Sequence record: PQ799574.1 | Reading direction: 5' to 3' (one strand) | Source: Escherichia phage vB_EcoM_Maryam | Length of the DNA: 64,000 nt | Part shown: positions 1-64,000 of the stretch, in pieces | Numbering within the stretch: position 1 is the first letter of the stretch | How the letters are laid out: every line of letters begins with the position of its first letter | Program-made: the position numbers and the translations under genes | The notes under the pieces: model-generated | The model's database searches: none | Told to the model about the DNA's origin: nothing | Seen by the model: the letters and a program-made list of their open reading frames with translations, nothing else

Positions 1-1
1 A

Positions 2-73
2 TTGCCTGACTCTACTGAGTTCTTTAAAGAACTTGTGAGTGTTCAACCAATGCCTAATAATATTTTGGATTAA
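2..73 (+). CDS. 3' end of an upstream ORF (partial at window edge)
   Basis: Open frame from window start to TAA at 71-73; no start codon inside window. Confidence 0.25.
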
Positions 74-75
74 AA

Positions 76-318
76 ATGACCAAGCGTAAAGAATATATGG
101 AGGCTGCTGAAAAGGCAGTCCGTGAATTAGCAATAGCTTATTATAATGAACATGGTAAATTTCCTGATAGATACAGCGTGCTTAAATCTGCTTTAACTCG
201 TTCATATAAAAATATGCTATCAGAAGTAAGTGATATTATATACAAACATAAAGAACAAACGGGCCAAAGTCTTGATTACGACGAGACTTTTAAACAAGTA
301 CTAGGAATTAAGGAATAA
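76..318 (+). CDS. hypothetical early protein upstream of nrdC
   Basis: ORF track 80 aa; packed in same-strand early gene array. Confidence 0.5.
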
Positions 319-319
319 T

Positions 320-583
320 ATGTTTAAAGTATATGGTTATGATAGCAACATTCATAAATGTGTGTATTGCGATAATGCAAAACGTCTTTTGACCGTGAAG
401 AAACAGCCGTTTGAATTTATCAACATTATGCCGGAAAAAGGTGTTTTTGATGATGAGAAAATCGCTGAGCTTCTGACTAAACTAGGTCGTGATACTCAAA
501 TCGGCTTGACAATGCCTCAGGTATTTGCTCCTGATGGAAGTCATATTGGTGGATTTGACCAACTGCGAGAATATTTTAAATGA
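320..583 (+). CDS. nrdC: phage thioredoxin/glutaredoxin NrdC
   Basis: 87 aa, sequence MFKVYGYDSNIHKCVYCDNAKRLL with CVYC redox motif; recalled T4 NrdC. Confidence 0.9.
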   Translation: MFKVYGYDSNIHKCVYCDNAKRLLTVKKQPFEFINIMPEKGVFDDEKIAELLTKLGRDTQIGLTMPQVFAPDGSHIGGFDQLREYFK

Positions 584-795
584 TGCTCGAAGGAACTGAC
601 TATATTCATGATTACCGCGGAAGCGCGGTATATGTAGGTGATGAAGTTGCAGTTTATTATGGGTATGGAACTTTGATGACAGCCAAGGTTATTCAAATTA
701 AAAATAATCGTGCTAAACTTGAAGTTTATTATTCTAATGGTGAAAAGTCTATTTCTAAGTGGAAATACGGTGATTGCATGGTCAAACTGGGGTAA
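580..795 (+). CDS. hypothetical protein
   Basis: ORF track 71 aa; stop/start overlap with nrdC. Confidence 0.5.
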   Translation: MMLEGTDYIHDYRGSAVYVGDEVAVYYGYGTLMTAKVIQIKNNRAKLEVYYSNGEKSISKWKYGDCMVKLG

Positions 796-797
796 AT

Positions 798-968
798 ATG
801 ATTTACGATATTAATGTAGCAAGAGCTCCGTCAATGGTTACTATTCCTGCTGAAGAACTAGATCGTCTTCATAAAATTGAAGAACTTCTTTGGGAAATTG
901 AATGTGACCTGCCATCAGGACTAGAATCCTGGATTGATTATGAAGAACTTAATAAGCTTCGGGGTTAA
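798..968 (+). CDS. hypothetical protein (start moved to first ATG after upstream stop)
   Basis: ORF track 774..968; ATG at 798 follows upstream stop. Confidence 0.4.
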   Translation: MIYDINVARAPSMVTIPAEELDRLHKIEELLWEIECDLPSGLESWIDYEELNKLRG

Positions 969-1072
969 ACCTTGGTGGGCGGCTAGATGGGAAACTGTAG
1001 AGCCAGAGCCGGAAGAACCGGTTTACACTGATGAAGAAACAGTATATAATGAACCAACGATAAATGACTTAA

Positions 1073-1576
1073 TTGATATGGAGATGGGACATGATTACAG
1101 TAGATAAGTGGTTTAGAATTAATCGTGCTGATACAGGGCTGTGTAATTACTGGCCGGAACTTAGTGCAGGTACTGTCTTTAAAGTTCGTGAACTTGCAAA
1201 AGAATGTGAAGATGATATAGAGCCTGATACTGGAATTATTGAAATTGAACTTTCCGACGGAAAGATTATTAATATCTATGATAAGCCAATTACGTATTGG
1301 TGCTTATGGAATACTGAATCAGTAGAAAATGGTGAAATCGAGGAAGTTGTAGAGCGAACTAATCAAGTTGTTCAGAAGCCTAAAGCTGATTTTCAAGGTG
1401 AACGTATTTCATACGCATTAGCTAAATTAGCTGCGCAAGAAAATAACGATGGCTATGAAGGTAACCTGATGCAAGCTGCGGCAGAATATATTGAATGGCT
1501 TGAAACCCAAATTTCTTTTTCTGACCAAAAGATTCGGCAATATAAGCGATTGAATCAAATGTTTTACAATACTTGA
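1073..1576 (+). CDS. hypothetical protein between nrdC and gene 49
   Basis: ORF track 167 aa; start uncertain (several in-frame ATG). Confidence 0.5.
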   Translation: MIWRWDMITVDKWFRINRADTGLCNYWPELSAGTVFKVRELAKECEDDIEPDTGIIEIELSDGKIINIYDKPITYWCLWNTESVENGEIEEVVERTNQVVQKPKADFQGERISYALAKLAAQENNDGYEGNLMQAAAEYIEWLETQISFSDQKIRQYKRLNQMFYNT

Positions 1577-1587
1577 AAATAATAAAT

Positions 1588-1618
1588 ACCCTTATCTATT
1601 TAAGGTAAGGGTTTTATT
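1588..1618 (+). terminator. stem-loop (ACCCTTA / TAAGGGT, 7 bp) followed by TTTATT, directly before gene 49 ATG
   Basis: Inverted repeat 1588-1594 / 1606-1612 read from sequence; could act as terminator and/or translational control hairpin for gene 49. Confidence 0.45.
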
Positions 1619-2092
1619 ATGTTATTGACTGGCAAATTATATAAAGAAGAAAAACAGAAATTTTATGATGCACAAAATGGTAAATGCTTAATTTGCCAAC
1701 GAGAACTAAATCCTGACGTTCAAGCTAATCACCTCGACCATGACCATGAATTAAATGGACCAAAAGCAGGAAAGGTGCGTGGATTGCTTTGTAATCTCTG
1801 CAATGCCGCAGAAGGTCAAATGAAGCATAAATTTAATCGTTCTGGCTTAAAGGGACAAGGTGTTGATTATCTTGAATGGTTAGAAAATTTACTTACTTAT
1901 TTAAAATCCGATTACACCCAAAATAATATTCACCCTAACTTCGTTGGAGATAAATCAAAGGAATTTTCTCGTTTAGGAAAAGAGGAAATGATGGCTGAGA
2001 TGCTTCAAAGAGGATTTGAATATAATGAATCTGACACTAAAACACAATTAATAGCTTCATTTAAGAAGCAGCTTAGAAAGAGTTTAAAATGA
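1619..2092 (+). CDS. 49: endonuclease VII (Holliday junction resolvase)
   Basis: 157 aa, MLLTGKLYKEEKQKFYDAQNGKCLICQ... matches recalled T4 gp49; zinc-binding Cys cluster. Confidence 0.95.
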   Translation: MLLTGKLYKEEKQKFYDAQNGKCLICQRELNPDVQANHLDHDHELNGPKAGKVRGLLCNLCNAAEGQMKHKFNRSGLKGQGVDYLEWLENLLTYLKSDYTQNNIHPNFVGDKSKEFSRLGKEEMMAEMLQRGFEYNESDTKTQLIASFKKQLRKSLK

Positions 2093-3906
2093 CAATTGAA
2101 AAAGAAATTGAAGGATTGATTCATAAAACTAATAAAGACCTTTTAAACGAGAATGCTAATAAAGATTCTCGTGTTTTTCCAACTCAACGGGACCTTATGG
2201 CTGGTATTGTGTCTAAACACATTGCCAAAAATATGGTCCCGTCTTTTATTATGAAAGCGCATGAAAGCGGAATTATTCATTTCCATGATATTGATTATTC
2301 CCCTGCTCTTCCATTTACTAATTGTTGTTTAGTAGATTTAAAAGGAATGCTTGAAAACGGATTTAAGCTAGGTAATGCGCAGATTGAAACTCCTAAATCA
2401 ATTGGCGTTGCTACTGCAATTATGGCACAAATTACTGCGCAAGTTGCTTCCCATCAATATGGCGGAACGACTTTTGCGAATGTAGATAAAGTACTTTCTC
2501 CTTATGTTAAACGCACCTATGCAAAACATATTGAGGATGCAGAAAAATGGCAAATCGCTGATGCGTTGAATTATGCCCAGTCTAAAACAGAAAAAGACGT
2601 ATACGATGCATTCCAAGCTTATGAATATGAAGTAAATACTCTTTTTAGTTCAAACGGACAAACTCCTTTTGTAACAATTACATTTGGTACGGGAACTGAC
2701 TGGACTGAACGAATGATTCAGAAAGCAATTCTGAAAAATCGTATTAAAGGTCTCGGTCGTGATGGGATAACTCCTATTTTCCCTAAGCTTGTTATGTTCG
2801 TCGAAGAAGGTGTTAATCTTTATAAAGACGATCCGAACTATGATATTAAACAGCTTGCTCTAGAGTGCGCAAGCAAAAGAATGTATCCTGACATCATTTC
2901 GGCTAAGAACAATAAAGCTATTACTGGTTCATCTGTTCCTGTTTCTCCAATGGGTTGCCGTAGTTTCTTGAGCGTATGGAAAGATTCGACTGGTAATGAA
3001 ATTCTTGATGGACGTAATAATCTTGGTGTTGTAACACTGAATCTTCCTCGTATCGCATTAGATTCTTATATTGGAACACAGTTCAATGAACAGAAATTTA
3101 TCGAATTGTTCAATGAGCGAATGGATTTGTGTTTTGAAGCTTTGATGTGTAGAATTAGTTCCTTAAAAGGAGTTAAAGCAACTGTTGCTCCTATTCTTTA
3201 CCAAGAAGGTGCATTCGGGGTTCGTCTTAAACCTGATGACGACATAATTGAGTTATTTAAAAACGGTAGAAGTTCAGTGTCTTTAGGATACATTGGTATT
3301 CACGAATTGAATATTCTTGTCGGTCGTGATATTGGACAAGAAATTTTAACTAAAATGAATGCTCATCTTAAACAGTGGACTGAAAGAACCGGATTTGCTT
3401 TTAGTTTATATTCGACTCCTGCTGAAAACCTTTGTTATCGCTTCTGTAAACTCGATACAGAAAAATATGGAAGCGTAAAAGATGTTACAGATAAAGGCTG
3501 GTACACTAACAGTTTCCATGTTTCAGTAGAAGAAAATATTACTCCGTTTGAAAAGATTTCTCGTGAAGCGCCATATCATTTCATTGCGACAGGTGGTCAC
3601 ATTTCTTATGTTGAACTTCCTGATATGAAAAATAACTTAAAGGGTCTTGAGGCCGTATGGGATTATGCTGCACAACATTTAGATTATTTTGGTGTTAACA
3701 TGCCGGTAGATAAATGTTTTACGTGTGGAAGTACCCATGAAATGACTCCTACTGAAAACGGATTTGTTTGTTCTATCTGTGGAGAAACTGATCCTAAAAA
3801 GATGAACACAATAAGAAGAACATGTGGTTATTTGGGAAATCCGAACGAACGCGGATTTAATCTCGGTAAAAATAAAGAAATCATGCATAGGGTTAAACAC
3901 CAATGA
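2089..3906 (+). CDS. nrdD: anaerobic ribonucleotide reductase large subunit NrdD (intron-less)
   Basis: 605 aa continuous ORF; glycyl-radical C-terminal region (RRTCGYLG) and Cys cluster; ATGA overlap with gene 49. Confidence 0.95.
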   Translation: MTIEKEIEGLIHKTNKDLLNENANKDSRVFPTQRDLMAGIVSKHIAKNMVPSFIMKAHESGIIHFHDIDYSPALPFTNCCLVDLKGMLENGFKLGNAQIETPKSIGVATAIMAQITAQVASHQYGGTTFANVDKVLSPYVKRTYAKHIEDAEKWQIADALNYAQSKTEKDVYDAFQAYEYEVNTLFSSNGQTPFVTITFGTGTDWTERMIQKAILKNRIKGLGRDGITPIFPKLVMFVEEGVNLYKDDPNYDIKQLALECASKRMYPDIISAKNNKAITGSSVPVSPMGCRSFLSVWKDSTGNEILDGRNNLGVVTLNLPRIALDSYIGTQFNEQKFIELFNERMDLCFEALMCRISSLKGVKATVAPILYQEGAFGVRLKPDDDIIELFKNGRSSVSLGYIGIHELNILVGRDIGQEILTKMNAHLKQWTERTGFAFSLYSTPAENLCYRFCKLDTEKYGSVKDVTDKGWYTNSFHVSVEENITPFEKISREAPYHFIATGGHISYVELPDMKNNLKGLEAVWDYAAQHLDYFGVNMPVDKCFTCGSTHEMTPTENGFVCSICGETDPKKMNTIRRTCGYLGNPNERGFNLGKNKEIMHRVKHQ

Positions 3907-4373
3907 ATTACGATAGATTTTATCCATGTGATTTTGTGAATGGCCCTGGATGCAGGGTCGTTCTTTTCGTTACAGGTTGTTTGCATAAATGCGAAGGGTG
4001 TTATAATAAATCAACATGGAATGCTAGAAATGGTATTCCATTCACTGGTGAAACACTAGAACAATTGATTGAATGTTTGAATAATGATTATATAGAAGGA
4101 TTGACTATAACCGGAGGTGACCCTCTCTATCCTGATAATCGAGATGTTATTCATTGCATTGTTCAAACAGTAAAAAATCTTTATCCCAATAAAAGCATTT
4201 GGTTGTGGACAGGATATAAATTTGAAGATATTAAACAACTAGAAATGCTTAAATATGTTGATGTTATTATTGATGGGAAGTATGAGAAAAATCTTCCGAC
4301 TAAAAAGCTATGGCGAGGATCAGATAATCAGCGGCTTTGGTCAAATACCGATGGGGTGTGGAAACATGATTAA
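3903..4373 (+). CDS. nrdG: anaerobic RNR activating protein NrdG (radical SAM)
   Basis: 156 aa; CxxxCxxC motif (CLHKCEGC); ATGA overlap with nrdD. Confidence 0.9.
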   Translation: MNYDRFYPCDFVNGPGCRVVLFVTGCLHKCEGCYNKSTWNARNGIPFTGETLEQLIECLNNDYIEGLTITGGDPLYPDNRDVIHCIVQTVKNLYPNKSIWLWTGYKFEDIKQLEMLKYVDVIIDGKYEKNLPTKKLWRGSDNQRLWSNTDGVWKHD

Positions 4374-4479
4374 ATTGAATTATATTATGGATACTATAAA
4401 TGATATGATTTTTCATTTTGGTCCAGAATTTTATTCGCAATATAGTTTAGTGCTTATCAATGCTTGGTTAATCAATTAA
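4366..4479 (+). CDS. small hypothetical ORF (37 aa)
   Basis: ATG at 4366 overlapping nrdG stop; ORF track gives longer out-of-frame overlap 4255..4479. Confidence 0.3.
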   Translation: MIKLNYIMDTINDMIFHFGPEFYSQYSLVLINAWLIN

Positions 4480-4488
4480 GGGTAAAAT

Positions 4489-4704
4489 ATGTATAAATTT
4501 CGTAAAGGTTTAGCTGATTTTCTTACAACTGTAACATTCTTTCTGTTTATGGCAGTTGGAGCTATTTTTCTTATTCCTTTTATTGTTGTATTTTTCGTTA
4601 TTAGTTTAATTTCTCCAGAAAAGGGCTTATCTTCTAGTGAGTTCAATGAGCGTCTGGATAAAATTACTAACAAGCTGAATGCTGTTCTTGATAAAAAGGC
4701 TTAA
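4489..4704 (+). CDS. small membrane protein
   Basis: 71 aa with long hydrophobic stretch FFLFMAVGAIFLIPFIVVFFVISLI. Confidence 0.5.
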   Translation: MYKFRKGLADFLTTVTFFLFMAVGAIFLIPFIVVFFVISLISPEKGLSSSEFNERLDKITNKLNAVLDKKA

Positions 4705-4706
4705 TT

Positions 4707-5018
4707 ATGATTAGTTTTGAGCGGTATGTAGTAGAGAGTTGGAATGGTTTTGATATGTTCGGTAATGACTATTATTTCTATGAATGTAGTCTGAACCCAA
4801 GCTTCTGGGCTGGACGTGAACAAGACCTCGAAGAAATCAACGCTCGTGCCGATTTGTTAGGTGAACTGCCTACTACTTATTTCACCTTTGATGAATCCGG
4901 CTTCGTTATCCAGGTTTATTTCCCTGAAGAAAATTCTGGTGATGATTCTGTTAATCCTCCTTATTGGGCTTACCAAGGAATTATTTCTCGTGGAACAAAA
5001 CTCGAACTTAAAGAATAA
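4707..5018 (+). CDS. hypothetical protein
   Basis: ORF track 103 aa. Confidence 0.5.
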   Translation: MISFERYVVESWNGFDMFGNDYYFYECSLNPSFWAGREQDLEEINARADLLGELPTTYFTFDESGFVIQVYFPEENSGDDSVNPPYWAYQGIISRGTKLELKE

Positions 5019-5313
5019 GATTGAAGTCTATGGAATTCCAGATGAAGTAGGTCGTTGTCCTGGATGTCAATCAGTTACAAAACTTCTAAAGGAGCTCAAT
5101 GCTCCTTTTACTTTCTATAAAGTTCTTACAAATAACGGTAAGATTGAGTATGATCGTCCACTGATTGTATCTCTTGCTAAACGCGCTGGATTCACATCTC
5201 TTAACATTCGTTATCCAGTCATTTTCATTAATGATTCTAGACAAAAGAACATTAAACACTTCAAAGAAACTCTCATTTCACTTGGATATGATAGAGATAT
5301 CATAGAAGATTAA
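4988..5313 (+). CDS. glutaredoxin/thioredoxin-like protein (NrdH-like, CPGC motif); start codon uncertain
   Basis: Frame of ORF 4861..5313 contains KIEVYGIPDEVGRCPGCQ; no ATG after upstream stop, GTG at 4988 or other non-AUG start possible. Confidence 0.45.
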
Positions 5314-5316
5314 GAC

Positions 5317-5338
5317 GGGCCCTTTGGGCCTTTCTTTC
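5317..5338 (+). terminator. GC hairpin (GGCCC ttt GGGCC) plus T-rich tail
   Basis: Inverted repeat read from sequence, directly after ORF ending 5313. Confidence 0.5.
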
Positions 5339-5411
5339 TCACATTCTGTATATTACCATTCTAAGCTATCGTTCCCTTCTTATCATTCCCTAAAATAATT
5401 TTCACAAAGTT

Positions 5412-5441
5412 GTTTACAACGAGCTCAAACTGTGGTATTAT
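5412..5441 (+). promoter_or_regulatory. T4-type early promoter (GTTTAC ... TATTAT)
   Basis: -35-like GTTTAC 5412-5417 and -10-like TATTAT 5436-5441, upstream of ORF at 5472. Confidence 0.45.
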
Positions 5442-5471
5442 TAACACATGAATTGCCTTTGAGGAATTGAT

Positions 5472-5648
5472 ATGGTTGATAAAGAGATTAAAATTGACCA
5501 GTATTATCGTGTTAACGGACATATCGTTATTGTTACAGCAGTCGATGATCTAGATGTTCATTATACTGTGATTAAATGGAACAAACGTATGATTTGTGAT
5601 CGTGCTGTATTTAGTTCAGTTGCTAAGGAAATTAAACTCCATGGGTAA
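5472..5648 (+). CDS. small hypothetical protein (58 aa)
   Basis: ATG 5472 preceded by GAGGA; not in ORF track (<60 aa). Confidence 0.4.
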   Translation: MVDKEIKIDQYYRVNGHIVIVTAVDDLDVHYTVIKWNKRMICDRAVFSSVAKEIKLHG

Positions 5649-5934
5649 AACGTATCGTCGTAAAGACTTAAAAGTGCGTGATTATGACTATTTCGGAAAG
5701 CGTAAAGCTCCTGATGGGGTAAGTCATAAAGATATGGTTGAAAACATTTTTCGCTCAGATAAATGGCGTAGAATGAAAGGCATTGATTCAGAAGTTAAAG
5801 ATGAGCTAAATCGCCAATTACGCGGTGAAGTAAGAAAGTTGAAAAAATCAGTTTACATTGATGATGATTTTGATTATAATACTTCTCAACGAGTTGCTAA
5901 ACGTAAATCAAACGAGTGTTATCGTTACAGCTGA
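5641..5934 (+). CDS. hypothetical basic protein
   Basis: ORF track 5596..5934; start moved to ATG 5641 which overlaps upstream stop. Confidence 0.5.
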   Translation: MGKTYRRKDLKVRDYDYFGKRKAPDGVSHKDMVENIFRSDKWRRMKGIDSEVKDELNRQLRGEVRKLKKSVYIDDDFDYNTSQRVAKRKSNECYRYS

Positions 5935-5941
5935 GGAAAAT

Positions 5942-6073
5942 ATGAATATCAAACGAATGCTTTTTAAGCAGGGGTTATACACTTTAAATGTTACTCCAAA
6001 AGGTGATACAACTAAGTGGTCAGTAAATGACTGGATTAAATTTATTGATGAAAATGGTAATTGGGAAATTTAA
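5942..6073 (+). CDS. small hypothetical ORF
   Basis: ATG 5942 with GAGGA upstream; in frame with ORF track 5858..6073. Confidence 0.35.
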   Translation: MNIKRMLFKQGLYTLNVTPKGDTTKWSVNDWIKFIDENGNWEI

Positions 6074-6274
6074 ATGAATCCTGAATCTAAATTATCGCAG
6101 CGAATTGCCGAAGCTCGTCGTCAGTTCTTTGAAAATATGATAGCACAAGGTATTGATGACGAAGTTTTTCTAAACTGGTTTTGGAATCACAAATATTCAA
6201 GTTGCTCAGGAGCAATATTAATATCAGCCGCAATGATGTATGAAGGCTGGAAGGGTGCCAAACGGTTTAGCTAA
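6074..6274 (+). CDS. hypothetical protein
   Basis: ORF track 66 aa. Confidence 0.5.
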   Translation: MNPESKLSQRIAEARRQFFENMIAQGIDDEVFLNWFWNHKYSSCSGAILISAAMMYEGWKGAKRFS

Positions 6275-6291
6275 GGGCTTCGGCCCTTTTT
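6274..6291 (+). terminator. GGGC-TTCG-GCCC hairpin plus T-run
   Basis: Tetraloop hairpin followed by TTTTT. Confidence 0.55.
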
Positions 6292-6326
6292 GGATAATAA
6301 AATTTTAATGCAATTGAGGATAATGT

Positions 6327-6653
6327 ATGACTATTCAAATTAAAAACGCCATCAATTCTTACGCATATGATAAAGTAGTTTCTTTGTTAGAAAAAGGCGA
6401 TATTGTAACTCCTCAAATTTTGGATAAATGGGAAAAAGAGCTTCATCAAATGATGAAACAGAATGATCAGAAGATTGGACGCAATACTGTCCGTGAATTG
6501 TTGGTTCAATATATCTTGTCAGAATTTGATGTTAAAGCTTTTGGTGTAGAATCTAAAGCTTATCAAAAGCATGAAATTTCCGATAAAACTATTCGTCGCA
6601 TGAAAAATCAACGCAAGAAAAAATTTGCAGACCTGAAAATTACTAAGGTATAA
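6327..6653 (+). CDS. hypothetical protein
   Basis: ORF track 108 aa. Confidence 0.5.
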   Translation: MTIQIKNAINSYAYDKVVSLLEKGDIVTPQILDKWEKELHQMMKQNDQKIGRNTVRELLVQYILSEFDVKAFGVESKAYQKHEISDKTIRRMKNQRKKKFADLKITKV

Positions 6654-6655
6654 TT

Positions 6656-6871
6656 ATGAACGAAGCTCTTATTAACGATTTGCGTCTTGCCGGATATGAA
6701 GTAAATACAAACGGCAATGGTTTAACTCAAATTGAAGGAAATGGATTCATCCTTGAGTATGAATTTAGCCAATGGTGGTTATATGCCAATTACGGCGAAT
6801 TGATTGAATATGTTGACCAATTTGATTCACTAGATGCAGCTCTTGGAGCGGCTAAGTTGATGAATGTATGA
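6656..6871 (+). CDS. hypothetical protein
   Basis: ORF track 71 aa. Confidence 0.5.
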   Translation: MNEALINDLRLAGYEVNTNGNGLTQIEGNGFILEYEFSQWWLYANYGELIEYVDQFDSLDAALGAAKLMNV

Positions 6872-7137
6872 AATTTATTAATATTTCTATTACTATTGAA
6901 AATTATGGCATTTTCTATGTTGACCAATACATGAAAATTTCATTTTTCCCAAATAAGACTGGTGTTGGATATTGGGAAAGCCATGTTTCTGAATTAAATG
7001 AAAGTGAATATGTTAGTACACATGAAAAGTTTTTAGACTTTTTATATCATGCTGATCTAACTAGTCATTATATAGATATTCATGAATTTAAAAAGATGAT
7101 GGAGAAAGTATTCCAAGCATACTGTTTACTTAGATAA
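6868..7137 (+). CDS. hypothetical protein
   Basis: ORF track 89 aa. Confidence 0.5.
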   Translation: MKFINISITIENYGIFYVDQYMKISFFPNKTGVGYWESHVSELNESEYVSTHEKFLDFLYHADLTSHYIDIHEFKKMMEKVFQAYCLLR

Positions 7138-7150
7138 CTGATATCCTCTA

Positions 7151-7190
7151 TGCTTTAAGATAGATCTTCAAATATTATGATATAATAGAT
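7151..7190 (+). promoter_or_regulatory. possible middle-type promoter (MotA-box-like TGCTTTA plus TATTAT) upstream of gene 55
   Basis: TGCTTTA at 7151-7157 and TATTAT about 15 nt downstream. Confidence 0.3.
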
Positions 7191-7215
7191 CTATGAATTG
7201 AGCTAAGAGGTGAAA

Positions 7216-7773
7216 ATGTCAGAAACTAAGCCTAAATATAATTACGTAAACAATAAAGAGCTTTTACAAGCTATTATTGATTGGAAAACAGAATTAGCAA
7301 ATAATAAAGACCCAAATAAAGTAGTTCGTCAGAATGATACTATCGGATTAGCCATTATGCTTATTGCAGAAGGCTTATCTAAGCGTTTCAACTTTTCAGG
7401 ATACACCCAGTCTTGGAAACAAGAAATGATTGCAGATGGTATAGAAGCTTCTATTAAGGGGCTTCACAATTTTGATGAAACGAAATATAAAAACCCACAT
7501 GCATATATAACTCAAGCTTGTTTTAATGCATTCGTCCAGCGTATTAAAAAAGAACGTAAGGAAGTTGCAAAGAAATATAGTTACTTCGTTCACAATGTCT
7601 ATGACAGTCGTGACGACGATATGGTTGCGTTAGTAGATGAAACTTTTATTCAAGACATCTACGATAAAATGACGCATTACGAAGAATCAACCTATAGAAC
7701 ACCGGGGGCTGAAAAGAAAAGTGTTGTAGACGATTCTCCTAGTTTGGATTTTTTATATGAGGCTAACGATTAA
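7216..7773 (+). CDS. 55: late-transcription sigma factor gp55
   Basis: 185 aa from ATG 7216 ([23 protein letters not shown]...), recalled T4 gp55; ORF track starts 6 nt upstream at GTG. Confidence 0.9.
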
Positions 7774-7975
7774 CCTCTCCGGATTCTTGGAAGAAATACC
7801 TGAAGTTGAAGCTATTCCCTATTTACTTAAAATGTATCTCAGGGAAGTTTTAGCTCTTGACATTGATATTGATCCAGAAAATCCGTATGATACCGCTTTT
7901 AAATCTAATGGTGTAGAATTAAATTACAGGTATCATTTAACAGATGATGATTTTTATTTTATATTAGAGAAATAA
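7757..7975 (+). CDS. hypothetical protein
   Basis: ORF track 72 aa; start uncertain. Confidence 0.4.
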
Positions 7976-7976
7976 T

Positions 7977-8294
7977 ATGACTGATAAACCCGAAATTAAT
8001 GATGAAGTGGAAAAGCTTATTTCTTCTATTGAAGAAAAGAACCGTCTTGAAGCAGAAAGAAAAGCAAATAAGTTATTGTCTAAAAACAAACGCGAACTGA
8101 ATCGTCTTTATAAGCATGCTCAGATTGCGGCTGAAAATAATAATTTTGCTCAATACGAATATGCTATCAAGAAAAGTCGGGATATTCTAAAACAGCCATA
8201 TAACGATGAACTCATCAGTATTCTTTGGAAGACTACTAGATCGCAAATTGAGGATATGATTGATGCTTACACACGTAAAATTCAAGCGTCTTAA
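7977..8294 (+). CDS. hypothetical protein
   Basis: ORF track 105 aa. Confidence 0.5.
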   Translation: MTDKPEINDEVEKLISSIEEKNRLEAERKANKLLSKNKRELNRLYKHAQIAAENNNFAQYEYAIKKSRDILKQPYNDELISILWKTTRSQIEDMIDAYTRKIQAS

Positions 8295-8466
8295 AATTAA
8301 TGCAGGATTTACTGAATCTTTGAATGGTCATCTTTGTGTGAAAATTTCTGAAAAAGAATACCATGATAGTTCAATTAAAGAAGTTAATCCTCCTATTGTA
8401 AGAGCAGACCCTAATATGAAAGTGTGGGTTGATTCTTATCAAGTCAAAAAATGGTGGCAGTTATGA
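8260..8466 (+). CDS. hypothetical protein
   Basis: ORF track 68 aa. Confidence 0.45.
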   Translation: MMLTHVKFKRLKINAGFTESLNGHLCVKISEKEYHDSSIKEVNPPIVRADPNMKVWVDSYQVKKWWQL

Positions 8467-8709
8467 AAGATGAACATCCAGACTTCTGAAATAGATTATA
8501 ATAAAATTCGTTCCTCTAAAGAGGAAATGATGAGACTCTTTAAAGCGTCTCATGATAAAGCTAAAGCAGAAGGAACTATAAAATATAAGCGCATAAAATT
8601 TAAAAGTTCTAACGAGCCTCTGTATGGCGTATTATGTGGATAGGAGCTTCGGCTCCTATATTGCTTTATAAATTTTTGGTAAAATAAACCAAAACAAAGA
8701 GGATATTAA

Positions 8710-9912
8710 ATGAAAGTATGTATTTTTATGGCTCGAGGTCTTGAAGGTTGTGGTGTAACAAAATTCTCACTCGAGCAACGTGATTGGTTTATTAAAAATG
8801 GTCATGAAGTAACTTTGGTTTATGCTAAAGATAAATCATTTACTCGTAATTGCGCGCATGATTATAAATCATTTTCAATTCCGGTTTTATTGGCAAAAGA
8901 ATATGATAAAACACTTAAGCTGGTAAATGATTGTGATATTCTAATTATCAATTCAGTTCCTGCTACTTCGGTTGAAGAAGACACTATTAATAACTATAAA
9001 AAAATTATTGATAACATTAAACCTTCTGTTCGTGTTGTAGTTTATCAACATGACCATTCTTCTCTTTCTTTGCGCCGAAATTTGGGATTAGAAGAAACTG
9101 TTCGTCGAGCTGATGTTATTTTTAGCCATTCTGATAATGGTGATTTTAATAAAGTTCTGATGAAAGAATGGTATCCTGAAACAGTTTCTCTGTTTGATGA
9201 TATTGAAGAAGCACCGACAGTATATAACTTTCAGCCTCCTATGGATATTGCGAAGGTTCGGTCAACCTACTGGAAAGATGTTTCTGAAATTAACATGAAT
9301 ATCAACCGTTGGATTGGTCGTACGACTACATGGAAAGGTTTTTATCAGATGTTTGATTTTCATGAAAAACATCTTAAACCTGCAGGACTAAGTACTATTA
9401 TGGAAGGTCTGGAACGTTCTCCAGCGTTCATTCCTATTAAAGAAAAAGGAATTCCATACGAGTATTATCGTCTTCATCAAGTAGACCAAATTAAAATTGC
9501 TCCTAATTTGCCAACGCAAATTCTTGACCGTTATGTAAATAGCGAAATGCTTGAACGTATGAGTAAATCCGGTTTTGGTTATCAGTTGAGTAAGTTGGAT
9601 AAAAAATATCTACAACGTTCTTTAGAATATACTCATCTCGAGCTTGGTGCATGTGGAACAATTCCGGTATTTTGGAAATCTACTGGCGAAAATTTAAAAT
9701 TCCGTGTTGATAATACTCCGCTAATTTCGCATGATAGCGGTATCGTTTGGTTTGATGAAAATGATATGGAATCAACGTTTGAACGTATTAAAGAACTGTC
9801 ATCTGACCGAGCTCTTTATGACCGTGAGCGAGAAAAAGCGTATGAATTTTTGTATCAGCATCAAGATTCAAGCTTCTGCTTTAAAGAACAGTTTGACATT
9901 ATTACAAAATAA
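8710..9912 (+). CDS. agt: DNA alpha-glucosyltransferase
   Basis: 400 aa, matches recalled T4 alpha-gt in size and position between 55 and 47. Confidence 0.85.
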   Translation: MKVCIFMARGLEGCGVTKFSLEQRDWFIKNGHEVTLVYAKDKSFTRNCAHDYKSFSIPVLLAKEYDKTLKLVNDCDILIINSVPATSVEEDTINNYKKIIDNIKPSVRVVVYQHDHSSLSLRRNLGLEETVRRADVIFSHSDNGDFNKVLMKEWYPETVSLFDDIEEAPTVYNFQPPMDIAKVRSTYWKDVSEINMNINRWIGRTTTWKGFYQMFDFHEKHLKPAGLSTIMEGLERSPAFIPIKEKGIPYEYYRLHQVDQIKIAPNLPTQILDRYVNSEMLERMSKSGFGYQLSKLDKKYLQRSLEYTHLELGACGTIPVFWKSTGENLKFRVDNTPLISHDSGIVWFDENDMESTFERIKELSSDRALYDREREKAYEFLYQHQDSSFCFKEQFDIITK

Positions 9913-9929
9913 AGGGCTTCGGCCCTTTA
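9912..9929 (+). terminator. AGGGC-TTCG-GCCCT hairpin
   Basis: Tetraloop hairpin directly after agt stop. Confidence 0.5.
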
Positions 9930-9951
9930 GCTTTATACGGAGTTTGATATA

Positions 9952-10092
9952 ATGATATTTCTTGGATATGTGATACTTTTTCTTGCATTTTATCTATTCA
10001 CTAGAGCATGTTGGATTGGGTTCTTTAGCACTCCAGATGGATTTATTTCAATAATTTTATTTTGCATTTCAATGACGGTTCTTGATATATGA
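9952..10092 (+). CDS. small membrane protein (46 aa) between agt and 47
   Basis: ATG 9952, hydrophobic MIFLGYVILFLAFYLF...; TGA overlaps gene 47 ATG. Confidence 0.4.
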   Translation: MIFLGYVILFLAFYLFTRACWIGFFSTPDGFISIILFCISMTVLDI

Positions 10093-11108
10093 AAATTTTA
10101 AATTTAGGTGATTGGCATTTAGGCGTTAAAGCTGATGATGAGTGGGTTCAATCCATTCAGTTGGATGGAATTAAACAAGCAATAGAATATTCTAAGAAAA
10201 ATGGAATTACTACCTGGATTCAATACGGCGATATTTTTGATGTGCGAAAAGCGATCACGCATAAAACTATGGAGTTTGCTCGTGAAATAGTTCAAATGCT
10301 TGATGATGCTGGTATTACCCTACATACTATTGTAGGAAACCATGATATGCACTTTAAAAATACTTTAACTCCAAATGCCTCTACTGAGCTTTTGGCTAAA
10401 TATCCTAATGTTAAAGTATATGATAAGCCTACTACAGTAGATTTTGACGGATGTTTAATTGATTTAATTCCTTGGATGTGTGAAGAAAATACTGGTGAAA
10501 TTCTTGAACACATCAAAACTTCATCTGCTTCTTTTTGTGTTGGTCACTGGGAACTGAATGGATTTTATTTTTATAAAGGAATGAAATCTCATGGTCTTGA
10601 ACCTGATTTCCTTAAGACTTATAAAGAAGTGTGGTCTGGTCACTTCCATACTATTTCTGAGGCTGCAAACGTCAGATATATTGGGACACCATGGACACTA
10701 ACTGCAGGTGACGAGAATGACCCTCGTGGGTTCTGGATGTTTGATACAGAAACAGAACGAATGGAATTTATTCCAAACAATACTACCTGGCATCGTAGAA
10801 TTCATTATCCATTTAAAGGAAAAATTGACTATAAAGATTTTACAAATCTATCAGTACGTGTTATAGTAACTGAAGTAGACAAAAATCTAACGAAGTTCGA
10901 ATCTGAACTAGAAAAAGTTGTGCATTCATTACGAGTTGTGTCAAAGATTGATAACTCTGTCGAGTCAGATGACAGTGAAGAAGTTGAAGTTCAATCTCTT
11001 CAGACGTTGATGGAAGAATACATTAATGCAATTCCAGACATCACTGATTCTGATCGCGAAGCACTTATTCAATATGCAAATCAGTTATATGTAGAGGCAA
11101 CACAATGA
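10089..11108 (+). CDS. 47: recombination endonuclease subunit gp47 (Mre11-like)
   Basis: 339 aa; phosphoesterase motifs (GDWH, GNHD); recalled T4 gp47. Confidence 0.9.
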   Translation: MKILNLGDWHLGVKADDEWVQSIQLDGIKQAIEYSKKNGITTWIQYGDIFDVRKAITHKTMEFAREIVQMLDDAGITLHTIVGNHDMHFKNTLTPNASTELLAKYPNVKVYDKPTTVDFDGCLIDLIPWMCEENTGEILEHIKTSSASFCVGHWELNGFYFYKGMKSHGLEPDFLKTYKEVWSGHFHTISEAANVRYIGTPWTLTAGDENDPRGFWMFDTETERMEFIPNNTTWHRRIHYPFKGKIDYKDFTNLSVRVIVTEVDKNLTKFESELEKVVHSLRVVSKIDNSVESDDSEEVEVQSLQTLMEEYINAIPDITDSDREALIQYANQLYVEATQ

Positions 11109-11368
11109 CTTTTGATGAATTTAAAAATGTTATGATGAGTCAGCATTTTGAATGCGAAGTAAAAGATGATATTGGTCATAAAGAAATTATTGAATATTGG
11201 TTTGAACCGCTAGAGGTTGAAGATAATTGTATTAAAAAGGTTACGGTCTGCACTGACTGGGCTGTATCTTTTAACTTCAACATTTTAGATAATGACACAC
11301 CTAAATCATTACGAGATATGGCTGTATCTTGTATTAAGGATGCATATTGTGAAGTTTTCGACATTTGA
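11105..11368 (+). CDS. hypothetical protein between 47 and 46
   Basis: ORF track 87 aa. Confidence 0.5.
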   Translation: MTFDEFKNVMMSQHFECEVKDDIGHKEIIEYWFEPLEVEDNCIKKVTVCTDWAVSFNFNILDNDTPKSLRDMAVSCIKDAYCEVFDI

Positions 11369-11555
11369 CATTAATGATGAATTCATAGCAAATATTGATT
11401 ATACCGAAGAAGATTCTAGATATGTTGGAATAATTTATATTACATCAAAAACAGCACAAGGTGTTGTTTGCATGGCTGAATTTGATGAATACTTTTTAGA
11501 TTATGATGATATGATAGAATGGTCTAAAAGATACATTAAAAGGAATCTTTTGTGA
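11340..11555 (+). CDS. hypothetical protein between 47 and 46, start uncertain
   Basis: ORF track 11292..11555 overlaps previous ORF; ATG 11340 is alternative start. Confidence 0.4.
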   Translation: MHIVKFSTFDINDEFIANIDYTEEDSRYVGIIYITSKTAQGVVCMAEFDEYFLDYDDMIEWSKRYIKRNLL

Positions 11556-13234
11556 AGAATTTTAAACTAAACCGAGTTAGGTATCAAAATATAATGTCAG
11601 TAGGTGGAAATCCTATTGACATTCAATTAGATAAGGTTCAAAAAACTCTTATTACTGGACGAAATGGCGGTGGTAAGTCTACTATGCTAGAAGCCATCAC
11701 ATTTGGGCTTTTTGGTAAGCCATTTCGTGATGTAAAGAAAGGTCAATTAATAAACAGCACAAATAAGAAAGAACTTTTAGTTGAACTGTGGATGGAATAT
11801 GATGAGAAAAAGTACTATATCAAAAGAGGACAAAAACCAAACGTTTTCGAAATCACCGTTAACGGTACACGTCTTAATGAATCTGCCAGCAGTAAAGATT
11901 TCCAAGCAGAATTTGAACAGCTTATCGGAATGTCATATGCCAGTTTCAAGCAGATTGTTGTCCTTGGTACAGCAGGGTATACCCCTTTCATGGGTTTGTC
12001 GACCCCTGCACGAAGAAAGCTTGTGGAAGACCTGCTTGAGGTAGGAACATTAGCTGAAATGGATAAGCTTAATAAAGCACTAATACGTGAATTAAATTCG
12101 CAGAACCAAGTGCTTGATGTTAAAAAAGATAGTATTATCCAACAAATTAAAATATATAATGATAACGTTGAACGCCAGAAAAAATTGTCTGGTGACAACC
12201 TTACTCGTCTGCAGAATATGTATGATGATTTGGCAAAAGAAGCTAGAACGCTAAAATCGGAAATAGAAGAAGCTAATGAAAGATTAGTTAATATTGTTTT
12301 AGATGAAGACCCGACTGATGCATTTAATAAAATCGGTCAAGAAGCATTTTTAATTAAATCAAAAATTGACTCGTATAATAAAGTCATTAATATGTATCAT
12401 GAAGGTGGATTATGTCCAACCTGTTTGTCACAATTAAGTTCCGGTGATAAAGTTGTTTCTAAAATTAAAGATAAAGTTTCTGAATGTACGCATTCATTTG
12501 AACAGCTTTCAACACACCGTGATAATTTAAAAGTTCTTGTTGATGAATACCGAGATAATATTAAAACCCAGCAGTCGTTGGCAAATGATATTCGCAATAA
12601 AAAGCAATCTCTAATCACGACGGTAGATAAAGCTAAAAAAGTTAAAGCGGCTATAGAAAAAGCATCTTCTGAGTTTATTGACCATGCTGATGAAATAGCA
12701 CTGCTTCAAGAAGAACTTGATAAAATTGTTAAGACAAAAACTAATTTAGTAATGGAAAAATACCACCGAGGAATTTTGACTGATATGCTCAAAGATTCTG
12801 GTATTAAAGGTGCTATTATTAAAAAGTACATTCCATTATTTAATAAGCAGATTAACCATTATCTTAAAATAATGGAAGCGGATTATGTGTTTACATTAGA
12901 TGAAGAATTTAATGAGACAATTAAATCCCGTGGTCGTGAAGATTTTAGTTATGCTTCATTTAGTGAAGGTGAAAAGGCACGAATTGATATTGCTCTTTTA
13001 TTTACTTGGCGTGATATTGCTTCTATCGTATCTGGTGTTAGTATTAGTACATTAATTCTTGATGAAGTGTTTGATGGGTCATTTGATGCCGAAGGTATTA
13101 AAGGTGTAGCTAATATTATAAATTCAATGAAAAACACTAATGTTTTTATAATTTCGCATAAAGACCATGACCCGCAAGAATATGGTCAGCATCTTCAAAT
13201 GAAGAAAGTTGGTCGATTTACTATAATGGTTTAA
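11552..13234 (+). CDS. 46: recombination endonuclease subunit gp46 (Rad50-like ATPase)
   Basis: 560 aa; Walker A GRNGGGKST; coiled-coil middle with CPTC zinc hook; GTG start. Confidence 0.9.
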   Translation: MKNFKLNRVRYQNIMSVGGNPIDIQLDKVQKTLITGRNGGGKSTMLEAITFGLFGKPFRDVKKGQLINSTNKKELLVELWMEYDEKKYYIKRGQKPNVFEITVNGTRLNESASSKDFQAEFEQLIGMSYASFKQIVVLGTAGYTPFMGLSTPARRKLVEDLLEVGTLAEMDKLNKALIRELNSQNQVLDVKKDSIIQQIKIYNDNVERQKKLSGDNLTRLQNMYDDLAKEARTLKSEIEEANERLVNIVLDEDPTDAFNKIGQEAFLIKSKIDSYNKVINMYHEGGLCPTCLSQLSSGDKVVSKIKDKVSECTHSFEQLSTHRDNLKVLVDEYRDNIKTQQSLANDIRNKKQSLITTVDKAKKVKAAIEKASSEFIDHADEIALLQEELDKIVKTKTNLVMEKYHRGILTDMLKDSGIKGAIIKKYIPLFNKQINHYLKIMEADYVFTLDEEFNETIKSRGREDFSYASFSEGEKARIDIALLFTWRDIASIVSGVSISTLILDEVFDGSFDAEGIKGVANIINSMKNTNVFIISHKDHDPQEYGQHLQMKKVGRFTIMV

Positions 13235-13248
13235 TTTATAAGAGATTA

Positions 13249-13272
13249 TGCTTTAATTTATTAGAGTATAAT
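13249..13272 (+). promoter_or_regulatory. middle-type promoter (MotA box TGCTTTA plus TATAAT)
   Basis: TGCTTTA 13249-13255, TATAAT 13267-13272. Confidence 0.4.
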
Positions 13273-13289
13273 CTCTATGGAGGAAAAAC

Positions 13290-13478
13290 ATGGAATATTC
13301 AACTGGACAGCATCTATTAACTATTCCTGAAATAAAACGATATATTCTGAGAAATAATTTTTCTAATGAAGAGCATATAGTTACTGAATCTATGCTTAGG
13401 AATGCATTTAAAGCAGAATATACAAAAATAATGTCCAATAGAAATGAAGCTTGGACTGTTACTGATTATTATGACTAA
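13290..13478 (+). CDS. hypothetical protein (gene 45.2-like)
   Basis: ORF track 62 aa; position between 46 and rpbA. Confidence 0.5.
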   Translation: MEYSTGQHLLTIPEIKRYILRNNFSNEEHIVTESMLRNAFKAEYTKIMSNRNEAWTVTDYYD

Positions 13479-13487
13479 AGGTGTATT

Positions 13488-13877
13488 ATGACTAAAATTA
13501 CTGTGAATTATACTGTTGATGTAAAAGATATTCAGCCAAAACACGTGCGTTCTGAATCAAATCCACAAAACCAAAATAAAATTCGTCGCGCATGGGTTTT
13601 GTCTCTTTCTGATAACGCAATGGAAGTTATTCAGAATAAAATTAAATCTGCACCTGCTCGTCATGCGTATTATGAAGCTATCGATCGTGAAGTAAGTAAT
13701 AAATGGATTGAACTAATGCGCAAACATACTACAGAATCCCTAAACGCCGGTGCTAAATTTATTATGACTTCATGTGGTGAACGCCTTGAAGATGATTATT
13801 GTGGTAATGCAGATGAACGTCTAATTGTTGCTGCTCAAATTGTTGCGGAAACAATTGCGGCTGATTTTAATCGTTAA
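13488..13877 (+). CDS. rpbA: RNA polymerase-binding protein RpbA
   Basis: 129 aa, position immediately upstream of gene 45 start; recalled T4 size. Confidence 0.6.
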
Positions 13878-13932
13878 TTGCTTTATTAAATTAGTTATAA
13901 AATTAAATCTCATTTGAATTGAAGGAAATTAC

Positions 13933-13992
13933 ATGAAACTGTCTAAAGATACTACTGCTCTGCTTAAAAATTTCGCTACTATTAACTCGTAA
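13933..13992 (+). pseudogene. 45: sliding clamp gene 45, 5' fragment only (19 codons then TAA)
   Basis: MKLSKDTTALLKNFATINS matches recalled gp45 N-terminus; remainder of the ~228-aa gene absent. Confidence 0.8.
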
Positions 13993-14062
13993 TTAAAATC
14001 GCAGCAGTTTTTTCATTCAGAACATCGTTAGAAGCTTTGATGATGTAAGTTACTTTAGACAT
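13982..14062 (-). pseudogene. motA: motA (middle transcription activator), 5' fragment only (25 codons)
   Basis: Minus-strand MSKVTYIIKASNDVLNEKTAAILIT then S and stop; matches recalled MotA N-terminus; converges on the gene 45 fragment. Confidence 0.75.
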
Positions 14063-14159
14063 TTTGTTTCTCCGTAGTTGATAAGACTATAATACCATAA
14101 GTTAAAGCAGAAGTAAACTTTATTTTGAGCTCTTTTTCAAGAGCTCTGGTAAAAATTAC

Positions 14160-14375
14160 TTAGATTGATAGGTCTTTAATCTTAGCTATTAAAACAGCTT
14201 TTCCTTCACGAAGTTTTTCCAGTTTACGACCATTAGAGCCGCGAACTACTAAGGAATTTATCTCCACTTCCAACCAATTTAGTTTTTCAACTAGTTCTTT
14301 ACGTTTAGCATTCATGCCGGGTTTAACTTTACCGAAACGGGTGGTAGCGTTTTGAGTATTTTTCATCTTATTCAT
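14160..14375 (-). CDS. hypothetical basic protein between motA and 52
   Basis: ORF track 71 aa. Confidence 0.5.
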   Translation of the reverse strand: MNKMKNTQNATTRFGKVKPGMNAKRKELVEKLNWLEVEINSLVVRGSNGRKLEKLREGKAVLIAKIKDLSI

Positions 14376-14417
14376 TTTAATCTCCAGTTATTTTTCTGTA
14401 TCAGTGTTGATAGGGTA

Positions 14418-14447
14418 ATAGTACCATGGAATGCTTTGGTTGTAAAC
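14418..14447 (-). promoter_or_regulatory. T4-type early promoter (GTTTACA 17 nt TACTAT) on minus strand
   Basis: Reverse complement of 14418-14447 reads GTTTACA...TACTAT; upstream of ORF 14160..14375. Confidence 0.5.
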
Positions 14448-14469
14448 CGTTTTGTGAAAAAAATTTTAA

Positions 14470-14497
14470 ATAAAAAAGGGAGAGCCGAGGCTCTCCC
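14470..14497 (-). terminator. GGGAGAG / CTCTCCC hairpin with T-run on minus strand
   Basis: Perfect 7-bp inverted repeat 14478-14484 / 14491-14497; A-run on plus strand gives U-run in minus-strand RNA. Confidence 0.55.
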
Positions 14498-14502
14498 TAA
14501 AA

Positions 14503-14652
14503 TTACTGCATGACTGTGATAACTGTCATGATAACACGTTGAATTCCGAACGCAAGAAGACCTCCTGCTACGGCTGGAACAACGCCTAAACCAGCCAGTA
14601 AAATGCTACCAGATACTAATGCAGCGCTTGTAATACCAATGAATGGACTCAT
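14503..14652 (-). CDS. small membrane protein (49 aa) downstream of gene 52
   Basis: Minus-strand ATG overlapping gene 52 stop; hydrophobic MSPFIGITSAALVSGSILLAGLGVV... Confidence 0.4.
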   Translation of the reverse strand: MSPFIGITSAALVSGSILLAGLGVVPAVAGGLLAFGIQRVIMTVITVMQ

Positions 14653-15977
14653 TTGATTTCCTCTAAATCTTTGGTGTATTCGGTAACTACATCAGTAGTT
14701 TTCCAATATTCGTTTTCTTCTTTTTTAGCTTTAGCTTCTTCAGCAAGTTTCTTTGCTTCATCGGAAGTCATATGAAAAATATTCATTCCAACTAGTTTAT
14801 CAACATAAGAAGAATACATATCGATTTTCGAAAGTTCTTCGGTCAGTTCTTTACGAGTTTTACCCTGTACAACAATTTCACCTGAAATTACTTTCTTAAT
14901 GAAATGTGCCTTGGCAAAGGCTAAACGAAAAGCTGATTCAGTTTCTTTAATTTTGTTATCAATTCGTTTTTGGACATAAGTTTTACGAACTTCAACGAAG
15001 TCTTTAATTAAATCAACTACGTTATCGTAAACTTGTAGTTTTCCTTTCTCATTAATAACCGTAATATTCTGAGAACGACGCTCAATCAACCCAAAGTCTT
15101 TCATAATTTTTGCATGGCGTTCTTCTTCATTATCGCTCAAAGAATATTCTTTACGGAATTTAACTTTGAATCCAAAACCGTGCTCACCGCAAGCATCATC
15201 CCATGTAATGAAGCCTTTATCTTCAAGTGGGTCTAAGATTTTACTCACATAAGTTTCACGATCATACTTATATGGAATCTCAGTGATATGCATTTGAGTT
15301 CGTGAAGTAAACTTATATGTTCCGCGAATTTCATATTGACCATCAATCTCAACGACTTCACCACGAAATTCTGGGAATTCTACCTTCGGTTTAGTTACTT
15401 TCTTTCCTTGAAGAGCTTGCAGTACAGCTTTCTTGACAGAAGAAACACTATGAGGAAGAATGTAAGTTGCATAACCAGTTGCAATACCGGAAACGCCATT
15501 AAGAAGAACAGTAGGAATAATAGGTAAATAGAAAGCAGGCGGAATGTGTTCTTTATCTTGATGTACCGGAGCATATTCAGTATCTTTATATACGTTATAG
15601 AAATTTTTACTTACACGAGCAAAAATATAACGACTTGCTGCTGCTTTTTGGACGGTACGAGAACCAAAGTTTCCTTGACCATCTAACAGAGGAAAATTAT
15701 TATTCCAAGTGTTAGCCATCAAAGCACCTGCGTCTTGTGCAGAGTTTTCGCCATGGTGATATCCAAGGTCCGCTACACCACCTGCAATAGAAGCAAGTTT
15801 GTGAAACTTATCTTTATTTCCTCGTGCCAAATCAAGAGCTCGAGCAATAACAAATCGTTGAACTGGCTTAAATCCATCAATCATATTTGGAATGGCACGA
15901 TTTTCAACCGTGTACATAGCATAAGCCAATGCTTCATTATCAATGATACTTTTTAAATCGCGATTATTCAGTTGCAT
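14649..15977 (-). CDS. 52: DNA topoisomerase II medium subunit gp52
   Basis: 442 aa; MQLNNRDLKSIIDNEALAYAMYTVENRAIP... typical topo II breakage-reunion domain. Confidence 0.95.
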   Translation of the reverse strand: MQLNNRDLKSIIDNEALAYAMYTVENRAIPNMIDGFKPVQRFVIARALDLARGNKDKFHKLASIAGGVADLGYHHGENSAQDAGALMANTWNNNFPLLDGQGNFGSRTVQKAAASRYIFARVSKNFYNVYKDTEYAPVHQDKEHIPPAFYLPIIPTVLLNGVSGIATGYATYILPHSVSSVKKAVLQALQGKKVTKPKVEFPEFRGEVVEIDGQYEIRGTYKFTSRTQMHITEIPYKYDRETYVSKILDPLEDKGFITWDDACGEHGFGFKVKFRKEYSLSDNEEERHAKIMKDFGLIERRSQNITVINEKGKLQVYDNVVDLIKDFVEVRKTYVQKRIDNKIKETESAFRLAFAKAHFIKKVISGEIVVQGKTRKELTEELSKIDMYSSYVDKLVGMNIFHMTSDEAKKLAEEAKAKKEENEYWKTTDVVTEYTKDLEEIK

Positions 15978-15981
15978 AAAT

Positions 15982-16122
15982 TTACCATACTAGTGAATGT
16001 AGTGCCATAATAACATCAGAAATGAAAAGCACGACTTGAATTAATCCGAACATTACTCCATAATATAGTGCTACTAATAAAGTAGCAAGGGCTAATGAAT
16101 AGCCCAAGATTTTCTTAATCAT
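15982..16122 (-). CDS. small membrane protein (46 aa)
   Basis: Minus-strand ORF MIKKILGYSLALATLLVALYYGVMF... between 52 and ac. Confidence 0.4.
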   Translation of the reverse strand: MIKKILGYSLALATLLVALYYGVMFGLIQVVLFISDVIMALHSLVW

Positions 16123-16273
16123 TAGTAGATAACAACACAAATGTTAAATATGCACACATACCTTGGGCTAAAGCTTGCGAAAACACGCTGCTGGCATCAA
16201 TACAGATAGTTAAAACACATGCTACTATCCAACAAATAAATGAAATAACTCCTAATAATTTTGCAATATTCAT
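16115..16273 (-). CDS. small membrane protein, ac-like (52 aa)
   Basis: Minus-strand MNIAKLLGVISFICWIVACVLTICID...; position between 52 and stp as for T4 ac. Confidence 0.4.
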   Translation of the reverse strand: MNIAKLLGVISFICWIVACVLTICIDASSVFSQALAQGMCAYLTFVLLSTND

Positions 16274-16280
16274 ATTTTCC

Positions 16281-16361
16281 TCACTGGCGTCCGAAGACGC
16301 CTTTAGTTTTAAGATTATTACGATAGAACTGCATCACATGTTCGTTATGGAAATTACTCAT
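16281..16361 (-). CDS. stp: Stp peptide (restriction alleviation / PrrC activator)
   Basis: 26-aa [29 protein letters not shown] matching recalled T4 Stp. Confidence 0.8.
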
Positions 16362-16819
16362 TAATATGCCTGCAAAACAAATTTAAAGTTATCAGCCAAC
16401 ATACGGTTCATTTCTTCAAGTGTTTGATACTCAGAATGATGATTACGAGTAAACGCCAAAGCTAACTGACCTTTACCAAATCCTGTCGTCAGAGGTTTCA
16501 TCTTAGAAGCAGGCAGATAAAATACTGTGTATGGAACATTGTTATTTGCAATAGTACGTGCAAGCTGAGACCGACGTTGACGAATATGACTTAGAACTGC
16601 ACTGAATCCTTGCTTAGAACGCTGATTACCTACATAAAATCGTGCAGACACACATGGATTACTAAATGGACGACCATCTAATTTACTTACTAAAAAGTAA
16701 AATCCAGGTTTAGATAAAATGTCTTTATGCGGAGTTCCCAAAAACCATTCACCGCCCTTGATTGTGCCAATAACAGTAGCGCCTGCATTATTCAGATCAG
16801 TAACAGTCATGTATTTCAT
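16361..16819 (-). CDS. ndd: nucleoid disruption protein Ndd
   Basis: ORF track 16361..16867; true start [18 protein letters not shown]... at 16819. Confidence 0.85.
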
Positions 16820-16879
16820 ATTAATTTCCTCTAAATTATTTTCTACTCCAAGGCCGCATGAATACACGCGGCCATTAAA

Positions 16880-17095
16880 TTAATCGTCGCAGTCGACGCT
16901 CAATTCCCAAAACTCTTCTACGGTATAAGTTTCAATATCATTTTCAATACAGAAACGTTCATTACTATTGTTTGCTAAAGTAGCGTTAACTGTCATTTTC
17001 TCGCTGGTACTCTTAAGAGGTGAAATACGAATTAACTGATCACCGTTATCTAAACAAAAAATTTCACCAACTTTTACATCTTTAAAACTTTTCAT
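16880..17095 (-). CDS. hypothetical protein (ndd-adjacent)
   Basis: ORF track 71 aa. Confidence 0.5.
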   Translation of the reverse strand: MKSFKDVKVGEIFCLDNGDQLIRISPLKSTSEKMTVNATLANNSNERFCIENDIETYTVEEFWELSVDCDD

Positions 17096-17210
17096 AATTC
17101 ACCTCAAGGAGTATAAAATCCGAATGCAGTTGTTGACCATCCCATCCAGTATGGGAAATTTGCACCAATGTAAAACATAAGAATATAAAACCAACCGCTC
17201 AGCAAATTCA

Positions 17211-17429
17211 TCATTTTACACCGTTCCAAATTGTTTCAACCACGGATTTTAAGCCATTTTGATGAATGTCCATTCCAACTACCGCCATCAAATAGATTCC
17301 AACTACAACTGAACCTAAGGCAAAAATCAGCATGAAAATGAATAAAGCCGGAAAAATATTATCGAAAAACCATTCAATAAATGTAAAAGCACTGCGTTTA
17401 CGCTTCATATTTTCCTCACATAAATCCAA
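17211..17429 (-). CDS. small membrane protein
   Basis: ORF track 72 aa, hydrophobic. Confidence 0.45.
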   Translation of the reverse strand: MDLCEENMKRKRSAFTFIEWFFDNIFPALFIFMLIFALGSVVVGIYLMAVVGMDIHQNGLKSVVETIWNGVK

Positions 17430-17529
17430 AGTAAACGTTTAATACATCAATCATTAAAACGATTGGGAATATACTCAAAACAACTAAAATTATAATTATA
17501 TTCCATATAGCTTTAATAATCTTTTTCAT
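17416..17529 (-). CDS. small membrane protein (37 aa)
   Basis: Internal ATG of ORF 17416..17664 with GGAGGA upstream; MKKIIKAIWNIIIILVVLSIFPIV... Confidence 0.4.
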   Translation of the reverse strand: MKKIIKAIWNIIIILVVLSIFPIVLMIDVLNVYFGFM

Positions 17530-17557
17530 TTTGTGTTCCTCCGTGGTTGATAGGGTA

Positions 17558-17587
17558 ATAATACCACAGAGGAACAGTCTTGTAAAC
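17558..17587 (-). promoter_or_regulatory. T4-type early promoter (GTTTACA 17 nt TATTAT)
   Basis: Reverse complement reads GTTTACAAGACTGTTCCTCTGTGGTATTAT. Confidence 0.5.
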
Positions 17588-17836
17588 AACTTTTTTAAAA
17601 ATATTCGTAATAAATGTGAATACCAATCACTACTGCCGAAACTTGCGCAACCCACCACGCACAAGCAATAAGTACAGAATTAAAAATTTTCATAATAACC
17701 TCATCACAAAAGTAAATGTTAAACAAATTACTGGAATACTAATTAACCAAACAAAACACCACCACAATGAACTCATAGTTCAATCTCAGCGATTTTCATT
17801 TTATTCTCCAAATCTGTATCAGTAGTTGATAGTTGT

Positions 17837-17866
17837 ATAGTACCACGGTCCTTGTGGTATGTAAAC
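17837..17866 (-). promoter_or_regulatory. T4-type early promoter (GTTTACA 17 nt TACTAT)
   Basis: Reverse complement reads GTTTACATACCACAAGGACCGTGGTACTAT; near-identical copy at 45026-45055. Confidence 0.5.
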
Positions 17867-17881
17867 CATTTTGTGAAATTT

Positions 17882-18439
17882 TTAAATGGAAAGATACCAT
17901 CCATTGTAGTTGCTTTTTCTTACAACCTTACGAAGGTCTTCTCTATCACCGATGAACTTCGGAGTGTACTGGATGACACCTGGATGAATTTCTTTAGTGT
18001 TGAATATAATTATACAGTCCGCGACCTGGTGATTTAGAATGGGCCCTAGATTTATTCCAGAACCATATGGATACTCTCCGCTGCATCCTGTTGTTACAGA
18101 AATCCAACGTGAGTCAGTTTGATGTGTCTTAACTTCTACACGGAGCCCGCAATATTTTGGATGTGCTAAAACATCCCATGCATATGTGTACGGATCATTG
18201 ACATCTTCTTGGCCTTTATTGACATATCCGCTTAGCCAATCTGCTACAAAAAACTCTGCGTACACAGCGATACGGCATCTTTCGATAACTTCTGTCTTAT
18301 CCTGATTTGGGTTTTGTTTTAAAGAGTATCTTGCAGTATCAGCAATTTTGACCTTCATTTCACCAGTCAAGTCACTGTTCGATAGGGTAAATGTCGGAAT
18401 CTGAAATAGTCTCTGTAGCCCCGGATTCGTTTTCTGCAT
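17882..18439 (-). CDS. denB: endonuclease IV DenB
   Basis: 185 aa, size and position (between ndd and rIIB) match recalled T4 DenB. Confidence 0.7.
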   Translation of the reverse strand: MQKTNPGLQRLFQIPTFTLSNSDLTGEMKVKIADTARYSLKQNPNQDKTEVIERCRIAVYAEFFVADWLSGYVNKGQEDVNDPYTYAWDVLAHPKYCGLRVEVKTHQTDSRWISVTTGCSGEYPYGSGINLGPILNHQVADCIIIFNTKEIHPGVIQYTPKFIGDREDLRKVVRKSNYNGWYLSI

Positions 18440-18496
18440 TTAAACTTTCCTTTATGTCGGAATCACTGATATTCATATAATAAATCATAAAACAAA

Positions 18497-18510
18497 AGGG
18501 CCGAAGCCCT
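18497..18510 (-). terminator. AGGGC-UUCG-GCCCU tetraloop hairpin
   Basis: Inverted repeat with CGAA loop on plus strand (UUCG in minus-strand RNA). Confidence 0.45.
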
Positions 18511-18514
18511 TATT

Positions 18515-18709
18515 TTATTTGAATTGTGCAATTCTTTTCTCTAGACATTCAGCATAAGATTTCATTGAGATGAACTGTGAAAGCAGCAGTTCTTGCTCAA
18601 CTGCACTAACCGTTAGAAACTTTGTGCTTTCTAAAAATTTGCTCAGTGCATTAATTTTGAGCATTAATTGATCGTATTCTTCTTTTACTCGTGCTTGATA
18701 ACCTAACAT
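18515..18709 (-). CDS. hypothetical protein between rIIB and denB
   Basis: ORF track 64 aa; bracketed by two copies of the same hairpin. Confidence 0.5.
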   Translation of the reverse strand: MLGYQARVKEEYDQLMLKINALSKFLESTKFLTVSAVEQELLLSQFISMKSYAECLEKRIAQFK

Positions 18710-18716
18710 AATTTTC

Positions 18717-18730
18717 CTTAGTTAAGGGCC
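18717..18730 (-). terminator. AGGGC-UUCG-GCCCU tetraloop hairpin (second copy)
   Basis: Same motif AAGGGCCGAAGCCCTTA as at 18497. Confidence 0.45.
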
Positions 18731-18737
18731 GAAGCCC

Positions 18738-19676
18738 TTATTTAAATTGTTCAGTAACGTCTTCAACTACTTCATATTGGCAGGTACGCATTTTAGCATC
18801 ATTGTAATCAATCGGAATTGATACTACATCACGTGGATGTACTTTAACTTTTACAACTCGGCTGGTTGAACTGCCAAAGTGACGAATATAAGATTTAGAA
18901 CACACATGCAGACCACGAGAACAAGTTTGTGTATCATCGTCATTCACACGAGTACGCGGCATTTTAACTACTTTACCAGGACTGTTATCAAAGGTATTTG
19001 AGTGACAGTCAAAGTAATTGCTGCGAACTACTTTCCAAGCATAGAAGTAACCATCTTCTGTAATTTCAATATCGTTTGCTACCAAGAAATCAAAAAGTCG
19101 AGATACCGCTTTCTGGCTTGGGTTTTCCAGCAGATTTTCCAAGAACGGAAAATAAAATTCAAAGTTTTCGCCTTTTTCCATCGAATCAAGAATACGATCA
19201 ACCAAACCAGACCGCAATTCAATATTTTGATAGAATAAGCTTCCACCTTCAATTCGAACATCGCCGGAAATATATTTTTCAACAGCACGACGAACATTAA
19301 TTTTTTGTGCCGCTTCTTCCAGCTTATCTGCTACAAGCAGATTAAGAATTTCCTGGAAGTTTGAATGAGTATTAGGAGTTGCGTTATAAGTTACACCGTC
19401 AACAGTAATTGAAATGAATTTTTTAGATGCATTCCAAATAATGTCAGATTTAGCAACTGGAGCAATAACTGCATCGCTATTAACTTTAACTGTAATATCA
19501 CCGCTAATAGTAACTTTAGAGCGTTTAGCTTCTTCAGCATTTTTCAAAACACGACGGATTGTGTCAACCGATACATCCTTCCAATAAGCTAATTCCTGCT
19601 GAGTGTAATTACCACTTGAATACAGTTTAACAATTTCAGCTTGTTCGTTTTTGGTCAGGCATTTAATATTGTACAT
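18738..19676 (-). CDS. rIIB: rIIB protein
   Basis: 312 aa, MYNIKCLTKNEQAEIVKLYSSGNYTQQELA...; adjacent to rIIA. Confidence 0.9.
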   Translation of the reverse strand: MYNIKCLTKNEQAEIVKLYSSGNYTQQELAYWKDVSVDTIRRVLKNAEEAKRSKVTISGDITVKVNSDAVIAPVAKSDIIWNASKKFISITVDGVTYNATPNTHSNFQEILNLLVADKLEEAAQKINVRRAVEKYISGDVRIEGGSLFYQNIELRSGLVDRILDSMEKGENFEFYFPFLENLLENPSQKAVSRLFDFLVANDIEITEDGYFYAWKVVRSNYFDCHSNTFDNSPGKVVKMPRTRVNDDDTQTCSRGLHVCSKSYIRHFGSSTSRVVKVKVHPRDVVSIPIDYNDAKMRTCQYEVVEDVTEQFK

Positions 19677-19687
19677 AATTTTCCTTA

Positions 19688-21865
19688 TTAGGCCGCAAGG
19701 GCCTTCATAGTTTTAGCGATTTGGGAAACTTCATCATCACTTAAAGAGTTGCGATATCCGATGAAGTCGGAAACAATACGGAATTTCTTGGTAAACTCAG
19801 CAACCATTTTATCACTGTTTTTTGAAGCATTATTTGATAATACATCAAAAAGATTAGTTACTGTCCAGATGTCATGACCGATGGTATCTTTTCCACCATT
19901 AAAATATACACCGCGCAATGAACTAACTATATTAGCGAGTCGTGTATATTCTTCAGAAACTTCATCTGTACTGAAGTACTTCATCATAAAATCTAGTTCA
20001 GGATACTTGATAATTTTATCAATATATCGTTGAGCTGAACTTGAATAACCTACATACTTATCATAATCTACATCATCAAAAGCATCTACATATAAATCAC
20101 GCAAAGCTTCAAAAATACATTGGCACTGACCGAGTTCTTTTACCTTTTTCTGTAAAAGCGGACGAATAACATAAAATTCATTAATGCCAATAAGATTAGC
20201 CATACGAATCAAAATATTCATAGATGGATGACAAAGAGATGTAGTACCATCCATAGAGAAAATATCAGAACGATGCATATACGCTACATAACCAGTAATT
20301 TCATCTGCTTCTGATGTGAGCGTAAATAATTCCTCTTTTTCCCATCGCCCATCTTTAATTTCAAACTTAAATGCTGTAGCAGCTTTAGGACGAGGAGCTT
20401 TACTTTTAACTACCTTTGGAATATAGCTTTTAACTAAAGCTTCAATTTCTGACAAATAATGAATGTTAACTTCATCACTTTCAAACATCGCCATAATATC
20501 AGGAAGTAAATCAATCTGCGATTCTACTTCCGGATTAATAAACAGAAGACGCTCATTGTGATGAATATTCAAAGTGTTATTAAATTCACTATCATCTAAC
20601 GCGTGTGCTAATCCACGGACAATATTAACACGATTTTTAATATTATCAATAACGATATTAATTTTTGTTGCATTAATACCAAACAGACGATAACTTGATG
20701 CAACGGCTGAAGTTTCATGACTTTGCTTAATGCGCTTCAGTCGAGGGTCAAGATTTACTTCATACACAACTCCTGCATTACATAACTTACTATCAGGTTC
20801 AAACATGCTTTGCATCTTCTTATATGACAGATTTTTAGTCGTAAATTTGACTGAATTACTAATCATATAATCTCGAGCAGAATACCCCATCTTCATCAAT
20901 TCACGATATGTATGACGGGGAGATGTGGATTCTTTAAATCGTTTTACATCTTCATTAAATGCTTTCTCACTGAGTTCTTTAACTCGTTCAATGATATTTT
21001 TACGAGTGCGATCATCTAGTGAAAGAGCCTCGCGAGATGGAGCAATATCAAGTGAACCCATTGGAAACTTAATGTAATTCACTTCATTGCGAATGCTTAG
21101 CCAGTTACGGTCTCTAATAACACCATCGATAGGATAAACAATACCGCCATAGATAGCATATAATCCACCACGATCAGGCCAGTATCTTTCTGGATTTACA
21201 CCATAATAATCATCAAAATCCGGAAAATAATCAATTTCACGGTCAAGACCATTAATGATAGCCAAATCTTTGAACGGTCGCATGATATAAGAAACTTCAT
21301 AAGCAAAGTTTCTAAAGTCTTTTTCTTCAACTGGAACTACGATTTCAATACCAGTTTTATCATCTGGACCCATTTCTTTTACGAATGTAGGTTTAATCTG
21401 TGGACCATCACCATCCATGTAAGCTACATAACCACGAATTTCACCTTTATGATACGAAGTAATACTAAACGTATCAGTATAACTAAACGGAGATTTAGAA
21501 CCTAAACCAAATCCGCCAATAAAGTCATTAGATTCAGCTTTAGATGAACTGAAGTATGAATTATACAACCCAGGAGAATTATCATCACCTTGAATATCAA
21601 AATCACTCATACCCGGACCAAAATCTCGACAAACAAATCGCGGGTCTAAACGTCCAGGAACTTGTATGATAAATTTCTCTGGATTTCCATTAAGTGCATG
21701 AGCATCAATCATGTTAGTAATCAATTCACGGACTACTGCGCGAATCTTGTTTGTATACAAATCAGACGACAGAATTTTAAATACTTTAGGAGATGCTGTG
21801 ATGCTAAATGCTTTCGATTTAGAACCATTACCAAGAATTGTTTCTTTTTCAGTGGTGATAATCAT
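19688..21865 (-). CDS. rIIA: rIIA protein
   Basis: 725 aa, [25 protein letters not shown]...; GHKL-type ATPase-like N-terminus. Confidence 0.9.
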
Positions 21866-21875
21866 AATTTCCTCA

Positions 21876-22079
21876 TTAATTCATATTACGCTTAATAACT
21901 TCAGCAACTTCTAGTAGTTCATCTTTAGTTGCGGTGTCGGATTGAATTTTATCTCTAATATCTTTAAAGCGGTTTTTAAATTCTTCAGCTTCTCCCATAT
22001 CGAAAAAGCGTTGAATGATTCTATATTCTCGATGAACTGCTTTATCAAAAAGTTCTAAATTTACTTTATATGATTTCAT
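21876..22079 (-). CDS. hypothetical protein (rIIA.1-like)
   Basis: ORF track 67 aa. Confidence 0.5.
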
Positions 22080-22104
22080 TTCAATATCCTCATTTGCCCA
22101 ATTA

Positions 22105-22134
22105 ATTATACCACATCCTTGTGGTAAAGTAAAC
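22105..22134 (-). promoter_or_regulatory. T4-type early promoter (GTTTAC ... TATAAT) for rIIA.1/rIIA
   Basis: Reverse complement reads GTTTAC ~18 nt TATAAT. Confidence 0.45.
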
Positions 22135-23954
22135 TACTGGCTCATCCATTCTTTACGAAGGTCAGCATTATCTCCCATGAGCATTTCAAAAAGCTCTTTC
22201 CAGTTCTCAGGAAGTTTAACAACATCATATACTGGGTTTTGAATCATCTCACGATATTCAGATTTTTCCAAAGAGCCAAGTCCCTTAATATAACGGATGC
22301 TATGTTTAGGTAGAGCATCTTTGGCACTCTCATATTCAGCGACTGTATAAAACCATTCTTGTTTTTTACCGACCTGAGCGATGATTACAGGAGTTTTGAC
22401 AAAGCGAATTCGTCCTTGCTCAAACAATTCTGGCCAATTACTAAAAAATCCAAGCAGAGAAGGATAAATGCTTCCTAGACCATCATGGTCAGCATCAGTC
22501 ATAATAGCAATATTATGATAATTCAAGTTTTCAGCTTTTTCACCGAGAACTAATCCAGTGATTGCGCAAATATCAAATAGTTCTTTGTTTTTAAGCATAT
22601 CAGCATATGACATACCCCAACTATTAAGAACTTTACCACGCAATGGATAACCACCATGAAGTTCTTTATCACGAACATCAATAAGATATCCGATAGCCGA
22701 ATCACCCTCAGTCAAGAAAAGAGTCGTGTCAGCATCTTTACCACAAAGATTCGCTTTAATATGTTTATGAACCTTAGCTTTAGAAGCCTTTTTAGCTGCT
22801 TTTGTTTCTGCTGCTTTTTCTGCTGCCAATTTACGAGCCAAAGCAGCTTCAATAATCGGCATTAGAATTGCTTCATTATTTAGAATAGCACGTGAAATCT
22901 TTTTAGCATCAAGCTGAATATGACTACGGATTTCACCAAATGGAGAAGTCAAACGCTCTTTAGTTTGAGAATCAAATCGCATGTTTTTCATATCACGAAC
23001 AAACATAACGATAGTCAAACATTCTTTAACACGTGCTTTAGTTACATCAATTTTGAATTTACGTTTGATTTGTGGAATAAGGTCTTCACAAATATCATCC
23101 ATAACACAGTCAATGTGATGGCCACCATTCTTAGTGTGAATGTTATTCACATAAGTTAATTGACGAAATCCATCCGGTGAACGACCAACCGCAATAGAAC
23201 AATTTTCTTGTTCTTGAACAATAGCATGTTCATCATACTGTCGTGCATATTTCTTAAAATTGCCCTGAACCTTTTTACCATTAAAGGTAAATTGAATATC
23301 AGGATAAACAACAGCAAGTGTCTGGAGACGATCTAGTGTAATATCAAGATAAACTTGGGACAGCTCATTAGTTTCAAATGACATAAAATCAGGAATGAAA
23401 GTAACACGTGTTCCTTTCCATTTTCCAGGAATATCTTCCCATGATTTATTTTCCATGCCATTTGAACAACGAACTACAATATTATTTTGACCATCACCCG
23501 TTTCACCAACAAACATCACAGAAAAAATGTTTGTCAAACTAGAACCAACACCATTCATACCGCCGGTGACACGTTCTTTATCATCACCAAAGTTACCACC
23601 CGCTTTTGGAATAGTCCAAGCAGCAACTGGACCAGGAATTTCTTCACCGGTAGGTGTTTTAACCATCGCTTGTGGAATACCACGACCGTTATCTTCAACT
23701 GTTACTTGATTGTTTTTAATAGTAACATTAATTTTATTTGCGAATTTAAACTTAGTACGAATACCTTCATCGACTGAGTTATCGATAATTTCATCAATAA
23801 GCTTAACAAGACCAGGTACATACTGAACACTTTCCCATTTACCAAACAGAAAGCGCTCATGCATTTCATTAGCAGAAGAGCCAATGTACATGCCACTACG
23901 CTTTTTGATATGTTCAATATCGCTCAGAATTTTAATTTCATTCTTAATCATCAC
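22134..23954 (-). CDS. 39: DNA topoisomerase II large (ATPase) subunit, single fused gp39 (T2-type, no gene 60 split)
   Basis: 606 aa continuous ORF covering both the ATPase domain and the TOPRIM-containing C-terminal part. Confidence 0.9.
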   Translation of the reverse strand: MMIKNEIKILSDIEHIKKRSGMYIGSSANEMHERFLFGKWESVQYVPGLVKLIDEIIDNSVDEGIRTKFKFANKINVTIKNNQVTVEDNGRGIPQAMVKTPTGEEIPGPVAAWTIPKAGGNFGDDKERVTGGMNGVGSSLTNIFSVMFVGETGDGQNNIVVRCSNGMENKSWEDIPGKWKGTRVTFIPDFMSFETNELSQVYLDITLDRLQTLAVVYPDIQFTFNGKKVQGNFKKYARQYDEHAIVQEQENCSIAVGRSPDGFRQLTYVNNIHTKNGGHHIDCVMDDICEDLIPQIKRKFKIDVTKARVKECLTIVMFVRDMKNMRFDSQTKERLTSPFGEIRSHIQLDAKKISRAILNNEAILMPIIEAALARKLAAEKAAETKAAKKASKAKVHKHIKANLCGKDADTTLFLTEGDSAIGYLIDVRDKELHGGYPLRGKVLNSWGMSYADMLKNKELFDICAITGLVLGEKAENLNYHNIAIMTDADHDGLGSIYPSLLGFFSNWPELFEQGRIRFVKTPVIIAQVGKKQEWFYTVAEYESAKDALPKHSIRYIKGLGSLEKSEYREMIQNPVYDVVKLPENWKELFEMLMGDNADLRKEWMSQ

Positions 23955-24004
23955 TTATCCTCGTTTGGTTTCGGGAATATTATACTCCGGTAATCATAAA
24001 GCTA

Positions 24005-24021
24005 AAGGCCCGAAGGCCTTT
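24005..24021. terminator. AGGCC-CGAA-GGCCT hairpin with flanking T-run
   Basis: Inverted repeat 24005-24018 followed by TTTTATTT. Confidence 0.45.
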
Positions 24022-24290
24022 TATTTAAAACGAATAGTTGAATCCTTAAAGAACAGCCCAGAACATACTGTTCCTTCTACTTTCTGCCCGGTAGGTCCAA
24101 TAGCACGAAATCCAGTATGTTGGAAATCATTTTCAGAGCAACCGAACCAGTTATATCCAGTGATTTCAATATTCGTAAAACCACTTGATGATAAAATTTT
24201 AGTTGCATTATCAGCATCAGTACATCCTACTAAAGATACTGCTAATACTAATGCTGCAATAGAACGATTAATATATTTCATAATTTTCAC
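24021..24290 (-). CDS. putative lipoprotein
   Basis: 89 aa; signal peptide with lipobox LVGC. Confidence 0.5.
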   Translation of the reverse strand: MKIMKYINRSIAALVLAVSLVGCTDADNATKILSSSGFTNIEITGYNWFGCSENDFQHTGFRAIGPTGQKVEGTVCSGLFFKDSTIRFK

Positions 24291-24658
24291 TTAAATTTAA
24301 TGGCTTGAAGAAGACTAATAACTCTCAAGCGACTTCTTTCATCTTTAACTGTAAAGGAAAGAGGGTCACCAGATTTCATAGTGATAGTGCATCCAAAATC
24401 AAAATTTTCGGGAACTTCTTTGAAGAAGTCAAATTCTTCATCATAAATTAGAACATTACTCTGACAACTATGAAGAATTTTTCCATCATTTCCAGATGCT
24501 GTACTAATCATTGTAACATTATGACCTTTCATATCTTCAACGATAAATTCACTAGTCAATATTACAGCATTAATAGAACTATTCCTATTACTAGCAGAAA
24601 GTAGAAATTTCTGTTCTTCACCTTCACGAATGCAATATTTCTTACCAATTTTAAACAT
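24287..24658 (-). CDS. hypothetical protein
   Basis: ORF track 123 aa. Confidence 0.5.
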   Translation of the reverse strand: MFKIGKKYCIREGEEQKFLLSASNRNSSINAVILTSEFIVEDMKGHNVTMISTASGNDGKILHSCQSNVLIYDEEFDFFKEVPENFDFGCTITMKSGDPLSFTVKDERSRLRVISLLQAIKFK

Positions 24659-24660
24659 AA

Positions 24661-24837
24661 TTACCCTTTAAGTAAATCGTAAAATCCACCATTCACATGC
24701 TTAGGAGCAGAAGGCCGACGAGTAGACAAACGATGACATTTAGGGCAAACATCATTTTCTCGTTCAGAAATCTTTTTAATTTTTTCATATTCATGCCCGC
24801 AGTCTTCAGATTGGCATTTATAATCATACATTGGCAT
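24661..24837 (-). CDS. zinc-ribbon protein (58 aa, two CxxC pairs)
   Basis: Minus-strand MPMYDYKCQSEDCGHEYEKIKKISERENDVCPKCHRLS...; not in ORF track (<60 aa). Confidence 0.45.
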   Translation of the reverse strand: MPMYDYKCQSEDCGHEYEKIKKISERENDVCPKCHRLSTRRPSAPKHVNGGFYDLLKG

Positions 24838-24839
24838 AA

Positions 24840-25265
24840 TTATTCCTTAAAGTGTGCTTTCAGCATTTGATACAAGGACCATGCCTGTTCATTATTTTCA
24901 ATAGTAACTTTCATGACAGGAAATTCTGTGAAATCTTCTATTTGTTCTTGCTCTTTCTCTTCCTGCTCTTGCTCTTCAGCTGCCTGATATGGATTTTCCA
25001 CTTCATCAAAGAACTCGGCTTCGTTAGTAGAGAGCCAGATAAAGTTTTCGTCAAGGATATCACCATGTGTTGCATATCCAATTGTGCCAGTAAATGACAT
25101 AATTTTAGTAGGACGACCAAGATGGTCAACATCTAAAATTTTAAAAGGATGCATACCTAAACGTCGTGCATAAATTCCGTTATCAGTATGGTCTTTAATA
25201 AAAGCTTCTTGAGCTTGTTTATTTTTAAATTGATACCATTTATTAACTTCAAATTTAATAGCCAT
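24840..25265 (-). CDS. hypothetical protein with acidic C-terminal region
   Basis: ORF track 141 aa. Confidence 0.5.
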
Positions 25266-25480
25266 TAATAAATTTCCTTCCAGTAAGTTGTGCCATCTTC
25301 AGTAATTTCACGAAATACACCGTAAATTGGTTGTTTATCACCAACCTTTTCATACACATAAACCGAAGTCAAGTGAGTAAACTTAACGGTATGTTCCTTT
25401 TGAACCACTACCAAATCTGGATCAAATAATACATCTTCAAATTCGTCATTAGTGCAATTCTGAACAATTTTACGTTTCAT
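25265..25480 (-). CDS. hypothetical protein
   Basis: ORF track 71 aa. Confidence 0.5.
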
Positions 25481-25493
25481 TACAATTTCCTCA

Positions 25494-25775
25494 TTAATTA
25501 AACATTGGAGCGATACGTTTCAGAAGAGTAGCAGCACCTTTAGCGAATTTTACATCATGAAAAACAGTTTCTTCTTCTGTAACAACTCGAACTTTAATAT
25601 TTTCACAATCCCAATTTTTACGAACAATCTTCAAAAGCTGCAGTAAATCTTTACATTCAGCAATATCGATAACACATCCACGAGAATCTTCCATTATCGC
25701 ACGATAACCGTAAGCCATACCATAATCGTTGAAAGATTGCTCGATGATAATTAAGTTTTCCATTTTATTCTCCAA
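25494..25775 (-). CDS. hypothetical protein
   Basis: ORF track 93 aa. Confidence 0.5.
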   Translation of the reverse strand: MENKMENLIIIEQSFNDYGMAYGYRAIMEDSRGCVIDIAECKDLLQLLKIVRKNWDCENIKVRVVTEEETVFHDVKFAKGAATLLKRIAPMFN

Positions 25776-25860
25776 GTTGTTTTCTGTATCAGTAGTTGAT
25801 ATTGATATAGTACCATAATCAACTACTGATGTATATAGTTTTATGAAAAAATTTTAAACT

Positions 25861-26352
25861 TTATGCATAGCGAGCTTTGCTGTAGTGTTTAATCCAACTT
25901 TCAGGAATGACTTTGTATGTTCCTAAAAATACCGCGTTGTATAACTTAACGCCATCTTCTACCCATTGATCAGTAATGTATGCACACATAGCGCGAGTAC
26001 GGTTAACAACACCTTCCTCACCTTCAGTAAATTCAAACTCATAAGGAGCAACGAACTTGATAGCTTGACCGAGTTTCCACTTAAAGTCTACACCTACATG
26101 CGAAGTATCAATCGTTTCAATTCCTTTAGCGGGAACAGCTTTCAAAAACGCAGGCTCAAGAAATTTCCATCGAACATAACCAAACTGAGGTTTAGACATT
26201 CCATCTTTAGGAATGATACGCACTTTTACTTCAGAATCTTCATCTTTAACACCATGTTTAAGCTGAATGCTTACGACTTCAACCAATTTTCCTGCTGCTT
26301 TAGAACGGGATTTATCAGATACACGAGCAATTTCACCGATATTAATATTCAT
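25861..26352 (-). CDS. hypothetical protein (paralog of next ORF)
   Basis: 163 aa; C-terminal WVEDGVKLYNAVFLGTYKVIPESW similar to WIEDGVELLNVVHAGEYSVVPRS in 26426..26926. Confidence 0.5.
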   Translation of the reverse strand: MNINIGEIARVSDKSRSKAAGKLVEVVSIQLKHGVKDEDSEVKVRIIPKDGMSKPQFGYVRWKFLEPAFLKAVPAKGIETIDTSHVGVDFKWKLGQAIKFVAPYEFEFTEGEEGVVNRTRAMCAYITDQWVEDGVKLYNAVFLGTYKVIPESWIKHYSKARYA

Positions 26353-26425
26353 AATTATCTCTCACTTGTTAAAAAGATTTTATACTCCGCAGGACCATTA
26401 TACTCTGGTCCCAAGAGTTTGTAAA

Positions 26426-26926
26426 CTAGCTTACACGAACATTAATCACTGCGCTGCGAGGAACTACGGAGTACTCTCCAGCATGAACTACGTTCAGAAG
26501 TTCAACACCATCTTCAATCCACTGATCAGTTACCCAACCGCCAATCGGATTCGCGAATGGACGACGAATATAAACTGCCTTACACAACAAATCAGTCGGG
26601 TCTTCAATTTTTTCAACTGGTGTTACATACATAGAAACTAAATCCATATCAATATGGGATTTTTCTTGTTCTTCTTTTTCAATTTCTGTCAATAAATTGA
26701 AATCTTCTTCATAGATGATGAATGATGATACCCTTCCATAATAGTTTCTAATTTCCATGTACACTGTACCAATGAGAATTCCGCTATTAACACTAATAAC
26801 AGTAAAAGGATATCCGCCAGTTGTACCAAGAAGTTCCCAAAACTTGCTATCAGTCGTATTCGACATTGTCTGGAAATCAATTTCAGATGGTTTTTTCATT
26901 TGATACGTAGTATTAATTTTAATCAT
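26426..26926 (-). CDS. hypothetical protein (paralog of previous ORF)
   Basis: 166 aa; shared C-terminal motif. Confidence 0.5.
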   Translation of the reverse strand: MIKINTTYQMKKPSEIDFQTMSNTTDSKFWELLGTTGGYPFTVISVNSGILIGTVYMEIRNYYGRVSSFIIYEEDFNLLTEIEKEEQEKSHIDMDLVSMYVTPVEKIEDPTDLLCKAVYIRRPFANPIGGWVTDQWIEDGVELLNVVHAGEYSVVPRSAVINVRVS

Positions 26927-26935
26927 AATTTTCCT

Positions 26936-27487
26936 TTAATCTAAGGTAATAAAGCCTTTTAATTCGGCATGCGATTTGCGAAACATTACTTGATGCCCAC
27001 CAATGATAACTTGATCATCTGGCACTTCATAAATCGCAATGTACATTCCACGATCTTTTAAGTCTTCACGCTCTTCTCGAGTAAACCATCTCATTATATC
27101 ATATTCACTAGCGAAAGCAAAATGATATAATGCAATAAACCACAATGGAATATAATTTTCAATTCGTGAATAATCTTTATTCCATTTAGTTTTAATAGCA
27201 TCATTAGCATTTTCAACTAATAACTTATCATCGTGTGGAATAGGAATACTTTCATGACTTTCATAATCATTGCTATGATGATGAAATGATGATGAATTAA
27301 TACCGCAAAATTTTAGCCAAGTTCGAGTTTTCATAGAATCAAATCCACGATAAGGAGTTGATTGAACACATAACTCTTGCCTAATTTTCATTATACCACT
27401 ATCATCATTTAATGCGCTAAACGATGATTCAACACGATAAATTTTCATTTTATTATCCTCAGTAGCTATGGTGTTATAATACCACAA
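26936..27487 (-). CDS. hypothetical protein
   Basis: ORF track 183 aa; start may be internal. Confidence 0.45.
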   Translation of the reverse strand: MWYYNTIATEDNKMKIYRVESSFSALNDDSGIMKIRQELCVQSTPYRGFDSMKTRTWLKFCGINSSSFHHHSNDYESHESIPIPHDDKLLVENANDAIKTKWNKDYSRIENYIPLWFIALYHFAFASEYDIMRWFTREEREDLKDRGMYIAIYEVPDDQVIIGGHQVMFRKSHAELKGFITLD

Positions 27488-27511
27488 CTAACCGAGGAAG
27501 TAAACAACTTT

Positions 27512-28195
27512 TTATCGTTTTGTTGGAAGAGATAGAGGATCGCACTCTTCCTCTGATGGAGCGTCTTCAAGACCCATCGCATAGCGCAAAGCATACTTCA
27601 TCATCAGGATGTCTTTCGCACAGTCATGAATAGAATCATGCGCAACGAATCCATCTAAAGTTCCCTTTGGAAGAGGACATGTGGTCATATCACGAACAAG
27701 CAGAAGTGCTTCAATTCTGGTACGAATATCACGCTGATTCCAGAATTTACATGGTTCTAACTTAAATGTGTCAAGCTCATTCTCAGATACACCATTAAGG
27801 CGTTGAATATCACGAATGAGATCGACTAAAATTGGAAAATCAAACGACATTCCACGGCACCAGCCTTGAGATTTCCAAGGATCGATATTATGTGCATTGA
27901 TGTAATCATTAAATTTCGCAATACCGTCGATAGTGCTTACATCTTCATCGGACGGTGCAATATTTTTTCGAGCTTCAGGAGACTGATTTTTCCACCATTC
28001 GATAGTGCTTTTAGTAAAAAGACGGTGTCCTTTTTGGCTTTTTAAATCAAATTTGATTTTAATGCCGCGTGAAACTAATTCATCAAATGTTTCAACTACT
28101 TCTGGGTTAGGGTCAAAAGCAATTACAGCTAAATCAATAACAGCTGCTTTTTCACCACTTCCCATTGTTTCAAAATCTATAATAAAATCAAACAT
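27512..28195 (-). CDS. dexA: exonuclease A (DEDD 3'-5' exonuclease)
   Basis: 227 aa, MFDFIIDFETMGSGEKAAVIDLAVIAF... DEDDh-type motifs. Confidence 0.9.
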   Translation of the reverse strand: MFDFIIDFETMGSGEKAAVIDLAVIAFDPNPEVVETFDELVSRGIKIKFDLKSQKGHRLFTKSTIEWWKNQSPEARKNIAPSDEDVSTIDGIAKFNDYINAHNIDPWKSQGWCRGMSFDFPILVDLIRDIQRLNGVSENELDTFKLEPCKFWNQRDIRTRIEALLLVRDMTTCPLPKGTLDGFVAHDSIHDCAKDILMMKYALRYAMGLEDAPSEEECDPLSLPTKR

Positions 28196-28452
28196 TAAAT
28201 TTTCCTTGCTAAATCGCGAATTTGACCTACAGTATAATCTTGGATATAAACTTTATTAATAGGCTCATCAATAAATTTTGACATAGATTCAATATCTTTT
28301 TGTATCTCTTCAAGACTGTATACTATCTTTAAAGCTTTTTCGCGAATAGTAATATTTTCAGGACCCTGATTTTCTTCAATGACAGCTTTAACATTTGTCA
28401 TAAGAGATTTAAATTGGTACCAACTTAATTCAATCATTAATAATCGCCTCAT
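28195..28452 (-). CDS. hypothetical protein (tandem paralog 1)
   Basis: 85 aa, similar in pattern to next ORF. Confidence 0.5.
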   Translation of the reverse strand: MRRLLMIELSWYQFKSLMTNVKAVIEENQGPENITIREKALKIVYSLEEIQKDIESMSKFIDEPINKVYIQDYTVGQIRDLARKI

Positions 28453-28690
28453 AAAGATAGCTAATTTCGCCTAAAACATAATCATTAATTGTAACAGTTT
28501 TCACTTCACCGCAAAAGAATTCTAACGCAATTAAATCTCGTTCAATTTCTTCTAATTGAAGCATCAACTTATTAGATTCAATTTTTACAGTTTCACGATT
28601 TTTACCATGAGCAATTTCATAAATTTCGCTAATTTTATCCTGAAGAAGATAAAACTGATCTTTAGTTATTTCCACGAATAGCTTCCTCAA
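28430..28690 (-). CDS. hypothetical protein (tandem paralog 2)
   Basis: 86 aa. Confidence 0.5.
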   Translation of the reverse strand: MRKLFVEITKDQFYLLQDKISEIYEIAHGKNRETVKIESNKLMLQLEEIERDLIALEFFCGEVKTVTINDYVLGEISYLYEAIIND

Positions 28691-28922
28691 ATTTAATTAG
28701 TAATTTACAGACACTTTCATCTAGTGTAATTACCGTATCTGTATTACTGTGATATGATTGTTTTTCAATTCGTTTAATTGCTAATATAGTATCACTTATA
28801 AGATAAAGCTTATGAAGGAGCTCAGCTCCTGTTACCATAACATTAAGATTATCTTGCTTATTAGTATGCTTCCTTATACCATCTATTAGACGATTTAAAT
28901 ATTTTGAATTGATGTTAATCAT
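28662..28922 (-). CDS. hypothetical protein
   Basis: ORF track 86 aa. Confidence 0.5.
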   Translation of the reverse strand: MININSKYLNRLIDGIRKHTNKQDNLNVMVTGAELLHKLYLISDTILAIKRIEKQSYHSNTDTVITLDESVCKLLIKFEEAIRGNN

Positions 28923-28928
28923 ATATCC

Positions 28929-30248
28929 TCACACATAAAATACGTCATAACGACCACGGGTAACACCAACATAAAGAAGTTGTTGAGCCAATTCAGCATC
29001 TGCATAATGAATACAAGGCGTATAAATGAAAGCACGGTCTACAGACATACCCTGAGCTTTATGGAATGTTGATGCAGGAAGTGCTTTCACTTTACTGAAC
29101 TGCGATTTAGCATCCCAAAAATCACTCCATGGAGCTTTTCCGCCTTTGTTCCAATTTTTATAAGTTTCTGCCGTTTTACCTAAAAATAGGTTAAACTTAT
29201 ACAATTCTTCATCAGATGAAATTATTTTAATCTTTTCACGATAATATTCATCATCGCCATAAGTTTCTACTGTTAAATCCCAATGACGAATTAAGTATTC
29301 CCCAGAAACACCACGAGCTTTAACAAACGTTGATGTATACTCTGCTTCTATAATACGAACTAATTGTCCGTTATTAAAAATAATTTCTGACACAGGCTTT
29401 CCATCAATTTTATATGTTTTAATTAATGGTTCCTGCATTACAATAATTTCACCGACAATAAAATCTTTATCAGTTTCAAAAATCTTTTTACGAATGATGT
29501 TATTTAACTTGTCAACAGATTTATTCGTAAATGCCATTACGCGATTTTCAAACAAATCATCTAGTGATTTTACGATTGAAAAATAATTTACCATAAAATC
29601 GCGTAAAGCGGTATCACCAGTAAATCCACGTACTCCATGCCCGTCAACAACTTTATCATAAATCCACTTACCGTTGCGAACATCAGTAGCTACATCAATA
29701 ATAGGAGCATTACTGCGTTTAACTTCAGTGAGTTCACACTGATAAAAATCTTTGTGTGTAAAGAATGGACTGATATAAGCAGTATTTTCTCCTGGGTCAA
29801 CAGGTCTAATTTGCTTATTATCGCCTATTCCAATTATAGTACACCACGGCGGAATAGTTGAAAGCAGAATTTTAAACAGCTTTCTATCATACATTGACAC
29901 TTCGTCACAGATTAATACTCTGCATTTAGCTAAATCTGGTACTTCCTTCTGCTCAAAGAGGACATTTTCTTCATATGTTACCGGGTTAATTTTAAGAATG
30001 CTGTGAATAGTACTCGCTTCTTTCCCTGATAGTTTTGAAAGAATCTTTTTAGCTGCATGAGTAGGAGCTGCTAAAATAATACCAGTTTCACCCGTAGATA
30101 TTAGGGCTTCAATGATGAATTTTGTAAGAGTAGTCTTACCAGTACCAGCAGGTCCATTAATAGTTACATGATGTTTCTTTTCTTTAATAGCCTTCATAAC
30201 AATGTTAAAGGCATTTTTCTGGCCTTCTGTCAAATCATCAAATGTCAT
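28929..30248 (-). CDS. dda: Dda DNA helicase (SF1)
   Basis: 439 aa; Walker A GPAGTGKT; recalled T4 Dda. Confidence 0.95.
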   Translation of the reverse strand: MTFDDLTEGQKNAFNIVMKAIKEKKHHVTINGPAGTGKTTLTKFIIEALISTGETGIILAAPTHAAKKILSKLSGKEASTIHSILKINPVTYEENVLFEQKEVPDLAKCRVLICDEVSMYDRKLFKILLSTIPPWCTIIGIGDNKQIRPVDPGENTAYISPFFTHKDFYQCELTEVKRSNAPIIDVATDVRNGKWIYDKVVDGHGVRGFTGDTALRDFMVNYFSIVKSLDDLFENRVMAFTNKSVDKLNNIIRKKIFETDKDFIVGEIIVMQEPLIKTYKIDGKPVSEIIFNNGQLVRIIEAEYTSTFVKARGVSGEYLIRHWDLTVETYGDDEYYREKIKIISSDEELYKFNLFLGKTAETYKNWNKGGKAPWSDFWDAKSQFSKVKALPASTFHKAQGMSVDRAFIYTPCIHYADAELAQQLLYVGVTRGRYDVFYV

Positions 30249-30556
30249 CGGAAAGTCCCTGCAATTGGAATACTAACAATACGCCCAGTATCTAGAATTC
30301 GTTGATATAATCTTTGTGTATCTACATCAGGCTTAACATGTTTAACTTCTATTTTATTAAACCAAAATTTACGTGGGGTCTCAACTAATCTTGGAATTCC
30401 CTTACCTAAAGCTAGTTTATATTGGTCTTTGAGAGTAGTAAAAACTCTATCAGCAATCTCTCTTTCAAAAAACACAGCAGGACGATGTTCATCAAGTGGA
30501 ACTGGCGCCGTAAATCCGTCTTTGTCTCGGTAAACTATCGCATATACATAAACCAT
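30245..30556 (-). CDS. hypothetical protein
   Basis: ORF track 103 aa. Confidence 0.5.
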   Translation of the reverse strand: MVYVYAIVYRDKDGFTAPVPLDEHRPAVFFEREIADRVFTTLKDQYKLALGKGIPRLVETPRKFWFNKIEVKHVKPDVDTQRLYQRILDTGRIVSIPIAGTFR

Positions 30557-30557
30557 A

Positions 30558-31313
30558 TTATCCTCGGATAAGTTTAAAAATTGAACAATTTAGCGGGTAT
30601 CCTCTTTTCAGTTTAAGTTTATCAATAAAAGACAAGTTTTGATACCGCTCTACACCTTGAATAATTTTATCACACATATCATATTGCATTTCTGCTTCTG
30701 ACAACTTTTTCACAATTTTCCAATCCGAGCCTTTAAGAAGAACGTTCAGTTTAACAACTTCAGCGCCTTCTGCTATGCGAGAACCATCAATACGAGCTTT
30801 AAGTGCTATAATCTTTAGCTTAATGTCAGAGGTCTGTTTTGATTTAGAAAGCTGAGAAATGTGTTCAATTCGATTTTCACGTTTTTTCTGTATAGCTTTA
30901 ATTTGATTATAAGTCTTTTTGATTTTAGCCCATTTCTTTTCATCTAAATTTAGTTTATGAACTTTTTTCGCAGATGAACGACCAATTCGCAAAGCAAATA
31001 AATCCCGTTTTTCAATCAACTCTTCTAAAGTATAATCAGAACGAAATGTATTATACTTTTTCTTTACTGCAATAACATTCCCTTTAATGTATCCAATGTT
31101 ATTATCAAAACGTTCTAATGATAATTTCTCTCCTTCAATACGATTATCAAAAGGTTCTCCCGAGTAAGCACAAACTTTTTGATCTAAAATGTTCTTAATG
31201 TAATTGAAGTCTAAGTTAAAATCTTTAGAACGTCTTTTTGCAGATGCCTGAGTATGCTCTAAACGACGTTTAATTTTACGAATTTGATTATTAGACATAT
31301 TATGCAGTTTCAT
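30558..31313 (-). CDS. srd: Srd-like protein (sigma-70-related decoy)
   Basis: 251 aa; position between dda and modA as in T4. Confidence 0.6.
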   Translation of the reverse strand: MKLHNMSNNQIRKIKRRLEHTQASAKRRSKDFNLDFNYIKNILDQKVCAYSGEPFDNRIEGEKLSLERFDNNIGYIKGNVIAVKKKYNTFRSDYTLEELIEKRDLFALRIGRSSAKKVHKLNLDEKKWAKIKKTYNQIKAIQKKRENRIEHISQLSKSKQTSDIKLKIIALKARIDGSRIAEGAEVVKLNVLLKGSDWKIVKKLSEAEMQYDMCDKIIQGVERYQNLSFIDKLKLKRGYPLNCSIFKLIRG

Positions 31314-31434
31314 ATTTTTCTCACATCTTACGGACGATTGACTACTATACTATAACATTTTTACCTTGGCTTGTAAACAATTTTATGAAAAATGCTTTAA
31401 AAATTTCATGGTATAATGAATCTAAGTCCTTCCA

Positions 31435-32037
31435 TTATAGATTAAATCCTTCAAAATCAAGAGTATAGATAGTGTATGTTGAGTACTTTTTGTACTCATA
31501 TCTATCTGCAATTCTAAATACACTTCCAGCTGGTATCATTACTTCTTGTTCATCTGAAACTAATTCCATATTACGATAACGATGACTATCCGGAAACTTA
31601 AAGTTTGGATTGTATTCTTTACAGCGTAGAGCTTTTATAGCATACTCCTGGAAATTGAATACCATAGGAGCTTTGAATTCAAAAATAACTTGTGTGTTAT
31701 ACTCTAAACCAGAAGCAAAATGTAGAGCTATATTTTTATCATATGAAGCTGATACGACTTTATCAAATGTAATAATATCAATTCCTTGATTTAATACTTG
31801 TTTAGTCTCAGCTGGAACACCTCTCCAAAGAGGTTTATCGTTTGGAACCAAACGAGATTTGATTATTTCATTTAACCAAGAATGATCGTCTGGTTTATTA
31901 GTAATACAATGAATTAAAAGTTCAATTTCAGATAAATTAAACCCTTCAGAAAGTAATTCTTCACGAATAGAAGCACGCACCGATGCATCCATTGATTTTA
32001 TTTTAAAATCTTTTAGTTGCATTACCGAGTATTTCAT
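31435..32037 (-). CDS. modA: ADP-ribosyltransferase ModA
   Basis: 200 aa; R / S-x-S / E-x-E ART signature (LWRG, SAS, EQEVMIP). Confidence 0.85.
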   Translation of the reverse strand: MKYSVMQLKDFKIKSMDASVRASIREELLSEGFNLSEIELLIHCITNKPDDHSWLNEIIKSRLVPNDKPLWRGVPAETKQVLNQGIDIITFDKVVSASYDKNIALHFASGLEYNTQVIFEFKAPMVFNFQEYAIKALRCKEYNPNFKFPDSHRYRNMELVSDEQEVMIPAGSVFRIADRYEYKKYSTYTIYTLDFEGFNL

Positions 32038-32657
32038 TCAACTACCTCAATATCATAAACTTTAAATGTTCCAAATGAATCGTGTAATTTTTCTTTTGAA
32101 ATAGAAGTTATTCTATACTTTCCAATTGGAATCATCCATTCCTGTTCACGCACAATCATCATTAAGTTATCAGTACGCTCTGAATCTAATCCATCAGTAT
32201 CTTCATACGTGTACTTAAACTCAGTATTAGGAGAAGAAAGTATAATATCGCTGATATGGTCAGAATAATTAAAAGCTTTATTAGTTTTTAAGCGAAGTAT
32301 TATTTTAGTAAAATATTCAGCGTAAGAAAAAGAACATGCTGTGAGCAAACTAGTAGTAAATGAATCTACTCTATTCGTTGAAAACACTTCTCCAACTTGT
32401 AAATCTTTAATAAGTTCTTCTGTTGATTTTGATATACCACGATATAACTGATAAGGTGATTTAGTTAAATGCTTTTTAATGATTTTATTCAACTGCCGAT
32501 GAAGAGCTTCATTCTTTTTGGCTTCCATACATTGCCAAAGAACTGACTGCTCAAAGTCAGTAAATTTTTCACAGACCTTTTTATACATATCATATTGAAA
32601 ATCGACGCTTTCAGCTTTTATAGATAACTGTTCAACATCTGCAAGATTAATAATCAT
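32034..32657 (-). CDS. modB: ADP-ribosyltransferase ModB
   Basis: 207 aa; ART signature (LYRG, EQEWMIP); tandem with modA. Confidence 0.85.
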   Translation of the reverse strand: MIINLADVEQLSIKAESVDFQYDMYKKVCEKFTDFEQSVLWQCMEAKKNEALHRQLNKIIKKHLTKSPYQLYRGISKSTEELIKDLQVGEVFSTNRVDSFTTSLLTACSFSYAEYFTKIILRLKTNKAFNYSDHISDIILSSPNTEFKYTYEDTDGLDSERTDNLMMIVREQEWMIPIGKYRITSISKEKLHDSFGTFKVYDIEVVE

Positions 32658-32724
32658 GATAGCCTCCGTATACTTCAGAAGCTATCATATCATCGTTAGA
32701 AAGGAAAGTAAACAACTTTTTGAA

Positions 32725-32907
32725 TTATTTTGCCCAGGGAGCCCAGGGCGGAGGGTCAAGATGGTATGAAGCTAGTTCTTCTAGAAGAGCATCTGGGGCT
32801 TCAATTCCATAATTCTGTAATACTATACGGTACTCTTTCTTATAATCACTAGAATCATTCTGGATATTCGTAGAATGATTATCTTCTAACATCTCAAATA
32901 AATCCAT
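32725..32907 (-). CDS. hypothetical protein
   Basis: ORF track 60 aa. Confidence 0.4.
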   Translation of the reverse strand: MDLFEMLEDNHSTNIQNDSSDYKKEYRIVLQNYGIEAPDALLEELASYHLDPPPWAPWAK

Positions 32908-32915
32908 ATTAATTC

Positions 32916-33386
32916 CTAGCGATAAAAACCAAAATGACGATTAGCTTCAGCAATCTTTCTTTCTTCTTCGGACATTCTCCATCGTAGTCCAACATCAAAA
33001 TGAGCCCAGACCATCCTAACAAATGCATTTATATCTTTAATATCTTCAATAATGAATGTTTTACTTTTAGAAGGTTGACTCGCTAATTTAACTTTATCGT
33101 CTTCAAACATGTCAAAAAGACCATATTCATGAGCTCTTTTATAGCCTTTAATAGTTAAAGCTTCAGAAGAAGAAAATGGTGAATCTGTATTCTGCAAAAT
33201 ATCTTCAGTATGCTTTATAATTAGAATAATATTTTCTGGATATTTTCTTTCTTTTATATCTTTAATTAAAATATCCGGATTTTCTGCTAAAGGAATAATT
33301 AATGAGCATTTTTTATCAAGTGTATTTACTGATTTACCTTCTTTAGACATAAATTCTATTGAATAATGTTTTGCTACTTCAATCAT
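32916..33386 (-). CDS. hypothetical protein
   Basis: ORF track 156 aa. Confidence 0.5.
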
Positions 33387-33539
33387 GGGATTTCCTTTTG
33401 CCTACTAATGGACCATCGGGAATTTTGTTTTCCTGGATATATTTCTCATTTTCTTCCATCATTTTACTGCCAATTTTAAGAAGCAAATCCAGTGCTTCAT
33501 TTGCTTTAGCTTTAGCCTCTTCCAGCGTCATATCTTTGT

Positions 33540-33743
33540 TCACGATTTATCCCCATAGATGTCTCTCATCAATTTAAGCGCTGAGCGTTCTAATTTCTTT
33601 TCTTTCTCAGCACTAATCATTGATTTCATCCATTCTTCCGATTCGTTCTGCATTTCTTTATTTGCTTGTTCAACCCAACCATCATCAATGTACATTGAGT
33701 TTGGTCTATTGAACCATTCAAGAATCTTCTTGAGAGCTTTCAT
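33540..33743 (-). CDS. hypothetical protein
   Basis: ORF track 67 aa. Confidence 0.45.
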
Positions 33744-34215
33744 TTATTTTACCTAAAACAATAGTAGGAGCATTGTCAAATTTATGAATTTTTAGCAAAT
33801 TTGGATTTAAATTATTCCATAAAGAGGTAATAAAATATGATAGCGCACTTTCGTCCGTAATTATAAATTTATTTCCTTTATCTATTTTCCAATCATATAT
33901 TGAATCATATGAATAGAAGGATAACGGTTTATTATTATAATATGCTTCAGCAACATCAATATAGTTAGATTTAGTAAATGCTTGAATTGCCATAAATGGA
34001 GAATTTTGTACAGTTTCAATAATTCCGATCTTTTTAAGTTTTATTTCAACATCTTCTGGAATTGGCATTGAAATAAAATCTTCTACTAGATACATGTTAT
34101 TGTCATATCTTTTATCAATCATTACTGCTACTGTAATTGGAACATCCTTGACAAACGCCATACTAATGCTATTGATAGACATTTCAAACAAAATTGCTTC
34201 CATAATTTTCCTCAA
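33718..34215 (-). CDS. hypothetical protein
   Basis: ORF track 165 aa. Confidence 0.5.
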
Positions 34216-34553
34216 TCACAAGATGTAGATGAACAACTAGAATCACAAGAACTTCCACATGAATCGCCCGTCCATACATAAACAGGAACATTTGTATCAT
34301 ATGAATCAGAACTAGACTGTGTTTTCTGTGCATTAGATGATGTAGTAGGTGTTGACCAGCGCCAAGGATTTTTATAATATTCTTGGGCTTCTTCATAAGT
34401 CATAGTAACTGCTTCTACTGTTCCATCTCCCATATAAACATACTCAACTACAGTTAAAGGAAGGTAGTCATTTGAAATAGGAACTACACCTTCTCCAGGA
34501 GTCGTAGAGAAAAAATCCGTAAAGAAACTTTTAAACCAATTAAAGATAAACAT
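34212..34553 (-). CDS. hypothetical protein with Cys/Ser-rich C-terminal tail
   Basis: 113 aa ending [18 protein letters not shown]. Confidence 0.5.
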
Positions 34554-34759
34554 TACAAAAAGCCTCTTTTGAATTCAACTTGTTTATCGCCATAATCATA
34601 TCGAATTTCTGCATTAAATTCAACAGAACCATCTGCGTACATCATAAATGAATGAACAACAACTTCTGTAGACCATGGTTGCAGTTCATATTTCTTCATT
34701 ACATGCCGTGAAATGATAATATCTAAATCTTCATTTGGTTTAATCCAACGATTTAACAT
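34553..34759 (-). CDS. hypothetical protein
   Basis: ORF track 68 aa. Confidence 0.45.
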   Translation of the reverse strand: MLNRWIKPNEDLDIIISRHVMKKYELQPWSTEVVVHSFMMYADGSVEFNAEIRYDYGDKQVEFKRGFL

Positions 34760-34830
34760 AATGCTCTCCTCTATAAGATAATTCTATTATACCATACTCA
34801 TTTTGGAAAGTAAACCGGTAAAATGAAAAA

Positions 34831-34850
34831 AGGACTCCCGAAGGAGTCCT
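34831..34850 (-). terminator. rho-independent terminator downstream of soc (8-bp stem, UUCG loop, U-run)
   Basis: AGGACTCC-CGAA-GGAGTCCT with A-run on plus strand (U-run in minus RNA). Confidence 0.65.
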
Positions 34851-34855
34851 TGAAA

Positions 34856-35101
34856 TTATTCACCAGTTACTTTCCACAAATCTTCGTTTGCAGTAATCCA
34901 TTCAGTACGTTGATTTTCTTCATATACTGTAGAATATGCTGCTTTTTCTGAAGGGAATATCTGATAATGAGCTCCAGAAATTTTGTGAACGTCAGAATAA
35001 AGAGGGAAAGCTACAGAAATTTCCTTTCCTTCAATTTTCTTATTTCCATCTAATTTCTGCTCAAACGTTTTGATATTAACATAACCGCGAGTACTAGCCA
35101 T
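34856..35101 (-). CDS. soc: small outer capsid protein Soc
   Basis: 81 aa MASTRGYVNIKTFEQKLDGNKKIEGKEISVAFPLYSDVHK... Confidence 0.9.
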   Translation of the reverse strand: MASTRGYVNIKTFEQKLDGNKKIEGKEISVAFPLYSDVHKISGAHYQIFPSEKAAYSTVYEENQRTEWITANEDLWKVTGE

Positions 35102-35131
35102 GTAATTCTCCTTTTATTTAAATTACATGAT

Positions 35132-35139
35132 TATTTATA
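35132..35139 (-). promoter_or_regulatory. late promoter TATAAATA upstream of soc
   Basis: Reverse complement of TATTTATA at 35132-35139, ~30 nt upstream of soc ATG. Confidence 0.6.
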
Positions 35140-35323
35140 ATAAATTCTCACGGAACGTTAAAATACCCAATTTTAGTTAATATAACAATATCGCCGTTAA
35201 TAATTACCGGAGAATAATCGGCTGGAGCATTAAATTTTCAATGGGCTCTAATATTATATCCATCAGAACCAAATGCTCGACTAGCCGGTCTCCCGGCTTT
35301 TTGCCATGCATAAAAATCAAATT

Positions 35324-35530
35324 TCATTTTGAATGCTCTATAATTAATTTTAAGGCTTCTTCACGCACCAACTTGCCTAATGGTATATGACCAGTTTTAA
35401 TTGTGTAAGCTTTGTGGAGCTGATTAGATAAGAGCTCGTATGTGAGCTCTTTGTCATAATTTTTAAATAGCTGGTCAATACGTTTCTTGCGGGCTTTCTT
35501 AAGCTGGCGTTTATTTAAACGAGCCATCAA
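35324..35530 (-). CDS. hypothetical basic protein
   Basis: ORF track 68 aa. Confidence 0.45.
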   Translation of the reverse strand: MMARLNKRQLKKARKKRIDQLFKNYDKELTYELLSNQLHKAYTIKTGHIPLGKLVREEALKLIIEHSK

Positions 35531-36045
35531 TAACCTCGGTCTTGACGAGCGAAGTTTTCAGCATTTTTCAGATAATAAAGTTTAAAGATTTCTTCAGCTG
35601 ACATTCCAAGAGCAATGAATTTATTCATGAAAAAGTGAAATTGGTCAATCAGTTCAAATTTAATTTCAAGCTGATCTTCAGGAGATAAGTCTTGAATTTT
35701 CTTGGATTGCATTTCAGAATAACGTTTCTTCCAAGGTTTCCATACGGCAGAAGCTTCTTTTTCACCATTACTCATACCACCAAGAGAAGTATATAGCTCG
35801 CGAGTTTCATCTGCGATATAATCGTCTTGGTTTCGCAGCCAAGTAAGAACTTCTCCTGCAGTTTCAAGTGAATCGGGATGACGATTTGTTTCTGGTTTAT
35901 CATTAGCCAAACGAATCTGTAAATGCCGCTGCATATCAAGCATAACCTGCAGTGGGTCAATATTGTGCATAATATTCTCAGCATATGCACGATTTGCTTT
36001 ATCAACACCTTCGATCAAATGAGCGCATTCATTAAAGTGAGCCAT
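35527..36045 (-). CDS. 56: dCTP pyrophosphatase gp56
   Basis: ORF track 35527..36138; true start MAHFNECAHLIEG... at 36045 preceded by AAGGAAA. Confidence 0.8.
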   Translation of the reverse strand: MAHFNECAHLIEGVDKANRAYAENIMHNIDPLQVMLDMQRHLQIRLANDKPETNRHPDSLETAGEVLTWLRNQDDYIADETRELYTSLGGMSNGEKEASAVWKPWKKRYSEMQSKKIQDLSPEDQLEIKFELIDQFHFFMNKFIALGMSAEEIFKLYYLKNAENFARQDRGY

Positions 36046-36116
36046 TATTTTTCCTTTCAATTCATGAGTTAGTAGATTAATTATACAATAAATATATAAA
36101 GCAATAAGGAGGACAT

Positions 36117-36317
36117 ATGGTACAAAAATTAATGGCACTTGTTAATGCCATCAAAGGTAATAAAAAGCGTATAGCTTTTACTATTTCTGCTATGGTAGGA
36201 ATTTTACTCTGGAACTTTATTCTATCACCTGTTGCAATTGCACATGGTATTAATATTCCAGTAGTTACTCTTGATACATTCGTAGATTTAGCATTTGCTT
36301 TAGTTGGGTTAATTTAA
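36117..36317 (+). CDS. small membrane protein encoded on opposite strand between genes 56 and 61
   Basis: 66 aa; strong SD AAGGAGG 7 nt before ATG; two hydrophobic segments. Confidence 0.4.
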   Translation: MVQKLMALVNAIKGNKKRIAFTISAMVGILLWNFILSPVAIAHGINIPVVTLDTFVDLAFALVGLI

Positions 36318-37342
36318 ATCTTAGCATATTTAGATAACCGCATTTTAGCCATCAACCCCTGGGCAATATTATTTTTCATATATTCCATAATTTGTTCAGG
36401 GGTTGCACCTTCCTTTCTAATCATATCATTAACATCTTTTGATTTCCAGGGAGATTTATCCCAAAACATAACCCTTTCTCCTGCATCAACTAATTTAGTC
36501 ATTCGCTTAATAGTGTCAGGATGACGAGGTTCATTATCTAAAACCCACACTCGTCTATCTTTAAATGGAACAACTTCTAGGTCTAATTGACCACCCGTAA
36601 TAGCTATACCATTTTCAATAAAAAGTGAATCTATAGGTCCTTCTAGAACATATACATCACCATCTTTAACTCGTTCGACTCCATATATTTTTGTTGCCTC
36701 AGGATAAGCTTTAATGGTGATATATTTTTGAGGAGCATCTTTCTTTAATGCACGTCCTTGAAAAGACTCAGCTTTTCCATTAGCATTATAAATTGGAATA
36801 ACAAGACGAGGCTCAGAAATTTCCTTTTTGTATGTTCCCGGTGCTATGCTATTAACTAATTTAGGCCATTCGGTTGTAAACCAAAGATATTTCCATTTAT
36901 CCTTTGGAATACAACGAGCTTTTACATATTTTATAATTGGATGGTCTTCCGCCAGTTTATCTAATCTAACACATGACGGAAGAGATTTAATTATTTTCTT
37001 CTCAGGTTGCTTAGGAAGTTCTTTAGGTTTTTCTACTGGACGACTTTTACCTTTTTCTTTTCTTATTTCAAAGATATACTCACGATATAAATCAGGTTCA
37101 AACTCCTTTAAATATATTCCGATTGGTGCATGATAATTACAGTTATAACAATGAATATTTCCTTCATTATTATCACCATAATACCATCCACGAGCTTTAT
37201 TCTGGTCGGTTTTTGAATCTCCACAAACAGGACATCTAAACCGCAATTTAAAAGTTGAACTATTATTTACTTGTGTGAATTTAGGTAAATGAGCCAATGC
37301 ACGATACGCAAACTCATTATCAATCCAAGGTATTGATGACAT
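36314..37342 (-). CDS. 61: DNA primase gp61
   Basis: 342 aa; zinc ribbon CPVCGDS...CYNCNYH plus TOPRIM. Confidence 0.9.
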   Translation of the reverse strand: MSSIPWIDNEFAYRALAHLPKFTQVNNSSTFKLRFRCPVCGDSKTDQNKARGWYYGDNNEGNIHCYNCNYHAPIGIYLKEFEPDLYREYIFEIRKEKGKSRPVEKPKELPKQPEKKIIKSLPSCVRLDKLAEDHPIIKYVKARCIPKDKWKYLWFTTEWPKLVNSIAPGTYKKEISEPRLVIPIYNANGKAESFQGRALKKDAPQKYITIKAYPEATKIYGVERVKDGDVYVLEGPIDSLFIENGIAITGGQLDLEVVPFKDRRVWVLDNEPRHPDTIKRMTKLVDAGERVMFWDKSPWKSKDVNDMIRKEGATPEQIMEYMKNNIAQGLMAKMRLSKYAKI

Positions 37343-37510
37343 TTTTACTCTTCTTTTTCTTTAGATTCCTCTTTTTTCTTTTTAGGAATCTGTTCAGGAC
37401 CTTTATTTACTACAGCACCTGATGTTGTTCCAGTAGAGATATTTTCAGGATTACCACCTGAATCTCCAGCGACCATATCTTCTTTAATAAATTCTTTATA
37501 TGTTTTCATA

Positions 37511-37867
37511 TTAACCTCTATTCATAAAAGCATTAAAAATTTGGTCATCAATAGATGGCGCAGTAATATTTTCTGCATCATTTAGCAAATCATTAATTTC
37601 ATCAGATAGCATAACACATGTACCTTTATTTCCTGTAATTGTTACTGCACAATTACGAACGTTTTCTTTATCAAATTTTAGGTTAATATTTTCGTAGTGA
37701 AAATCCTTTAATGCCGAATATATCTTTAAAATGAAATTGTCTTTTACTACAATAAACCCAACCTCACTATTAAAACGCGGTTCATGGAAACTGTAATAAA
37801 CCTTTTCATCTATAAAATCGTATGAAATTTTTTCCATTTTTAAATATGAAAATTCAGAACTATACAT
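37511..37867 (-). CDS. hypothetical protein (61.1-like), shares C-terminal DDQIFNAFMN(R/K)G with next ORF
   Basis: ORF track 118 aa. Confidence 0.5.
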   Translation of the reverse strand: MYSSEFSYLKMEKISYDFIDEKVYYSFHEPRFNSEVGFIVVKDNFILKIYSALKDFHYENINLKFDKENVRNCAVTITGNKGTCVMLSDEINDLLNDAENITAPSIDDQIFNAFMNRG

Positions 37868-37868
37868 A

Positions 37869-38510
37869 TTAACCTTTATTCATAAAAGCATTAAAAATTT
37901 GATCGTCAATAGAAACTTTTACTTTAGGCTGTTCTTCAAACGGTAATTCATATCCACATATTACAATTTTGTGATCGATACCAAAATACACAGAAGCAAT
38001 ATTATTAATATTATTTTCAGTGAAATCTAAATTAACATCAATATCTTTTTGACTAACGCTCAAAGGATAATTAATACGAATAATTCGATTATCTTTAACA
38101 AAGATTCCACCGACATACTCTGTGCTGCGTTTAAAGTTTACACGTTTCCTAAATGAAAAATATTCAGGTTCTTTATGGGCTCGACTCATAGGGCTTAAAG
38201 TGTATTCCGAATATGAAATATCAAATCCTACACCTTCAATATGAGCCAAAGTGTCATGATTAAACCAATTATAATCGTATGCCAAATCCATTAAATTGTA
38301 ATATGTGAAAGGCACCGGATTAACATCATGTGTTGTACCTTTAAAATCTGCCCAGGCAACGATTTCGTTATCTTTAACAATTACAAAAATTGTGTCAATA
38401 AGATATCCACGGTTATTTTCATCAGGCGTTATATTATAACATTGTGCATCAGGAAATTTACCGTATTTAAACGGCGGATTTTTGTGCATATAATAAATCA
38501 TATTATTCAC
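37869..38510 (-). CDS. hypothetical protein (61.2-like), two internal VKDN-type repeats
   Basis: ORF track 213 aa. Confidence 0.5.
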   Translation of the reverse strand: MNNMIYYMHKNPPFKYGKFPDAQCYNITPDENNRGYLIDTIFVIVKDNEIVAWADFKGTTHDVNPVPFTYYNLMDLAYDYNWFNHDTLAHIEGVGFDISYSEYTLSPMSRAHKEPEYFSFRKRVNFKRSTEYVGGIFVKDNRIIRINYPLSVSQKDIDVNLDFTENNINNIASVYFGIDHKIVICGYELPFEEQPKVKVSIDDQIFNAFMNKG

Positions 38511-38796
38511 CTGTGATTTCGGTTACGATATTTTTGTTATTAAAGTTTTTATCGCAATACAGAACATAATTATACTGCATTACACCACCAGACTTAAGTT
38601 GTTTTTGCACTTCAGCTTTCATTTTAGGACGATCGCGCTCAACGATATTCATAATATCCGCTTCAATTTGAGTTTCAACTTCAGTCTGATCTGCAGTCAT
38701 AGACCATTCACACAAATCTTTATCATATCCTGCCATAGCAGGCTGAGCAGCACAAGAAGCCAAAGTAAAAATTGTAGCAAAAATAAATTTTTTCAT
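38503..38796 (-). CDS. sp: periplasmic Spackle-like protein
   Basis: 97 aa with signal peptide MKKFIFATIFTLASCAAQPAMA; size and position match recalled T4 sp (61.3). Confidence 0.6.
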   Translation of the reverse strand: MKKFIFATIFTLASCAAQPAMAGYDKDLCEWSMTADQTEVETQIEADIMNIVERDRPKMKAEVQKQLKSGGVMQYNYVLYCDKNFNNKNIVTEITGE

Positions 38797-38856
38797 GATA
38801 ATCTCCTCAGTAGTTTATGTTTATATAGTATCTCAATTTCCAACAAAAGTAAACAG

Positions 38857-39156
38857 CTATTTTAAAACTTCTGCGTAATCACATGTTACAAACTGTTTCT
38901 CTAGCTTAACGATTTTACGAAAATACCTTTTATACTGACGAATCTGCCTCTTCGTAGGACGTACAGCAAACTTAATAAATTCCACTCGACCAAATGGAGG
39001 ACTTTCTTCTGCTGGAATATCTAACACCAATTCCCACGTATCTGCAATAAGTGCTTTGAATTGAGTATTTTTCCTGACGTTATACGGAGTAGGTTTAAAT
39101 AAAACAATATGCATATTATCCTCGGCAATCCACTTCGCACACTTTCTTGTCATCAA
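38857..39156 (-). CDS. hypothetical protein (61.4-like)
   Basis: ORF track 99 aa. Confidence 0.45.
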   Translation of the reverse strand: MMTRKCAKWIAEDNMHIVLFKPTPYNVRKNTQFKALIADTWELVLDIPAEESPPFGRVEFIKFAVRPTKRQIRQYKRYFRKIVKLEKQFVTCDYAEVLK

Positions 39157-39298
39157 TGAAAGCTTTAACTAATGCTTTATTAACTTCAGCATATTGAGTA
39201 GTAGCCCATTGAACGTCATCTTTCATCATTGTGATTTCTTTAGTAAACATGCTTTCATTCTTAAACCACCCCATAAAAACTACCTTTACCAATTCCAT
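39116..39298 (-). CDS. dmd: Dmd-like protein (60 aa)
   Basis: 60 aa directly downstream of gene 41, as recalled for T4 dmd. Confidence 0.5.
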   Translation of the reverse strand: MELVKVVFMGWFKNESMFTKEITMMKDDVQWATTQYAEVNKALVKAFIDDKKVCEVDCRG

Positions 39299-39356
39299 AA
39301 CAATCTCCTCATTTAACCAACAAGACTACTATACCATAGTCTTGTCAGCTTGTAAA

Positions 39357-40784
39357 CTAAAATTTTAATTCATTTGCCAAAGCATCTAACTGAGCTCGAG
39401 CTGATTCGTTTCTTTGATAGCGATTCTGTTCAGCCTGAATCTGTTGTGAACCTGCTACTTCACTCACTTCGGTTGGAGTAGAATCTTGTTCAATTTCTAC
39501 CCATTTTTGATTTCCTTTTTGAACACCCATCAAAAACTTATTCCACTTATTCTTATCACCATATCGTGATTTGATTTGCTTAATAAGTTGTTGTTCAGCA
39601 GCTGCTAGCTCCTCAGTTTCAATGACCGCAAGCATAAAATCAGCTGTTGCTGGAAGACCAGCAGATTCTGCAATATCGCTCATGTTAACATCGGAAGAGT
39701 CCCAAGCTTGTTTACCGACCTGTGCTGCAGTCCAAAGAACAGTTTCGGTTTCAACAGCCAGAGCACGCAATTCCTCTGCGATAGCTTTAACAGTTGTGTA
39801 ACTATTTTCTGAATAAACTCGGATGCGACAAGATTTACAAATACCCAGATAGTCGACAATAATGATTGTTGGAACAAAATTCTTTTTGAGCTTCAATTCA
39901 TTCAAGAGAGACCTGAATGTATTAGCATCTGCTCCACCAGTAGGGTACTGTTTAACGATTAAACGACCAAGAGTAGATTTCTCACGCCATTTTTCCATTT
40001 TTCCTTTATACTCAGCGTAAGAAATATGTCCATCATCAATATCGTCAAGAGAAACATCGAGCATGTTAGCATCAATACGTTTAGCACAGACTTCTTCGGC
40101 CATTTCCATGGAGATATAAAGAACGTTATGACCAAGCTGTAAATAATCCGCTGCTAATGAACACAATCCTAATGACTTACCAACGTTAACGCCAGCCATT
40201 AAAACGTTCAGTGTTCCTGTTTCAGCTCCGCCTTTTGTAATTTTATTCAAAATACGAAGTTTAAATGGAACTTTACGAGCTTTATTCATATAAGATAGCC
40301 AGCGTGCTTCGTAGTCATCCATCCAATCATGACCAACGTAGCTATCAAATGAAATTGATAATGCTTGGCGCATGATGTCAGGAATAGCACCAACATCCGG
40401 CATTTTCTTATTTCGTTTTTCCGGAGGAAGCTCAGCATTAGTTTGAATTTCGATTATTTTAGACGTAGCATTAAACATCGCCCTTTGCTGAACATATTTT
40501 TCTGTTTCTTTTACTAACCAGCTGTGGTCTTCCGGAGAATCAGCCAGTTTTGAAATAAGTGTTTTTACACCAGAATATTCTGTTTCAGTAAATGAACTAT
40601 TTTCTAATGCAACATTTAACGCATTAATAGATGGAACGCTATGGTACTCATTAACATGAGATTTAATTAATTTGAATGTATTTTTAGCTGGACCACTTTC
40701 AAAATATTCTGAATCCATATATGGCCAAACTTTTGAAAAATAAGCTTGATCAAATATAAGATGAGAAAGAATAATTTCTACCAC
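39357..40784 (-). CDS. 41: replicative DNA helicase gp41 (DnaB-like)
   Basis: 475 aa; Walker A GVNVGKS. Confidence 0.95.
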   Translation of the reverse strand: MVEIILSHLIFDQAYFSKVWPYMDSEYFESGPAKNTFKLIKSHVNEYHSVPSINALNVALENSSFTETEYSGVKTLISKLADSPEDHSWLVKETEKYVQQRAMFNATSKIIEIQTNAELPPEKRNKKMPDVGAIPDIMRQALSISFDSYVGHDWMDDYEARWLSYMNKARKVPFKLRILNKITKGGAETGTLNVLMAGVNVGKSLGLCSLAADYLQLGHNVLYISMEMAEEVCAKRIDANMLDVSLDDIDDGHISYAEYKGKMEKWREKSTLGRLIVKQYPTGGADANTFRSLLNELKLKKNFVPTIIIVDYLGICKSCRIRVYSENSYTTVKAIAEELRALAVETETVLWTAAQVGKQAWDSSDVNMSDIAESAGLPATADFMLAVIETEELAAAEQQLIKQIKSRYGDKNKWNKFLMGVQKGNQKWVEIEQDSTPTEVSEVAGSQQIQAEQNRYQRNESARAQLDALANELKF

Positions 40785-40793
40785 ACTTACTCC

Positions 40794-41138
40794 TTAAAAG
40801 AATTTAAACTTTTTCTTTGACCTTTTATTAAATGCATCTTGTAGTTGCATTGTAATACATTTTTCTACATGAGGAGCTAACTCAGCTTTTCTTTCTTGGT
40901 CAAGAACAGCAAAGTCCATTACAACCTTTCCATCAACCCAATCCAGTTTAGTTACATACACTATATGTGTAGAACCATCTTCTAGTTTAATGACAATCTC
41001 CTGGATAACATTTTCCATGGCAGATTTAATTATCTTAAGAGATTCATTAAAAAGACGTTCTTTTCTTTCTTCTTCCCCCTCCGAAGAGGGGGATTCATCG
41101 ATAATTTCTAGATCTAAATCTAAATCATCTTTATTCAT
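40794..41138 (-). CDS. 40: gp40 head vertex assembly chaperone
   Basis: ORF track 40794..41156; second ATG gives 114 aa without overlapping uvsX. Confidence 0.6.
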   Translation of the reverse strand: MNKDDLDLDLEIIDESPSSEGEEERKERLFNESLKIIKSAMENVIQEIVIKLEDGSTHIVYVTKLDWVDGKVVMDFAVLDQERKAELAPHVEKCITMQLQDAFNKRSKKKFKFF

Positions 41139-42312
41139 TAAATTCTTCCATATCACTTAACTGCTCGAGGTCAGTTTCTAAATCAGCAGCTGATTTACTT
41201 TTACTTTCTGAAGATTTAAATTTTTCAACTTTTGAGTTAATCAATTCATCAACTTCAGCTTCAACAATTTCATTACTATCAATAGCACCTAACTGATAAG
41301 CACGTTTAATAGCATCTCGGAATGGTTGATGCTTAAATAAAGGACCCCAGAATGTAGTGCAGTTGGTATCTTTTGCACGCCAAGATTTTTCTTCGCGAAT
41401 CATCTCGCCGGTTTCTTCGTCAAGAAATTCACGCGCATACCAACCATTTTTAGGTTTTACTACAAATCCTAATTCTAGAGCCATATCTAACAATCCAGAA
41501 TAAGGATCAATACCACCGTCAAATTTAACATCAATAAAGAATTTACTTTTTTCTTTAACGGTACGAGATTTTTCTACATTTAGAACAAATTGATACCCCT
41601 GAAGATCAGAACCATCTTTAATCTGACGCTTACCGATAATGAATACTGTATCAGCCGAATACATTACGCCTGTACCACCTGTCATCACGGTTTTACTAAA
41701 CATTTCAATTGTTTCAATTGTATGGTTAACCGCAACACATGGAATATTTTTAATGCTAAAGTAAGGAGTAACGATACGGAATAATGACTTCAGTGATTTA
41801 GCACGAGTCATATCTGCCACAGATTTTTCATTTAAGGCATCTTCCGTTTCTTTCTTAGAAGCCATATTACCGATTGAGTCGATGAATACAATAACCTTTT
41901 CACCACGCTCAATAGCTTCAAGCTGATTCACCATATCAATTTTCAGCTGTTCAACTGACTGAATCGGCGTATGAATTACTCGTTCCGGGTCAACTCCCAT
42001 GGATCGCAAATAAGCTGGAGTAATACCAAATTCACTATCATAGAATAGACAAACCGCGTCAGGATATTTGTTCAAATATGCCGCAACCATAGTCAAAGAC
42101 ATATTTGATTTAAAGTGTTTAGAAGGCCCTGCGAAAATAGTTAAACCAGACTGCATACCGCCATCAATCGCACCAGAAATAGCGATATTAAGCATTGGGA
42201 TTTTTGTGCGGATTACATCCTTTTCATTAAAGAATTTAGATGTAGTCAGTTCAGCAGTCATTTTAGAAGTGGAAGCTTTAATCAAACGGGATTTTAAATC
42301 TGCAATAGACAT
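41131..42312 (-). CDS. uvsX: UvsX recombinase (RecA-like)
   Basis: 393 aa; RecA-fold motifs; recalled T4 UvsX. Confidence 0.95.
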   Translation of the reverse strand: MSIADLKSRLIKASTSKMTAELTTSKFFNEKDVIRTKIPMLNIAISGAIDGGMQSGLTIFAGPSKHFKSNMSLTMVAAYLNKYPDAVCLFYDSEFGITPAYLRSMGVDPERVIHTPIQSVEQLKIDMVNQLEAIERGEKVIVFIDSIGNMASKKETEDALNEKSVADMTRAKSLKSLFRIVTPYFSIKNIPCVAVNHTIETIEMFSKTVMTGGTGVMYSADTVFIIGKRQIKDGSDLQGYQFVLNVEKSRTVKEKSKFFIDVKFDGGIDPYSGLLDMALELGFVVKPKNGWYAREFLDEETGEMIREEKSWRAKDTNCTTFWGPLFKHQPFRDAIKRAYQLGAIDSNEIVEAEVDELINSKVEKFKSSESKSKSAADLETDLEQLSDMEEFNE

Positions 42313-42389
42313 TCATTTTTTCCATAGGCATCATTATATTTTCCTCACTGGTTAAAGATAGAGTAATTATAACATAATAAATTTAGGCA

Positions 42390-43238
42390 TTAATCAACTG
42401 CTATTGGATGAATAGCATTAAACTTATGAAATGCTTCTGATTTTTCTTTGCGCGAAACGCACATGCGAAGAACCTTTAATGGCTCGTCTTCTTCACCCAA
42501 CGATTTTCGTTTTTCAATATTAGAAGTTTTCCAACGAGCTTGCTCTGGAAACTCTCTATTGATTTGCTCAAGCGCTCTATTATGTTTAGAATTACTACGA
42601 ATTGAACTACACCCGCCAGGAGCTTGTGCTTTTCCAGATACAACCAGATATTTGAACAAGGCCAAATGCGGATAACCTTGATTAATTAAATTGAGAAATG
42701 CATACATATCTTCGCACAAATCAATTTTTCCATACCCAATTTGTTCTGTCGTAAGTTTTCCGAGGTCATACCATGTATTCGTGAATCCATATGAATTTTC
42801 ACGATAATTACCCCAAGATGAAGTAATTTTAAAAATTGGTAGGCGAGCATGACCGTGATAATACCCGCAATCCATGGCATCTTCAACGTATTGAATCAAT
42901 TCATAGAACTGTTCACGGGTTAATTGATTGACTTTATCTACACAACGACGGTCATCTCTTTTTCGCATTGAACTCATACGAATAGTAGTATCATCGTCAA
43001 TCATCCAGATTCGTTGACCTGCATACATATCAGTAATTGCTTTACGAGTACCGGCAATTCCGTTTACATCATCAGGAATAGTTATAATTTTAGCTCTAGA
43101 CCCATAGGCATCATAATAAGCTTTTTCTTCATGTTCACGCACTACAATATGGGGTTCATAATCAGTCGGAAACATATCAAGGGCAGAAACTGCCCCGACA
43201 CGCTGATAACTTGGAATTACGAATTGAATCATTTCCAC
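42390..43238 (-). CDS. putative glucosyltransferase at the beta-gt locus (T2/T6-type beta-glucosyl-HMC alpha-glucosyltransferase-like)
   Basis: 282 aa with DDD motif; lies between uvsX and 42; does not resemble recalled 351-aa T4 beta-gt. Confidence 0.5.
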   Translation of the reverse strand: MEMIQFVIPSYQRVGAVSALDMFPTDYEPHIVVREHEEKAYYDAYGSRAKIITIPDDVNGIAGTRKAITDMYAGQRIWMIDDDTTIRMSSMRKRDDRRCVDKVNQLTREQFYELIQYVEDAMDCGYYHGHARLPIFKITSSWGNYRENSYGFTNTWYDLGKLTTEQIGYGKIDLCEDMYAFLNLINQGYPHLALFKYLVVSGKAQAPGGCSSIRSNSKHNRALEQINREFPEQARWKTSNIEKRKSLGEEDEPLKVLRMCVSRKEKSEAFHKFNAIHPIAVD

Positions 43239-43969
43239 TCACCGTTATAATCTTTTTTCACAATATGAGTTTCGCCAGTATTCCACCAATGATCAACCAA
43301 GTAAAAATGACGAGAATATACATGAAGACTTCCAACATTCCATATAATAGAACCTGCTTTATACTGACGAGTTGAATCGCCGGCATTCAAATCAGATACT
43401 AATTTATCTAATACGTATTTTTGCCATGCATAATCATTACGGAATCCGAAGACCACGTCATTTGAGCGCATGCTTACTACTGCATTGACTTTCTTATCAC
43501 GAATCAGGTACTGTACTGTATTAGTACACATGAAATCTGACATACCATCTTTATTGTAGTCAAATTGCATGGATGGACGAGTATAAATCATGATACCACG
43601 TCGAGAATCAGGATTTTGACCAAGTTCAGCTAAACACATATCATACTGGGCATAGTTATCTTCTGACCAAATAGCCCAACCATAATTCGAGTTAATTTCG
43701 CCTTTAGAAGATGCTACCTGCTGCCAAATCTTTGGTGTTTCGCCTGGAATATCTTTAACAAACAAGCTCTTAGATTTATACCATTCAAGTTCACGCTGAA
43801 TGTATTCATCATTAAGAGCGCCAAAAATAAAGGGTTCATCTGCTACAAATGATGCGCCAATAATTTCAATAGTTTTAACGCCAGTTTTATCAACTACGAA
43901 ATCTTTTTCCTTTAATGCAGTTCCCAAATAAAAACGGATTTCTTCAACTGTCATAGAGTCATTAATCAT
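43229..43969 (-). CDS. 42: dCMP hydroxymethylase gp42
   Basis: 246 aa; thymidylate-synthase-like fold. Confidence 0.9.
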   Translation of the reverse strand: MINDSMTVEEIRFYLGTALKEKDFVVDKTGVKTIEIIGASFVADEPFIFGALNDEYIQRELEWYKSKSLFVKDIPGETPKIWQQVASSKGEINSNYGWAIWSEDNYAQYDMCLAELGQNPDSRRGIMIYTRPSMQFDYNKDGMSDFMCTNTVQYLIRDKKVNAVVSMRSNDVVFGFRNDYAWQKYVLDKLVSDLNAGDSTRQYKAGSIIWNVGSLHVYSRHFYLVDHWWNTGETHIVKKDYNGEWK

Positions 43970-44122
43970 TTAAACCTCAATTGATACATTCATATTTAAC
44001 TTGTAACAGTAATAAACCCCAACCTAAAATAATAGTCGGAATCATAAGAGGAACCGTTACACTATAGTATATACTTATTATAATCATCAAGATTAAAAGC
44101 AACACTTCTATAATTTTGCTTT

Positions 44123-44374
44123 TCATTCCTTCTCTCTGATGATAATTACTTGATTTGGCTGTGCAGACTTTTTAGTTTCACCCGCAATTGACCAAATAAA
44201 TGTAATAAACCAACCAATAATTGACCAGTTAAACAGCAAAGACGTGAAAAAGATTCCTACTGTCGATTTTGACCCACGCATCAAGGCGATAAACCATGGA
44301 AGCATGTATATAATAATAGCCAACACACCTGAAACTAAAACCATAAAAATTGAACCTGCTACTAAAGTTTCCAT
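44123..44374 (-). CDS. imm: immunity (superinfection exclusion) membrane protein Imm
   Basis: 83 aa, two TM segments. Confidence 0.8.
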   Translation of the reverse strand: METLVAGSIFMVLVSGVLAIIIYMLPWFIALMRGSKSTVGIFFTSLLFNWSIIGWFITFIWSIAGETKKSAQPNQVIIIREKE

Positions 44375-44381
44375 GTTTTCC

Positions 44382-44762
44382 TCACTTAGTCAAATTTTTT
44401 ACGCATGAATTATAAGAATTCACTACATACTCCATCGGAGCATTTTTACCGGTACGCCATTGGTAATTATTAGCCCAATTTGCCCAAAGCTCGGCGCAGT
44501 AGTTTTCAATTTTTTCTTCGCGTGTAATTACATCCGAATTACGATATGCTTGAGCAGATTCATCTGGACGAATAGCTTCGTCAAAATTTGCCTGCATTTG
44601 TTCTACTGTTTGCTTTGGAGCTTCTTTATAACACTTGACATTAGGATTATAAAACTTGCTTGAACAGTTTACAATTTTTCCTACATCAGACTGATTTACT
44701 ACCGGTCCTTGAGCCACACAACCAGTAAGACCTAATGCAATAACCAAAATAGCGATTTTCAT
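44382..44762 (-). CDS. putative lipoprotein adjacent to imm
   Basis: 126 aa; signal peptide with lipobox LTGC. Confidence 0.5.
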   Translation of the reverse strand: MKIAILVIALGLTGCVAQGPVVNQSDVGKIVNCSSKFYNPNVKCYKEAPKQTVEQMQANFDEAIRPDESAQAYRNSDVITREEKIENYCAELWANWANNYQWRTGKNAPMEYVVNSYNSCVKNLTK

Positions 44763-44772
44763 AATAATTTCC

Positions 44773-45021
44773 TCAAATGCAAGTAGTAATTACTCCAGTA
44801 GTGCTTATGCAGGTATTACCCATTTGCACACCTAAAGATCCATTTGTATTCACATGAAGATTATCATCAATTTTAACTGATATTTTACCATTAGTGTGAA
44901 TAACGGTGCTAGATTTAATCACAGGTTGAGTATCATTTTCAACACTAATAAATGGAACTGCTACTAATGCAACTAAACAAACTGCTAAGCATCCCATAAC
45001 AATTTTCATTTTATTCTCCAA
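44773..45021 (-). CDS. secreted/membrane small protein
   Basis: ORF track 82 aa; hydrophobic N-terminus. Confidence 0.45.
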   Translation of the reverse strand: MENKMKIVMGCLAVCLVALVAVPFISVENDTQPVIKSSTVIHTNGKISVKIDDNLHVNTNGSLGVQMGNTCISTTGVITTCI

Positions 45022-45025
45022 ATCT

Positions 45026-45055
45026 GTATCAGTAGTTGATAGTTGTATAGTACCA
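45026..45055 (-). promoter_or_regulatory. T4-type early promoter (GTTTACA 17 nt TACTAT)
   Basis: Reverse complement reads GTTTACAAGACTGTTCTTCTGTGGTACTAT. Confidence 0.5.
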
Positions 45056-45163
45056 CAGAAGAACAGTCTTGTAAACAGTTTTGTGAAAATTTTTTAGGGA
45101 ATTCTAAAGGTCCAGAATCATCTGTTTTTCATAAGTATAGATTTATATTACTTGTATGAAAAA

Positions 45164-45179
45164 GGGACCCGGAGGTCCC
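45164..45179 (-). terminator. GGGACC-loop-GGTCCC hairpin with U-run downstream of gene 43
   Basis: Inverted repeat read from sequence; A-run on plus strand. Confidence 0.55.
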
Positions 45180-45192
45180 TAGATTTATTCTA

Positions 45193-47888
45193 TCAGCCAA
45201 ACAGGAAGTCTAACGAAGCTTTTTCTTCATAGTCCATACCAGCCGATTCACACATGCCTGCAAGCGGTTTAACAAACGATTTTTGGAACAAAGTTGAGTA
45301 GTCAATCCAAGATAGTACATCAGAACGAATTTCTTTTGGAAGTTCTGTACCCGACGGCCAAGCAATGCACTTGTCGCCAAATGGATTTCCTTCACGTAAT
45401 GGAAGAACCATTACCTTATTTCCATCCAAAATTGGAGCTACACCCAGACCACTAACAGCTCGACGATAAGTTAGCACACCACGAATATGGAACGGGCATT
45501 TAAATCCTGGCCAACCTTTATCATCATATTTCGCTATATCGTTCGCAGTTTTTACTTCAGCAATAACTTTATAGTCAAGTTGACGATATTCTTTCTCGAA
45601 GTTCTTGTAATATTCTTGGACAGACTCTTCACCTTCCTGAAGAATACGACGAATACTTTCTTCAAGAGCTTCTTGAACTGCTTTAGGCGTTGAACTTTGC
45701 TGAGTTTCCATACCCATGATTTTTAGATGCGGTTCAGCAAAACGCTTATCTTCCATATCATATACGTTCAGAGCATAACGCTTTTTCGCTTTCCAAAATC
45801 CACCAACGCCCTTTGAACCAAGTGGAGGGCAAGAAATAGCTTCACGGTCCATATGCATCAGATGCTCGCGGTTATTCATATAATCACATAACTCACGATA
45901 TGCAACATCAATCATAGGTTCCATCTTTTTCTTACCGAACTGATTCATGAATTCAACTAAATCGTTCTGCTCTTTGAATCGGTCAAGACCAACTTTTTCA
46001 ATAACTTTATCTACACAAACATATACCGAATCAGTATCACCTGCTGCAATGAAATCTTCGCCATTAGTTCCGCACACTTTATTCAGATACTCATTAATTT
46101 TACGAGCAATCCACTGAATACCAACTTGGCCGAAAATTGTGATAGCAGTAGCATTTCGCAAATCATAGTAACGGAAATGAATATTACCAAGAGCACCGTA
46201 AAGGCTGTTAATAAGAATTTTACGGTTCAGCTGATTTGTATTAGCAAGTGTAGCCGCTTTTTCACATTCTTCAATCAAACTATTGAGAACAGATTCAGTA
46301 TAATTCGATAGTTCATTTAAGAAATCATCACTGAACTTAACATATCGTTCAACTTCAGGTTTAGTTGAACAAGACCCTGCGCCTTTCATAATAATCTTTT
46401 TAATAGCTTCGGCATTCATTTCTTCAGCGAACATTTTCTTTTTCCAATCTTTACGCTGGAAAAATACTTTAGCGATTTCCTTTGGAATGATACCTTCTTG
46501 ATGCTTATCGTACATCCATCCATTCGGAGAACAAGAATATTCATCACTCGGTTTAGGAGCTGTTCCTGCGATATATTCATGAATTGGATGAACTTTAAAC
46601 TGACCACGAATAGTCTCAGGACTAATGTTAACCTGACGAATAATGCTCGGATACAGAGACGTCAAGTCAAAACTCATAATATATCGACGAGCAATTGGTT
46701 TAGGTTCAAATACAAATGCACCCGGAAAACTCTGTTTAACGTGCGAACCTTGTTGAGGAATAACCTTATGTTCACCTTTCAATGAGTTAAAAATAATAGC
46801 ATCCCAGGTTTTAATAGGACTCATTACACCAGAAAAAGGCATTTTAGCGTAATAAGACATACTTAAAACTAGATCGATAAACCCGCGAATTTTATCAATT
46901 GCTTGAACTGATTCTACGTCAATGATGTTATAACTAATGTATCGTTGATGATTAGTCTCACGAAGTTTATTAATAGGACCGTCGTATGGTAATTTACCTT
47001 TTTTGGTTTCATGCTGAGCAACTGATTCCAAAGAGAATGACGGCAAATTAGTAAATGCGAATTTCTTATACAAATCTAAATAATCAAGAATAGATACGCC
47101 ATCAATAGAATAAATTTCTTTGCTACCGTACATATTTTGGATAAGTTTAGATTTTACTCGACCGATTGGAGAGAAGCGTTTCATACTACGTTCACCGAGA
47201 ACCATTTTAACGCGATTCATGATATACGGAACGTCAAATCCCTCAATATTCCAACCAGTAAAAATAGCAGGTCGTTTCTGTTCCCAGAGATTGATATATT
47301 CCATGAGCATATCACGCTCATTATCGAATGGCATATAAATTACTCGGTCAAGAATTTCTTGAGGAACTTCATCACCACCTTCACAGTCAAGCTTAGCAGC
47401 TAACTTTGCATCCCATTTTGATACTGAACCATACATTGAATTCAAAAGGTCGAAAACATAAAAACGATCATCAATTGAATCGTAATGAGTGATAGCATCA
47501 ATTTCATATTCAGCTTTCATTGGGTCAGGAAATTTATCACCAGTAACCTCAATGTCACAGTTAGCTACACGAACAAATTTTCGGTCATAAACAATTTCTG
47601 AACCGTATGTATCACTGATAAAGCGAGTTTAAAATCGTTCATACCGAGAGCTTCGAGACCGATGTCTTCCATTCGTTTCATCCAATCTCGAGCATCTTTC
47701 ATTGATGGAAATTTTTGAGGAGCGCAGTTTTTACCATAGATGTCTTTGTACTTTGACTCTTCCTTACAATGCCTAAACATAGTTGGAAGATATTCTACTT
47801 CACGAGTACGTTCCTTTCCATTTTCATCAATATAACGTTCAACAATATTATTTCCGACTGTTTCAATAGAGATATAAAATTCTTTCAT
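45193..47888 (-). pseudogene. 43: DNA polymerase gp43 interrupted by a 1-nt frameshift near 47619
   Basis: N-terminal 84 codons in ORF 47565..47888, remainder in ORF 45193..47520 in another frame; the second frame is open upstream and reads ISDTYGSEIVYDRKFVRVANCDIEVTGDKFPDPMKAEY. Confidence 0.85.
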
Positions 47889-47930
47889 AGATATTCCTTA
47901 GTTTATAGCCCGAGTTATTAGGCTCTTGAT
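47889..47930 (-). promoter_or_regulatory. probable gene 43 translational operator / 5' leader hairpin
   Basis: Leader contains AGAGCCUAAUAACUCGGGCU-type hairpin just upstream of SD AAGGAA; T4 gp43 is known to autoregulate via such an operator. Confidence 0.3.
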
Positions 47931-47948
47931 ATATTATACTCCAAATAA

Positions 47949-47962
47949 GGGGCCGAAGCCCC
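47949..47962 (-). terminator. GGGGC-UUCG-GCCCC hairpin
   Basis: Same 16-nt core as at 51729-51744. Confidence 0.5.
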
Positions 47963-47968
47963 TTTGCT

Positions 47969-48256
47969 TTAAATTTCTATTGTACGACGCGATATAACGG
48001 ACTTGCCATCTGTATTTGTGGTTTTGATAATCGCATGAAATGCGCGTTGGCGTGGGTAAACTAATCGTTGGAATTCTTTTTGGAATTCTATTTGTTTATC
48101 TTCCGGGAGGTCAAAAACCAGTTGGGTAGAAGACAGACCATATGTTTGTTTTAGATTTTCGAATATTAGAAAAGCTTCGGTAAACTGAATCTCTGATTGT
48201 GTCATATAATTTACCTTAATTACCAATCGTATATTTAGGAACGAGTTTCCATTCAT
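47969..48256 (-). CDS. hypothetical protein between regA and 43
   Basis: ORF track 95 aa; start likely internal. Confidence 0.45.
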   Translation of the reverse strand: MNGNSFLNIRLVIKVNYMTQSEIQFTEAFLIFENLKQTYGLSSTQLVFDLPEDKQIEFQKEFQRLVYPRQRAFHAIIKTTNTDGKSVISRRTIEI

Positions 48257-48584
48257 GTTTTTGTTTAAAAGAAATAACTCGGAAGTTATTAGTTAAATCT
48301 TTCATAAAAGTTCTTTGACCAGGAACGATTTCAATCAGTCCCCAATCTTCTAACAACCATGCAATCGAATCACGACGAACTTCATCTTCTTCTGTCATTT
48401 CAACTTGGCGACCATCCATACGAAGCATTTCTTTAAAATGAACGATATAGTATAGTCCTTTTTTCTGAAGAATATGACAGGACTGATACAGAACTTTATC
48501 TTTATTATTAGCAATTCCCATACGAGTCAAAGTTTCTTTTACTTTCAGAAAATCTTCAGGTTTTTTAAGAGTAATTTCAATCAT
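48216..48584 (-). CDS. regA: translational repressor RegA
   Basis: 122 aa MIEITLKKPEDFLKVKETLTRMGIANNKDKVLYQSCHILQKKG... Confidence 0.9.
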   Translation of the reverse strand: MIEITLKKPEDFLKVKETLTRMGIANNKDKVLYQSCHILQKKGLYYIVHFKEMLRMDGRQVEMTEEDEVRRDSIAWLLEDWGLIEIVPGQRTFMKDLTNNFRVISFKQKHEWKLVPKYTIGN

Positions 48585-48585
48585 T

Positions 48586-49131
48586 TTACCATTCCAATGC
48601 TAGTTTTTTGAGTTGTTTCTGTTCTTTTACGTTCTTAGTCACTTCTTTCAAAAAATCATCCGTGACTAAACCTTTTAGTTCTTTTAATACTAAAGGAAGT
48701 TTTCCATTTTTAGTAAGAATTGATTTATAGTTAATTGCATCATTTGTATTAACTTGATACCACTTAGCAAGTAACTTAATAATCAATACTTCGGTGGAAT
48801 CTTCAACCAGTTTTGCCCATTTACCGTATCTTTTACCACGAGGAACTGCAGCCATTAGATAATTAAAATGAGCTTCATCACTTAAGCCTGATCCAATTAA
48901 ATTCATAGCATATACAGCTGGCATGCACTCTGGAAATTGTGATAATGCATTTTCAACCATGAATTTTGAATAATCTTTTTGAGCAATAGAGCATTTAGTT
49001 TTATTATTGATAGCTCCAATTATTTCAAAAAATTCATTTTCAGCTTTTTCTTTAAAAGAATCAGCAGCGGATTGGACAGCTGTCCAATCTTTTGAATACC
49101 AAGCAAGTAGGAAAAGATTATGTATGCCCAT
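48586..49131 (-). CDS. 62: clamp loader small subunit gp62, N-terminus atypical
   Basis: 181 aa; from [15 protein letters not shown] onward matches recalled gp62, first ~9 residues MGIHNLFLL do not. Confidence 0.75.
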
Positions 49132-49237
49132 TTAGTTCTCCGGTAAATGGAATGCTAAAACCTGCTTTACGCGATCTTTATATTGCGATGAACGAAGAAA
49201 TGATAAAAGAATTAAAACGTCAACTGAAGGTGATTTA
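49111..49237 (+). pseudogene. 3' fragment of an unidentified ORF ending at breakpoint 2
   Basis: Frame open only from the stop at 49108; encodes ...MLKPALRDLYIAMNEEMIKELKRQLKVI then stop. Confidence 0.3.
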
Positions 49238-49239
49238 AT

Positions 49240-49458
49240 TTGGCCAGGGAAATTAATTCAAAATCCGATTATTTTAATTCTCTCAATGATAAAGATAAAA
49301 ATCTAATACGGCATTTTATTGTTGAGATGGGATATACCGATACACGCGATTTAAGAGAACATATATTTGAATGTGGTGTAGCTAAAAAGTTTTCATTCAC
49401 ATGCAAATGTTTGAGAGAGGTAATTCAGCACTATGAACAATTTAGTCGCAAAACATAA
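49240..49458 (+). CDS. hypothetical protein
   Basis: ORF track 72 aa. Confidence 0.5.
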   Translation: MAREINSKSDYFNSLNDKDKNLIRHFIVEMGYTDTRDLREHIFECGVAKKFSFTCKCLREVIQHYEQFSRKT

Positions 49459-49541
49459 TTTTAATAAAGCTTCTGTTCATAAGGATAAGAAGAAAGCGTT
49501 TAAAGAATCTAATCGCAAGCAGAAACATAAGGGGAAGGTCT

Positions 49542-49820
49542 ATGATTATTGATTCTCAGTCTGTGGTTCAATACACAATCAAAATTGATATTCTAGAAAA
49601 GCTATATAAGTTTCTACCAAATTTATACCACTCAATTGTTAATGAATTAGTTGAAGAACTACATCTCGAGAATAATGATTTCTTGATTGGAACTTATAAA
49701 GACCTCTCAAAAGCAGGATATTTCTACGTAATTCCAGCACCAGGAAAAAGTATTGATGATGTATTAAAAACTATAATGATTTATGTCCATGATTATGAAA
49801 TTGAAGATTATTTCGAATGA
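49542..49820 (+). CDS. arn: Arn (anti-restriction nuclease) -like protein
   Basis: 92 aa; position upstream of asiA. Confidence 0.6.
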   Translation: MIIDSQSVVQYTIKIDILEKLYKFLPNLYHSIVNELVEELHLENNDFLIGTYKDLSKAGYFYVIPAPGKSIDDVLKTIMIYVHDYEIEDYFE

Positions 49821-49981
49821 GTCATAATCTTGAAAAAGTAATCGAGCATAATGTAGCTCAGGAACGTAAGTCGTTCAAGGAATTCGTAGAAAAAATTTTT
49901 GAAGAAAATAGCACAGACCAGTTTACAAATCAAACGTCTGATGATATTATAACAAAGTCAACTAATTGAGTGGTATAGTTA

Positions 49982-50254
49982 ATGAATAAAAATATTGATA
50001 CAGTTCGTGAAATTATTACTGTTGCGTCTATTTTGATTAAATTTTCCAGAGAAGATATTGTTGAAAATCGTGCTAATTTTATTGCATTTCTGAATGAGAT
50101 TGGAGTAACGCATGAAGGTAGAAAGTTAAATCAGAATTCATTCCGTAAAACTGTTTCTGAATTAACTCAAGAAGATAAGAAAACCCTCATCGACGAATTC
50201 AACGAGGGTTTTGAGGGTGTATATCGATATCTAGAGATGTATACGAACAAATAA
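49982..50254 (+). CDS. asiA: anti-sigma-70 factor AsiA
   Basis: 90 aa MNKNIDTVREIITVASILIKFSREDIVENRANFIAFLNEIG... Confidence 0.9.
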   Translation: MNKNIDTVREIITVASILIKFSREDIVENRANFIAFLNEIGVTHEGRKLNQNSFRKTVSELTQEDKKTLIDEFNEGFEGVYRYLEMYTNK

Positions 50255-50911
50255 TTATTTAGCCCTTCCTAATATTCTGGCCGCCTGAGCACATATTGAT
50301 TCAAGGCGGTCATTACTTATATGATCATTTCTATACCAGTACATGGTTATCGTTCCAGCATAGATATTATCCAAATTAAAATATGGACAACTGTACATGT
50401 AGTTTATTTCAGGAGTAGGCTTTTTAGTTGGTAAAAAAGCAAATTTTGAGTTGGAATAATAATGACGTCCATTTAAATGAACTGCATATTCATCCATAGT
50501 TTTATCAACAGGATATCCTCCAAGTGATTTTTCACTTATTGTTGAAGGTAATTTTCCTTCATATGCTATAATATCAACAAAATAGTTTAAGTTTTTAGGG
50601 CGGAAAGAATACACCGCACTAAAGTCTGCCTCAGATGATATATGAACTATCTGGAGTTGTTCCAGGGCGACAGATTCAAAGCGTGCATTTCTTTCCTTTT
50701 CAATAATTTCACTGTATGTTTCATACTTTGATTGCTTATAGTACTCAAAGAAACTATCTCCCCTATACCAAACAATCGCCATCATAAATAAAAGAATTAC
50801 GACAGCTACACGGGAAGCAAGAACTTTCCCGGTAGCGTTATCTTTGAACAAGCGATCTAGAACACCAAATAGAATATCAGAGGGCGAAAATGATATTCTA
50901 GGTGCTGCCAT
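50255..50911 (-). CDS. t: holin T
   Basis: 218 aa with single N-terminal TM and large periplasmic domain; convergent with asiA. Confidence 0.9.
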   Translation of the reverse strand: MAAPRISFSPSDILFGVLDRLFKDNATGKVLASRVAVVILLFMMAIVWYRGDSFFEYYKQSKYETYSEIIEKERNARFESVALEQLQIVHISSEADFSAVYSFRPKNLNYFVDIIAYEGKLPSTISEKSLGGYPVDKTMDEYAVHLNGRHYYSNSKFAFLPTKKPTPEINYMYSCPYFNLDNIYAGTITMYWYRNDHISNDRLESICAQAARILGRAK

Positions 50912-50941
50912 AGACCCTCCTTTTAAGGATATTTATTCAAA

Positions 50942-51718
50942 TTATACTCTTGGACCATATATTGCTCCAACATTTTGCCACGTTGGAGAAGACCCTATAA
51001 CAGCATATCCAGAATCGCCGCCATTGTATTCAGATCCTTGACCACGAATATTACATCTACCTCCTGCGGCGCCTACCTCACCACCGCTTCCGCCATTATA
51101 GATACCGTTCACGGACCCCGATCCAGGCGCATAAAGAGTACCAGCAGTTGCGCCTGATTGCATATCAATAGATCCGCCAGGTGCACCAAACGGACGCCCA
51201 CCACCACCACCAAAGGTTAATCTCATTTGTGAAAAAGGAGAATAATACCCACCGCCACCACCGCCACCACCGGCAGCAATAGCTCCGCCATTATTAATTC
51301 TTAGTCTCCCACCAATATCGTTTTGAATACAATGACCTCCAGCTGAGCCAGGACTATTGCTACCGCCATTACCTCCACGACCATACATCGTTACGCCGTG
51401 TATATTTAACTGAACATATTCATTTGGTGTATCTCCGTACATAAAGAATAAAGGAACATCTTTAGAATATGATACTAAATCACCTGTAATATTAAACACT
51501 ATAGGTGCACTACCTGCCTCAAAACATCTATCTCGGAACCATTGACCATTGAAGTTATGGTCTGCTCCAAGCGTGTGAATTATTTCAACAGATCGACCTA
51601 TCATATTACTCATCCAAAACGGAACGCCCATTCTTAATCTTGCGGCTGCTCCTGCCATCCAATGGTCTCCAGTCTGTGCCAATGCAGAAGTTCCTATCCA
51701 CGGTCCTGCTACTGCCAT
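50942..51718 (-). CDS. 38: long tail fibre adhesin gp38, T2/T6-type with glycine-rich repeats
   Basis: 258 aa from ATG 51718 ([15 protein letters not shown]...), GGAGG SD; poly-Gly runs; ORF track starts at upstream TTG. Confidence 0.8.
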
Positions 51719-51728
51719 ATAAACCTCC

Positions 51729-51744
51729 AAGGGGCCGAAGCCCC
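51729..51744 (-). terminator. GGGGC-UUCG-GCCCC hairpin between genes 37 and 38
   Basis: Identical core to hairpin at 47947-47962. Confidence 0.45.
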
Positions 51745-51749
51745 TCTTA

Positions 51750-54700
51750 TTATTTTAACAATGATTTAACTAATGCTTTAAGTTCTTCGATTTCTGATTT
51801 AAGTTCTGCAATTTCTGCAGTATGCTCATTGATTGCAGCTGTATTTAAACCAATTACACCGTTATAGTTCAAACGAAGTAAAGCTTCGCCATCAGGGTCA
51901 CCTTCAACTAATTCTGGTAAAATAGCTTGAACTTCTTGAGCAATTAAACCGGCGTTAGGTTCCCATTTCTGATTGCCTTCTTCATCTAGGCCTCGCTTCT
52001 GCATATAAGTGTAACCGTTAATTTTGGAAAGCTTCTCAGAAGCATTTTCAAATTTAACAAGGTCTTTTTTAACACGAATATCAGAACGGACATAAACATC
52101 TCGAACAAATGTGGAATAGGCATCGCTCTGTTGGACTAAATGACCAAAAGAAATAATAGCTCTTCCTTGTTCAGTCCACAAAGCACCAGTGGTATCCCAA
52201 AGACCTTCATGGAGATGGTAAGCGGACGACCATGAAGCAATATGCATTCCATTTGCAACCATATTAATTCGCCCATCACCGCCATGAACTAATCCAGTAT
52301 CATTATCACCAATAACAAGACATGGTCCAGTCCACACCGGGTCACCACCGCCAGCTGATAATCTTGCTCCGGTTTGAACCATGTTAGGAACATACAGAAC
52401 TCCAGTGTGGTGGAATTCATAGATAGCTTGTGGGTCAGAACCGTTTTCCTGGTTACCTACACGAATAATACCTTGTGCCCAGTTATTAGTAATGCGACGC
52501 ATACCAAAATCAACGCTAGATATGTATCCTTCATTCGTAATAGCAGATTTTCCTTTAATAATAGGATAATAACTATCATTACCAACATTACCAAAATCTA
52601 CAAATATCGGAGCTTCTTGTCGCCATTGGTTTCCCCAATCGCCAGCCTGGTGCGCAGTCCATTGTGTACCGTTTATATGAAGGCGGTCTCTATTAAAATT
52701 AAATGTTCCTTGACCTTGAGGAGAAAGCGATATTTCGCCGTTATTTGTTATGTATACACCACCCTGTGTAATGTAACTGTAAAAACCTAGACCGTTGTCG
52801 CCGCCACCTTTGCCTATATACCAGTTATTTGTACCACCTACATCACTACGGATATGTGATGAAGCACCTCCGCCAGCAGTTAAAACGAGAGCATCATTGC
52901 CTGCTGATAAAGTCAATTTACCAGTCATCGTGTCGCCTTCTTTAGAAACACGAGTAGCTATTGCATCGCGAATATTTGTGGTTTCTCCCGCAGAAGTAAA
53001 CGATTTCCAAATATCTGAGAAAATATTACCATTACGAGCAATAGTAGCTTCACCGCCGCCGACTTGAACGTTATCGGGGAAATTAACTGTACCGTCTTGA
53101 TTAAAACGAGACGTATGGCCTTGTGAACCATCTTCTTTTAAATGATGTAAAACAAATGTACCCGAATTAATTTCAGTACCTAAAGACCAAACAGCTTTAC
53201 TGTTTAAAAACTTCTGTTTAACAATAGGATAATATTTACTTACTGCGTCATCATCGATTTCCTGGAAAATAGGAGCTGCTTGAACATATTGAATATCATA
53301 ACCACCAGCGCCAGCGCCGTGACCAGTAAATTTAATATATCCGTTTGCTGCGAACGTATTGTAACTTGATTGTAAATCTGGAATAGTAACTTTACCAGTA
53401 TCTAAAGCCATACTAAACGGGCGAAGTGGACCGATATCACCATGTTTACCTTCACCATAAGCAGTTGGAATAATATGAAGACTGCCTTCTGAACGTCTAA
53501 AAATAGCTCCATAATCTGCGTTCCAAATGCGAAGAGCATTCACTGCTCCAGATGAAATTTCGCCTGTTGTGTGAACTCCTCTATTTCCAGCAGTAACACC
53601 AGATGATTCAAATGAACCGTTAACGTTCATTTCTACTTCACCTGTTGTAAGTCTTTGAATATAGCTCATCCAGCTAGTTGCATCGGAAATTTCCATGACA
53701 TTTTTGCGATTACCTTCACTAGGAATAGTAAATGTATTACCCCACACGGAAATTGTCATATTATCAACTGAACTACTACCAGTTGTGTTACCTCTAAACA
53801 TCAGTGTAGAAGCATTATTTCTACCATCGATATTAACAGAACCACCAATAACGTCAATATTACCAGGAGTAACTAACAAACCGCCATGAGTATTAATGTT
53901 TGTGGTACCCTTGCCGCGGAAATAATGATGATAGTTACCGCCTTGATAATATCCTAAAAGAGTCTGACCATCTCCAAACGCGTTATTATCGTGATATGTC
54001 ACGACAGTAGCAAGAGCATAATTTTCAGTTGGAGGAGTAGTTAAATCGGTTCCGTTAGTAGAATATCCAGCTACAAATTTTCTTAGGCTAGTTGTTTCGC
54101 TAGGACTAAATAAAAACGTTTTTGTTCCATTATTAACGCTAAAATAATATCCATCTTGATGCCATTTAAATCCAGTATCATTATCTCCTAAAGCAATACT
54201 AGATTGTCCTAATATTGAATAATCTTTATTACCAGGTGTTAAACCAATAGAAATTGAGTGACTTGATTTAATTCCGCCGCTCCAAGTAAATGACCAAAGA
54301 TAGGTGTCAAGTCCATCACCTGCATACCAAGTTATTCCATCATTATCTTTAACTTCATGGAAAATACCAGAACCAACGGCATTACGCATGACACGAAGAT
54401 GATTAATAGCAGTAGTGCTTTCAGACAATGGAACATTGTCTGCCATCGAATAGATGTCATAATCACCCGTAGATTTATTATTAGTAATGACTTTGTTGGT
54501 CAGAATTTGTGGAGACGAAATAGATTTCCATGCTGATACTTCAGGTGAAGTAAATAGTCCACTGCCTGAAAATGCATAAGTGCTTTCGCTACCAGCGGCG
54601 TAGTCTTGAACCCTGATATTAAGTACTTGTGTAGTTAAACCATCATTAGCCGGGGCATAAATGATTCCGCGTTCGCGACTATTGTTATCGAAAAAACGAA

Positions 54701-55061
54701 CATGCGCTGTACCTGAACTTTTTGTAATAAGTTCTCCGCCTTCAGTCATAATCTGCCCAGCGGAAATAATATCGCGAGTTACTCGAGCAATACCAATTAA
54801 ATTAAAATTACCAGTCTGAGTGAAGACGCCATTTAAAGTATAATCGCCAGTTTGGTTATAATTGCCTGTATGAATAACATTCCCGTCAATACTACCGCCT
54901 TTAGCAAAACCCAGATCAATAATATTTCCTTGGTCATCTTTAGTAAAAAGTACACGGTCTTTTAAGTTTATAGCCAATTCACCTTCGGCTAATACTGAAG
55001 CGGCAGGACGTGCTCCTGCAGTTTTGCTTCTTTTAAATTGTATTTGTTTTAAAGTAGCCAT
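51750..55061 (-). CDS. 37: long tail fibre distal subunit gp37 with C-terminal intramolecular-chaperone-like domain
   Basis: 1103 aa; glycine-rich fibrous repeats; C-terminus SDIRVKKDL...[15 protein letters not shown]...[14 protein letters not shown]. Confidence 0.85.
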
Positions 55062-55069
55062 AAGTCCTC

Positions 55070-55726
55070 TTAATAATAGCCGAAATCTTGAACAGAATCC
55101 TTAATAACAATTTGGTCAAATCGTGGAACATGCGAGGGTTGAGATGCAGGATTCTGTGAAAAAAGGTTTGGCGCAGTTAAATTTCCTGTCATAGTGTCTC
55201 CAGAGCGTAATACCCTAGAGTTTGCGTTTGCTGTAACAATATTTATTGCTCCATCAACATAATCTTTCCGCGTAAGGTCATAATTATTTACTGGTGATAA
55301 CGAAGTTACACGGATTTGTGATGCTTCAATTACGCCCTTTGAGCTAATATCTCCATTTCGTGTGTTAATTACTACAGTTCTACCTGCTGTTCCTTGTGAT
55401 GATTTAAAACCAATACCATACCACGAAACAATATCCATATTTGTAGTATCATACGTGGCACTATCACCAGGACCAGCAAAAATACCATTATCGCCTGACC
55501 CTGCGCCAGGAACAGTCATTCCTTTATTAAAAATTACTTTATTTAAATAAGTACCACCATTAGCTTTAGAAACGAAATCGTTATCTGCAGCTTGTGGTTT
55601 ATTATATTCTGAATATATTTTAAATGATTTATAGAGTACATCGTCACCGGCTGGATTCAATGGAAAATTTCCTTGATGCCAAATGACAGAGCCTCCGGTT
55701 GTTGAACCTACTTTTAAATCAGCCAT
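55070..55726 (-). CDS. 36: long tail fibre hinge protein gp36
   Basis: 218 aa; position between 35 and 37. Confidence 0.85.
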   Translation of the reverse strand: MADLKVGSTTGGSVIWHQGNFPLNPAGDDVLYKSFKIYSEYNKPQAADNDFVSKANGGTYLNKVIFNKGMTVPGAGSGDNGIFAGPGDSATYDTTNMDIVSWYGIGFKSSQGTAGRTVVINTRNGDISSKGVIEASQIRVTSLSPVNNYDLTRKDYVDGAINIVTANANSRVLRSGDTMTGNLTAPNLFSQNPASQPSHVPRFDQIVIKDSVQDFGYY

Positions 55727-55749
55727 TGTATGCCCCTTTATTTTAATAG

Positions 55750-55757
55750 TATTTATA
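55750..55757 (-). promoter_or_regulatory. late promoter TATAAATA upstream of gene 36
   Basis: Reverse complement of TATTTATA at 55750-55757, ~24 nt upstream of gene 36 ATG. Confidence 0.6.
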
Positions 55758-55766
55758 AAGAAAAAG

Positions 55767-55786
55767 GGAACCCGAAGGCTCCCTCA
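55767..55786 (-). terminator. GGGAGCC-UUCG-GGUUCCC hairpin with U-run between genes 35 and 36
   Basis: Imperfect inverted repeat with one G-U pair, UUCG loop in minus-strand RNA. Confidence 0.5.
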
Positions 55787-55788
55787 AT

Positions 55789-56904
55789 TTAAACTTCTCT
55801 AAATTCCTGTCCAAACACTTTACCAGTTTTAGACGATGCTTGCGTAGGAAGTACCATTATATCCGGAGGTGAAGCAGATTCACAGATATAATTAACTCGA
55901 ATACCATTGACGCCAAACTCAGCAGGTTTTGAAATGCCACCATTTCTTGACACTTCAGAAAAGCTTAAATTTCTCATACCGCCTTGACCCGCTTGTGCAG
56001 TTCTCTGTGCGTATATCGTAAATCCAACTGCATTTTCTGGAACAACTACATAATCTTCTTTTAATTCCCAAGACCCAGCTTGTCCGGTAAACTCAGCATG
56101 TGTTGAAGAAATATATCCATCCGATTCATTATAAAATCTAATGGATATATTCGTAGTTCCAAGAGCAAGTAAATCGGCATCAGCATATAGTTGTGCTTTA
56201 AGATAAAGAACATCGCCAGGAATTAAATTGTAGTCAGAAAGTTTACTTATCGCGGATGAAGTTGGTAGACGTGCAATTTCGTTATTAGTTCCACCAACCG
56301 CTGACATAAACTGCTCAACGCTTTCATATGTTCTTCTTGGAAACCCGGTAGCTCCAACGTCTTCTAAACTGTCAAATACAACATCTAAAATAGTTTGATA
56401 ATCATCAGTGCTTTTTCTGTTGCTCAGTTTAACATGCTCTAATGCGATAGCTCTTTTAGAAGAAGTGTAAAAAGAAGCATATGATACATCAAATCTTGAC
56501 AATACAGAGTCAGATGGAAAAGCAGACGTTCCTGCTGTTCTTAGCCAAGATACTACTTCAGGAGGAAAATTAACCTTTCCGCTAGTTAATATAGCAACAA
56601 TTCTATTATTCGTCAAAGAATTCATGAAACTAACAAAAGCAGCTGATGTAGTATCATTTGAAGTAGAAAAAGCATATGACTTACTATCAACTAATGCTCC
56701 TGTAGAAGGGTCAAAAACTCTTAAATGAAGACCTGCGCTAAATGTTTGACTTCCTACAGGATTATCCTGAAATTTAACATATGGTCCTGCTGTAGAAAGC
56801 GGGCAAGAACCCGCTATACTTATTTTGTATCTTACTGAATTACTTTCCGATAAAAATGGCGTTTGGACGTATCCTTGTCCAAACTCTGCCATAAATTTTT
56901 CCAT
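55789..56904 (-). CDS. 35: long tail fibre hinge connector gp35
   Basis: 371 aa; follows gene 34. Confidence 0.85.
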   Translation of the reverse strand: MEKFMAEFGQGYVQTPFLSESNSVRYKISIAGSCPLSTAGPYVKFQDNPVGSQTFSAGLHLRVFDPSTGALVDSKSYAFSTSNDTTSAAFVSFMNSLTNNRIVAILTSGKVNFPPEVVSWLRTAGTSAFPSDSVLSRFDVSYASFYTSSKRAIALEHVKLSNRKSTDDYQTILDVVFDSLEDVGATGFPRRTYESVEQFMSAVGGTNNEIARLPTSSAISKLSDYNLIPGDVLYLKAQLYADADLLALGTTNISIRFYNESDGYISSTHAEFTGQAGSWELKEDYVVVPENAVGFTIYAQRTAQAGQGGMRNLSFSEVSRNGGISKPAEFGVNGIRVNYICESASPPDIMVLPTQASSKTGKVFGQEFREV

Positions 56905-56912
56905 AATACCTC

Positions 56913-59900
56913 TTATTCAACCCATTCAAATTTAACAGTTTTATTCACTGGGTCAGGAATAATACGAACATTACCAATTCGCAAGAAATCACGAATAGTA
57001 AGATTACCCATTATAGCATTATCAGATGGTAAAGCACCGATATCAGATGGCTGAGGAGGGTTACCTCCGTCAAATACCTGAACAAAACTTGACCAAGAGT
57101 TTTTGGTTTTCTGCCATGTGCGTGTCCAACGAGTGGTACGCGCTTCTGGTGTTGTTGGATAAGTAATCCAATCTTGGTAAAGCGAATCAAGTGTGTTACC
57201 AAACTGAGTCAATGTACCAGGAGATTTAACTTCTTCGCCACGTTCTAAGTATGGAAGTCCAGTCACTTCATTAGTTTTTTCAACCATTTTAAAATAACCA
57301 GGGAATTGATTATAAGTGGCTGAATCGTTAATATCAATTGACCAGAATCCTACTGTATCAGTTGTTGGTGCGCGGGTATATAAATCAGATGTTTTAGTGC
57401 CCTGAGAACGAATTCTCGAGTTAACAGTCAAACCGCCTGAATTTATAGTAGCACCTTTGGCAATAATTAAGCTTTCGCCAATCGTTACTTGGCCAGATGC
57501 ATTATTAATAGCTAAAGGACGTAATCCATTAAATCCACCAGTCTGATCACCCGATGCAGTAAGCATAAAATTCGTTACTGATCCATCATTGCGAACAATG
57601 AAACCATAATTTCCGTTAATAGCACGGAAAGCATTTGCGCTTCGAGAAATAATTTCACCAGTTGCAGTGACTGAATTACCAAATGTTGCTACACCATTTG
57701 CATTCAATGTTCCTGAAGCATTAACATTTATAGGTGTTACTGTACCGTTGATATTAAATGTTATATTTCCGGCTTTATTGCGCTGAGAATAAAAATGACT
57801 AGATGTTTCATCACTAACTTCAAATACGGTAGAACGTGTTGTATCTAATTCCCCACTAAATTGATTTCCCCACACTCTAACAGTCATCGTTTGGGCTGGG
57901 TTTGTTCCAGTTTGAGGTCCTTTCTCAAAAATCAATCGAGTTGCTGTTCCAGTATTAGAAATAGTTAATGTACTATTTGCTGAAACTGATCCACCGAACG
58001 TAGCAGTACTAGATGATACAAGAGGGGCACTCAGATTCGTTTGTTGGGTTAAGGTTAGTGAACCATTAACTGTCTGCGCAATGTCCCTACGAATGAACTG
58101 AGATGAATCTAGACCATCCAATAAATTACTATCTACAGCTTTTGCTTTTAATGGCAAATAATTTGCTAATACACGGTTTAATTCATATGGTGATACTGCA
58201 TAACCATTTTTCTCATATGATTCTAATGGCTGTGTTGAACCTACCGTATCATTACCAACAAACGTTAATGAACCAGAAGAAGTTTTAACAAAGCCCCTTA
58301 TCGCAGTAGTTGCTGCCCAAGTAGATTCGCTCTGCACAATCCATTTTAAATTTTTTGGAGATACAGCAGTATTTGCTGACGTTCCAGTCACAGTTTCAGA
58401 CTGAGTTGCAACTTTAATAACACCTTCTTGTGCTTCAGTAGATTTAGTACCTAAAAGCTTTTTAGGAGTTATTAAAACATTATCTAATGTTCCTGCAGCA
58501 GCTTCGACCTGTGTAGCTACACGAAGTGTACCACGCTGTGTCTCATTTGCTTCAAGAATATCAAGGGTATAATGGTCCCAGAGAGTTCCTGATTCAACTA
58601 ATCCAGATAGAGCAACAACAGAAGTACGATCAGTACTATTAAATCTGGTTTTAATTTTTAATGGTGTAGAGATACGAGTATCGTCGACGCCTGCGTCGAA
58701 TTCAACCTGTGTAGCAATTTCAGCTATACCACTTAAACTTTCAGTTGCTCTACGGTCATTTAAAGTTTTAGGAGTGACTGCACGAGTATAGTCAGTTCCT
58801 GTGTTAACTTCACTTTGCGTAGCAATTTCAATTAAACCAATTCTTGCATCAGTTGATGTCTTTTTATGTAACGTTTCTGGCGTTACAACCGCATTTGCCC
58901 ATCCTTCTTGGCTTTGTCCAGCAATTACTTCACTTTCAACTGCTAAAATTACTGCGCCTTGTTGCGTTGGAGTAGCTTTATACTGATCCAAAGCTTTAGG
59001 TGAAACAACTAAATTATTAGTGTTTTTATTATAAACATTCGTACCATTTAATTCACGACTAGAAGCTGGAGTAGCACCTGCAGTAGATACAAAGGTTACA
59101 ATACCAGATAATGATTCAGAACCTTGACGAGCTTGAAGCTTTTTAGGAGTGATGATTGTAGTATCATCGGTTCCTGCATTAGTTTCTTGCTGCGTAGCAA
59201 TTTCTGCGACACCTCTACGAGTTTCTGTAGCAGTTCTTTCATTCAGCTTTTTAGGAGTAATGATAAGGTCATCTGCAAAAGAGAATGTGGTGTTCTGATT
59301 CACTTGAGCAGTAGTTGCTATTCTTGCAATACCTCTACGAGTTTCTGTAGCAGTACGATTAGCTAACGTTTCTGGAGTAATTGCCAATTCTTTTTGTGGA
59401 GAATTTTCTAAATCAGCATTAGCTTGAGCTTGTGTAGCTAAAGCAATTACACCTAATCTTGCTCTAGTAGAATCATTTAAAGAATCTACTCTTTCTACGG
59501 TTGGAACATTTTGCTGTACAACCCAATATTTTCCGTCAGAATCTTCTATATAAGCAAGCTCTAAAACTGGAACATAATTAGTTTCACCGTTAAAAACTAA
59601 TTCTTGAACTGTAACCCACTCAGCTTCAGGTGGATATTCTGAGCGTTTTGGGAATTGCAGCAATTGAACTGAAGAAGCAATTTTATCTTCACCTGCAGCT
59701 TTGATTTTAACCGTTTGTCCTTTTCTCATGTAATTCATAGAAATTTTGACAGTATCACCAACAGAAATATCAGTCGGAAGCTGAAGTTCAATTGTTTGGG
59801 TTGTTCCATTATTCGCGCCAAATACCATGACTTCTTCGTTTGGACGAATATTAGAATTAGTTGTTATAATGCGTAAACGTGCTTTACTATCCCCGTCAAA

Positions 59901-60782
59901 CAATCTCCACAATTTCTCATTATCATCAAACATCAAGAAACCGTCAATCGATGTACGGCCTTCAATGGAATGAGTTCCAACTTCTTGTACTGAAGTTGTT
60001 TCATCATATGTAGTAACAATTGTGTGATAAAGAGGATTTAATTTATCCAAATCAACGAAATTAATAATATCGCCATGATTGGCAAATCTTGGAAGTTTAA
60101 TATTAATTGCTGAAGCAGAAGTAAATCTACGTACGATAAAATCGTTTGATTGTGCCTGATAGAGACTCGCAGGAGTTACAACTACAGCTTCTCTACTATA
60201 ATCAGCAACATACATTTGCCACAGACGATTACTAAAAATTAAAACTATCTGTGATTTTGGATGAGTCATTAGTACTGAACGTACTTGCTGACCTCTAAAA
60301 TTTACAATGCTTTGTACCGGAGCTGTAATTAAAACTTGATTAACTCCAGGTTTTCCTCCAATATCTTGGAGAACGATGGTATCACCATCAATTGGAGAAG
60401 ATGGTAAAGTAAATGTAATGTCATTACCAGCTGCAGTATCAACTGAAATTGATTCGCCCGATTTTAATTGATAAGGTCCTGATGAAACAGTTGTCCAGTT
60501 TGCATCAGTACGTAACGCTCTCCATCGTACGCTATTAAAAGCTCCTGCTGGTTTTGGAATATCATTTATAGCAGCCCAAAAGCGGTTATCATAAATGATT
60601 ACAAAATCTTTTAAATATCCACGAGTTGGATCATATTGTTGAACTGTGTTTTCTTGAATTAAGTAATCAACGTTAACGCCGTCAGTTCCTACGGCACGAT
60701 CAGCTAAAGCTACGTTGATTATTTTATCACCACCTGCGTCCAGACCATCTTCTGCTCTGAACTTTCTTTTAATCTCGGCCAT
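56913..60782 (-). CDS. 34: long tail fibre proximal subunit gp34
   Basis: 1289 aa, size identical to recalled T4 gp34. Confidence 0.9.
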   Translation of the reverse strand: MAEIKRKFRAEDGLDAGGDKIINVALADRAVGTDGVNVDYLIQENTVQQYDPTRGYLKDFVIIYDNRFWAAINDIPKPAGAFNSVRWRALRTDANWTTVSSGPYQLKSGESISVDTAAGNDITFTLPSSPIDGDTIVLQDIGGKPGVNQVLITAPVQSIVNFRGQQVRSVLMTHPKSQIVLIFSNRLWQMYVADYSREAVVVTPASLYQAQSNDFIVRRFTSASAINIKLPRFANHGDIINFVDLDKLNPLYHTIVTTYDETTSVQEVGTHSIEGRTSIDGFLMFDDNEKLWRLFDGDSKARLRIITTNSNIRPNEEVMVFGANNGTTQTIELQLPTDISVGDTVKISMNYMRKGQTVKIKAAGEDKIASSVQLLQFPKRSEYPPEAEWVTVQELVFNGETNYVPVLELAYIEDSDGKYWVVQQNVPTVERVDSLNDSTRARLGVIALATQAQANADLENSPQKELAITPETLANRTATETRRGIARIATTAQVNQNTTFSFADDLIITPKKLNERTATETRRGVAEIATQQETNAGTDDTTIITPKKLQARQGSESLSGIVTFVSTAGATPASSRELNGTNVYNKNTNNLVVSPKALDQYKATPTQQGAVILAVESEVIAGQSQEGWANAVVTPETLHKKTSTDARIGLIEIATQSEVNTGTDYTRAVTPKTLNDRRATESLSGIAEIATQVEFDAGVDDTRISTPLKIKTRFNSTDRTSVVALSGLVESGTLWDHYTLDILEANETQRGTLRVATQVEAAAGTLDNVLITPKKLLGTKSTEAQEGVIKVATQSETVTGTSANTAVSPKNLKWIVQSESTWAATTAIRGFVKTSSGSLTFVGNDTVGSTQPLESYEKNGYAVSPYELNRVLANYLPLKAKAVDSNLLDGLDSSQFIRRDIAQTVNGSLTLTQQTNLSAPLVSSSTATFGGSVSANSTLTISNTGTATRLIFEKGPQTGTNPAQTMTVRVWGNQFSGELDTTRSTVFEVSDETSSHFYSQRNKAGNITFNINGTVTPINVNASGTLNANGVATFGNSVTATGEIISRSANAFRAINGNYGFIVRNDGSVTNFMLTASGDQTGGFNGLRPLAINNASGQVTIGESLIIAKGATINSGGLTVNSRIRSQGTKTSDLYTRAPTTDTVGFWSIDINDSATYNQFPGYFKMVEKTNEVTGLPYLERGEEVKSPGTLTQFGNTLDSLYQDWITYPTTPEARTTRWTRTWQKTKNSWSSFVQVFDGGNPPQPSDIGALPSDNAIMGNLTIRDFLRIGNVRIIPDPVNKTVKFEWVE

Positions 60783-60816
60783 TCTCCCGGGCTCCTATTG
60801 TGTTTTCAATAATAAG

Positions 60817-60824
60817 TATTTATA
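60817..60824 (-). promoter_or_regulatory. late promoter TATAAATA upstream of gene 34
   Basis: Reverse complement of TATTTATA at 60817-60824, ~35 nt upstream of gene 34 ATG. Confidence 0.6.
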
Positions 60825-60886
60825 CTTGTTTACTTTAAGATTTGGATGGTATATAATAGAAATCTCACTAATTGAACGAGGTTCAT

Positions 60887-61804
60887 ATGGATTTAGAAAT
60901 GATGTTGGATGAAGATTACAAAGAAGGAATTTGCTTTATTGACTTTAGTCAAATTGCGCTTTCAACTGCTTTGGTAAACTTCCCAGATAAAGAAAAAATT
61001 AATTTATCAATGGTTCGTCATTTGATATTGAACTCAATTAAGTTTAATGTCAAAAAAGCAAAAACGCTTGGATACACTAAAATTGTACTGTGTATTGATA
61101 ACGCGAAATCTGGATACTGGCGTCGTGATTTTGCGTATTATTACAAGAAAAACCGTGGAAAAGCACGAGAAGAATCTACTTGGGACTGGGAAGGTTATTT
61201 TGAATCCAGCCATAAAGTTATAGATGAATTGAAAGCTTATATGCCATACATTGTTATGGATATTGATAAGTATGAAGCAGATGACCACATTGCTGTTCTT
61301 GTTAAAAAGTTCTCTTTAGAAGGACACAAGATTTTAATCATTTCATCGGATGGTGACTTTACTCAACTTCACAAATACCCAAATGTTAAGCAATGGTCAC
61401 CGATGCACAAGAAATGGGTTAAAATTAAAAGCGGTTCTGCTGAAATTGACTGTATGACTAAAATCCTTAAAGGCGACAAAAAGGATAACGTTGCTTCAGT
61501 TAAAGTACGATCTGACTTTTGGTTTACCAAAGTTGAAGGTGAACGAACTCCTTCAATGAAAACTTCAATCGTTGAAGCTATTGCTAATGACCGTGAGCAA
61601 GCTAAGGTGCTTCTCACAGAATCTGAATATAATCGTTATAAAGAAAATTTAGTTCTAATTGATTTTGATTATATTCCTGATAATATTGCTTCAAACATTG
61701 TGAATTACTATAATTCATATAAATTACCACCGCGTGGCAAAATTTATTCATATTTTGTAAAAGCGGGTCTTTCTAAATTAACTAATAGCATTAATGAATT
61801 TTGA
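60887..61804 (+). CDS. rnh: RNase H (5'-3' exonuclease, FEN-1 family)
   Basis: 305 aa from ATG 60887 (MDLEMMLDEDYKEG...); ORF track starts at upstream TTG. Confidence 0.9.
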   Translation: MDLEMMLDEDYKEGICFIDFSQIALSTALVNFPDKEKINLSMVRHLILNSIKFNVKKAKTLGYTKIVLCIDNAKSGYWRRDFAYYYKKNRGKAREESTWDWEGYFESSHKVIDELKAYMPYIVMDIDKYEADDHIAVLVKKFSLEGHKILIISSDGDFTQLHKYPNVKQWSPMHKKWVKIKSGSAEIDCMTKILKGDKKDNVASVKVRSDFWFTKVEGERTPSMKTSIVEAIANDREQAKVLLTESEYNRYKENLVLIDFDYIPDNIASNIVNYYNSYKLPPRGKIYSYFVKAGLSKLTNSINEF

Positions 61805-61812
61805 GGTGAATA

Positions 61813-62082
61813 ATGGCTAAAAAAGAAATGGTTGAATTTGATGAAGCTATCCATGGCGAAGATTTGGCTAAATTTATTAAAGAAGCATCTGATCATAAAC
61901 TGAAAATTTCCGGTTATAATGAACTGATTAAAGATATTCGAATTCGTGCCAAAGATGAACTTGGTGTTGATGGCAAGATGTTTAATCGTCTGTTAGCTTT
62001 GTATCATAAAGATAACCGTGATGTGTTTGAAGCTGAAACTGAAGAGGTAGTTGAACTTTATGACACAGTTTTCTCTAAATGA
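61813..62082 (+). CDS. dsbA: dsDNA-binding protein DsbA
   Basis: 89 aa; position between rnh and 33. Confidence 0.75.
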   Translation: MAKKEMVEFDEAIHGEDLAKFIKEASDHKLKISGYNELIKDIRIRAKDELGVDGKMFNRLLALYHKDNRDVFEAETEEVVELYDTVFSK

Positions 62083-62398
62083 TATTCGTCCGGTCGATGA
62101 GACCGGTCTTTCAGAAAAAGAACTTTCCCTTAAGAAAGAAAAGGATGAAATTGCAAAGCTTCTTGATCGTCAAGAAAATGGATTTATCATTGAAAAAATG
62201 GTAGAAGAGTTTGGAATGAGTTATCTTGAAGCTACGACAGCATTCTTGGAAGAAAACTCTATTCCTGAAACTCAATTTGCTAAATTTATTCCTTCGGGTA
62301 TAATTGAAAAAATTCAGTCAGAAGCTATTGACGAAAATCTTTTGCGTCCTTCTGTTGTTCGTTGTGAAAAAACTAATACATTAGATTTTCTGCTATGA
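62060..62398 (+). CDS. 33: late transcription co-activator gp33
   Basis: 112 aa from ATG 62060 (MTQFSLNDIRPVDE...). Confidence 0.85.
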   Translation: MTQFSLNDIRPVDETGLSEKELSLKKEKDEIAKLLDRQENGFIIEKMVEEFGMSYLEATTAFLEENSIPETQFAKFIPSGIIEKIQSEAIDENLLRPSVVRCEKTNTLDFLL

Positions 62399-63048
62399 TT
62401 AAACTCCGCATGCCTGCTGGTGGTGAAAGATACATTGATGGTAAATCAGTTTATAAATTATACTTAATGATAAAACAGCATATGAATGGAAAGTATGATG
62501 TTATTAAGTATAATTGGTGCATGCGGGTGTCTGATGCCGCTTATCAAAAGCGAAGGGATAAGTATTTTTTCCAGAAGTTATCAGAAAAATATAAATTAAA
62601 GGAACTTGCTTTAATCTTTATAAGCAATTTGGTTGCTAACCAAGATGCTTGGATTGGTGACATCTCTGACGCTGATGCACTTGTGTTTTATCGTGAATAT
62701 ATCGGACGCTTAAAGCAAATTAAATTTAAGTTTGAAGAAGATATTCGCAATATTTACTATTTTAGTAAAAAAGTTGAAGTTTCTGCTTTTAAAGAAATCT
62801 TTGAATATAATCCAAAGGTTCAGTCAAGTTATATTTTTAAACTTCTGCAATCGAACATAATTTCGTTTGAGACGTTTATCTTGCTTGATTCGTTTTTAAA
62901 TATAATTGATAAACATGATGAACAGACTGATAATTTAGTCTGGAATAATTATTCTATAAAGTTAAAGGCTTATAGAAAAATTTTAAATATTGATTCACAG
63001 AAAGCTAAAAGTGTTTTCATTGAAACTGTGAAATCTTGCAAGTATTGA
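62395..63048 (+). CDS. 59: helicase loader gp59
   Basis: 217 aa; position between 33 and 32. Confidence 0.85.
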   Translation: MIKLRMPAGGERYIDGKSVYKLYLMIKQHMNGKYDVIKYNWCMRVSDAAYQKRRDKYFFQKLSEKYKLKELALIFISNLVANQDAWIGDISDADALVFYREYIGRLKQIKFKFEEDIRNIYYFSKKVEVSAFKEIFEYNPKVQSSYIFKLLQSNIISFETFILLDSFLNIIDKHDEQTDNLVWNNYSIKLKAYRKILNIDSQKAKSVFIETVKSCKY

Positions 63049-63049
63049 T

Positions 63050-63682
63050 ATGAATATAGTATATTGGTTTACATTTGAAGACCGTGTCAAAAATAAGACT
63101 CCACCGTACTACTATATCGGTAGTAAATTAAATTGCTCATTTGAGAACGGAATAATATATGACTCTTCCGGAAAGGAATACTGGAGCTCATGTAAACAAA
63201 AAAGATTTTTGAATGCGCTAATGCTTCAAAAACCGAGCGTTAAAATAATTCAAATTGATGATGACTTGGATGTTATTGAAGCAGAACGAAAATACCAACT
63301 TGAAGTAAATGCCAGAGATAATCCAGACTATTTTAATCTGGTATATGCTGGTGGTGGATTTGGTGTGAGTGGTGAAACTCATCCAGCCAAAGACCCGGAA
63401 GTTAGAGAGCATATGAGATTGGCTAATTATATGAACCGTGACGATTTTAGACCTTGGAAAACATCACGAGCTAATATAGAGTCTTGGAAATTATCTCATA
63501 TTGCTTACGAGAATTATGTGTTATTATTATCCTCTAATCTGTACGGTAAAACTCCTGGATGGCGAAGAGTTAAAGGTAATATAAATATAACTGATACAAC
63601 TGCTAAATCGATGGTAAAGTATTTCAACTCAGGTTGGATACCTCTCGAAGACCCAGAGTATTGCAAATTATGCCAGCTATGA
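63050..63682 (+). CDS. SegG-like putative homing endonuclease (possible GIY-YIG)
   Basis: 210 aa; N-terminus IVYWFTF...YYYIGSK loosely fits GIY...YIG; occupies the 32.1/segG position between 59 and 32. Confidence 0.45.
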   Translation: MNIVYWFTFEDRVKNKTPPYYYIGSKLNCSFENGIIYDSSGKEYWSSCKQKRFLNALMLQKPSVKIIQIDDDLDVIEAERKYQLEVNARDNPDYFNLVYAGGGFGVSGETHPAKDPEVREHMRLANYMNRDDFRPWKTSRANIESWKLSHIAYENYVLLLSSNLYGKTPGWRRVKGNINITDTTAKSMVKYFNSGWIPLEDPEYCKLCQL

Positions 63683-63736
63683 GGTAAAGTGTCATAGCAC
63701 CAACTGTTAATTAAATTAAGTTAAAAAGGAAATAAA
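63683..63736 (+). promoter_or_regulatory. gene 32 5' leader / translational operator (A/U-rich unstructured region)
   Basis: GTGTCATAGCACCAACTGTTAATTAAATTAAGTTAAAAAGGAAATAAA immediately before gene 32 ATG. Confidence 0.5.
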
Positions 63737-64000
63737 ATGTTTAAACGTAAATCTACTGCTGAACTTGCTGCGCAAATGGCTAAACTGAATGGCAATAAAG
63801 GTTTTTCTTCTGAAGATAAAGGCGAGTGGAAACTGAAACTCGATAATGCGGGTAACGGTCAAGCAGTAATTCGTTTTCTTCCGTCTAAAAATGATGAACA
63901 AGCACCATTCGCAATTCTTGTAAATCACGGTTTCAAGAAAAATGGTAAATGGTATATTGAAACATGTTCATCTACCCATGGTGATTACGATTCTTGCCCA
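63737..64000 (+). CDS. 32: ssDNA-binding protein gp32 (5' part, truncated by window end)
   Basis: [51 protein letters not shown]... Confidence 0.95.

Follow-up and report, generated by a model that had tools for sequence, protein, structure and literature searches.

Short, hydrophobic inner-membrane proteins are familiar from phage T4, where Imm, Ac and RI are generally regarded as non-essential and act at the envelope; Imm and Ac are early genes. The product of the 66-aa ORF described here is likewise short and hydrophobic, but it is apparently made late, and we detected no sequence or profile similarity between it and Imm, Ac or RI. Its closest described relatives are the proteins of the RB32ORF030w / RB69ORF029w family (phrog_2024). 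The member from phage RB14 (ACP30675.1, labelled 'RB32ORF030w, similar to RB69ORF029w') is identical to our protein and shares its size, its strand and its position between genes 56 and 61; there is thus no difference between this family and our ORF, which is a member of it.

A gene at the same position has been covered by a transposon study of Bas37, which that study describes as a close relative of T4. In Bas37, bas37_0144 is a plus-strand gene of 201 nt that overlaps the primase gene by 4 nt (10.1101/2025.11.20.689424), and because of this overlap we take it to be the positional counterpart of the 66-aa ORF. Insertions disrupted 20 of its 24 TA sites and the gene was classed 'Non-essential'; its insertion counts showed no significant shift in three of the six host comparisons (log2FC 0.33, 0.20 and -0.28, all with q = 1), and the text of the paper flags it in none of the six (10.1101/2025.11.20.689424).

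The 66-aa ORF is already known to databases as a hypothetical protein, yet it is absent from the T4 reference annotation. The exact protein is present on 259 contigs, and hundreds of relatives carry an annotated copy. In T4 the ORF is intact (NC_000866, 17738..17938) and its product differs from ours at two amino acids; however, the T4 records NC_000866.4, AF158101.6 and KJ477684.1 carry no annotation of it, it is missing from the T4D table of the 2025 transposon study, and the exact T4 protein has no NCBI accession, raw assembly collections being its sole source. Between dam and gene 61 the T4 reference records leave 309 bp 'empty', and it is here that the ORF lies. Our literature search, made on the ORF names, on unannotated T4 ORFs and on small membrane proteins by the primase gene, returned no paper on it. 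The T4 genome is among the most closely studied of all, yet its gene list omits a conserved gene with a putative late promoter. Listing the ORF in T4 would make it visible to annotation-based CRISPRi, to proteomics and to per-gene transposon statistics. Apart from this correction of the annotation, it would be one more non-essential small membrane protein, of modest consequence unless it proves to have a conditional phenotype.

Our main reading, to which we give a probability of about 0.72, is that T4-type phages possess in this ORF a genuine accessory gene, encoding a small, dispensable, envelope-linked inner-membrane protein whose expression would be late and driven by gp55.

The ORF and its neighbours

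The window, that is, the whole stretch of 64,000 nt analysed (Escherichia phage vB_EcoM_Maryam, PQ799574.1), is a T4-type (Tequatrovirus) segment. The 421 bases around the ORF are 100% identical to Escherichia phage vB_Eco_CP and show 98-99% identity to many other relatives. The elements of the locus are as follows.

35527..36042, minus strand: gene 56, dCTPase, the left neighbour
36080..36103, minus strand: predicted MotA-box middle promoter of gene 56, with TGCTTTA (36103-36097), an 11-nt spacer and TATAAT (36085-36080)
36087..36094, plus strand: putative late-promoter element AATAAATA, positions -13 to -6, with a predicted start near 36100 and a 17-nt leader
36106..36112, plus strand: Shine-Dalgarno (SD) sequence AAGGAGG, with a 4-nt spacer to the ATG; GGAG(G) is kept before the start codon in all lineages
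36117..36317, plus strand: coding sequence of the predicted small membrane protein, 66 aa, 7.1 kDa, pI 10 (phrog_2024 / RB32ORF030w)
36119..36154, minus strand: terminator-like hairpin (36154..36129) with a T-run, downstream of gene 61 and inside codons 1-13 of the ORF
36314..36317, both strands: TTAA palindrome formed by the overlapping stops of the ORF (plus) and gene 61 (minus)
36314..37342, minus strand: gene 61, DNA primase, the right neighbour, convergent with the ORF

A previous sequence-only reading of this DNA had proposed a plus-strand 66-aa ORF in a gap of 270 bp between genes 61 and 56, within a run of minus-strand genes longer than 30 kb. The ORF is found there with its ATG start (MVQKLMALVNAIKGNKKRIAFTISAMVGILLWNFILSPVAIAHGINIPVVTLDTFVDLAFALVGLI), the gap measures 271 bp (36043..36313), and the run covers ~35 kb, from about 14.6 to 49.1 kb, and beyond. 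The same reading placed AAGGAGG 7 nt before the ATG. The motif is indeed present, but the spacing has to be corrected to 4 nt (ACAT) from its last G, and a distance of 7 nt holds only when counted from the centre of GGAGG.

An ATG-initiated ORF of at least 66 aa arose in only 27 of 5000 dinucleotide shuffles of the gap. The AAGGAGG motif has three copies in the window, one of the other two being the SD sequence of the holin gene t. As long ORFs are rare in the shuffles and both AAGGAGG and the late-promoter heptamer (see below) are rare in the window, it is unlikely that the ORF occurs by chance.

Two further ORFs were noted in the surroundings. A 68-aa ORF on the minus strand (35324-35530) lies between soc and gene 56 and matches phrog_5782 ("virion structural protein"); its site is taken in T4 by the homing endonuclease gene segF. 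The only other long plus-strand ORF in the minus-strand run, of 136 aa (23884-24294), overlaps a 605-aa minus-strand ORF at its end; it may be spurious.

The source record itself has some oddities. No canonical Tequatrovirus is colinear with the window, which falls into three blocks (1-13988, 13989-49106 and 49107-64000); the first (nrdD, 46/47, a-gt, 55, 49) and the third (t, 38, 37-34, rnh) have the opposite orientation to the central block of early genes. The first block is 100% identical to the 46.9-kb record PV290051.1 (vB_EcoT_BCU-2), and the arrangement has the look of concatenated contigs or an assembly error, not of a biological feature. In addition, the DNA polymerase gene 43 is broken at about 47520-47640 (minus strand), where ~95 N-terminal codons (MKEFYISIETV...DFKLA) run out of frame and the remainder of the protein resumes in a 775-aa ORF (45193..47520). 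Because this gene is essential, its frameshift points to a sequencing error in the source record.

Coding constraint and spread of the family

A tblastn search found the protein in 692 phage records, and in 686 of these the match covers 80% or more of it; identity exceeds 90% in Tequatrovirus, is about 55% in Mosigvirus and falls to 45-50% in Gaprivervirus. Profile searches added remoter members in Moonvirus, Jiaodavirus and Kanagawavirus, and the frame is kept in at least seven genera of the Tevenvirinae. Conservation of the reading frame in related phages had been suggested as a check on the ORF, and it was borne out: the ORF is intact in T4, Mosigvirus, Gaprivervirus, Moonvirus, Jiaodavirus, Kanagawavirus and a lineage represented by the genomes L015-L018. 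Pairwise dN/dS values of the ORF range from 0.1 to 0.5, and changes are fewest at second codon positions (28/12/41 by codon position for the window against Mosigvirus). Between genera the synonymous sites are saturated, yet the frame, the start codon and the length (57-70 aa) persist, and the length variants of 62-63 aa are in-frame deletions. The dN/dS values, the codon-position pattern and the in-frame variants rule out that the conservation comes from minus-strand signals alone, and on this comparative evidence the ORF is a genuine protein-coding gene of T4-family phages. The earlier description of its product as a small membrane protein is backed by the purifying selection, by the frame, start and SD sequence kept across genera, and by the hydrophobicity pattern presented below.

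The family comprises two subtypes. Profile searches revealed the second, type B (MGT.FYQIWKL...LWNLLVVP.AA.QG..LP.VT.EH), which occurs alone in Klebsiella phages and in the L015-L018 lineage and, in Gaprivervirus, in tandem behind type A. All subtypes match one PHROG, phrog_2024 (function unknown), whose profile aligns with the 66-aa ORF at E 1.4e-31 (residues 2-66 on positions 1-65 of 65). In the family alignments P38 is invariant, W32, N33, G44 and P48 are present in at least 90% of the members and the length is about 57-70 aa; the 66-aa ORF has all of these features. The type B copy of Gaprivervirus (L006, 2201-2401; L012 and L013, 2701-2901) shows about 20% identity to the first copy, begins 8 nt after it and has its own SD sequence, without a promoter element. 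TH40 (L005) and DK-13 (L004) are without an intact second copy: the counterpart ORF of TH40 looks degenerate, and in DK-13 a homing-endonuclease gene follows the first copy.

In every genome inspected, the gene is opposite in strand to its early neighbours and convergent with the primase gene, and this synteny is fixed in Tequatrovirus, Mosigvirus, Gaprivervirus, Moonvirus, Jiaodavirus, Kanagawavirus and the L015-L018 lineage. The convergent 4-nt TTAA overlap, which recurs in Mosigvirus, L018, Moon, KLB31 and Bas37, is usual, not universal; a GC-rich hairpin in JD18 and a homing-endonuclease gene in DK-13 lie between the small ORF and the primase gene. On the upstream side there is nothing extra in the window and in RB14, dam in T4 and a homing endonuclease in fPS-90. 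The gap between genes 56 and 61 thus appears as a cargo hotspot, with dam found in Bas37 as well, and the small ORF with its putative promoter survives each arrangement.

Putative late-promoter element and opposing signals

The heptamer ATAAATA, core of the T4 late promoter TATAAATA, is located at 36088-36094, 22 nt before the ATG. The complete element, AATAAATA, matches TATAAATA at 7 of 8 positions, having A instead of T at -13 as do those of t and gene 49; this first T is poorly conserved, A or T, in T4-like phages (PMC1524935). Both strands of the window together contain 9 copies of ATAAATA against 39 +/- 6 expected, a four-fold depletion consistent with selection against stray late promoters. 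Six of the nine have an SD-led ORF 18-34 nt downstream of them on their own strand, namely the late genes 49, 34, 36, t and soc, plus the 66-aa ORF.

We compared the heptamer among Tequatrovirus with and without dam, Mosigvirus, Gaprivervirus, the type-B-only lineage, Jiaodavirus, Kanagawavirus and Moonvirus. It is kept 15-22 nt before the ATG in all of them but Moonvirus (TTAAATA), and the DNA that flanks it differs between lineages. The tandem genes of Gaprivervirus have the late element before the first gene only, as expected of a two-gene late operon. In T4, a dam segment of ~900 bp separates the SD sequence of the small ORF from the -10 box that belongs to the gene 56 promoter, yet a late element, GATAAATA, with G at -13, still precedes the ORF; the start predicted for T4 is at about 17722 in NC_000866. 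A plus-strand sigma-70-like promoter was not found upstream of the 66-aa ORF. From these motifs and their conservation it appears that the ORF is very probably expressed late, in a gp55-dependent manner, from a start near 36100; the A at -13 (G in T4) and the TTAAATA of Moonvirus count against such a promoter. The opposite orientation of the gene would be that of a late transcription unit embedded in an early-gene region.

Two known late genes offer a comparison. T4 soc (34856..35101), a short gene nearby, has its own TATAAATA promoter with ATAAATA about 30 nt before the ATG and, like the 66-aa ORF, is an island of late expression among early genes; however, soc points the same way as the early genes around it and its product is a soluble protein that decorates the capsid, whereas the 66-aa ORF is on the opposite strand and would encode a membrane protein. 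The holin gene t has the same AATAAATA variant and the same AAGGAGG, with 18-22 nt from the promoter end to the ATG in the two genes, and both products are membrane proteins, but holin T has 218 aa and a large periplasmic domain and shows no sequence similarity to the product of the ORF.

The sequence-only reading also held that the ORF is antisense to a transcript reading through from gene 61 to gene 56. This stands insofar as the ORF falls within the 3' UTR of gene 61 and opposes the RNA that reads through from it; the second half of the claim is weakened, since gene 56 has a predicted MotA-box promoter of its own inside the gap and need not rely on read-through. Equivalents of the box and of the -10 sequence are present in T4, Mosigvirus, Gaprivervirus and the L015-L018 lineage, and the fPS-90 record carries an annotated predicted middle promoter at this site. 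The oriA origin has been linked to a nearby MotA-dependent promoter (PMC3016281). In this oriA-linked region, the predicted middle (minus) and late (plus) promoters diverge, overlap in such a way that the late element is contained in the MotA spacer, and differ in temporal class. The two divergent promoters would yield non-overlapping transcripts, and the transcript of the 66-aa ORF is probably separated in time from the mRNAs of genes 61 and 56. At its other end the late transcript would enter gene 61 in antisense, because there is no room for a terminator before that gene; no plus-strand terminator was found in 35400-37500. Such antisense read-through is not a conserved feature, given the hairpin of JD18 and the endonuclease gene of DK-13 that intervene.

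A gap so packed with minus-strand signals (the hairpin at 36154..36129 and the MotA-box promoter), crossed by a late transcript that would run into gene 61, could be taken to mean that the ORF is untranslated, and that the DNA is conserved for the 3' UTR or terminator of gene 61, for the gene 56 promoter or origin, or for an antisense RNA that lowers primase mRNA. We regard this as very improbable. A non-coding cis-antisense RNA would be free of coding constraint, while the ORF shows the codon-position pattern described above and dN/dS below 1 across genera saturated at synonymous sites, its start codon and SD sequence are kept everywhere, and its indels are in frame. The hairpin, which is an annotated terminator in Yersinia phage fPS-90, is conserved only within Tequatrovirus; we rejected it as the cause of the conservation because the protein is conserved where the hairpin is absent. 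The insertions in JD18 and DK-13 speak likewise against a conserved role of antisense read-through.

The predicted protein and its possible role

The two hydrophobic segments reported in the sequence-only reading were recovered at residues 19-42 (mean Eisenberg H 0.75) and 49-66 (0.67, with D53 and D57) of a protein of 7.1 kDa, pI 10 and GRAVY +1.25. All five K/R residues are within residues 1-18, an amphipathic helix, and the only later charges are H43, D53 and D57. Among its tryptic peptides only LMALVNAIK is convenient; a hydrophobic fragment of 48 residues makes up the rest, which may hinder detection by shotgun proteomics. Residues 19-42 form a strongly hydrophobic helix, the one clear transmembrane helix, followed by a loop (H43-P48) and a short helix at about 52-63, one face of which carries D53 and D57 and whose end is hydrophobic. 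An AlphaFold model built with the family alignment (mean pLDDT 81) places helices at 2-12, 16-42 and 52-63. By the positive-inside rule the N-terminus should be cytoplasmic. The topology may be N-in/C-out or a two-helix hairpin, with the C-terminal helix of the model either lying at the periplasmic face or returning through the membrane. No Pfam or NCBIfam match to the product was found up to E 10, the PDB sequence profile search and Foldseek against BFVD and PDB gave no match beyond family members or noise, and a profile search of 1.84 billion representatives returned only family members or noise.

Two other readings of the protein deserve attention. One is that residues 1-42 are a long Sec signal peptide, cut after A-I-A, which releases the 24-residue hydrophobic HGINIPVVTLDTFVDLAFALVGLI to the periplasm. 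The basic n-region, the hydrophobic core, P38 and the small residues at -3 and -1 (A40 and A42) agree with such a precursor, and P-x-A-x-[A/S/T] before x-G recurs across the family alignment. However, the core of 19-24 residues is typical of an uncleaved anchor, the h-region of a signal peptide having about 7-15; the best-conserved residues, W32, N33 and P38, would be inside a signal peptide, where drift is normal; and Mosigvirus has L or V at -3. Cleavage at P38-V-A-I-A42, before H43, is possible but disfavoured by these features, and we hold the precursor to be quite improbable. The other reading is that of a holin or holin-like lysis protein that would build up late in the inner membrane and form or regulate lesions there. 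The protein is small, with two hydrophobic stretches and at least one transmembrane domain (19-42); the late-promoter 8-mer and the AAGGAGG SD sequence are those of holin t in the window; one UniProt orthologue is named 'Holin' and one GenBank record 'holin family protein', and one remote member weakly matches a holin PHROG (E 5e-4). Against this, the protein ends in ...DLAFALVGLI, without a charged C-terminal tail, and the curated Pfam and NCBIfam holin families gave no match up to E 10. No endolysin gene adjoins it, the neighbours being the dCTPase and primase genes, and lysis in T4 is explained by t, e, the spanins, rI and rIII. The Bas37 counterpart tolerates transposon insertions well, so that lysis and plaque formation do not appear to require it. 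The 'holin' names in the databases appear to be automatic labels. For the lack of a charged tail, of a curated family match and of endolysin linkage, and for the non-essential counterpart, we rejected membership among the holins and consider the lysis-protein reading unlikely.

We return to a late, dispensable inner-membrane protein, for which the following course of events can be proposed. Late in infection, RNA polymerase with gp55, together with gp33 and the gp45 clamp, would start at AATAAATA (36087-36094) and produce a rightward mRNA with a short leader, from which AAGGAGG would drive translation of the 66-residue, 7.1-kDa protein. Its basic amphipathic N-terminus (1-18) would stay in the cytoplasm, residues 19-42, which carry the W32-N33...P38 motif, would span the inner membrane, and the loop G44...P48 with the acidic-hydrophobic C-terminal helix would face or dip into the periplasmic leaflet. 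The gene would be dispensable for plaque growth on laboratory E. coli, and its product might modulate a late, envelope-linked step, for example the timing or inhibition of lysis or the protection of infected cells; this is a guess. That expression is late, where the transcript starts, how the protein sits in the membrane and that its role concerns the envelope are what we infer from the motifs and models above; the Pfam, NCBIfam, PDB and fold searches gave no link of the protein to a particular envelope process.

A bolder proposal, which we offer tentatively and consider rather doubtful, is that the protein is an unrecognised player in a T-even envelope phenotype, be it lysis timing or inhibition, late superinfection exclusion, or the countering of a membrane-acting host defence. 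If this were true, subtypes A and B, which Gaprivervirus carries side by side, would represent diverging specificities. The small protein is present in all the enterobacterial T-even-like genera sampled.

Follow-up and report, generated by a model that had tools for sequence, protein, structure and literature searches.

Escherichia phage vB_EcoM_Maryam carries the anti-defence gene adfA (T4 gene 61.2) next to a shorter gene, here called S, which is an old paralogue of a single domain of AdfA, and both genes end in an almost identical 49-nt block. The explanation that we favour, with a probability of about 0.6, is that this block serves several purposes at once and doubles as a crossover site, the locus being found in three states in the phage population. 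The identities of the genes, the homology between them, the overlap of the tail with a promoter, the three-state polymorphism and the purifying selection that acts on S can be regarded as established, and the feature is real and largely explained by a known anti-defence gene, its single-domain paralogue and a multi-purpose 3' block with a mapped promoter. Part of this was already known, given that the paralogy is present in annotation and that Pfam files S under AdfA. A literature search did not find a description of the tail-promoter overlap, of the tail shared by three protein families or of the three-state polymorphism, which are modest additions and not a new kind of system.

The window (the whole stretch of 64,000 nt that was analysed) belongs to a Tequatrovirus, that is, a T4-like phage, and the 1.6-kb region of interest has matches in 664 GenBank phage records, with a top identity of 99.6%. 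The order of genes on the minus strand is gene 41 helicase, dmd, 61.4 (tifA), sp, a 210-aa ORF, a 118-aa ORF, 61.1 and gene 61 (Table 1). From sp through 61.1 one base parts each stop codon from the next start (TAA-T-ATG), and the sp stop codon is accordingly 1 nt ahead of the ATG of adfA.

Table 1. Coordinates in the window of the genes and sequence elements discussed in the text.
Feature	Position	Strand	Remarks
Gene 61, DNA primase	36314..37342	minus	served by promoter P61
Gene 61.1, 54 aa	37345..37509	minus	start codon and ribosome-binding site within repeat copy 2
Repeat copy 2	37507..37555	minus	last 14 S codons, stop, 1-nt spacer, 61.1 ATG
Copy 2, orthologue of T4 P61	MotA box region 37527-37536; -10 TAATAT 37508-37513; start-site equivalent 37501
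S (RB32ORF033c / HY01_0032 family), 118 aa	37511..37867	minus	AdfA C-terminal domain and tail
Repeat copy 1	37865..37913	minus	last 14 adfA codons, stop, 1-nt spacer, S ATG
Copy 1, second P61-like motif	MotA box region 37885-37894; -10 TAATAT 37866-37871; start-site equivalent ~37859
adfA (T4 gene 61.2), anti-DarT factor A, 210 aa	37869..38501	minus	PF23813, phrog_3781, annotation of relatives
AdfA codon 167 (Asn)	38001..38003	minus	corresponds to RB69 AdfA position 164, by alignment
sp (spackle, 61.3)	38503..38796	minus	upstream neighbour of adfA
Gene 41, helicase	39357-40784	minus

The larger ORF matches the Pfam family PF23813 (AdfA) with 456.8 bits and over its full length (profile positions 1-211), it is assigned to phrog_3781, and relatives at ~98-99% DNA identity annotate it as 'anti-DarT factor A' or 'gp61.2' (as AdfA in PV857777). 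It has the two-domain architecture of the family (~210 aa), which is absent from S, and it occupies the position between sp and 61.1 that is conserved in Tevenvirinae; it is, in other words, a full-length member of the AdfA (gp61.2) family at the same locus. A mechanical choice of start codon (GTG at 38510) gives a product of 213 aa, and the ATG at 38501, which is the one annotated in relatives, gives 210 aa. As for the comparison with T4 61.1 and 61.2 that the preliminary description had proposed, the larger gene is 61.2 (adfA) and the smaller one is missing from T4. S stands alone in T2, which has been described as lacking adfA, and it occurs together with 61.2 in RB32, whose annotation of S already reads "similar to gp61.2".

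The relationship between the two proteins goes well beyond their ends. BLASTP aligns all 118 aa of S with AdfA residues 101-213 (E = 2e-11, 35% identity), and when the 14-aa tail is left out the Smith-Waterman comparison still gives z = 6.7-7.4, with none of 2000 shuffles reaching the observed score. These two results, the alignment and the tail-less shuffle test, imply that the similarity is more than a few residues shared by chance, which is the outcome that the preliminary description had named as fatal to its proposal. Against PF23813, S scores 31.9 bits (the gathering cut-off is 27) and covers profile positions 113-211 only, so that it passes the Pfam threshold with the C-terminal domain and tail of AdfA but lacks the whole N-terminal domain. 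S is assigned to phrog_4122. Outside the repeat the bodies of the two genes are 43% identical in DNA, with synonymous sites saturated, and S-like genes are found in other genera, which together imply that the duplication is old; on alignment, S is an ancient paralogue of the C-terminal half of AdfA.

S also behaves as a maintained gene. A tblastn search at 60% identity or more finds it in 298 phage records with the ORF intact, mostly at 95% identity or above, and it is under purifying selection (pN/pS 0.04-0.22). Its AlphaFold (AF2) model is compact and confident (pLDDT 82.8, pTM 0.71) and runs in the order five-stranded meander, helix, short strand and helix, followed by a tail helix of lower confidence. 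S-like proteins of 119-125 aa, with 27-48% identity to S, occur in Gaprivervirus and further lineages, and the homologues in other genera that reach 42-48% are of similar length; those more divergent than S fall short of the PF23813 cut-off with 20.7-26.1 bits, and in three of these four it is the tail by itself that matches. An HMM scan of 1.84 billion representative proteins added only three further S-like clusters and a spurious coiled-coil repeat protein (P0024), and a word-indexed protein search returned close relatives only. The S/AdfA family appears to be confined to T-even-like phages. Sequence searches of solved structures matched nothing, and no structural homologue that hints at a mechanism was found.

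The larger protein had also been described as containing two copies of a segment with the motif VKDN. Both are present (AdfA residues 42-45 and 135-138; residues 41-44 in S), and in all three occurrences the D-N pair sits at a predicted beta-hairpin turn, within a predicted unit that runs strands, hairpin, strand and helix. What lacks statistical support in the sequence is a duplication within AdfA: comparison of the N-terminal with the C-terminal half gives z = 1.8 and an hhalign probability of 15% over 11 columns, and the exact 13-nt DNA match at the two VKDN sites is close to chance level by a rough estimate. An internal duplication is thus supported by predicted topology and not by sequence statistics, the profile and shuffle tests of the halves not being significant and only the predicted order of secondary structure being alike.

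Both ORFs lie on the minus strand, as described, and share a C-terminal tail that ends in SIDDQIFNAFMN(R/K)G (...SIDDQIFNAFMNRG in the 118-aa product and ...SIDDQIFNAFMNKG in the larger one). The DNA repeat that encodes it is slightly longer than the ~40 nt given in the preliminary description, since it extends over 49 nt, of which 46 are identical (94%), with a spacing of 358 nt between copies. Each copy runs from the last 14 codons of one gene through its stop codon and a single-base spacer to the ATG of the gene that follows. The 24-nt core of the repeat occurs exactly twice in the window, as against 0.00 expected (100 shuffles). In a codon alignment of the two genes, DNA identity is 93% in the tail, compared with the 43% of the bodies, and where the two proteins have the same residue, the same codon is used for 11 of 13 residues of the tail and for 9 of the 28 of the bodies (Fisher p = 0.0025). 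With a correction for codon bias the excess is only modest (P = 0.029).

This block also matches a mapped promoter of T4. The T4 middle promoter P61, which is MotA-dependent, has its listed start site at position 19122 (Table 1 of PMC2988021, after Marshall, Sharma and Hinton, 1999). The T4 coordinates are 19130 for the start of gene 61.1 and 19132 for the end of 61.2. With transcription starting at 19122, the -10 element TAATAT is made up of the 61.2 stop codon, the spacer and the first two bases of the 61.1 ATG, and the MotA box region TTAATGCTTT coincides with codons of the tail. Repeat copy 2 occupies the same place as T4 P61, at the 3' end of the gene just ahead of 61.1, and the tail of S equals T4 P61 from -35 to -7 without differences; the tail of AdfA constitutes a second P61-like copy with one change in the spacer (AGAGG to AAAGG). 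T4 thus has the promoter-bearing block once, at the end of 61.2, whereas this phage has it twice, at the ends of adfA and of S. With respect to the MotA box (a/t)(a/t)(a/t)TGCTTtA near -30, both copies read TAATGCTTTT, in which the last base is T and not A and which is identical to the sequence of the mapped T4 promoter, and the -10 criterion (TAnnnT about 12 ± 1 bp past the box) is satisfied by TAATAT in both, at a T4-like spacing. The annotation of vB_EcoM_Lutter (MT682714) places a 27-nt promoter at both tails. A relaxed MotA pattern (TGCTTYW-N11-13-TANNNT) has 30 matches in the window, both tails among them, where 4.9 ± 2.3 are expected, a six-fold excess, and many of these matches are probably real middle promoters. 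The copy within adfA, a predicted promoter, may be active as well, and a transcript from it would begin 8 nt inside S.

The same few bases serve translation. The last two codons of the tail supply the ribosome-binding site of the next gene (AGA/AAA GGT here; the more general form (A/C)GA GGT contains GAGG), so that the 49-nt block reads at once as coding tail, promoter P61, ribosome-binding site and start codon. The near-identity of the two copies is attributed to these overlapping constraints, namely a conserved peptide, P61 and the signals that start translation of the following gene (its ribosome-binding site and ATG). The codons for N-A-F form the MotA box, the stop codon with the spacer and the 'AT' forms the -10 element and the last two codons contain the Shine-Dalgarno sequence; stacked in this way, the constraints would hold the block nearly identical while the bodies of the genes diverged. 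P61 is the promoter from which the primase gene is transcribed. A practical implication is that deletions or recodings of the 3' end of adfA may also change the transcription of primase.

The peptide encoded by the block is conserved far beyond the window. Three protein families from at least three genera carry its core, DDQIFNAFM, without variation: it is unchanged in every AdfA allele examined (T4, RB32, RB69 and 16 database clusters) and also in S and in the S-like proteins found by homology. The third family that bears the tail consists of proteins of 145 aa (phrog_8539, 86 phage records) encoded after sp in Gaprivervirus and Dhakavirus, and by sequence it has the tail alone in common with AdfA and S. 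At the level of predicted structure, Foldseek connects S, AdfA and one member of this family, the match between that member and the S model having E 2e-4 and TM 0.58. Between genera the DNA of the tail varies at third codon positions only, that is, synonymously, and the peptide is retained where the promoter motif is degraded (TGCCTTT ... TGATAT in loci L018 and L019). These two observations argue for selection on the tail peptide itself, and the invariance of the core in three families points to a specific element whose function can be tested. The two models both show the tail as a short helix of low confidence (pLDDT ~50-57) that follows a flexible linker, likewise of low confidence. A scan of IMG/VR with a degenerate tail pattern gave 16 loci, of which 15 are on large contigs (51-172 kb) that look T-even-like and one is on a 6.7-kb fragment.

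In the DK-13-like genomes of Gaprivervirus (L008 and L013), the 33 nt that encode DDQIFNAFMKR show no DNA difference between the two tandem tails, while these differ at four synonymous sites in EAWsc9 (L007) and at three in L014; this pattern hints at occasional gene conversion between paralogous tails.

The arrangement of the locus differs from one phage to another. Junction-specific searches of the phage collection find the tandem arrangement of the window (AdfA-to-S junction) in 157 records, the T4 type with AdfA only (AdfA-to-61.1 junction) in 173 and the T2 type with S only (sp-to-S junction) in 141, and the sum of the first and the last, 298, equals the number of S-bearing records found by tblastn. 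It is known that T4 recombines at very short homologies (PMC9391042). Since the block is repeated in a highly recombinogenic phage, a crossover between its copies would drop exactly one 358-nt unit, and three states are found in the population: AdfA only, S only and both. Removing one unit in silico gives exactly the AdfA-only arrangement, and the product is colinear with a natural locus of that type whose allele resembles the one in the window (799 versus 799 nt, no gaps, 93.5% identity). Besides, the base directly ahead of the stop codon varies with the gene downstream (AGAGGT before 61.1; AAAGGT or AGAGAT before S), as expected if exchanges happen inside the block. It is therefore plausible that the repeat is a crossover site, and the comparison of loci leads us to infer that the repeats are actual sites of recombination.

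The T2-type junction is less straightforward. It was considered as the product of a simple crossover or microhomology deletion between sp and S, and this was rejected because it retains the tail-end-like AGAGGTTAGTATG and gives no clean fit. The 12 nt that separate the sp stop codon from the ATG of S in T2-type phages (TTAGAGGTTAGT; L004, T2, ~2486-2503) resemble the end of the AdfA tail (AGAGGTTAATATG), and they may be a vestige of a deleted adfA, though one that does not fit a simple crossover.

A known parallel is provided by the promoter-early stem-loop (PeSL) repeats, which mediate modular shuffling in T4-type phages (PMC2839356; PMC4122927). As in PeSL cassettes, small accessory genes of a variable region are bordered by a regulatory repeat, and which of the genes a phage has or lacks is consistent with recombination at repeats. 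PeSL elements, however, consist of an intergenic early promoter and a terminator stem-loop, whereas the present block is a middle promoter embedded in coding sequence and combined with a conserved peptide tail. Between 37200 and 39400 no terminator-like hairpins were found and promoter-like sites are at chance level, so the repeat does not qualify as a PeSL.

Other accounts of the repeat must be weighed against that of a multi-purpose block doubling as crossover site. One could argue that the common tail arose by chance or as a low-complexity effect, given that the genome is AT-rich and that a rough estimate puts short repeats, like the 13-nt match at VKDN, at about the frequency predicted by chance, but the two occurrences of the 24-nt core, the BLASTP E value and the homology that persists without the tail refute this notion, which deserves practically no credence. 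A recent tandem duplication, with the repeat as its footprint and S as a decaying, functionless partial copy, would agree with two adjacent genes in the same orientation, with the restriction of S to the C-terminal half of AdfA and with 3' ends that are 94% identical. It is nevertheless very improbable, because the bodies have diverged to 43% DNA identity with saturated synonymous sites and because Gaprivervirus and further lineages have S-like genes of equal length that are 27-48% identical; as for decay, S is intact in its 298 records and frequent frameshifts or stops are not seen, its pN/pS is low and its predicted fold is compact and confident. The partial duplication or module exchange suggested in the preliminary description thus stands in outline, insofar as S is a paralogue of AdfA's C-terminal half and the 145-aa family bears the tail module as well; it does not stand as an explanation of the repeat, since the duplication is ancient and the near-identity of the copies does not come from a recent one.

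More consideration is due to the idea that the block is conserved purely as DNA, as P61 and translation-initiation region, and that the peptide tail merely comes along without a protein function. The last ~30 nt do hold the start of the next gene and its Shine-Dalgarno sequence together with the MotA box and the -10 element, and within Tequatrovirus even synonymous sites are nearly fixed. On the other hand, DDQIFNAFM is invariant in RB69, Gaprivervirus and Dhakavirus despite differences in the DNA at third positions, those phages show an altered core of the MotA box (TGCATTT, TGCCTTC) or have lost the -10 element (TGATAT), and the stretch S-I-D-D-Q-I-F, which is outside the core promoter, is equally conserved; for these reasons the idea seems unlikely. 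It is also rather unlikely, and more so than conservation as DNA alone, that S, with no target of its own, serves AdfA as an accessory subunit or a regulator, for instance in a heteromer held together by the common tail or domain. The two proteins have a domain and a tail in common, their genes adjoin with 1-nt stop/start spacing and they occur together in 157 records, yet 141 records, T2 included, have S without AdfA and 173 have AdfA without S, which indicates that each of the two is maintained alone.

With regard to function, few phage inhibitors of DNA ADP-ribosylating toxins have been characterised, and AdfA is among them. It binds DarT1, a DNA ADP-ribosyltransferase toxin (LeRoux et al., 2022, as reported in PMC11257639), and at position 164 of RB69 AdfA a His neutralises DarT1 and an Arg does not (PMC11257639). 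Two findings in the literature speak against a role versus the DarTG1 tested: the deletion of adfA in T4 has no phenotype (PMC11257639), and T2 without adfN turns sensitive to DarTG1 (PMC11257639) even though it keeps S. From the latter it follows that S does not neutralise that DarT1 at native levels. The surrounding region, with dmd, tifA (61.4) and adfA, has been proposed to be an anti-TA island (PMC9391042); S lies in the same block between genes 41 and 61, whose other genes are flagged as candidate anti-toxins by the same source, although S itself is not in T4.

In contrast to the characterised alleles, with their neutralising His or inactive Arg, the AdfA of the window has Asn ('NNINNIASVY') at the DarT1-specificity position, and hence not the His of the neutralising allele. 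Among 16 AdfA clusters, Asn at this position is restricted to the window's own 90% cluster (P0006, 94 member sequences), the remaining 15 having His or Arg, so that it represents a third natural variant. S also has Asn at the aligned site. The position sits in a predicted helix (162-173) and falls in the C-terminal domain of AdfA, the part that S retains. From the retention of this specificity domain and from the setting in a proposed anti-TA island, a role as inhibitor is the most likely one for S, which is probably a toxin-binding inhibitor with a specificity unlike that of AdfA. Present beside adfA or in its place in ~300 sequenced T-even phages, T2 included, S is a candidate for a second specificity.

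AdfA alleles appear mosaic in the alignment (window 37872-38501). Their first ~60 residues fall into two haplotypes, an RB69-like one ('MIYYMHKNPPFKYGKFPDAQCYNIT') and a T4-like one ('MLYQMHKCKDTYKYKGAQCYIIN'), and the pairing of these with varied C-terminal variants suggests recombination inside the gene.

As to what the tail does, a possible but doubtful reading is that DDQIFNAFM is a portable functional module, perhaps a helix that docks onto some conserved partner (a replication protein, or a surface that DarT-family toxins have in common), to which exchangeable specificity domains are joined (those of AdfA, S and the 145-aa family), and that the DNA encoding it is a recombination junction that bears a promoter. 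If this were true, T-even phages could add, drop or swap anti-toxin cassettes and leave the expression of primase undisturbed. Clamp-binding and SSB-tip-like motifs were also considered for the tail; its pattern fits neither, and that idea was dropped.

Some minor observations concern the neighbourhood. A PADLOC scan gave no matches. The genes tifA (61.4, Pfam DUF7279) and dmd lie directly upstream (38857-39298), and ahead of dmd there is an early-promoter-like site (TTTACA-17-TATAGT with TG, 39356-39328), in agreement with the early operon of dmd and tifA that has been published. A plus-strand ORF of 66 aa (36117-36317) is situated between gene 56 (dCTPase) and gene 61 (primase) and overlaps the end of the latter by 4 nt; relatives label it RB69ORF029w-like or 'holin family protein', and T4 has dam between genes 56 and 61, without an annotated counterpart of this ORF. 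Finally, the labels given to small genes at this locus include some apparent misannotations. The 145-aa tail-bearing gene of EAWsc9 (L007 2062-2499) is called a 'serine/threonine protein kinase' where Pfam gives no kinase match, and several records name one small ORF here a 'major capsid domain-containing protein'.

What the first reader, a model, noticed from the sequence alone, without database searches (positions are those of the whole stretch)
44382..44762. Lipoprotein gene next to imm; several periplasmic or lipoprotein ORFs in the window
ORF 44382..44762 has a signal peptide plus lipobox (LTGC) and lies beside the superinfection-exclusion gene imm. Similar exported proteins are at 24021..24290 (lipobox LVGC) and 38503..38796 (Spackle-like, signal peptide MKKFIFATIFTLASCAAQPAMA). 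All are candidates for envelope-acting exclusion or lysis-inhibition factors.
Basis: partly seen in the sequence, partly recalled or inferred. Interest (0 to 1): 0.35.

Follow-up and report, generated by a model that had tools for sequence, protein, structure and literature searches.

The report
Lipoprotein gene imm.1, partner of imm
The flagged ORF is the T4-type phage gene imm.1, an early-expressed lipoprotein of untested function that sits beside the superinfection-immunity gene imm in every T4-like lineage I examined, so it is a good but unproven candidate for a further envelope-level exclusion factor.

Summary
On the minus strand, 44382..44762 encodes a 126-aa protein with a textbook lipoprotein signal (MKIAILVIALGLTGC, Cys15). 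It lies 7 nt upstream of imm (44123..44374). The window is a Tequatrovirus, and the ORF is the catalogued gene imm.1 (Pfam DUF5481, phrog_1754, function unknown).

New here:
- The family is tiny: 6 clusters among 1.84 billion representatives.
- A phrog_1754 lipoprotein lies beside imm, on the same strand, in all 12 T4-like lineages examined. That held where the pair had moved elsewhere in the genome or the gene order was inverted.
- Two non-T4-like phages with Imm homologs have no such neighbour.
- Published T4 data class imm.1 as early RNA and early protein, like spackle, and as dispensable for lytic growth.
- No family member has Asp at +2, which predicts outer-membrane sorting.
- Two Cys are invariant, and no known fold matches.

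Best reading (about 0.45): a periplasm-facing lipoprotein arm of the Imm exclusion module. No functional test was found in the searchable literature, and Imm alone excludes T4.

The other two ORFs are Spackle (already known) and 39.1, a widespread lipoprotein that the T4 reference carries only as a truncated copy and that has no link to exclusion. The three proteins are unrelated. Interest is moderate.

The parts
44382..44762 (-). imm.1 coding sequence (126 aa including signal peptide; predicted mature lipoprotein of 112 aa starting at Cys15)
   Evidence: ORF and translation. Pfam DUF5481 at E=5.4e-72. phrog_1754 at E=5e-44. 98-99% identical to T2, T4 and T6 Imm.1.
44718..44729 (-). Lipobox codons L12-T13-G14-C15 (CTT ACT GGT TGT). 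Cys15 is the predicted lipidation and cleavage site.
   Evidence: Sequence and pattern scan. The Cys is near-invariant across the family.
44770..44774 (-). Shine-Dalgarno GAGGA of imm.1, overlapping the stop codon of the upstream ORF
   Evidence: Read directly from the sequence.
44123..44374 (-). imm, the superinfection immunity inner-membrane protein (83 aa). Its GAGGA overlaps the imm.1 stop codon, leaving a 7-nt gap.
   Evidence: PF14373 at E=7.7e-16. phrog_1039. Sequence.
43977..44126 (-). Small hydrophobic ORF (49 aa) whose ATG overlaps the imm stop (ATGA). It is conserved after imm in T4 DNA, in L005 and in SP18.
   Evidence: phrog_3610 at E=6e-26. Hydropathy. T4 alignment..
44773..45009 (-). 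Variable 78-aa signal-anchored ORF (ar1_049 / RB51ORF048 type) inserted between the promoter and imm.1. Absent from T4 and T6.
   Evidence: phrog_4189 at E=8e-30. Indel seen in the alignment with T4. Annotations.
45047..45075 (-). Promoter-like site GTTTAC-17-TACTAT with a TG extension, conserved in T4. Candidate early promoter of the ORF82-imm.1-imm-ORF49-42 unit.
   Evidence: Consensus scan and conservation in T4. A pattern match only.
45163..45180 (-). Intrinsic terminator-like hairpin after gene 43 (7-bp GC-rich stem followed by a T-run)
   Evidence: RNA fold gives -13.9 kcal/mol, z = -2.2.
38503..38796 (-). sp (gene 61.3), Spackle: periplasmic inhibitor of the gp5 tail lysozyme
   Evidence: PF25676 at E=6.8e-45. 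phrog_1586. PMC7677548.
24021..24281 (-). Gene 39.1, full-length lipoprotein form (86 aa from the ATG; lipobox LVGC)
   Evidence: 98% identical to T4 39.1 over 62 aa. phrog_902. Found in 1070 phage records.

Best explanation
The ORF is imm.1, and I read it as the lipoprotein arm of the Imm superinfection-exclusion module of T4-like phages.

Shown:
- It is a real, conserved gene and is expressed early in T4.
- It sits in one tightly packed same-strand unit with imm: the imm ribosome-binding site overlaps the imm.1 stop codon.
- Its product has a canonical lipoprotein signal peptide.

Inferred from established lipoprotein biology:
- The precursor is exported by Sec, lipidated at Cys15 (Lgt, LspA, Lnt) and, lacking Asp at +2, carried by the Lol system to the inner leaflet of the outer membrane.
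- The mature 112-residue protein has a flexible tether of about 35 residues carrying the invariant YNPNVK motif. This is followed by a helical domain stapled by the invariant Cys89-Cys120 pair, presumably a DsbA-made disulfide.

Inferred from context:
- From the outer membrane it acts in the periplasm on the incoming tail tip of a superinfecting T-even phage (hub, tube end or released tape-measure protein), or directly on Imm.
- It would complement Imm, which binds the tape-measure protein at the inner membrane, and Spackle, which blocks the gp5 lysozyme at the cell wall.
- The result would be that secondary phage DNA fails to reach the cytoplasm.
For: 1. Identity and reality:
- DUF5481 and phrog_1754 hits.
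- At least 95% identical in 501 Tequatrovirus records.
- In T4 the gene is classed early-RNA/early-protein together with sp (PMC9697503 supplement).

2. Lipoprotein signal:
-.
- The Cys is kept in 12 of 13 aligned family members. No member has Asp at +2.

3. Linkage to imm. Exhaustive phmmer finds only 6 clusters in 1.84e9 representatives. A phrog_1754 gene lies beside a PF14373 gene on the same strand in every T4-like locus fetched whose contig reached far enough to show the neighbour:
- Tequatrovirus, between genes 43 and 42.
- Mosigvirus ST0, where the pair has moved next to sp, between 61.4 and 61.2.
- L005, next to frd.3.
- L008 and L010.
- Gaprivervirus and Dhakavirus, with inverted order imm then lipoprotein.
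- Salmonella S16, Klebsiella Roth19 and Serratia PS2.
- All of these lipoproteins match phrog_1754 over their full length, E from 2e-15 to 5e-46.
- Imm and the Roth19-type lipoprotein are each found in 135 Klebsiella phage records.
- Non-T4-like phages with Imm homologs have no such neighbour.

4. Operon structure: 7-nt gap, no promoter or terminator between the two genes.

5. Accessory character:
- CRISPRi-ART knock-down of T4 imm.1 is 'Not Fit', score -0.77.
- The protein diverges faster than its neighbours: 25-45% identity where Imm is 37-83%, gp42 74-92% and the polymerase 85%.

6. Plausible target zone: Imm binds the tape-measure protein, and Imm's N-terminus faces the periplasm (bioRxiv 10.64898/2026.03.06.709160).
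Against: - No phenotype is known for imm.1 in any paper I could search.
- Imm expressed alone from a plasmid already lowers T4 plating, and the Imm-tape-measure complex forms without Imm.1.
- From my own knowledge, classical genetics named only imm and sp as exclusion loci.
- One lineage (P0005) has Phe in place of the lipobox Cys plus an AHA|S cleavage site, so lipid anchoring is not indispensable.
- The AlphaFold models are only moderately confident (mean pLDDT 65 and 70) and show a generic helical hairpin with no informative structural neighbour.
- Gene adjacency is guilt by association. Small early membrane-protein genes could in principle travel together for expression reasons.
Confidence: 0.45

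Rival explanations
1. Imm.1 is an envelope protein with a role unrelated to exclusion of secondary phages. Examples would be stabilising the infected cell's envelope, tuning lysis timing, or neutralising a host periplasmic or outer-membrane defence or enzyme. Its position beside imm would then only reflect a shared early 'membrane protein' expression cassette.
For: - Early expression and dispensability fit any accessory envelope function.
- Rapid divergence fits an arms race with a host factor as well as one with a phage factor.
- Other small membrane ORFs, ORF82 and ORF49, share the same unit.
- Imm works without it.
Against: - Linkage to imm survives translocation to two other genomic neighbourhoods and an inversion of gene order. 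The variable neighbours ORF82 and ORF49 come and go.
- No match to any defence or anti-defence model or to any enzyme-inhibitor family.
Confidence: 0.25
2. Imm.1 is a dedicated helper of Imm itself. It would bind Imm's periplasmic face to insert, stabilise or position it, for example at envelope contact sites, and would have no target on the incoming phage.
For: - Strict adjacency, and a ribosome-binding site overlapping the stop codon, suggest matched synthesis.
- Imm's N-terminus is periplasmic.
- The pair is inherited as a unit.
Against: - Imm is active and purifies with its target without Imm.1.
- Imm homologs in other phage groups function as lone genes.
- Imm.1 diverges much faster than Imm in most lineages compared, which is unusual for an obligate chaperone-client pair.
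- The spacer between the two genes is 61 nt in Mosigvirus, and the order is inverted in other genera, so tight translational coupling is not universal.
Confidence: 0.15
3. Imm.1 masks the phage receptor from the periplasmic side, like T5 Llp on FhuA or Cor. This would prevent adsorption of secondary phage and inactivation of progeny on cell debris.
For: It is a small phage lipoprotein with disulfide-forming cysteines, expressed early. This is the same general format as Llp (PMC9586334, listed but not read in detail).
Against: - Imm.1 is 98-99% identical in T2, T4 and T6, and from my own knowledge these phages use different outer-membrane receptors.
- There is no sequence or fold similarity to Llp or Cor. 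The only matches are weak ones to the Cor PHROG, confined to the N-terminal 40 residues or fewer, which are mostly signal peptide.
- Superinfecting T-even phages still adsorb and eject DNA into the periplasm (annotation text; own knowledge).
Confidence: 0.05

Closest known systems
T4 gene imm.1 (UniProt P18057; Pfam DUF5481; PHROG phrog_1754)
   Same: It is the same gene: 99% identical protein, same position between genes 43 and imm, same lipobox.
   Different: The window has Thr where T4 has Ala at lipobox position -2, and one extra C-terminal residue. It also has an additional 78-aa ORF inserted just upstream. The family's function is unassigned in every library searched.
T4 Spackle (gp61.3), periplasmic inhibitor of the gp5 tail lysozyme
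   Same: An early, exported, small, helical, disulfide-containing protein of the same phage. In Mosigvirus the genes lie in a row: imm.1, imm, sp.
   Different: No sequence similarity. Spackle is released into the periplasm by signal peptidase I, whereas Imm.1 is predicted to be lipid-anchored. Spackle's target is known and Imm.1's is not.
T4 Imm (PF14373), inner-membrane protein that binds the tape-measure protein
   Same: Same transcription unit, same timing, and always co-inherited in T4-like phages.
   Different: Imm is an integral membrane protein with no cysteines and no signal peptide. The Imm family is widespread beyond T4-like phages, whereas the Imm.1 family is confined to them.
T5 Llp and phi80/N15 Cor, lipoproteins that cause superinfection exclusion by blocking FhuA
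   Same: Small phage-encoded lipoproteins acting from the periplasmic side of the outer membrane.
   Different: No homology. Imm.1 does not vary with receptor specificity.
Outer-membrane spanin subunits (lambda Rz1, T4 PseT.3)
   Same: Phage lipoproteins predicted to go to the outer membrane.
   Different: Spanins are late lysis genes paired with an inner-membrane spanin gene. Imm.1 is early, is paired with imm, is longer, and is helical rather than proline-rich.
MliC/PliC-type lipoprotein lysozyme inhibitors
   Same: Periplasm-facing lipoproteins that neutralise an incoming lytic enzyme. This is a conceivable mode of action.
   Different: No Pfam, PDB-sequence or fold match. From my own knowledge those inhibitors are beta-barrels, whereas Imm.1 is predicted helical.

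Membership tests
Bacterial-type lipoprotein (signal peptidase II substrate) | Positively charged N-region followed by a hydrophobic core | tested here: met
   Lys2, then IAILVIALG with mean hydropathy 3.2 over 10 residues.
Bacterial-type lipoprotein (signal peptidase II substrate) | Lipobox [LVI][ASTVI][GAS]C with the Cys about 15-35 residues from the start | tested here: met
   L-T-G-C with Cys15. Passes the PROSITE-style rule, which 6 of 322 window ORFs pass against 0.7 in shuffles.
Bacterial-type lipoprotein (signal peptidase II substrate) | Lipobox Cys conserved in homologs | tested here: met
   Present in 12 of 13 aligned family members. The single exception has Phe plus a signal peptidase I site.
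Bacterial-type lipoprotein (signal peptidase II substrate) | Actual lipid modification and globomycin-sensitive cleavage; membrane location | not testable with these tools
   Needs labelling and fractionation. Outer-membrane sorting is inferred only from the absence of Asp at +2.
DUF5481 / phrog_1754 (Imm.1 family) | Profile match above the curated threshold over the full domain | tested here: met
   PF17578: 239 bits against a cut-off of 27, covering 103 of 103 profile positions. phrog_1754: E=5e-44.
DUF5481 / phrog_1754 (Imm.1 family) | Invariant Cys pair in the C-terminal helices | tested here: met
   Cys89 and Cys120 are invariant in 13 diverse members. They lie in the confidently modelled helices 81-104 and 110-125. 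The disulfide itself is not tested.
T-even superinfection-exclusion factors (Imm, Spackle) | Expression immediately after infection | tested here: met
   The T4 ortholog is classed early RNA and early protein in published omics data. This is evidence from T4, not from this phage.
T-even superinfection-exclusion factors (Imm, Spackle) | Expression reduces productive entry of a secondary T-even phage | not testable with these tools
   No experiment found in the searchable literature.
T-even superinfection-exclusion factors (Imm, Spackle) | Dispensable for single-phage lytic growth | tested here: met
   CRISPRi-ART knock-down of T4 imm.1 scored 'Not Fit', -0.77, p=0.98.
Receptor-blocking lipoproteins (Llp, Cor) | Sequence or fold similarity to Llp or Cor | tested here: not met
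   Only weak matches to phrog_1119, confined to the N-terminal 40 residues or fewer, in two relatives. No structural neighbour.
Receptor-blocking lipoproteins (Llp, Cor) | Specificity that tracks the phage's receptor | tested here: not met
   98-99% identity among T2, T4 and T6. That these phages use different receptors is my own knowledge.
Outer-membrane spanin | Late expression and pairing with an inner-membrane spanin gene | tested here: not met
   Early expression. The neighbours are imm, a 49-aa ORF, gene 42 and gene 43.
Spackle (PF25676), for ORF 38503..38796 | Profile match, cleavable signal peptide, Cys29/Cys81 pair | tested here: met
   E=6.8e-45 over 96 of 96 positions. Cys at 29 and 81. 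The published mature form has 75 residues and that disulfide.

The most novel reading that the evidence does not exclude
Imm.1, Imm and perhaps the 49-aa ORF form a two-membrane exclusion device found across the enterobacterial T4-like phages sampled here. An outer-membrane-tethered lipoprotein and an inner-membrane protein would together intercept the tail-tube and tape-measure conduit of a superinfecting phage. That would make Imm.1 an overlooked third T-even exclusion factor, after more than fifty years of work on imm and sp.
Probability: 0.3. Interest if true: 0.65.

Novelty: new member of a known kind. Interest (0 to 1): 0.4.

Why it matters
T4 superinfection exclusion is a textbook phenomenon attributed to two genes, imm and sp. 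A 2026 preprint has just given Imm a molecular target, the tape-measure protein.

A lipoprotein is co-inherited with imm in all 12 T4-like lineages examined, which infect Escherichia, Shigella, Salmonella, Klebsiella and Serratia; relatives of the lipoprotein, whose neighbourhood I did not check, also occur in Enterobacter and Citrobacter phages. If it takes part in exclusion, the model of how these phages close the envelope behind themselves is incomplete. It could also explain any partial exclusion seen with Imm alone. The hypothesis is cheap to test with one deletion and one plasmid.

There is also practical relevance for phage cocktails, because cross-exclusion between T-even phages limits co-infection. 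If the function is something else, imm.1 is still one of the most conserved uncharacterised exported proteins of this phage group.

Tried and rejected
- Sequence search of the PDB: nothing, best E 0.85.
- NCBIfam and PADLOC: only noise.
- Foldseek of two AlphaFold models against the PDB: best E 3.6 and 1.2, generic helical hairpins.
- Foldseek against viral models: only the protein's own family, plus weak 'lipoprotein' hits in Citrobacter CF1 and Klebsiella Marfa.
- The search for related loci with the broad alignment failed for lack of a conserved stretch. With the narrow alignment it gave only 7 IMG/VR loci, all Tequatrovirus or Mosigvirus types, so I did not analyse them further.
- The word-indexed protein search found very few relatives. 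The exhaustive search confirmed that the family really is small.
- Profile-profile comparison of mature domains gave only a transitive chain: 77% and 94% probability for the neighbouring group pairs, weak for the extremes. The shared phrog_1754 match settled homology.
- An earlier hhalign hit was driven mostly by the signal peptide, so I discounted it.
- Similarity of Imm.1 to Spackle or to 39.1: none.
- The spanin, receptor-masking and lysozyme-inhibitor readings were considered and set aside (see membership tests).
- The original imm papers (Lu and Henning 1989; Lu et al. 1993) and the 2003 T4 genome review are not held in the library. I therefore could not check whether the upstream ORF was ever tested there.

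Full report
**What the window is.** The 1.35-kb stretch around the finding is 99.9% identical to Shigella phage KRT47. It is at least 90% identical to more than 500 Tequatrovirus genomes. Gene order on the minus strand is: 43 (DNA polymerase), a 78-aa ORF, the flagged ORF, imm, a 49-aa ORF, 42 (dCMP hydroxymethylase), and a T2/T6-type beta-glucosyl-HMC-alpha-glucosyltransferase.

**Checking the observation.**
- ORF 44382..44762(-) starts at an ATG preceded by GAGGA. It encodes MKIAILVIALGLTGC..., with Lys2, a strongly hydrophobic core, lipobox LTGC with Cys15 and Val at +2. Four further cysteines lie at 33, 44, 89 and 120.
- Its neighbour 44123..44374(-) is Imm (PF14373, E=7.7e-16; phrog_1039).
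- ORF 38503..38796(-) is Spackle (PF25676, E=6.8e-45) with the published disulfide cysteines.
- ORF 24021..24290(-) has lipobox LVGC. Its likelier start is the ATG at 24281.
- A PROSITE-style lipobox rule hits 6 of 322 six-frame ORFs in the window, against 0.7 on average in shuffles. The pattern alone is suggestive. Conservation in homologs is what makes it solid.
- The three proteins are unrelated to each other.

**What the ORF is.**
- It is T4 gene imm.1: Pfam DUF5481 at 239 bits, and phrog_1754 labelled 'unknown function'.
- It is 98-99% identical to the T2, T4 and T6 proteins.
- Database annotations range from 'predicted membrane protein' and 'immunity protein' (by proximity) to an evidently spurious 'iduronate sulfatase'.
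- No paper in the searchable library reports a function. One comparative paper merely lists Imm.1 as a T4-group marker and speculates about exclusion.

**Expression and dispensability in T4.**
- Supplementary tables of a time-resolved omics study class imm.1 as early at both the RNA and the protein level, in the same class as sp, 61.4 and dmd.
- In the CRISPRi-ART screen, knock-down of imm.1 had no fitness cost (-0.77, 'Not Fit'), and its prior essentiality status was 'unknown'.
- It is therefore a real, expressed, accessory early gene.

**Local anatomy.**
- After the gene 43 stop there is a GC-rich hairpin with a T-run at 45163..45180.
- This is followed by a promoter-like GTTTAC-17-TACTAT at 45047..45075 that is conserved in T4.
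- From there to gene 42 the ORFs are packed. The ORF82 stop overlaps the imm.1 Shine-Dalgarno sequence. The imm.1 stop overlaps the imm Shine-Dalgarno sequence, leaving a 7-nt gap. The imm stop overlaps the ORF49 start (ATGA). Gene 42 starts 7 nt after ORF49.
- Alignment with T4 shows the two phages are near-identical here, except for a cassette of about 245 bp carrying ORF82, inserted exactly between the T4 ribosome-binding site and the imm.1 ATG. T2, AR1 and PP01 have the cassette; T4 and T6 do not.

**Distribution and linkage, the main new result.**

An exhaustive phmmer search of 1.84 billion cluster representatives found only six clusters, so the DUF5481 family proper is tiny. In each case where the contig reaches far enough, a Pfam Imm_superinfect gene lies beside the homolog on the same strand:
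- Mosigvirus ST0. The pair sits in a different genomic place, between 61.4 and 61.2, so the order there is imm.1, imm, sp.
- Metagenomic L005. The pair is next to frd.3 and is followed by a 49-aa ORF.
- L008 and L010. The pair lies between genes 43 and 42.

A profile search added proteins of about 165 aa from Gaprivervirus and Dhakavirus. There the order is inverted: 43, imm, a small ORF, then the lipoprotein.

Going the other way, I took Imm homologs from further genera. Each has exactly one good lipoprotein ORF directly beside imm:
- Salmonella S16.
- Klebsiella Roth19.
- Serratia PS2.

All of these lipoproteins match phrog_1754 over their full length, with E from 2e-15 to 5e-46. This settles the homology that profile-profile comparison of mature domains only supported transitively.

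Further points:
- Imm and the Roth19-type lipoprotein are each found in 135 Klebsiella phage records.
- Relatives also occur in Enterobacter, Citrobacter, Kosakonia, Edwardsiella and other T4-like phages.
- Two non-T4-like phages with Imm homologs have no adjacent lipoprotein. One of them carries imm as a lone opposite-strand gene between the tape-measure and tail-tube genes.

**Protein features.**
- Across 13 diverse members, the invariant positions are Met1, Lys2, Gly14, Cys89 and Cys120. Leu12 and Cys15 are nearly invariant.
- Within the DUF5481 subgroup, YNP..K and ..YR.S motifs are also invariant.
- No member has Asp at +2. Under the E. coli sorting rule this predicts transfer to the outer membrane.
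- One lineage has replaced the Cys by Phe and has an AHA|S site. This implies a soluble periplasmic form, so the periplasm is the constant location.
- AlphaFold gives a low-confidence N-terminal tether and a confident C-terminal helical hairpin containing both invariant cysteines. pLDDT there is 86-89 in the window protein and 93-95 in a 167-aa relative.
- Neither model has a meaningful neighbour in the PDB, and viral models return only the family itself.
- The protein evolves fast: 25-45% identity in comparisons where Imm is 37-83%, gp42 is 74-92% and the polymerase is 85%.

**Mechanism.** A recent preprint shows that Imm binds the helical-bundle domain of the T4 tape-measure protein and that plasmid-borne Imm lowers T4 plating. 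Spackle inhibits the gp5 lysozyme in the periplasm.

Against that background the most economical reading is that Imm.1 is a periplasm-facing, probably outer-membrane-anchored, member of the same exclusion module. It would act on the incoming tail tip or on Imm itself. I put this at about 0.45.

- For it: the linkage, the timing, the location and the dispensability.
- Against it: Imm is sufficient on its own, there is no phenotype, and adjacency is only association.

Rivals:
- An unrelated envelope or counter-defence role (0.25).
- A pure Imm helper (0.15).
- Llp-like receptor masking (0.05). This is disfavoured because T2, T4 and T6, which from my own knowledge use different receptors, have virtually identical Imm.1.

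A spanin role is excluded by the early timing and the gene context.

**The other two ORFs.**
- Spackle is a known protein. It is a curiosity that its signal peptide also contains a lipobox-like LASC. The literature, however, describes a 75-residue soluble mature protein.
- The 39.1 ORF is the intact form of a lipoprotein found in 1070 phage records, including Klebsiella, Enterobacter, Aeromonas and even a Sphingobium phage.
- The T4 reference copy of 39.1 is an N-terminally truncated 65-aa remnant without the signal peptide. Nothing connects it with exclusion.

**Verdict.**
- The gene itself is catalogued, so this is not a new entity. The conserved imm.1-imm partnership across genera, through translocation and inversion, was not found in the literature I could search, and it gives a directly testable hypothesis.
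- Interest is moderate (0.4).

Noticed in passing
window 47565..47888(-) and 45193..47520(-); break at about 47620/47621: Gene 43 (DNA polymerase) is split into a 107-aa N-terminal ORF and a 775-aa ORF. Alignment with T4 and T6 shows one missing A (GCTTATATC becomes GCTT-TATC). This is a frameshift in an essential gene, so it is probably a sequencing or assembly error in the source.
   Followed up: partly
window 44773..45009(-): A 78-aa ORF (phrog_4189, signal-anchor MKIVMGCLAVCLVALVAVPF...) is an indel cassette placed exactly between the promoter/ribosome-binding site and imm.1. It is present in the window, T2, AR1 and PP01, and absent in T4 and T6. Both this ORF and imm.1 begin ATGAAAAT, which suggests short-repeat recombination.
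   Followed up: partly
window 43977..44126(-): A 49-aa very hydrophobic ORF (phrog_3610) overlaps the imm stop codon. It is conserved in T4 DNA but not annotated in NC_000866. Equivalents follow imm in a metagenomic contig (49 aa) and in SP18 (47 aa).
   Followed up: partly
window 24021..24281(-) and 24287..24658(-); T4 locus L013 3399..3596: The T4 reference gene 39.1 (65 aa) lacks the signal peptide and lipobox that the window and more than 1000 other phage records have. The window also has a 123-aa ORF between 39.1 and 39.2 that T4 lacks. T4 therefore seems to carry a deletion remnant here.
   Followed up: partly
window 22134..23954(-): The topoisomerase large subunit is a single 606-aa ORF. 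In T4 it is split into genes 39 and 60, with mobA between them and the translational bypass in gene 60.
   Followed up: no
L018 (Klebsiella phage 37P2, Guernseyvirinae) 1477..1671: An Imm homolog sits alone on the opposite strand, between the tail assembly chaperone/tape-measure genes and the tail-tube gene. That is a suggestive position, given that T4 Imm binds the tape-measure protein.
   Followed up: no
window 38503..38796(-), residues 12-15: Spackle's signal peptide contains a lipobox-like LASC (Cys15) upstream of the AMA|G cleavage site, and the Mosigvirus ortholog has AVSC. Published work treats Spackle as a soluble 75-residue protein.
   Followed up: no
window 16115..16273(-): A 52-aa hydrophobic ORF (MNIAKLLGVISFICWIVAC...) with a ribosome-binding site passes the lipobox rule. 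It looks more like a small membrane protein than a lipoprotein.
   Followed up: no
T4 RefSeq NC_000866 26636..27013 and several other records: imm.1 is annotated 'iduronate sulfatase' in RefSeq and in derived records. No family search supports this, so it looks like a propagated annotation error.
   Followed up: yes

Follow-up and report, generated by a model that had tools for sequence, protein, structure and literature searches.

The closest described counterparts of the repeats analysed here are the promoter-early stem-loop (PeSL) cassettes of T4-type phages (Arbiol et al. 2010, PMC2839356; Comeau, Arbiol & Krisch 2014, PMC4122927). In these two papers, a PeSL consists of an A/T-rich tract, a sigma-70-like promoter (TTTACW-N17-TAYWAT in T4/PST) and a 3′ Shine-Dalgarno (SD) sequence with an ATG, usually together with a stem-loop, and PeSLs are clustered in variable regions, where they flank ORFs that vary between close relatives. 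The same work includes experiments with RB49 and phi1 that showed PeSL mini-circles, whose crossovers lay between the -10 element and the ATG, and it treats an exchange of ndd.4/.5 between T4 and PST (Figure 6A of the PeSL work) in the same region as one of the repeats described below, copy A. The PeSL authors drew an analogy to integron gene cassettes, small promoterless or self-contained ORF units that move in and out at recurring short sequences behind a strong promoter; unlike integrons, the phage units have no integrase and no attC structure, and exchange proceeds via the general recombination machinery of the phage on short homology.

Two further systems bear on the same stretch of DNA. 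T4 early promoters have been described as 'uber-promoters' that combine UP, -35, TGn and -10 elements with extra conserved positions beyond the sigma-70 hexamers (Hinton 2010, PMC2988021). For the phage endoribonuclease RegB, a degenerate consensus GGAGRAYARAA with a cut between GG and AG has been given (PMC3014915), and Durand et al. 2006 (PMC1702504) report GGAGAAUAAAA as the optimal form of the RegB/S1 site and a sequence equal to GGAGAATAAAA as the requirement for efficient RegB cleavage.

The window analysed here is a stretch of 64,000 nucleotides from Escherichia phage vB_EcoM_Maryam (PQ799574.1). It belongs to a Tequatrovirus: ~44-46.5 kb is 99.8% identical to Shigella phage KRT47, and ~17-19 kb shows about 96% identity to T4. 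An earlier note on its sequence had described a near-identical early-promoter cassette of ~50 bp at 17,801-17,866 and 45,003-45,066, and the repeat was confirmed. Extending the match outward from the 47-mer quoted in that note revealed 55/55 identity between copy A (17792-17846, minus strand) and copy B (45002-45056, minus strand), which lie 27 kb apart. The two loci had been placed correctly, but the starts at 17,801 and 45,003 were a few bases off and out of register with each other, and the end at 45,066 fell short of the copy B -35 element. The 47-mer itself has exact matches at 17800-17846 and 45010-45056 only and was found in 0 of 100 shuffles, and copies A and B were the sole pair returned by megablast of the 64-kb window against itself, where they form the only long repeat. 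A scan of IMG/VR with the exact cassette core returned two contigs only. Since both copies are present at the same two loci in the independent genomes of T4, T6, PP01, GBLB0003 and Sf23, the pair is not an assembly artefact.

The window also contains several irregularities, all of which leave the two cassette loci untouched by an inversion junction or frameshift. A collinear block of 35 kb (13989-49106) is inverted relative to both flanks. At the junction 13988/13989, nt 1-56 of gene 45 (plus strand) are joined to nt 1-72 of motA (minus strand), and at 49106/49107, gene 62 without its first 43 nt runs into a block of arn.2-arn-asiA-t in inverted orientation. The sequence lacks gene 44, the larger part of gene 45, and the remainder of motA, arn.3 and arn.4. 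Positions 10500-13988 are 100% identical to GenBank PV290051.1 (46.9 kb). The inversion together with the missing essential genes is probably a misassembly, because such a genome would be non-viable. Gene 43 (45193-47888, minus strand), which encodes the essential DNA polymerase, shows a 1-nt deletion near 47621 relative to GBLB0003 and is read as ORFs of 107 and 775 aa; the deletion is likely a sequencing error. Elsewhere, four degenerate copies (62-75% identical) of a 68-nt unit occupy 58405-59381 within a long minus-strand gene.

Copies A and B display the same layout on the minus strand, which also carries all of the nearby genes. An A/T tract is followed by GTTTACA, 17 nt, TGG TACTAT, ACAACTATCAACTACTGATACAGATTT, and GGAGAATAAA ATG AAA AT, so that a leader of ~30 nt precedes GGAGAATAAAA and then ATGAAAAT. 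The reverse-complement GTTTACA that had been reported as the -35 element was found at 17860-17866 in copy A and at 45070-45076 in copy B, with the extended -10 element TGG TACTAT at 17837-17845 and 45047-45055, respectively (all minus strand). In copy B, a UP-like A/T-rich tract (CTAAAAAATTTTCACAAAACT, 45077-45098, minus strand) stands upstream of the -35, and transcription is predicted to start near 45040. The 55 identical bases comprise the extended -10, the leader, the SD and the first codons, ATGAAAAT (the ATG and 5 nt of coding sequence), with GGAGAATAAAATG, the SD plus start codon, at the 3′ end of both copies. The design is that of T4 early promoters, but the repeat consists mostly of transcribed leader and ribosome-binding site, outside the promoter proper. 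Upstream of the 55 bp, the -35/spacer regions differ between the copies and the two 17-nt spacers are unrelated, while the -35 (TGTAAAC on the plus strand) and the upstream TTTTGTGAAA(A)TTTTT tract are still shared.

A generic sigma-70 promoter scan returned counts equal to those of shuffles, with no enrichment in this AT-rich DNA, and is uninformative; the promoters are therefore called from their conservation across the family and their homology to T4. Among its hits, the scan listed TTTACA-17-TACTAT with a TG before the -10 at copies A and B and at further copies near 17.5, 14.4 and 14.1 kb, and AAAAA(T)TTTCACAAAA upstream of the -35 is kept across the cassette alignment. The MotA box (TGCTT at -30) is absent from the spacer, and GTTTACA occupies the -35 position. 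With an A/T tract, GTTTACA, a 17-nt spacer and TGn plus TAYTAT in both copies, and with orthology to T4 promoters, the earlier assignment to T4-type early promoters holds, and the conserved leaders that it had included are borne out by the family alignment. These features support reading copies A and B as candidate units of T4-type early promoter, leader and ribosome-binding site.

Conservation of the leader extends beyond the SD, which might suggest a structured cis-regulatory RNA (a riboswitch, an sRNA or a protein-binding hairpin). We regard this as very improbable, as no structure is predicted for the leader (MFE -3.3 kcal/mol, z = 0.6 versus shuffles, empty centroid structure), which folds no better than shuffled sequence, and natural leader variants carry indels of 3 nt and of 12-15 nt. 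With no Rfam family matched anywhere in the 64-kb window and no leader structure predicted, the idea was dropped.

An unstructured leader agrees with a different role, that of an RNase target. The element GGAGAATAAAA is an exact match to the published optimal RegB/S1 site and doubles as the SD. It is located at 17799-17809 in copy A and at 45009-45019 in copy B (both minus strand), with the predicted cut in copy B between 45018 and 45017. Three matches occur in 64 kb (the third at 25763-25773), each of them in a cassette, versus 0.44 expected, and the requirement of RegB for a single-stranded site is in line with the predicted lack of structure. Compared with known RegB/S1 targets, the site is an 11-nt exact match in an intergenic, unstructured early leader that at the same time serves as SD, and its sequence suggests that RegB would cleave the cassette transcripts there. 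The cassette would then bundle three signals, namely immediate-early transcription, an efficient translation start and, as a prediction, RegB-mediated shut-off.

The pair belongs to a larger family. The signature GGTAYTAT-N4-YTATCAAC occurs at exactly six sites in the window, all on the minus strand, versus 0.01 expected. Three related copies listed in the earlier note proved real and fall into one repeat family (D1; 14400-14465, 17540-17605 and 25789-25854, 61-79% identity), to which a sixth copy at 14052-14140 can be added. The ndd.4 promoter cassette (17519-17609, minus strand) matches copy B in its -35 and spacer (GTTTACAAGACTGTTC.TCTGTGG) and has a leader of the short type. The 14.4-kb cassette (14365-14469, minus strand) directly follows a terminator (14477-14498) and drives an inserted 71-aa ORF (14160-14375, minus strand, phrog_6200) between motA.1 and motA; the 14.1-kb cassette (14052-14140, minus strand) drives motA here. 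The 25.8-kb cassette (25753-25858, minus strand) has TATACA as its -35 and carries the third GGAGAATAAAA, and homology with other phages is lost at either edge (25756 and 25867). Within it, positions 25788-25830 form a 43-bp near-palindrome centred on the -10, with 20-nt arms that are 85% complementary and 3 nt apart, in which promoter spacer and leader are reverse complements of each other (ATCAACTACTGA); this near-palindrome is conserved in T4 and four other phages.

Copy A is situated after denB and before ndd.6, and copy B after the gene 43 terminator. T4 has cassettes at the same two places, preceding ndd.6 and imm.1, and a third copy with the same -10 and leader before nrdC.10, annotated with an adjoining terminator as 'early promoter 54.4' in GenBank U76612. 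The main text of the T4 dual RNA-seq paper does not mention ndd.6 or imm.1. The first full gene served by copy A is ndd.6 (17690-17776, minus strand, 28 aa), which is preceded by an 8-codon mini-ORF (17773-17799, minus strand) encoding MKIAEIEL, whose TGA overlaps the ndd.6 ATG and which is also present in T4. Behind copy B lies an ORF of 78 aa with a signal-peptide-like sequence (44773-45009, minus strand, phrog_4189), here termed orfX, followed by imm.1 (44382-44762, minus strand). The imm.1 start, ATGAAAATCGCTAT, matches the orfX start at 12/14 nt.

Codons 2-5 of orfX, AAAATTGTTATG (44995-45006, minus strand), match 12/15 nt of the RegA SELEX consensus aaAAUUGUUAUGUAA and are the only exact match in the window to its first 12 nt. 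According to a review, the SELEX consensus has no exact match in T4 messages. Judged by its sequence, AAAATTGTTATG may serve as a high-affinity RegA operator in orfX, which is absent from T4.

Compared with PeSLs, the promoter with N17 spacing, the A/T tract, the SD with start codon and indel crossovers inside the cassette are all present here, while the stem-loop is variable. The gene 43 intrinsic terminator (45163-45180, minus strand; AGGGACCtccgGGTCCCT followed by a T run) contributes a stem-loop to the PeSL-like unit of copy B, but it lies ~85 nt upstream of the promoter and does not adjoin it. In copy A, the denB stop codon (17882-17884) abuts the UP tract, so there is no intervening stem-loop, whereas at the 14.4-kb copy the terminator adjoins directly. 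A terminator hairpin of the type GGGCC-GAAG-GCCC recurs at 18496-18511, 18723-18740 and 51730-51755; two of these hairpins flank denB.1 and are readable as a terminator on either strand.

The same two loci carry quite another label in one related genome. The T6 record AP018814 annotates 40-bp features at exactly these positions, attL (24507-24546) after gene 43 and attR (166589-166628) after denB, as if an integrated mobile element had its attachment sites or its ends there. We give this reading next to no credence. It was rejected since the 27-kb interval between the repeats, here as in other Tequatroviruses (across the record ends in T6), holds core phage genes, among them rIIA/B, topoisomerase, dda, 41, uvsX and 42, and contains no integrase; the phage is virulent, and the repeats have the full anatomy of promoter and ribosome-binding site and belong to a family of six. 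The attL and attR labels look like an artefact of an automatic prophage-boundary finder.

The earlier note had further suggested that the cassettes could act as dispersed homology for illegitimate recombination, and had proposed comparing them with rearrangement endpoints in related phages. The syntenic 37 kb was compared from Sf23, T4, TH09, SG1 and SHFML-11, and both cassette loci were also compared in PP01, T6, JK23 and GBLB0003, giving nine related phages in total. The 71-aa ORF is absent from all five phages compared over its region; it is flanked by the 14.4- and 14.1-kb cassettes, its boundaries are 14079 and 14375 (17-bp overlap) in 5/5 genomes, and in the other phages the 14.4-kb-type promoter directly serves motA. 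At copy A, insertions break the homology at 17798-17819, inside the leader, in 4/5 genomes. Among 511 phage records matching copy A, it breaks at query positions 48-61 or 69-78, corresponding to 17792-17805 or 17813-17822 of the window. Behind the copy A -35/spacer there is nothing extra in the window and T4, orfA (MFTTAELK..., phrog_4535) in PP01, GBLB0003 and TH09, orfB (MKFKFYY..., phrog_2390) in T6, Sf23, SG1 and SHFML-11, and orfA plus orfB in JK23. At copy B, orfX is bounded at 44762 and 44996, the endpoint sequences being ATGAAAATTGTTAT and ATGAAAATCGCTAT, the latter at the start of imm.1. It is present in the window, Sf23, TH09, PP01, JK23 and GBLB0003, whereas T4, T6 and SHFML-11 lack it and have imm.1 directly next to the cassette; it is contiguous in 319/547 phage records matching its region. 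One and the same -35/spacer is followed by different leaders and genes from phage to phage.

Between 14.0 and 47.9 kb, 6 of the 41 distinct breakpoints fell in cassettes (7 with a 10-bp tolerance), versus 1.7-2.0 expected in a circular-shift test with 14 promoter cassettes covering 3.9% of the sequence (P = 0.02 and 0.013), the breakpoints being non-independent across related genomes. The enrichment of breakpoints within or at the edges of cassettes is real but moderate. Five of about 17 indel events touch a cassette, and ~12 of the 17 involve other, unrelated short repeats (1-49 bp) at gene boundaries. The suggested role as dispersed homology is supported, but 'illegitimate' is a loose term for exchanges that use 8-50 bp of homology. 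The coincidence fits cassettes that cause the exchanges as well as cassettes that merely travel with inserted genes, and does not show which.

A 49-nt direct repeat (37507-37555 and 37865-37913, 94% identical), made up of a gene end, an SD and an ATG, flanks a 357-bp ORF missing in T4, and the endpoints of the T4 deletion lie exactly within the repeat. It exemplifies the same process of short-homology indels at a site that is not a promoter.

Such cassette-free events bear on the possibility that the similarity of the copies is passive, that is, that selection has brought every early promoter, leader and ribosome-binding site to one optimum or that they are promoters of common origin brought along by their genes, and that they are not recombination substrates, indels simply favouring gene boundaries. 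Most indels in the 34-kb comparison do sit at cassette-free gene boundaries with other repeats of 1-49 bp, the enrichment at cassettes is modest (P about 0.01-0.02), and functional constraint on promoter and RegB site is documented. We nevertheless consider passive similarity unlikely. The 55/55 identity spans leader positions that are free to vary in other family members; the combinations of -35/spacer, leader and gene are shuffled, with switch points inside the conserved TATCAAC and ATGAAA stretches; and PeSL mini-circles with crossovers from -10 to ATG have been demonstrated in RB49 and phi1.

The sequence of the two copies also points to how the identity may have arisen. In copy B, a mosaic, the -35 and spacer (GTTTACAAGACTGTTCTTCTGTGG) equal those of the ndd.4 promoter at 17.5 kb, and everything from the -10 on equals copy A. 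At copy A, the 27 nt encoding MKIAEIEL and its stop codon are the in-frame 3′ end of orfB as found in T6 and JK23 (...NSNEMKIAEIEL and stop). The PHROG profile of orfB covers these 27 nt, with positions 1-87 of 87 aligned, and orfB is intact in T6, JK23, Sf23 and SG1. The arrangement in T4 and the window can therefore be explained by deletion of orfB between two microhomologies, GGAGAATAAATGAAAT at the beginning of the gene and AGTAATGAAATGAAAAT close to its end, the mini-ORF being the surviving 3′ end. In T4, imm.1 begins with AATGAAATGAAAATCGCT, 18 nt that also occur in the orfB 3′ region, so the two loci share sequence at both leader and start. The 55-bp identity of copies A and B would, on these grounds, reflect a shared origin. 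The mosaic and the scar fit excision and integration of an ORF together with a chimeric cassette, by analogy with PeSL mini-circles; from these patterns we infer the recombination mechanism and the direction of each event.

Concerted evolution of the copies was tested on their leader haplotypes. Within the window, the haplotype is the same at the denB and gene 43 loci (CAACTACTGATACAG; TAC+, A), and the two loci likewise agree within T4 (...ACGG; TAC+, G) and within T6 (CAACTGATACGG; TAC-, G), while window, T4 and T6 differ from one another. In TH09, PP01, JK23 and GBLB0003, the haplotypes of the two loci differ. Identical leaders were thus found in 3 of the 7 genomes with long-leader cassettes at both loci, versus about 1.1 expected under random pairing, a hint of conversion between distant cassettes that is not significant with so few genomes. 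Recombination between copies A and B themselves would cost the phage 27 kb of essential genes, which would leave the pair to exchange only by conversion or between genomes. We propose only tentatively, as a speculative extension, that the dispersed cassettes are actively homogenised by gene conversion across 27 kb and evolve in concert as an integrase-free platform for gene capture. If that were true, any ORF so acquired would fall at once under a single set of controls, the early promoter and the RegB kill-site, and orfX would add a possible RegA operator.

Taken as a whole, the data are best explained by a portable early expression cassette combined with gene exchange on short homology, a reading to which we assign a probability of roughly 85%. 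Host sigma-70 RNA polymerase would recognise the UP-like A/T tract, the GTTTACA -35 and the TGn-extended TACTAT -10, and the transcript would start with a ~30-nt unstructured leader ending in GGAGAATAAAAUG, a putative strong Shine-Dalgarno/start signal that would at once be an optimal target of the phage RegB/S1 endoribonuclease. The gene behind the cassette would be expressed from the onset of infection and silenced after a few minutes. With about six to nine cassettes per genome sharing 20-60 bp of near-identity, the cassettes would provide sites for crossover on short homology, where small accessory ORFs may be inserted, deleted or swapped between co-infecting relatives, the crossovers falling between the -10 and the first codons. 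Loss of orfB between two AATRAAATGAAA microhomologies would have given copy A its ATGAAAAT end.

The cassettes of the window are an instance of the PeSL kind, and PeSL-mediated modular shuffling has already been published. The 55-bp pair, the orfB-remnant ATGAAAAT and the mosaic copy B do not appear in the available sections of PMC2839356 and PMC4122927. The perfect RegB site, the mosaic copy B and the orfB scar are consistent with the PeSL framework and do not extend it. Current understanding is unchanged, and the locus offers a clean worked example of a published mechanism. For annotation, the cassette helps to place true start codons, identifies the 8-codon ORF before ndd.6 as a deletion scar and guards against att mislabelling of the kind seen in the T6 record. 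For the biology of T4-type phages, the cassettes form part of the turnover of small accessory genes, among them candidates for superinfection exclusion, host take-over and anti-defence, and they explain how new ORFs may arrive pre-wired for immediate-early expression and predicted RegB-mediated shut-off.

What the first reader, a model, noticed from the sequence alone, without database searches (positions are those of the whole stretch)
47565..47640. 1-nt frameshift in DNA polymerase gene 43
The polymerase N-terminus (MKEFYISIETVGNN...EALGMNDFKLA) is in ORF 47565..47888, which then reads LSVIHTVQKLFMTENLFV and stops. The rest of the protein is in ORF 45193..47520 in a different frame, and that frame is open upstream, reading ISDTYGSEIVYDRKFVRVANCDIEVTGDKFPDPMKAEYEID. 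The two frames overlap around 47615-47625, where the minus-strand sense reads GCTTTATCAGTG; one extra A (GCTTATATCAGTG) would restore a single ~898-aa ORF. No other large conserved gene in the window is broken, so this is a point indel: a sequencing error, a real inactivating mutation, or less likely a frameshifting site.
Basis: partly seen in the sequence, partly recalled or inferred. Interest (0 to 1): 0.85.

Follow-up and report, generated by a model that had tools for sequence, protein, structure and literature searches.

The report
One-base gap breaks phage polymerase gene
The DNA polymerase gene of this T4-like phage lacks one base that every related phage has, in a sequence that is visibly stitched together from contigs, so it is most likely a sequencing or assembly error and not biology.

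Summary
Gene 43 (T4-type DNA polymerase, minus strand, 45193..47888) is split into two frames by the loss of one A from codon 90 (TAT), between window bases 47621 and 47620. Putting the A back gives an 898-codon ORF, 99.7% identical in protein to T4 gp43.

The deletion allele is unique. It is in 0 of 668 phage records, in no viral or metagenome contig, and neither product is on record. The rest of the gene looks fully functional: 62 synonymous to 3 non-synonymous codon changes against T4, all catalytic motifs present, and 75 nt upstream identical to T4, including the translational operator.

Nothing supports recoding. The site has no slippery sequence, there is no downstream structure (z = -0.19), and relatives do not share the arrangement. 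Neither ATG-initiated ORF encodes residues 90-128, which hold the ExoI motif.

The window is not a collinear genome. Two abrupt joins (13988|13989 and about 49101-49106) flip a 35-kb block and remove gene 44, most of gene 45 and most of motA. A 100%-identical sibling record reads normally across the first join.

Best reading: an isolated consensus error in a draft-grade assembly (about 0.8). A genuine null allele in the sequenced DNA is the main rival (about 0.15). Interest is low.

The parts
45193..47888 (-). Gene 43, T4-type family B DNA polymerase. It is 2696 nt here, including the stop, where relatives have 2697.
   Evidence: The pol frame from I91 aligns end to end with residues 91-898 of the solved 898-aa polymerase 9e5y and with RB69 gp43 residues 93-901.
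47565..47888 (-). N-terminal ORF: native residues 1-89, then 18 out-of-frame residues (LSVIHTVQKLFMTENLFV) and a TAG stop at 47567..47565.
47620..47621 (-). Site of the missing base. The A of codon Tyr90 (TAT) is absent between these two T residues.
   Evidence: Relatives span 61 nt where the window has 60.
47565..47628 (-). The 64-nt zone where both frames are open. It runs from the -1-frame TAA at 47631..47629 to the 0-frame TAG. Any -1 recoding event would have to happen here.
45193..47619 (-). Polymerase frame from Ile91 to the stop. The first ATG in this frame is Met129 at 47520, so residues 90-128, including the ExoI motif D112-I-E114, lie in neither ATG-initiated ORF.
47889..47963 (-). 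5' leader, identical to T4 over 75 nt. It holds a GC-rich hairpin, a TATAAT-like box, the 18-nt operator hairpin (47924..47907, loop AAUAACUC) and the Shine-Dalgarno AAGGA (47899..47895).
   Evidence: alignment with T4; hairpin. The operator is described in PMC3014915.

Best explanation
This is an isolated single-base consensus error: one A dropped from codon 90 (TAT) of an otherwise intact, functional gene 43. It sits in a draft-quality record of a Tequatrovirus (T4-like phage). The phage itself almost certainly carries the normal 898-codon polymerase gene, and the two ORFs are an artefact of the deposited sequence.

Shown here: the deletion, its uniqueness, the intactness of everything else in the gene, and the mis-joined contigs around it. 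Inferred: that the base is missing from the record and not from the phage. That inference rests on gene 43 being essential in T4 (established genetics, where amber mutants are DNA-negative conditional lethals) and on the phage apparently being a propagated isolate.
For: 1) Uniqueness. None of the 668 phage records matching the 60-nt site carries the allele. The best matches are 60/61 with one gap. There is no hit in viral contigs or metagenome contigs, while the wild-type 25-mer is found three times in viral contigs. The 107-aa and 775-aa products are not on record.

2) No decay. After repair the gene differs from T4 by 62 synonymous and 3 non-synonymous codons, and from 303Ecol101PP by 28 and 1, with the same pattern on both sides of the break. 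The ExoI motif, the polymerase motifs A (DLTSLYPS), B (KILINSLYG) and C (DTDS), and the 5' operator are all intact.

3) A broken gene would be lethal. Residues 90-128, including ExoI, would not be made, and the window holds no second copy.

4) The record is demonstrably mis-assembled. Window 1-13988 is 100% identical to PV290051.1 positions 32001-45988. It then jumps, without any Ns, from codon 19 of gene 45 into motA, whereas PV290051.1 continues collinearly with T4 into gene 44. A second abrupt join lies at about 49101-49106. Together the joins flip a 35-kb block and drop genes 44, 45 and motA. The pieces (45,988 bp, 35,118 bp, then at least 14.9 kb) come in descending size, as concatenated assembler contigs would.

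5) No recoding signals.
Against: The assembly is not generally indel-prone. In a 16-kb four-way alignment the gene 43 deletion is the only window-unique 1-nt indel inside a coding region, and no other ORF of 60 aa or more is frame-split, either in the window or in the sibling record. The deleted base is not in a homopolymer, which is the classic error context. A hypothetical TTTT (Y90F) precursor allele is not seen in any of 672 records. No reads, coverage or platform information is available, so the error itself is inferred and not observed.
Confidence: 0.8

Rival explanations
1. The deletion is a real null mutation present in the DNA that was sequenced. Examples would be a defective gene-43 variant carried along in a mixed or high-multiplicity lysate and complemented in trans by a co-infecting wild-type or related T4-like phage, or a rare molecule that set the consensus at very low coverage.
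For: The base is cleanly absent, in a non-homopolymer context, in an otherwise indel-poor sequence. A fragmented assembly would fit low coverage or a mixed population. The purifying-selection pattern shows the event is very recent, which is what a fresh spontaneous mutation would look like.
Against: Gene 43 is essential, so such a genome cannot be propagated alone and would be quickly lost or repaired by T4-type recombination. It would not normally dominate a consensus. No other record or contig carries the allele.
Confidence: 0.15
2. The break is compensated during translation. A -1 ribosomal slip would occur either at C_UUU_A (P-site tRNA-Leu moving from UUA to UUU, giving full-length gp43 with Y90L) or at the formal heptamer A_AAU_UUG (47580..47574).
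For: The frames do overlap over 64 nt and a -1 shift is the direction needed. A slip at UUA would yield a polymerase with a single substitution. One X_XXY_YYZ heptamer exists in the overlap zone. Autogenous derepression of gene 43 translation (PMC3014915) could amplify a leak.
Against: There is no canonical slippery heptamer at the junction. The one heptamer present also exists in wild-type relatives in another frame, and a slip there would scramble residues 90-105. No stimulatory RNA structure is present (MFE -19.7 against a shuffle mean of -19.1, z = -0.19). The longest homopolymer is 4 nt, which rules out transcriptional slippage. None of 668 relatives shares the arrangement. Spontaneous slippage is orders of magnitude too rare, and amber mutants with comparable leak are DNA-negative (established T4 genetics).
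Confidence: 0.02
3. The gene is a functional two-piece polymerase, like the naturally split 43A/43B genes of Aeromonas phages 25 and 44RR. The N-terminal fragment and a re-initiated C-terminal fragment would assemble into an active enzyme.
For: Split gp43 enzymes exist and are active (Petrov et al. 2010, as summarised in PMC2988022). Both pieces here are open ORFs.
Against: There is no inserted spacer or second translation-initiation region. The first start codon in the pol frame is Met129, with GGTGAT 15 nt upstream, so residues 90-128, including the ExoI residues D112 and E114, would be missing from both pieces. The split is one missing base relative to 668 relatives.
Confidence: 0.01

Closest known systems
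T4 gene 43 / gp43 (family B replicative DNA polymerase; solved as 9e5y, with RB69 gp43 as 1clq and 1ig9)
   Same: After adding one A the gene has 898 codons and differs from T4 gp43 at 3 residues (I230V, D610G, H864Y). It has the same neighbours (imm.1, 43, regA, 62), the same 5' operator and Shine-Dalgarno sequence, and the same catalytic motifs.
   Different: As written, the window has 2696 nt instead of 2697, which splits the reading frame at codon 90.
Naturally split gp43 (43A/43B) of Aeromonas phages 25 and 44RR
   Same: The polymerase is encoded as two ORFs.
   Different: In those phages the split comes with an inserted untranslated spacer or a seg homing-endonuclease gene, and each half is a proper cistron whose products co-purify and are active (PMC2988022). 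Here nothing is inserted, one base is missing, and 39 residues including ExoI fall between the two ORFs.
Programmed -1 ribosomal frameshift sites (E. coli dnaX A_AAA_AAG; lambda G/GT G_GGA_AAG)
   Same: Two overlapping frames, with -1 as the required direction.
   Different: There is no slippery heptamer at the junction, no stimulatory structure, no upstream Shine-Dalgarno-like stimulator, and no conservation of the arrangement. The dnaX and lambda sequences are quoted from general knowledge.
T4 gene 60 translational bypass
   Same: It is the known recoding event in a T4 replication gene.
   Different: Bypass hops over a 50-nt coding gap from a take-off codon that is directly followed by a stop. 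Here the stop lies 18 codons past the break and there is no gap. This phage also lacks the gene 60 gap altogether: its topoisomerase large subunit is a single 606-aa ORF.

Membership tests
T4-type gp43 family B DNA polymerase | Full-length collinear similarity to T4 and RB69 gp43 | tested here: met
   Residues 1-89 are 100% and residues 90-898 are 99.5% identical to T4. The pol frame aligns with residues 91-898 of 9e5y and 93-901 of RB69 gp43.
T4-type gp43 family B DNA polymerase | DNA_pol_B and DNA_pol_B_exo1 domains, with the ExoI (DxE), PolA (DxxSLYPS), PolB (KxxxNSxYG) and PolC (DTDS) motifs | tested here: met
   Pfam PF00136 scores 88.9 bits and PF03104 scores 72.9 bits, both above the cut-offs. 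The motifs CDIEV, FDLTSLYPS, KILINSLYG and GDTDS are visible in the repaired translation.
T4-type gp43 family B DNA polymerase | Conserved position between imm.1 and regA, with the autoregulatory operator hairpin upstream | tested here: met
   Synteny is shown. The 75 nt upstream are identical to T4, including the loop AAUAACUC (PMC3014915).
T4-type gp43 family B DNA polymerase | One uninterrupted ORF of about 898 codons | tested here: not met
   A 1-nt deletion in codon 90 splits the gene into 107-aa and 775-aa ORFs. This is the finding itself and is attributed to an error in the record.
Programmed -1 ribosomal frameshift | Slippery X_XXY_YYZ heptamer at the point where the frames must change | tested here: not met
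   The junction reads C_GCU_UUA_UCA. The only heptamer in the 64-nt overlap (A_AAU_UUG, 47580..47574) is also present in wild-type relatives, and using it would scramble residues 90-105.
Programmed -1 ribosomal frameshift | Downstream stimulatory hairpin or pseudoknot | tested here: not met
   The MFE is -19.7 kcal/mol against a shuffle mean of -19.1, z = -0.19, and 83 of 200 shuffles fold at least as well.
Programmed -1 ribosomal frameshift | The two-frame arrangement is conserved in relatives | tested here: not met
   None of the 668 matching phage records has the deletion, and no viral or metagenome contig has it either.
Naturally split gp43 (43A/43B) | An insertion (untranslated spacer or seg gene) between two complete cistrons | tested here: not met
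   Nothing is inserted and the locus is 1 nt shorter than in relatives. The next start codon in the pol frame is Met129, 38 codons downstream of Ile91.
Naturally split gp43 (43A/43B) | The two products assemble into an active polymerase | not testable with these tools
   This needs co-expression and an activity assay. It is argued to be unlikely because ExoI (D112/E114) is in neither ORF.

The most novel reading that the evidence does not exclude
The deletion is real and fixed in a viable phage. Full-length polymerase would be made by inefficient -1 slippage of tRNA-Leu at C_UUU_A (giving gp43 Y90L), with the leak boosted by loss of gp43's autogenous translational repression. That would be an essential replicase kept alive by unprogrammed frameshifting.
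Probability: 0.02. Interest if true: 0.55.

Novelty: not a real feature. Interest (0 to 1): 0.07.

Why it matters
Its main importance is for data quality. Taken at face value, the record would give this phage a broken polymerase: two CDSs or a pseudogene. That would distort gene counts, core-gene phylogenies built on gp43, and screens for recoding sites.

The same window also contains two mis-joined contig boundaries that delete essential genes, so the whole record should be treated as a draft.

If reads were to confirm the deletion in a plaque-forming phage, it would be a rare case of an essential replicase surviving a frameshift. Nothing in the sequence points that way.

Tried and rejected
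1) I looked for the same allele elsewhere. Exact 28-mer and 24-mer scans of viral and metagenome contigs found nothing. A 60-nt BLAST against 50,697 phage records found it in 0 of 668 matching records. Exact-product look-ups for both ORFs found nothing.

2) I tested whether the site could be a homopolymer undercall of a natural Y90F (TTT) allele. No record carries GCTTTTATC with these flanks, so that idea has no support.

3) I tested whether the assembly is generally indel-ridden. It is not: gene 43 is the only frame-split among ORFs of 60 aa or more in the window, there is none in the sibling record PV290051.1, and only three window-unique indels occur in 16 kb.

4) I checked for recoding signals. 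There is no slippery site at the junction, no structure and no long homopolymer.

5) JLBYU31 is listed with "DNA polymerase (x2)". This turned out to be a mis-named small ORF, not a split polymerase.

6) A literature search for the phage name (vB_EcoT_BCU) returned no paper. One search call failed on a term that was too short.

7) I considered a true 35-kb genomic inversion. I rejected it because both joins delete essential genes and the sibling record reads through join 1.

Full report
**What is there**

The minus strand of window 45193..47888 carries gene 43, the T4-type family B DNA polymerase. The N-terminal ORF (47565..47888, 107 aa) reads the native sequence up to Ala89. It then reads 18 unrelated residues and stops.

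The rest of the protein lies in the -1 frame. That frame is open from just after a TAA at 47631..47629 and reads ...ISDTYGSEIVYDRKFVRVANCDIEV.... Its first start codon is Met129 at 47520.

tblastn with T4 gp43 puts residues 1-89 in frame -3 at 100% identity and residues 90-898 in frame -2 at 99.5%. The two matches share one base.

Relatives read GCT TAT ATC AGT where the window reads GCT TTA TCA GT. The only single edit that explains this is loss of the A of codon Tyr90, between window 47621 and 47620. Re-inserting it gives 898 codons plus a stop.

**What the gene looks like otherwise**

- The window is a Tequatrovirus, not T4 itself. The closest records are about 97-98% identical over 14 kb, and gene 43 is at most 99.6% identical to any record.
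- The repaired gene differs from T4 by 67 nt in 65 codons, 62 synonymous and 3 non-synonymous. It differs from phage 303Ecol101PP by 28 synonymous and 1 non-synonymous codon. The bias is the same upstream and downstream of the break.
- Pfam finds DNA_pol_B and DNA_pol_B_exo1 above their cut-offs.
- The pol frame aligns end to end with residues 91-898 of a solved 898-aa polymerase (9e5y) and with RB69 gp43.
- The 75 nt upstream are identical to T4, including the 18-nt operator hairpin with loop AAUAACUC and the Shine-Dalgarno sequence. The operator is described in PMC3014915.

This is a gene that was fully functional until the instant the base went missing.

**How unusual the allele is**

- All top matches to the 651-nt region span 652 nt.
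- With a 60-nt query centred on the site, 668 phage records match. The best are 60/61 with one gap, and none carries the deletion.
- Exact scans for the deletion-bearing 28-mer and 24-mer find nothing in IMG/VR viral contigs or JGI metagenome contigs.
- As a positive control, the wild-type 25-mer is found three times in the viral contigs.
- Neither the 107-aa nor the 775-aa product is on record anywhere.

**Could it be read through?**

A -1 shift is the direction needed, and it must occur within the 64 nt of 47628..47565.

- The junction (C GCU UUA UCA) is not a slippery heptamer.
- The one formal X_XXY_YYZ heptamer (A_AAU_UUG, 47580..47574) is also present in wild-type relatives, in a different frame. 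Using it would replace residues 90-105 with unrelated sequence.
- The longest homopolymer is 4 nt, so transcriptional slippage is out.
- The 111 nt around the site fold no better than shuffled sequence (z = -0.19).

Re-initiation at Met129 would omit residues 90-128, which include the ExoI residues D112 and E114.

The naturally split 43A/43B polymerases of Aeromonas phages 25 and 44RR come with an inserted spacer or seg gene and two proper cistrons (PMC2988022). Nothing like that is present here.

**The context changes the picture**

The window is not one collinear genome. Mapped on T4, it has three pieces:

| Window | T4 coordinates | Orientation |
|---|---|---|
| 1-13988 | 48.6 to 32.55 kb | reversed |
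| 13989-49106 | about 163.5 kb through the origin to 30.86 kb | forward |
| 49101-64000 | 162.03 to 147.6 kb | reversed |

This is equivalent to a flipped 35,118-bp block with about 1.7 kb and about 1.5 kb lost at the two joins.

- Join 1 fuses codon 19 of gene 45 head to head with codon 25 of motA.
- Join 2 fuses gene 62, minus its first ~15 codons, to the inside of arn.2.
- Gene 44, most of gene 45, arn.3, arn.4 and most of motA are missing.
- There are no Ns at either join.

Window 1-13988 is 100% identical to positions 32001-45988 of PV290051.1. That record is "Escherichia phage vB_EcoT_BCU-2, complete genome", only 46,924 bp long, from the River Chelt, UK. It continues collinearly with T4 through gene 45 into gene 44.

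Join 1 is therefore an artefact of concatenation or scaffolding. The pieces appear in descending length, as assembler contigs would. I infer that the source is a later or sibling version of that record, made by stringing contigs together.

**Weighing it**

For an artefact:
- The allele is unique.
- The gene is otherwise pristine.
- Gene 43 is essential; this is established T4 genetics and was not tested here.
- There are no recoding signals.
- The record is demonstrably draft-grade.

Against a simple "noisy technology" story:
- The sequence is not indel-ridden. Gene 43 is the only frame-split among ORFs of 60 aa or more, both in the window and in the sibling record.
- It is the only window-unique 1-nt coding indel in a 16-kb four-way alignment.
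- The context is TATAT and not a homopolymer. A hypothetical TTTT precursor allele is not found in nature.

Without reads the error cannot be observed directly. I put an isolated consensus error at about 0.8, a genuine null allele in the sequenced DNA (a defective, complemented or low-coverage variant) at about 0.15, and recoding or a functional split together at about 0.03.

**Verdict**

Interest is low. The useful outcome is a warning that this record has a one-base error in gene 43 and two mis-joined contig boundaries.

Noticed in passing
window 13933-14062 (join at 13988|13989): There is an abrupt join without Ns. Gene 45 (+ strand, first ~19 codons) runs head to head into motA codon 25 (minus strand). 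PV290051.1 is 100% identical up to this base and then continues normally through gene 45 into gene 44, so the join is an assembly or concatenation artefact.
   Followed up: yes
window 49090-49135 (join at about 49101-49106): This is a second abrupt join. Gene 62 lacks its first ~15 codons and is fused to the interior of arn.2. Beyond it the sequence runs backwards through asiA, t and the tail-fibre genes 38-34. With join 1, this flips a 35,118-bp block and removes gene 44, most of gene 45, arn.3, arn.4 and most of motA from the window.
   Followed up: yes
window 1-13988: This stretch is 100% identical to GenBank PV290051.1 positions 32001-45988. That record is labelled "complete genome" but is only 46,924 bp long and is collinear with T4 79.98 to 31.6 kb, so it is one contig of a ~167-kb T4-like phage.
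   Followed up: partly
window 35121-35327 (minus strand): The homologue of a conserved 69-aa ORF just downstream of soc (intact in phage 303Ecol101PP) carries two in-frame stop codons (W30*, R60*) at 93% identity. It is either a decayed accessory ORF or further base errors. I did not check it against other relatives.
   Followed up: no
window 22134-23954 (minus strand): The topoisomerase II large subunit is a single 606-aa ORF (T4 genes 39 and 60 fused). The T4 mobA insertion and the 50-nt gene 60 translational-bypass gap are absent.
   Followed up: partly
window 2624-2627, 3903-3926, 8694-8719, 35139-35564, 42300-43247: Mobile elements of T4 are missing compared with the T4 reference: the nrdD intron with I-TevII, mobC, mobB, segF and segA. 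The T4 beta-glucosyltransferase is replaced by a T2/T6-type beta-glucosyl-HMC-alpha-glucosyltransferase.
   Followed up: no
window 47969-48256 (minus strand): A 95-aa ORF sits between regA and gene 43 (ORF43.1 in relatives). It occupies about 246 nt that T4 lacks. Its function is unknown.
   Followed up: no
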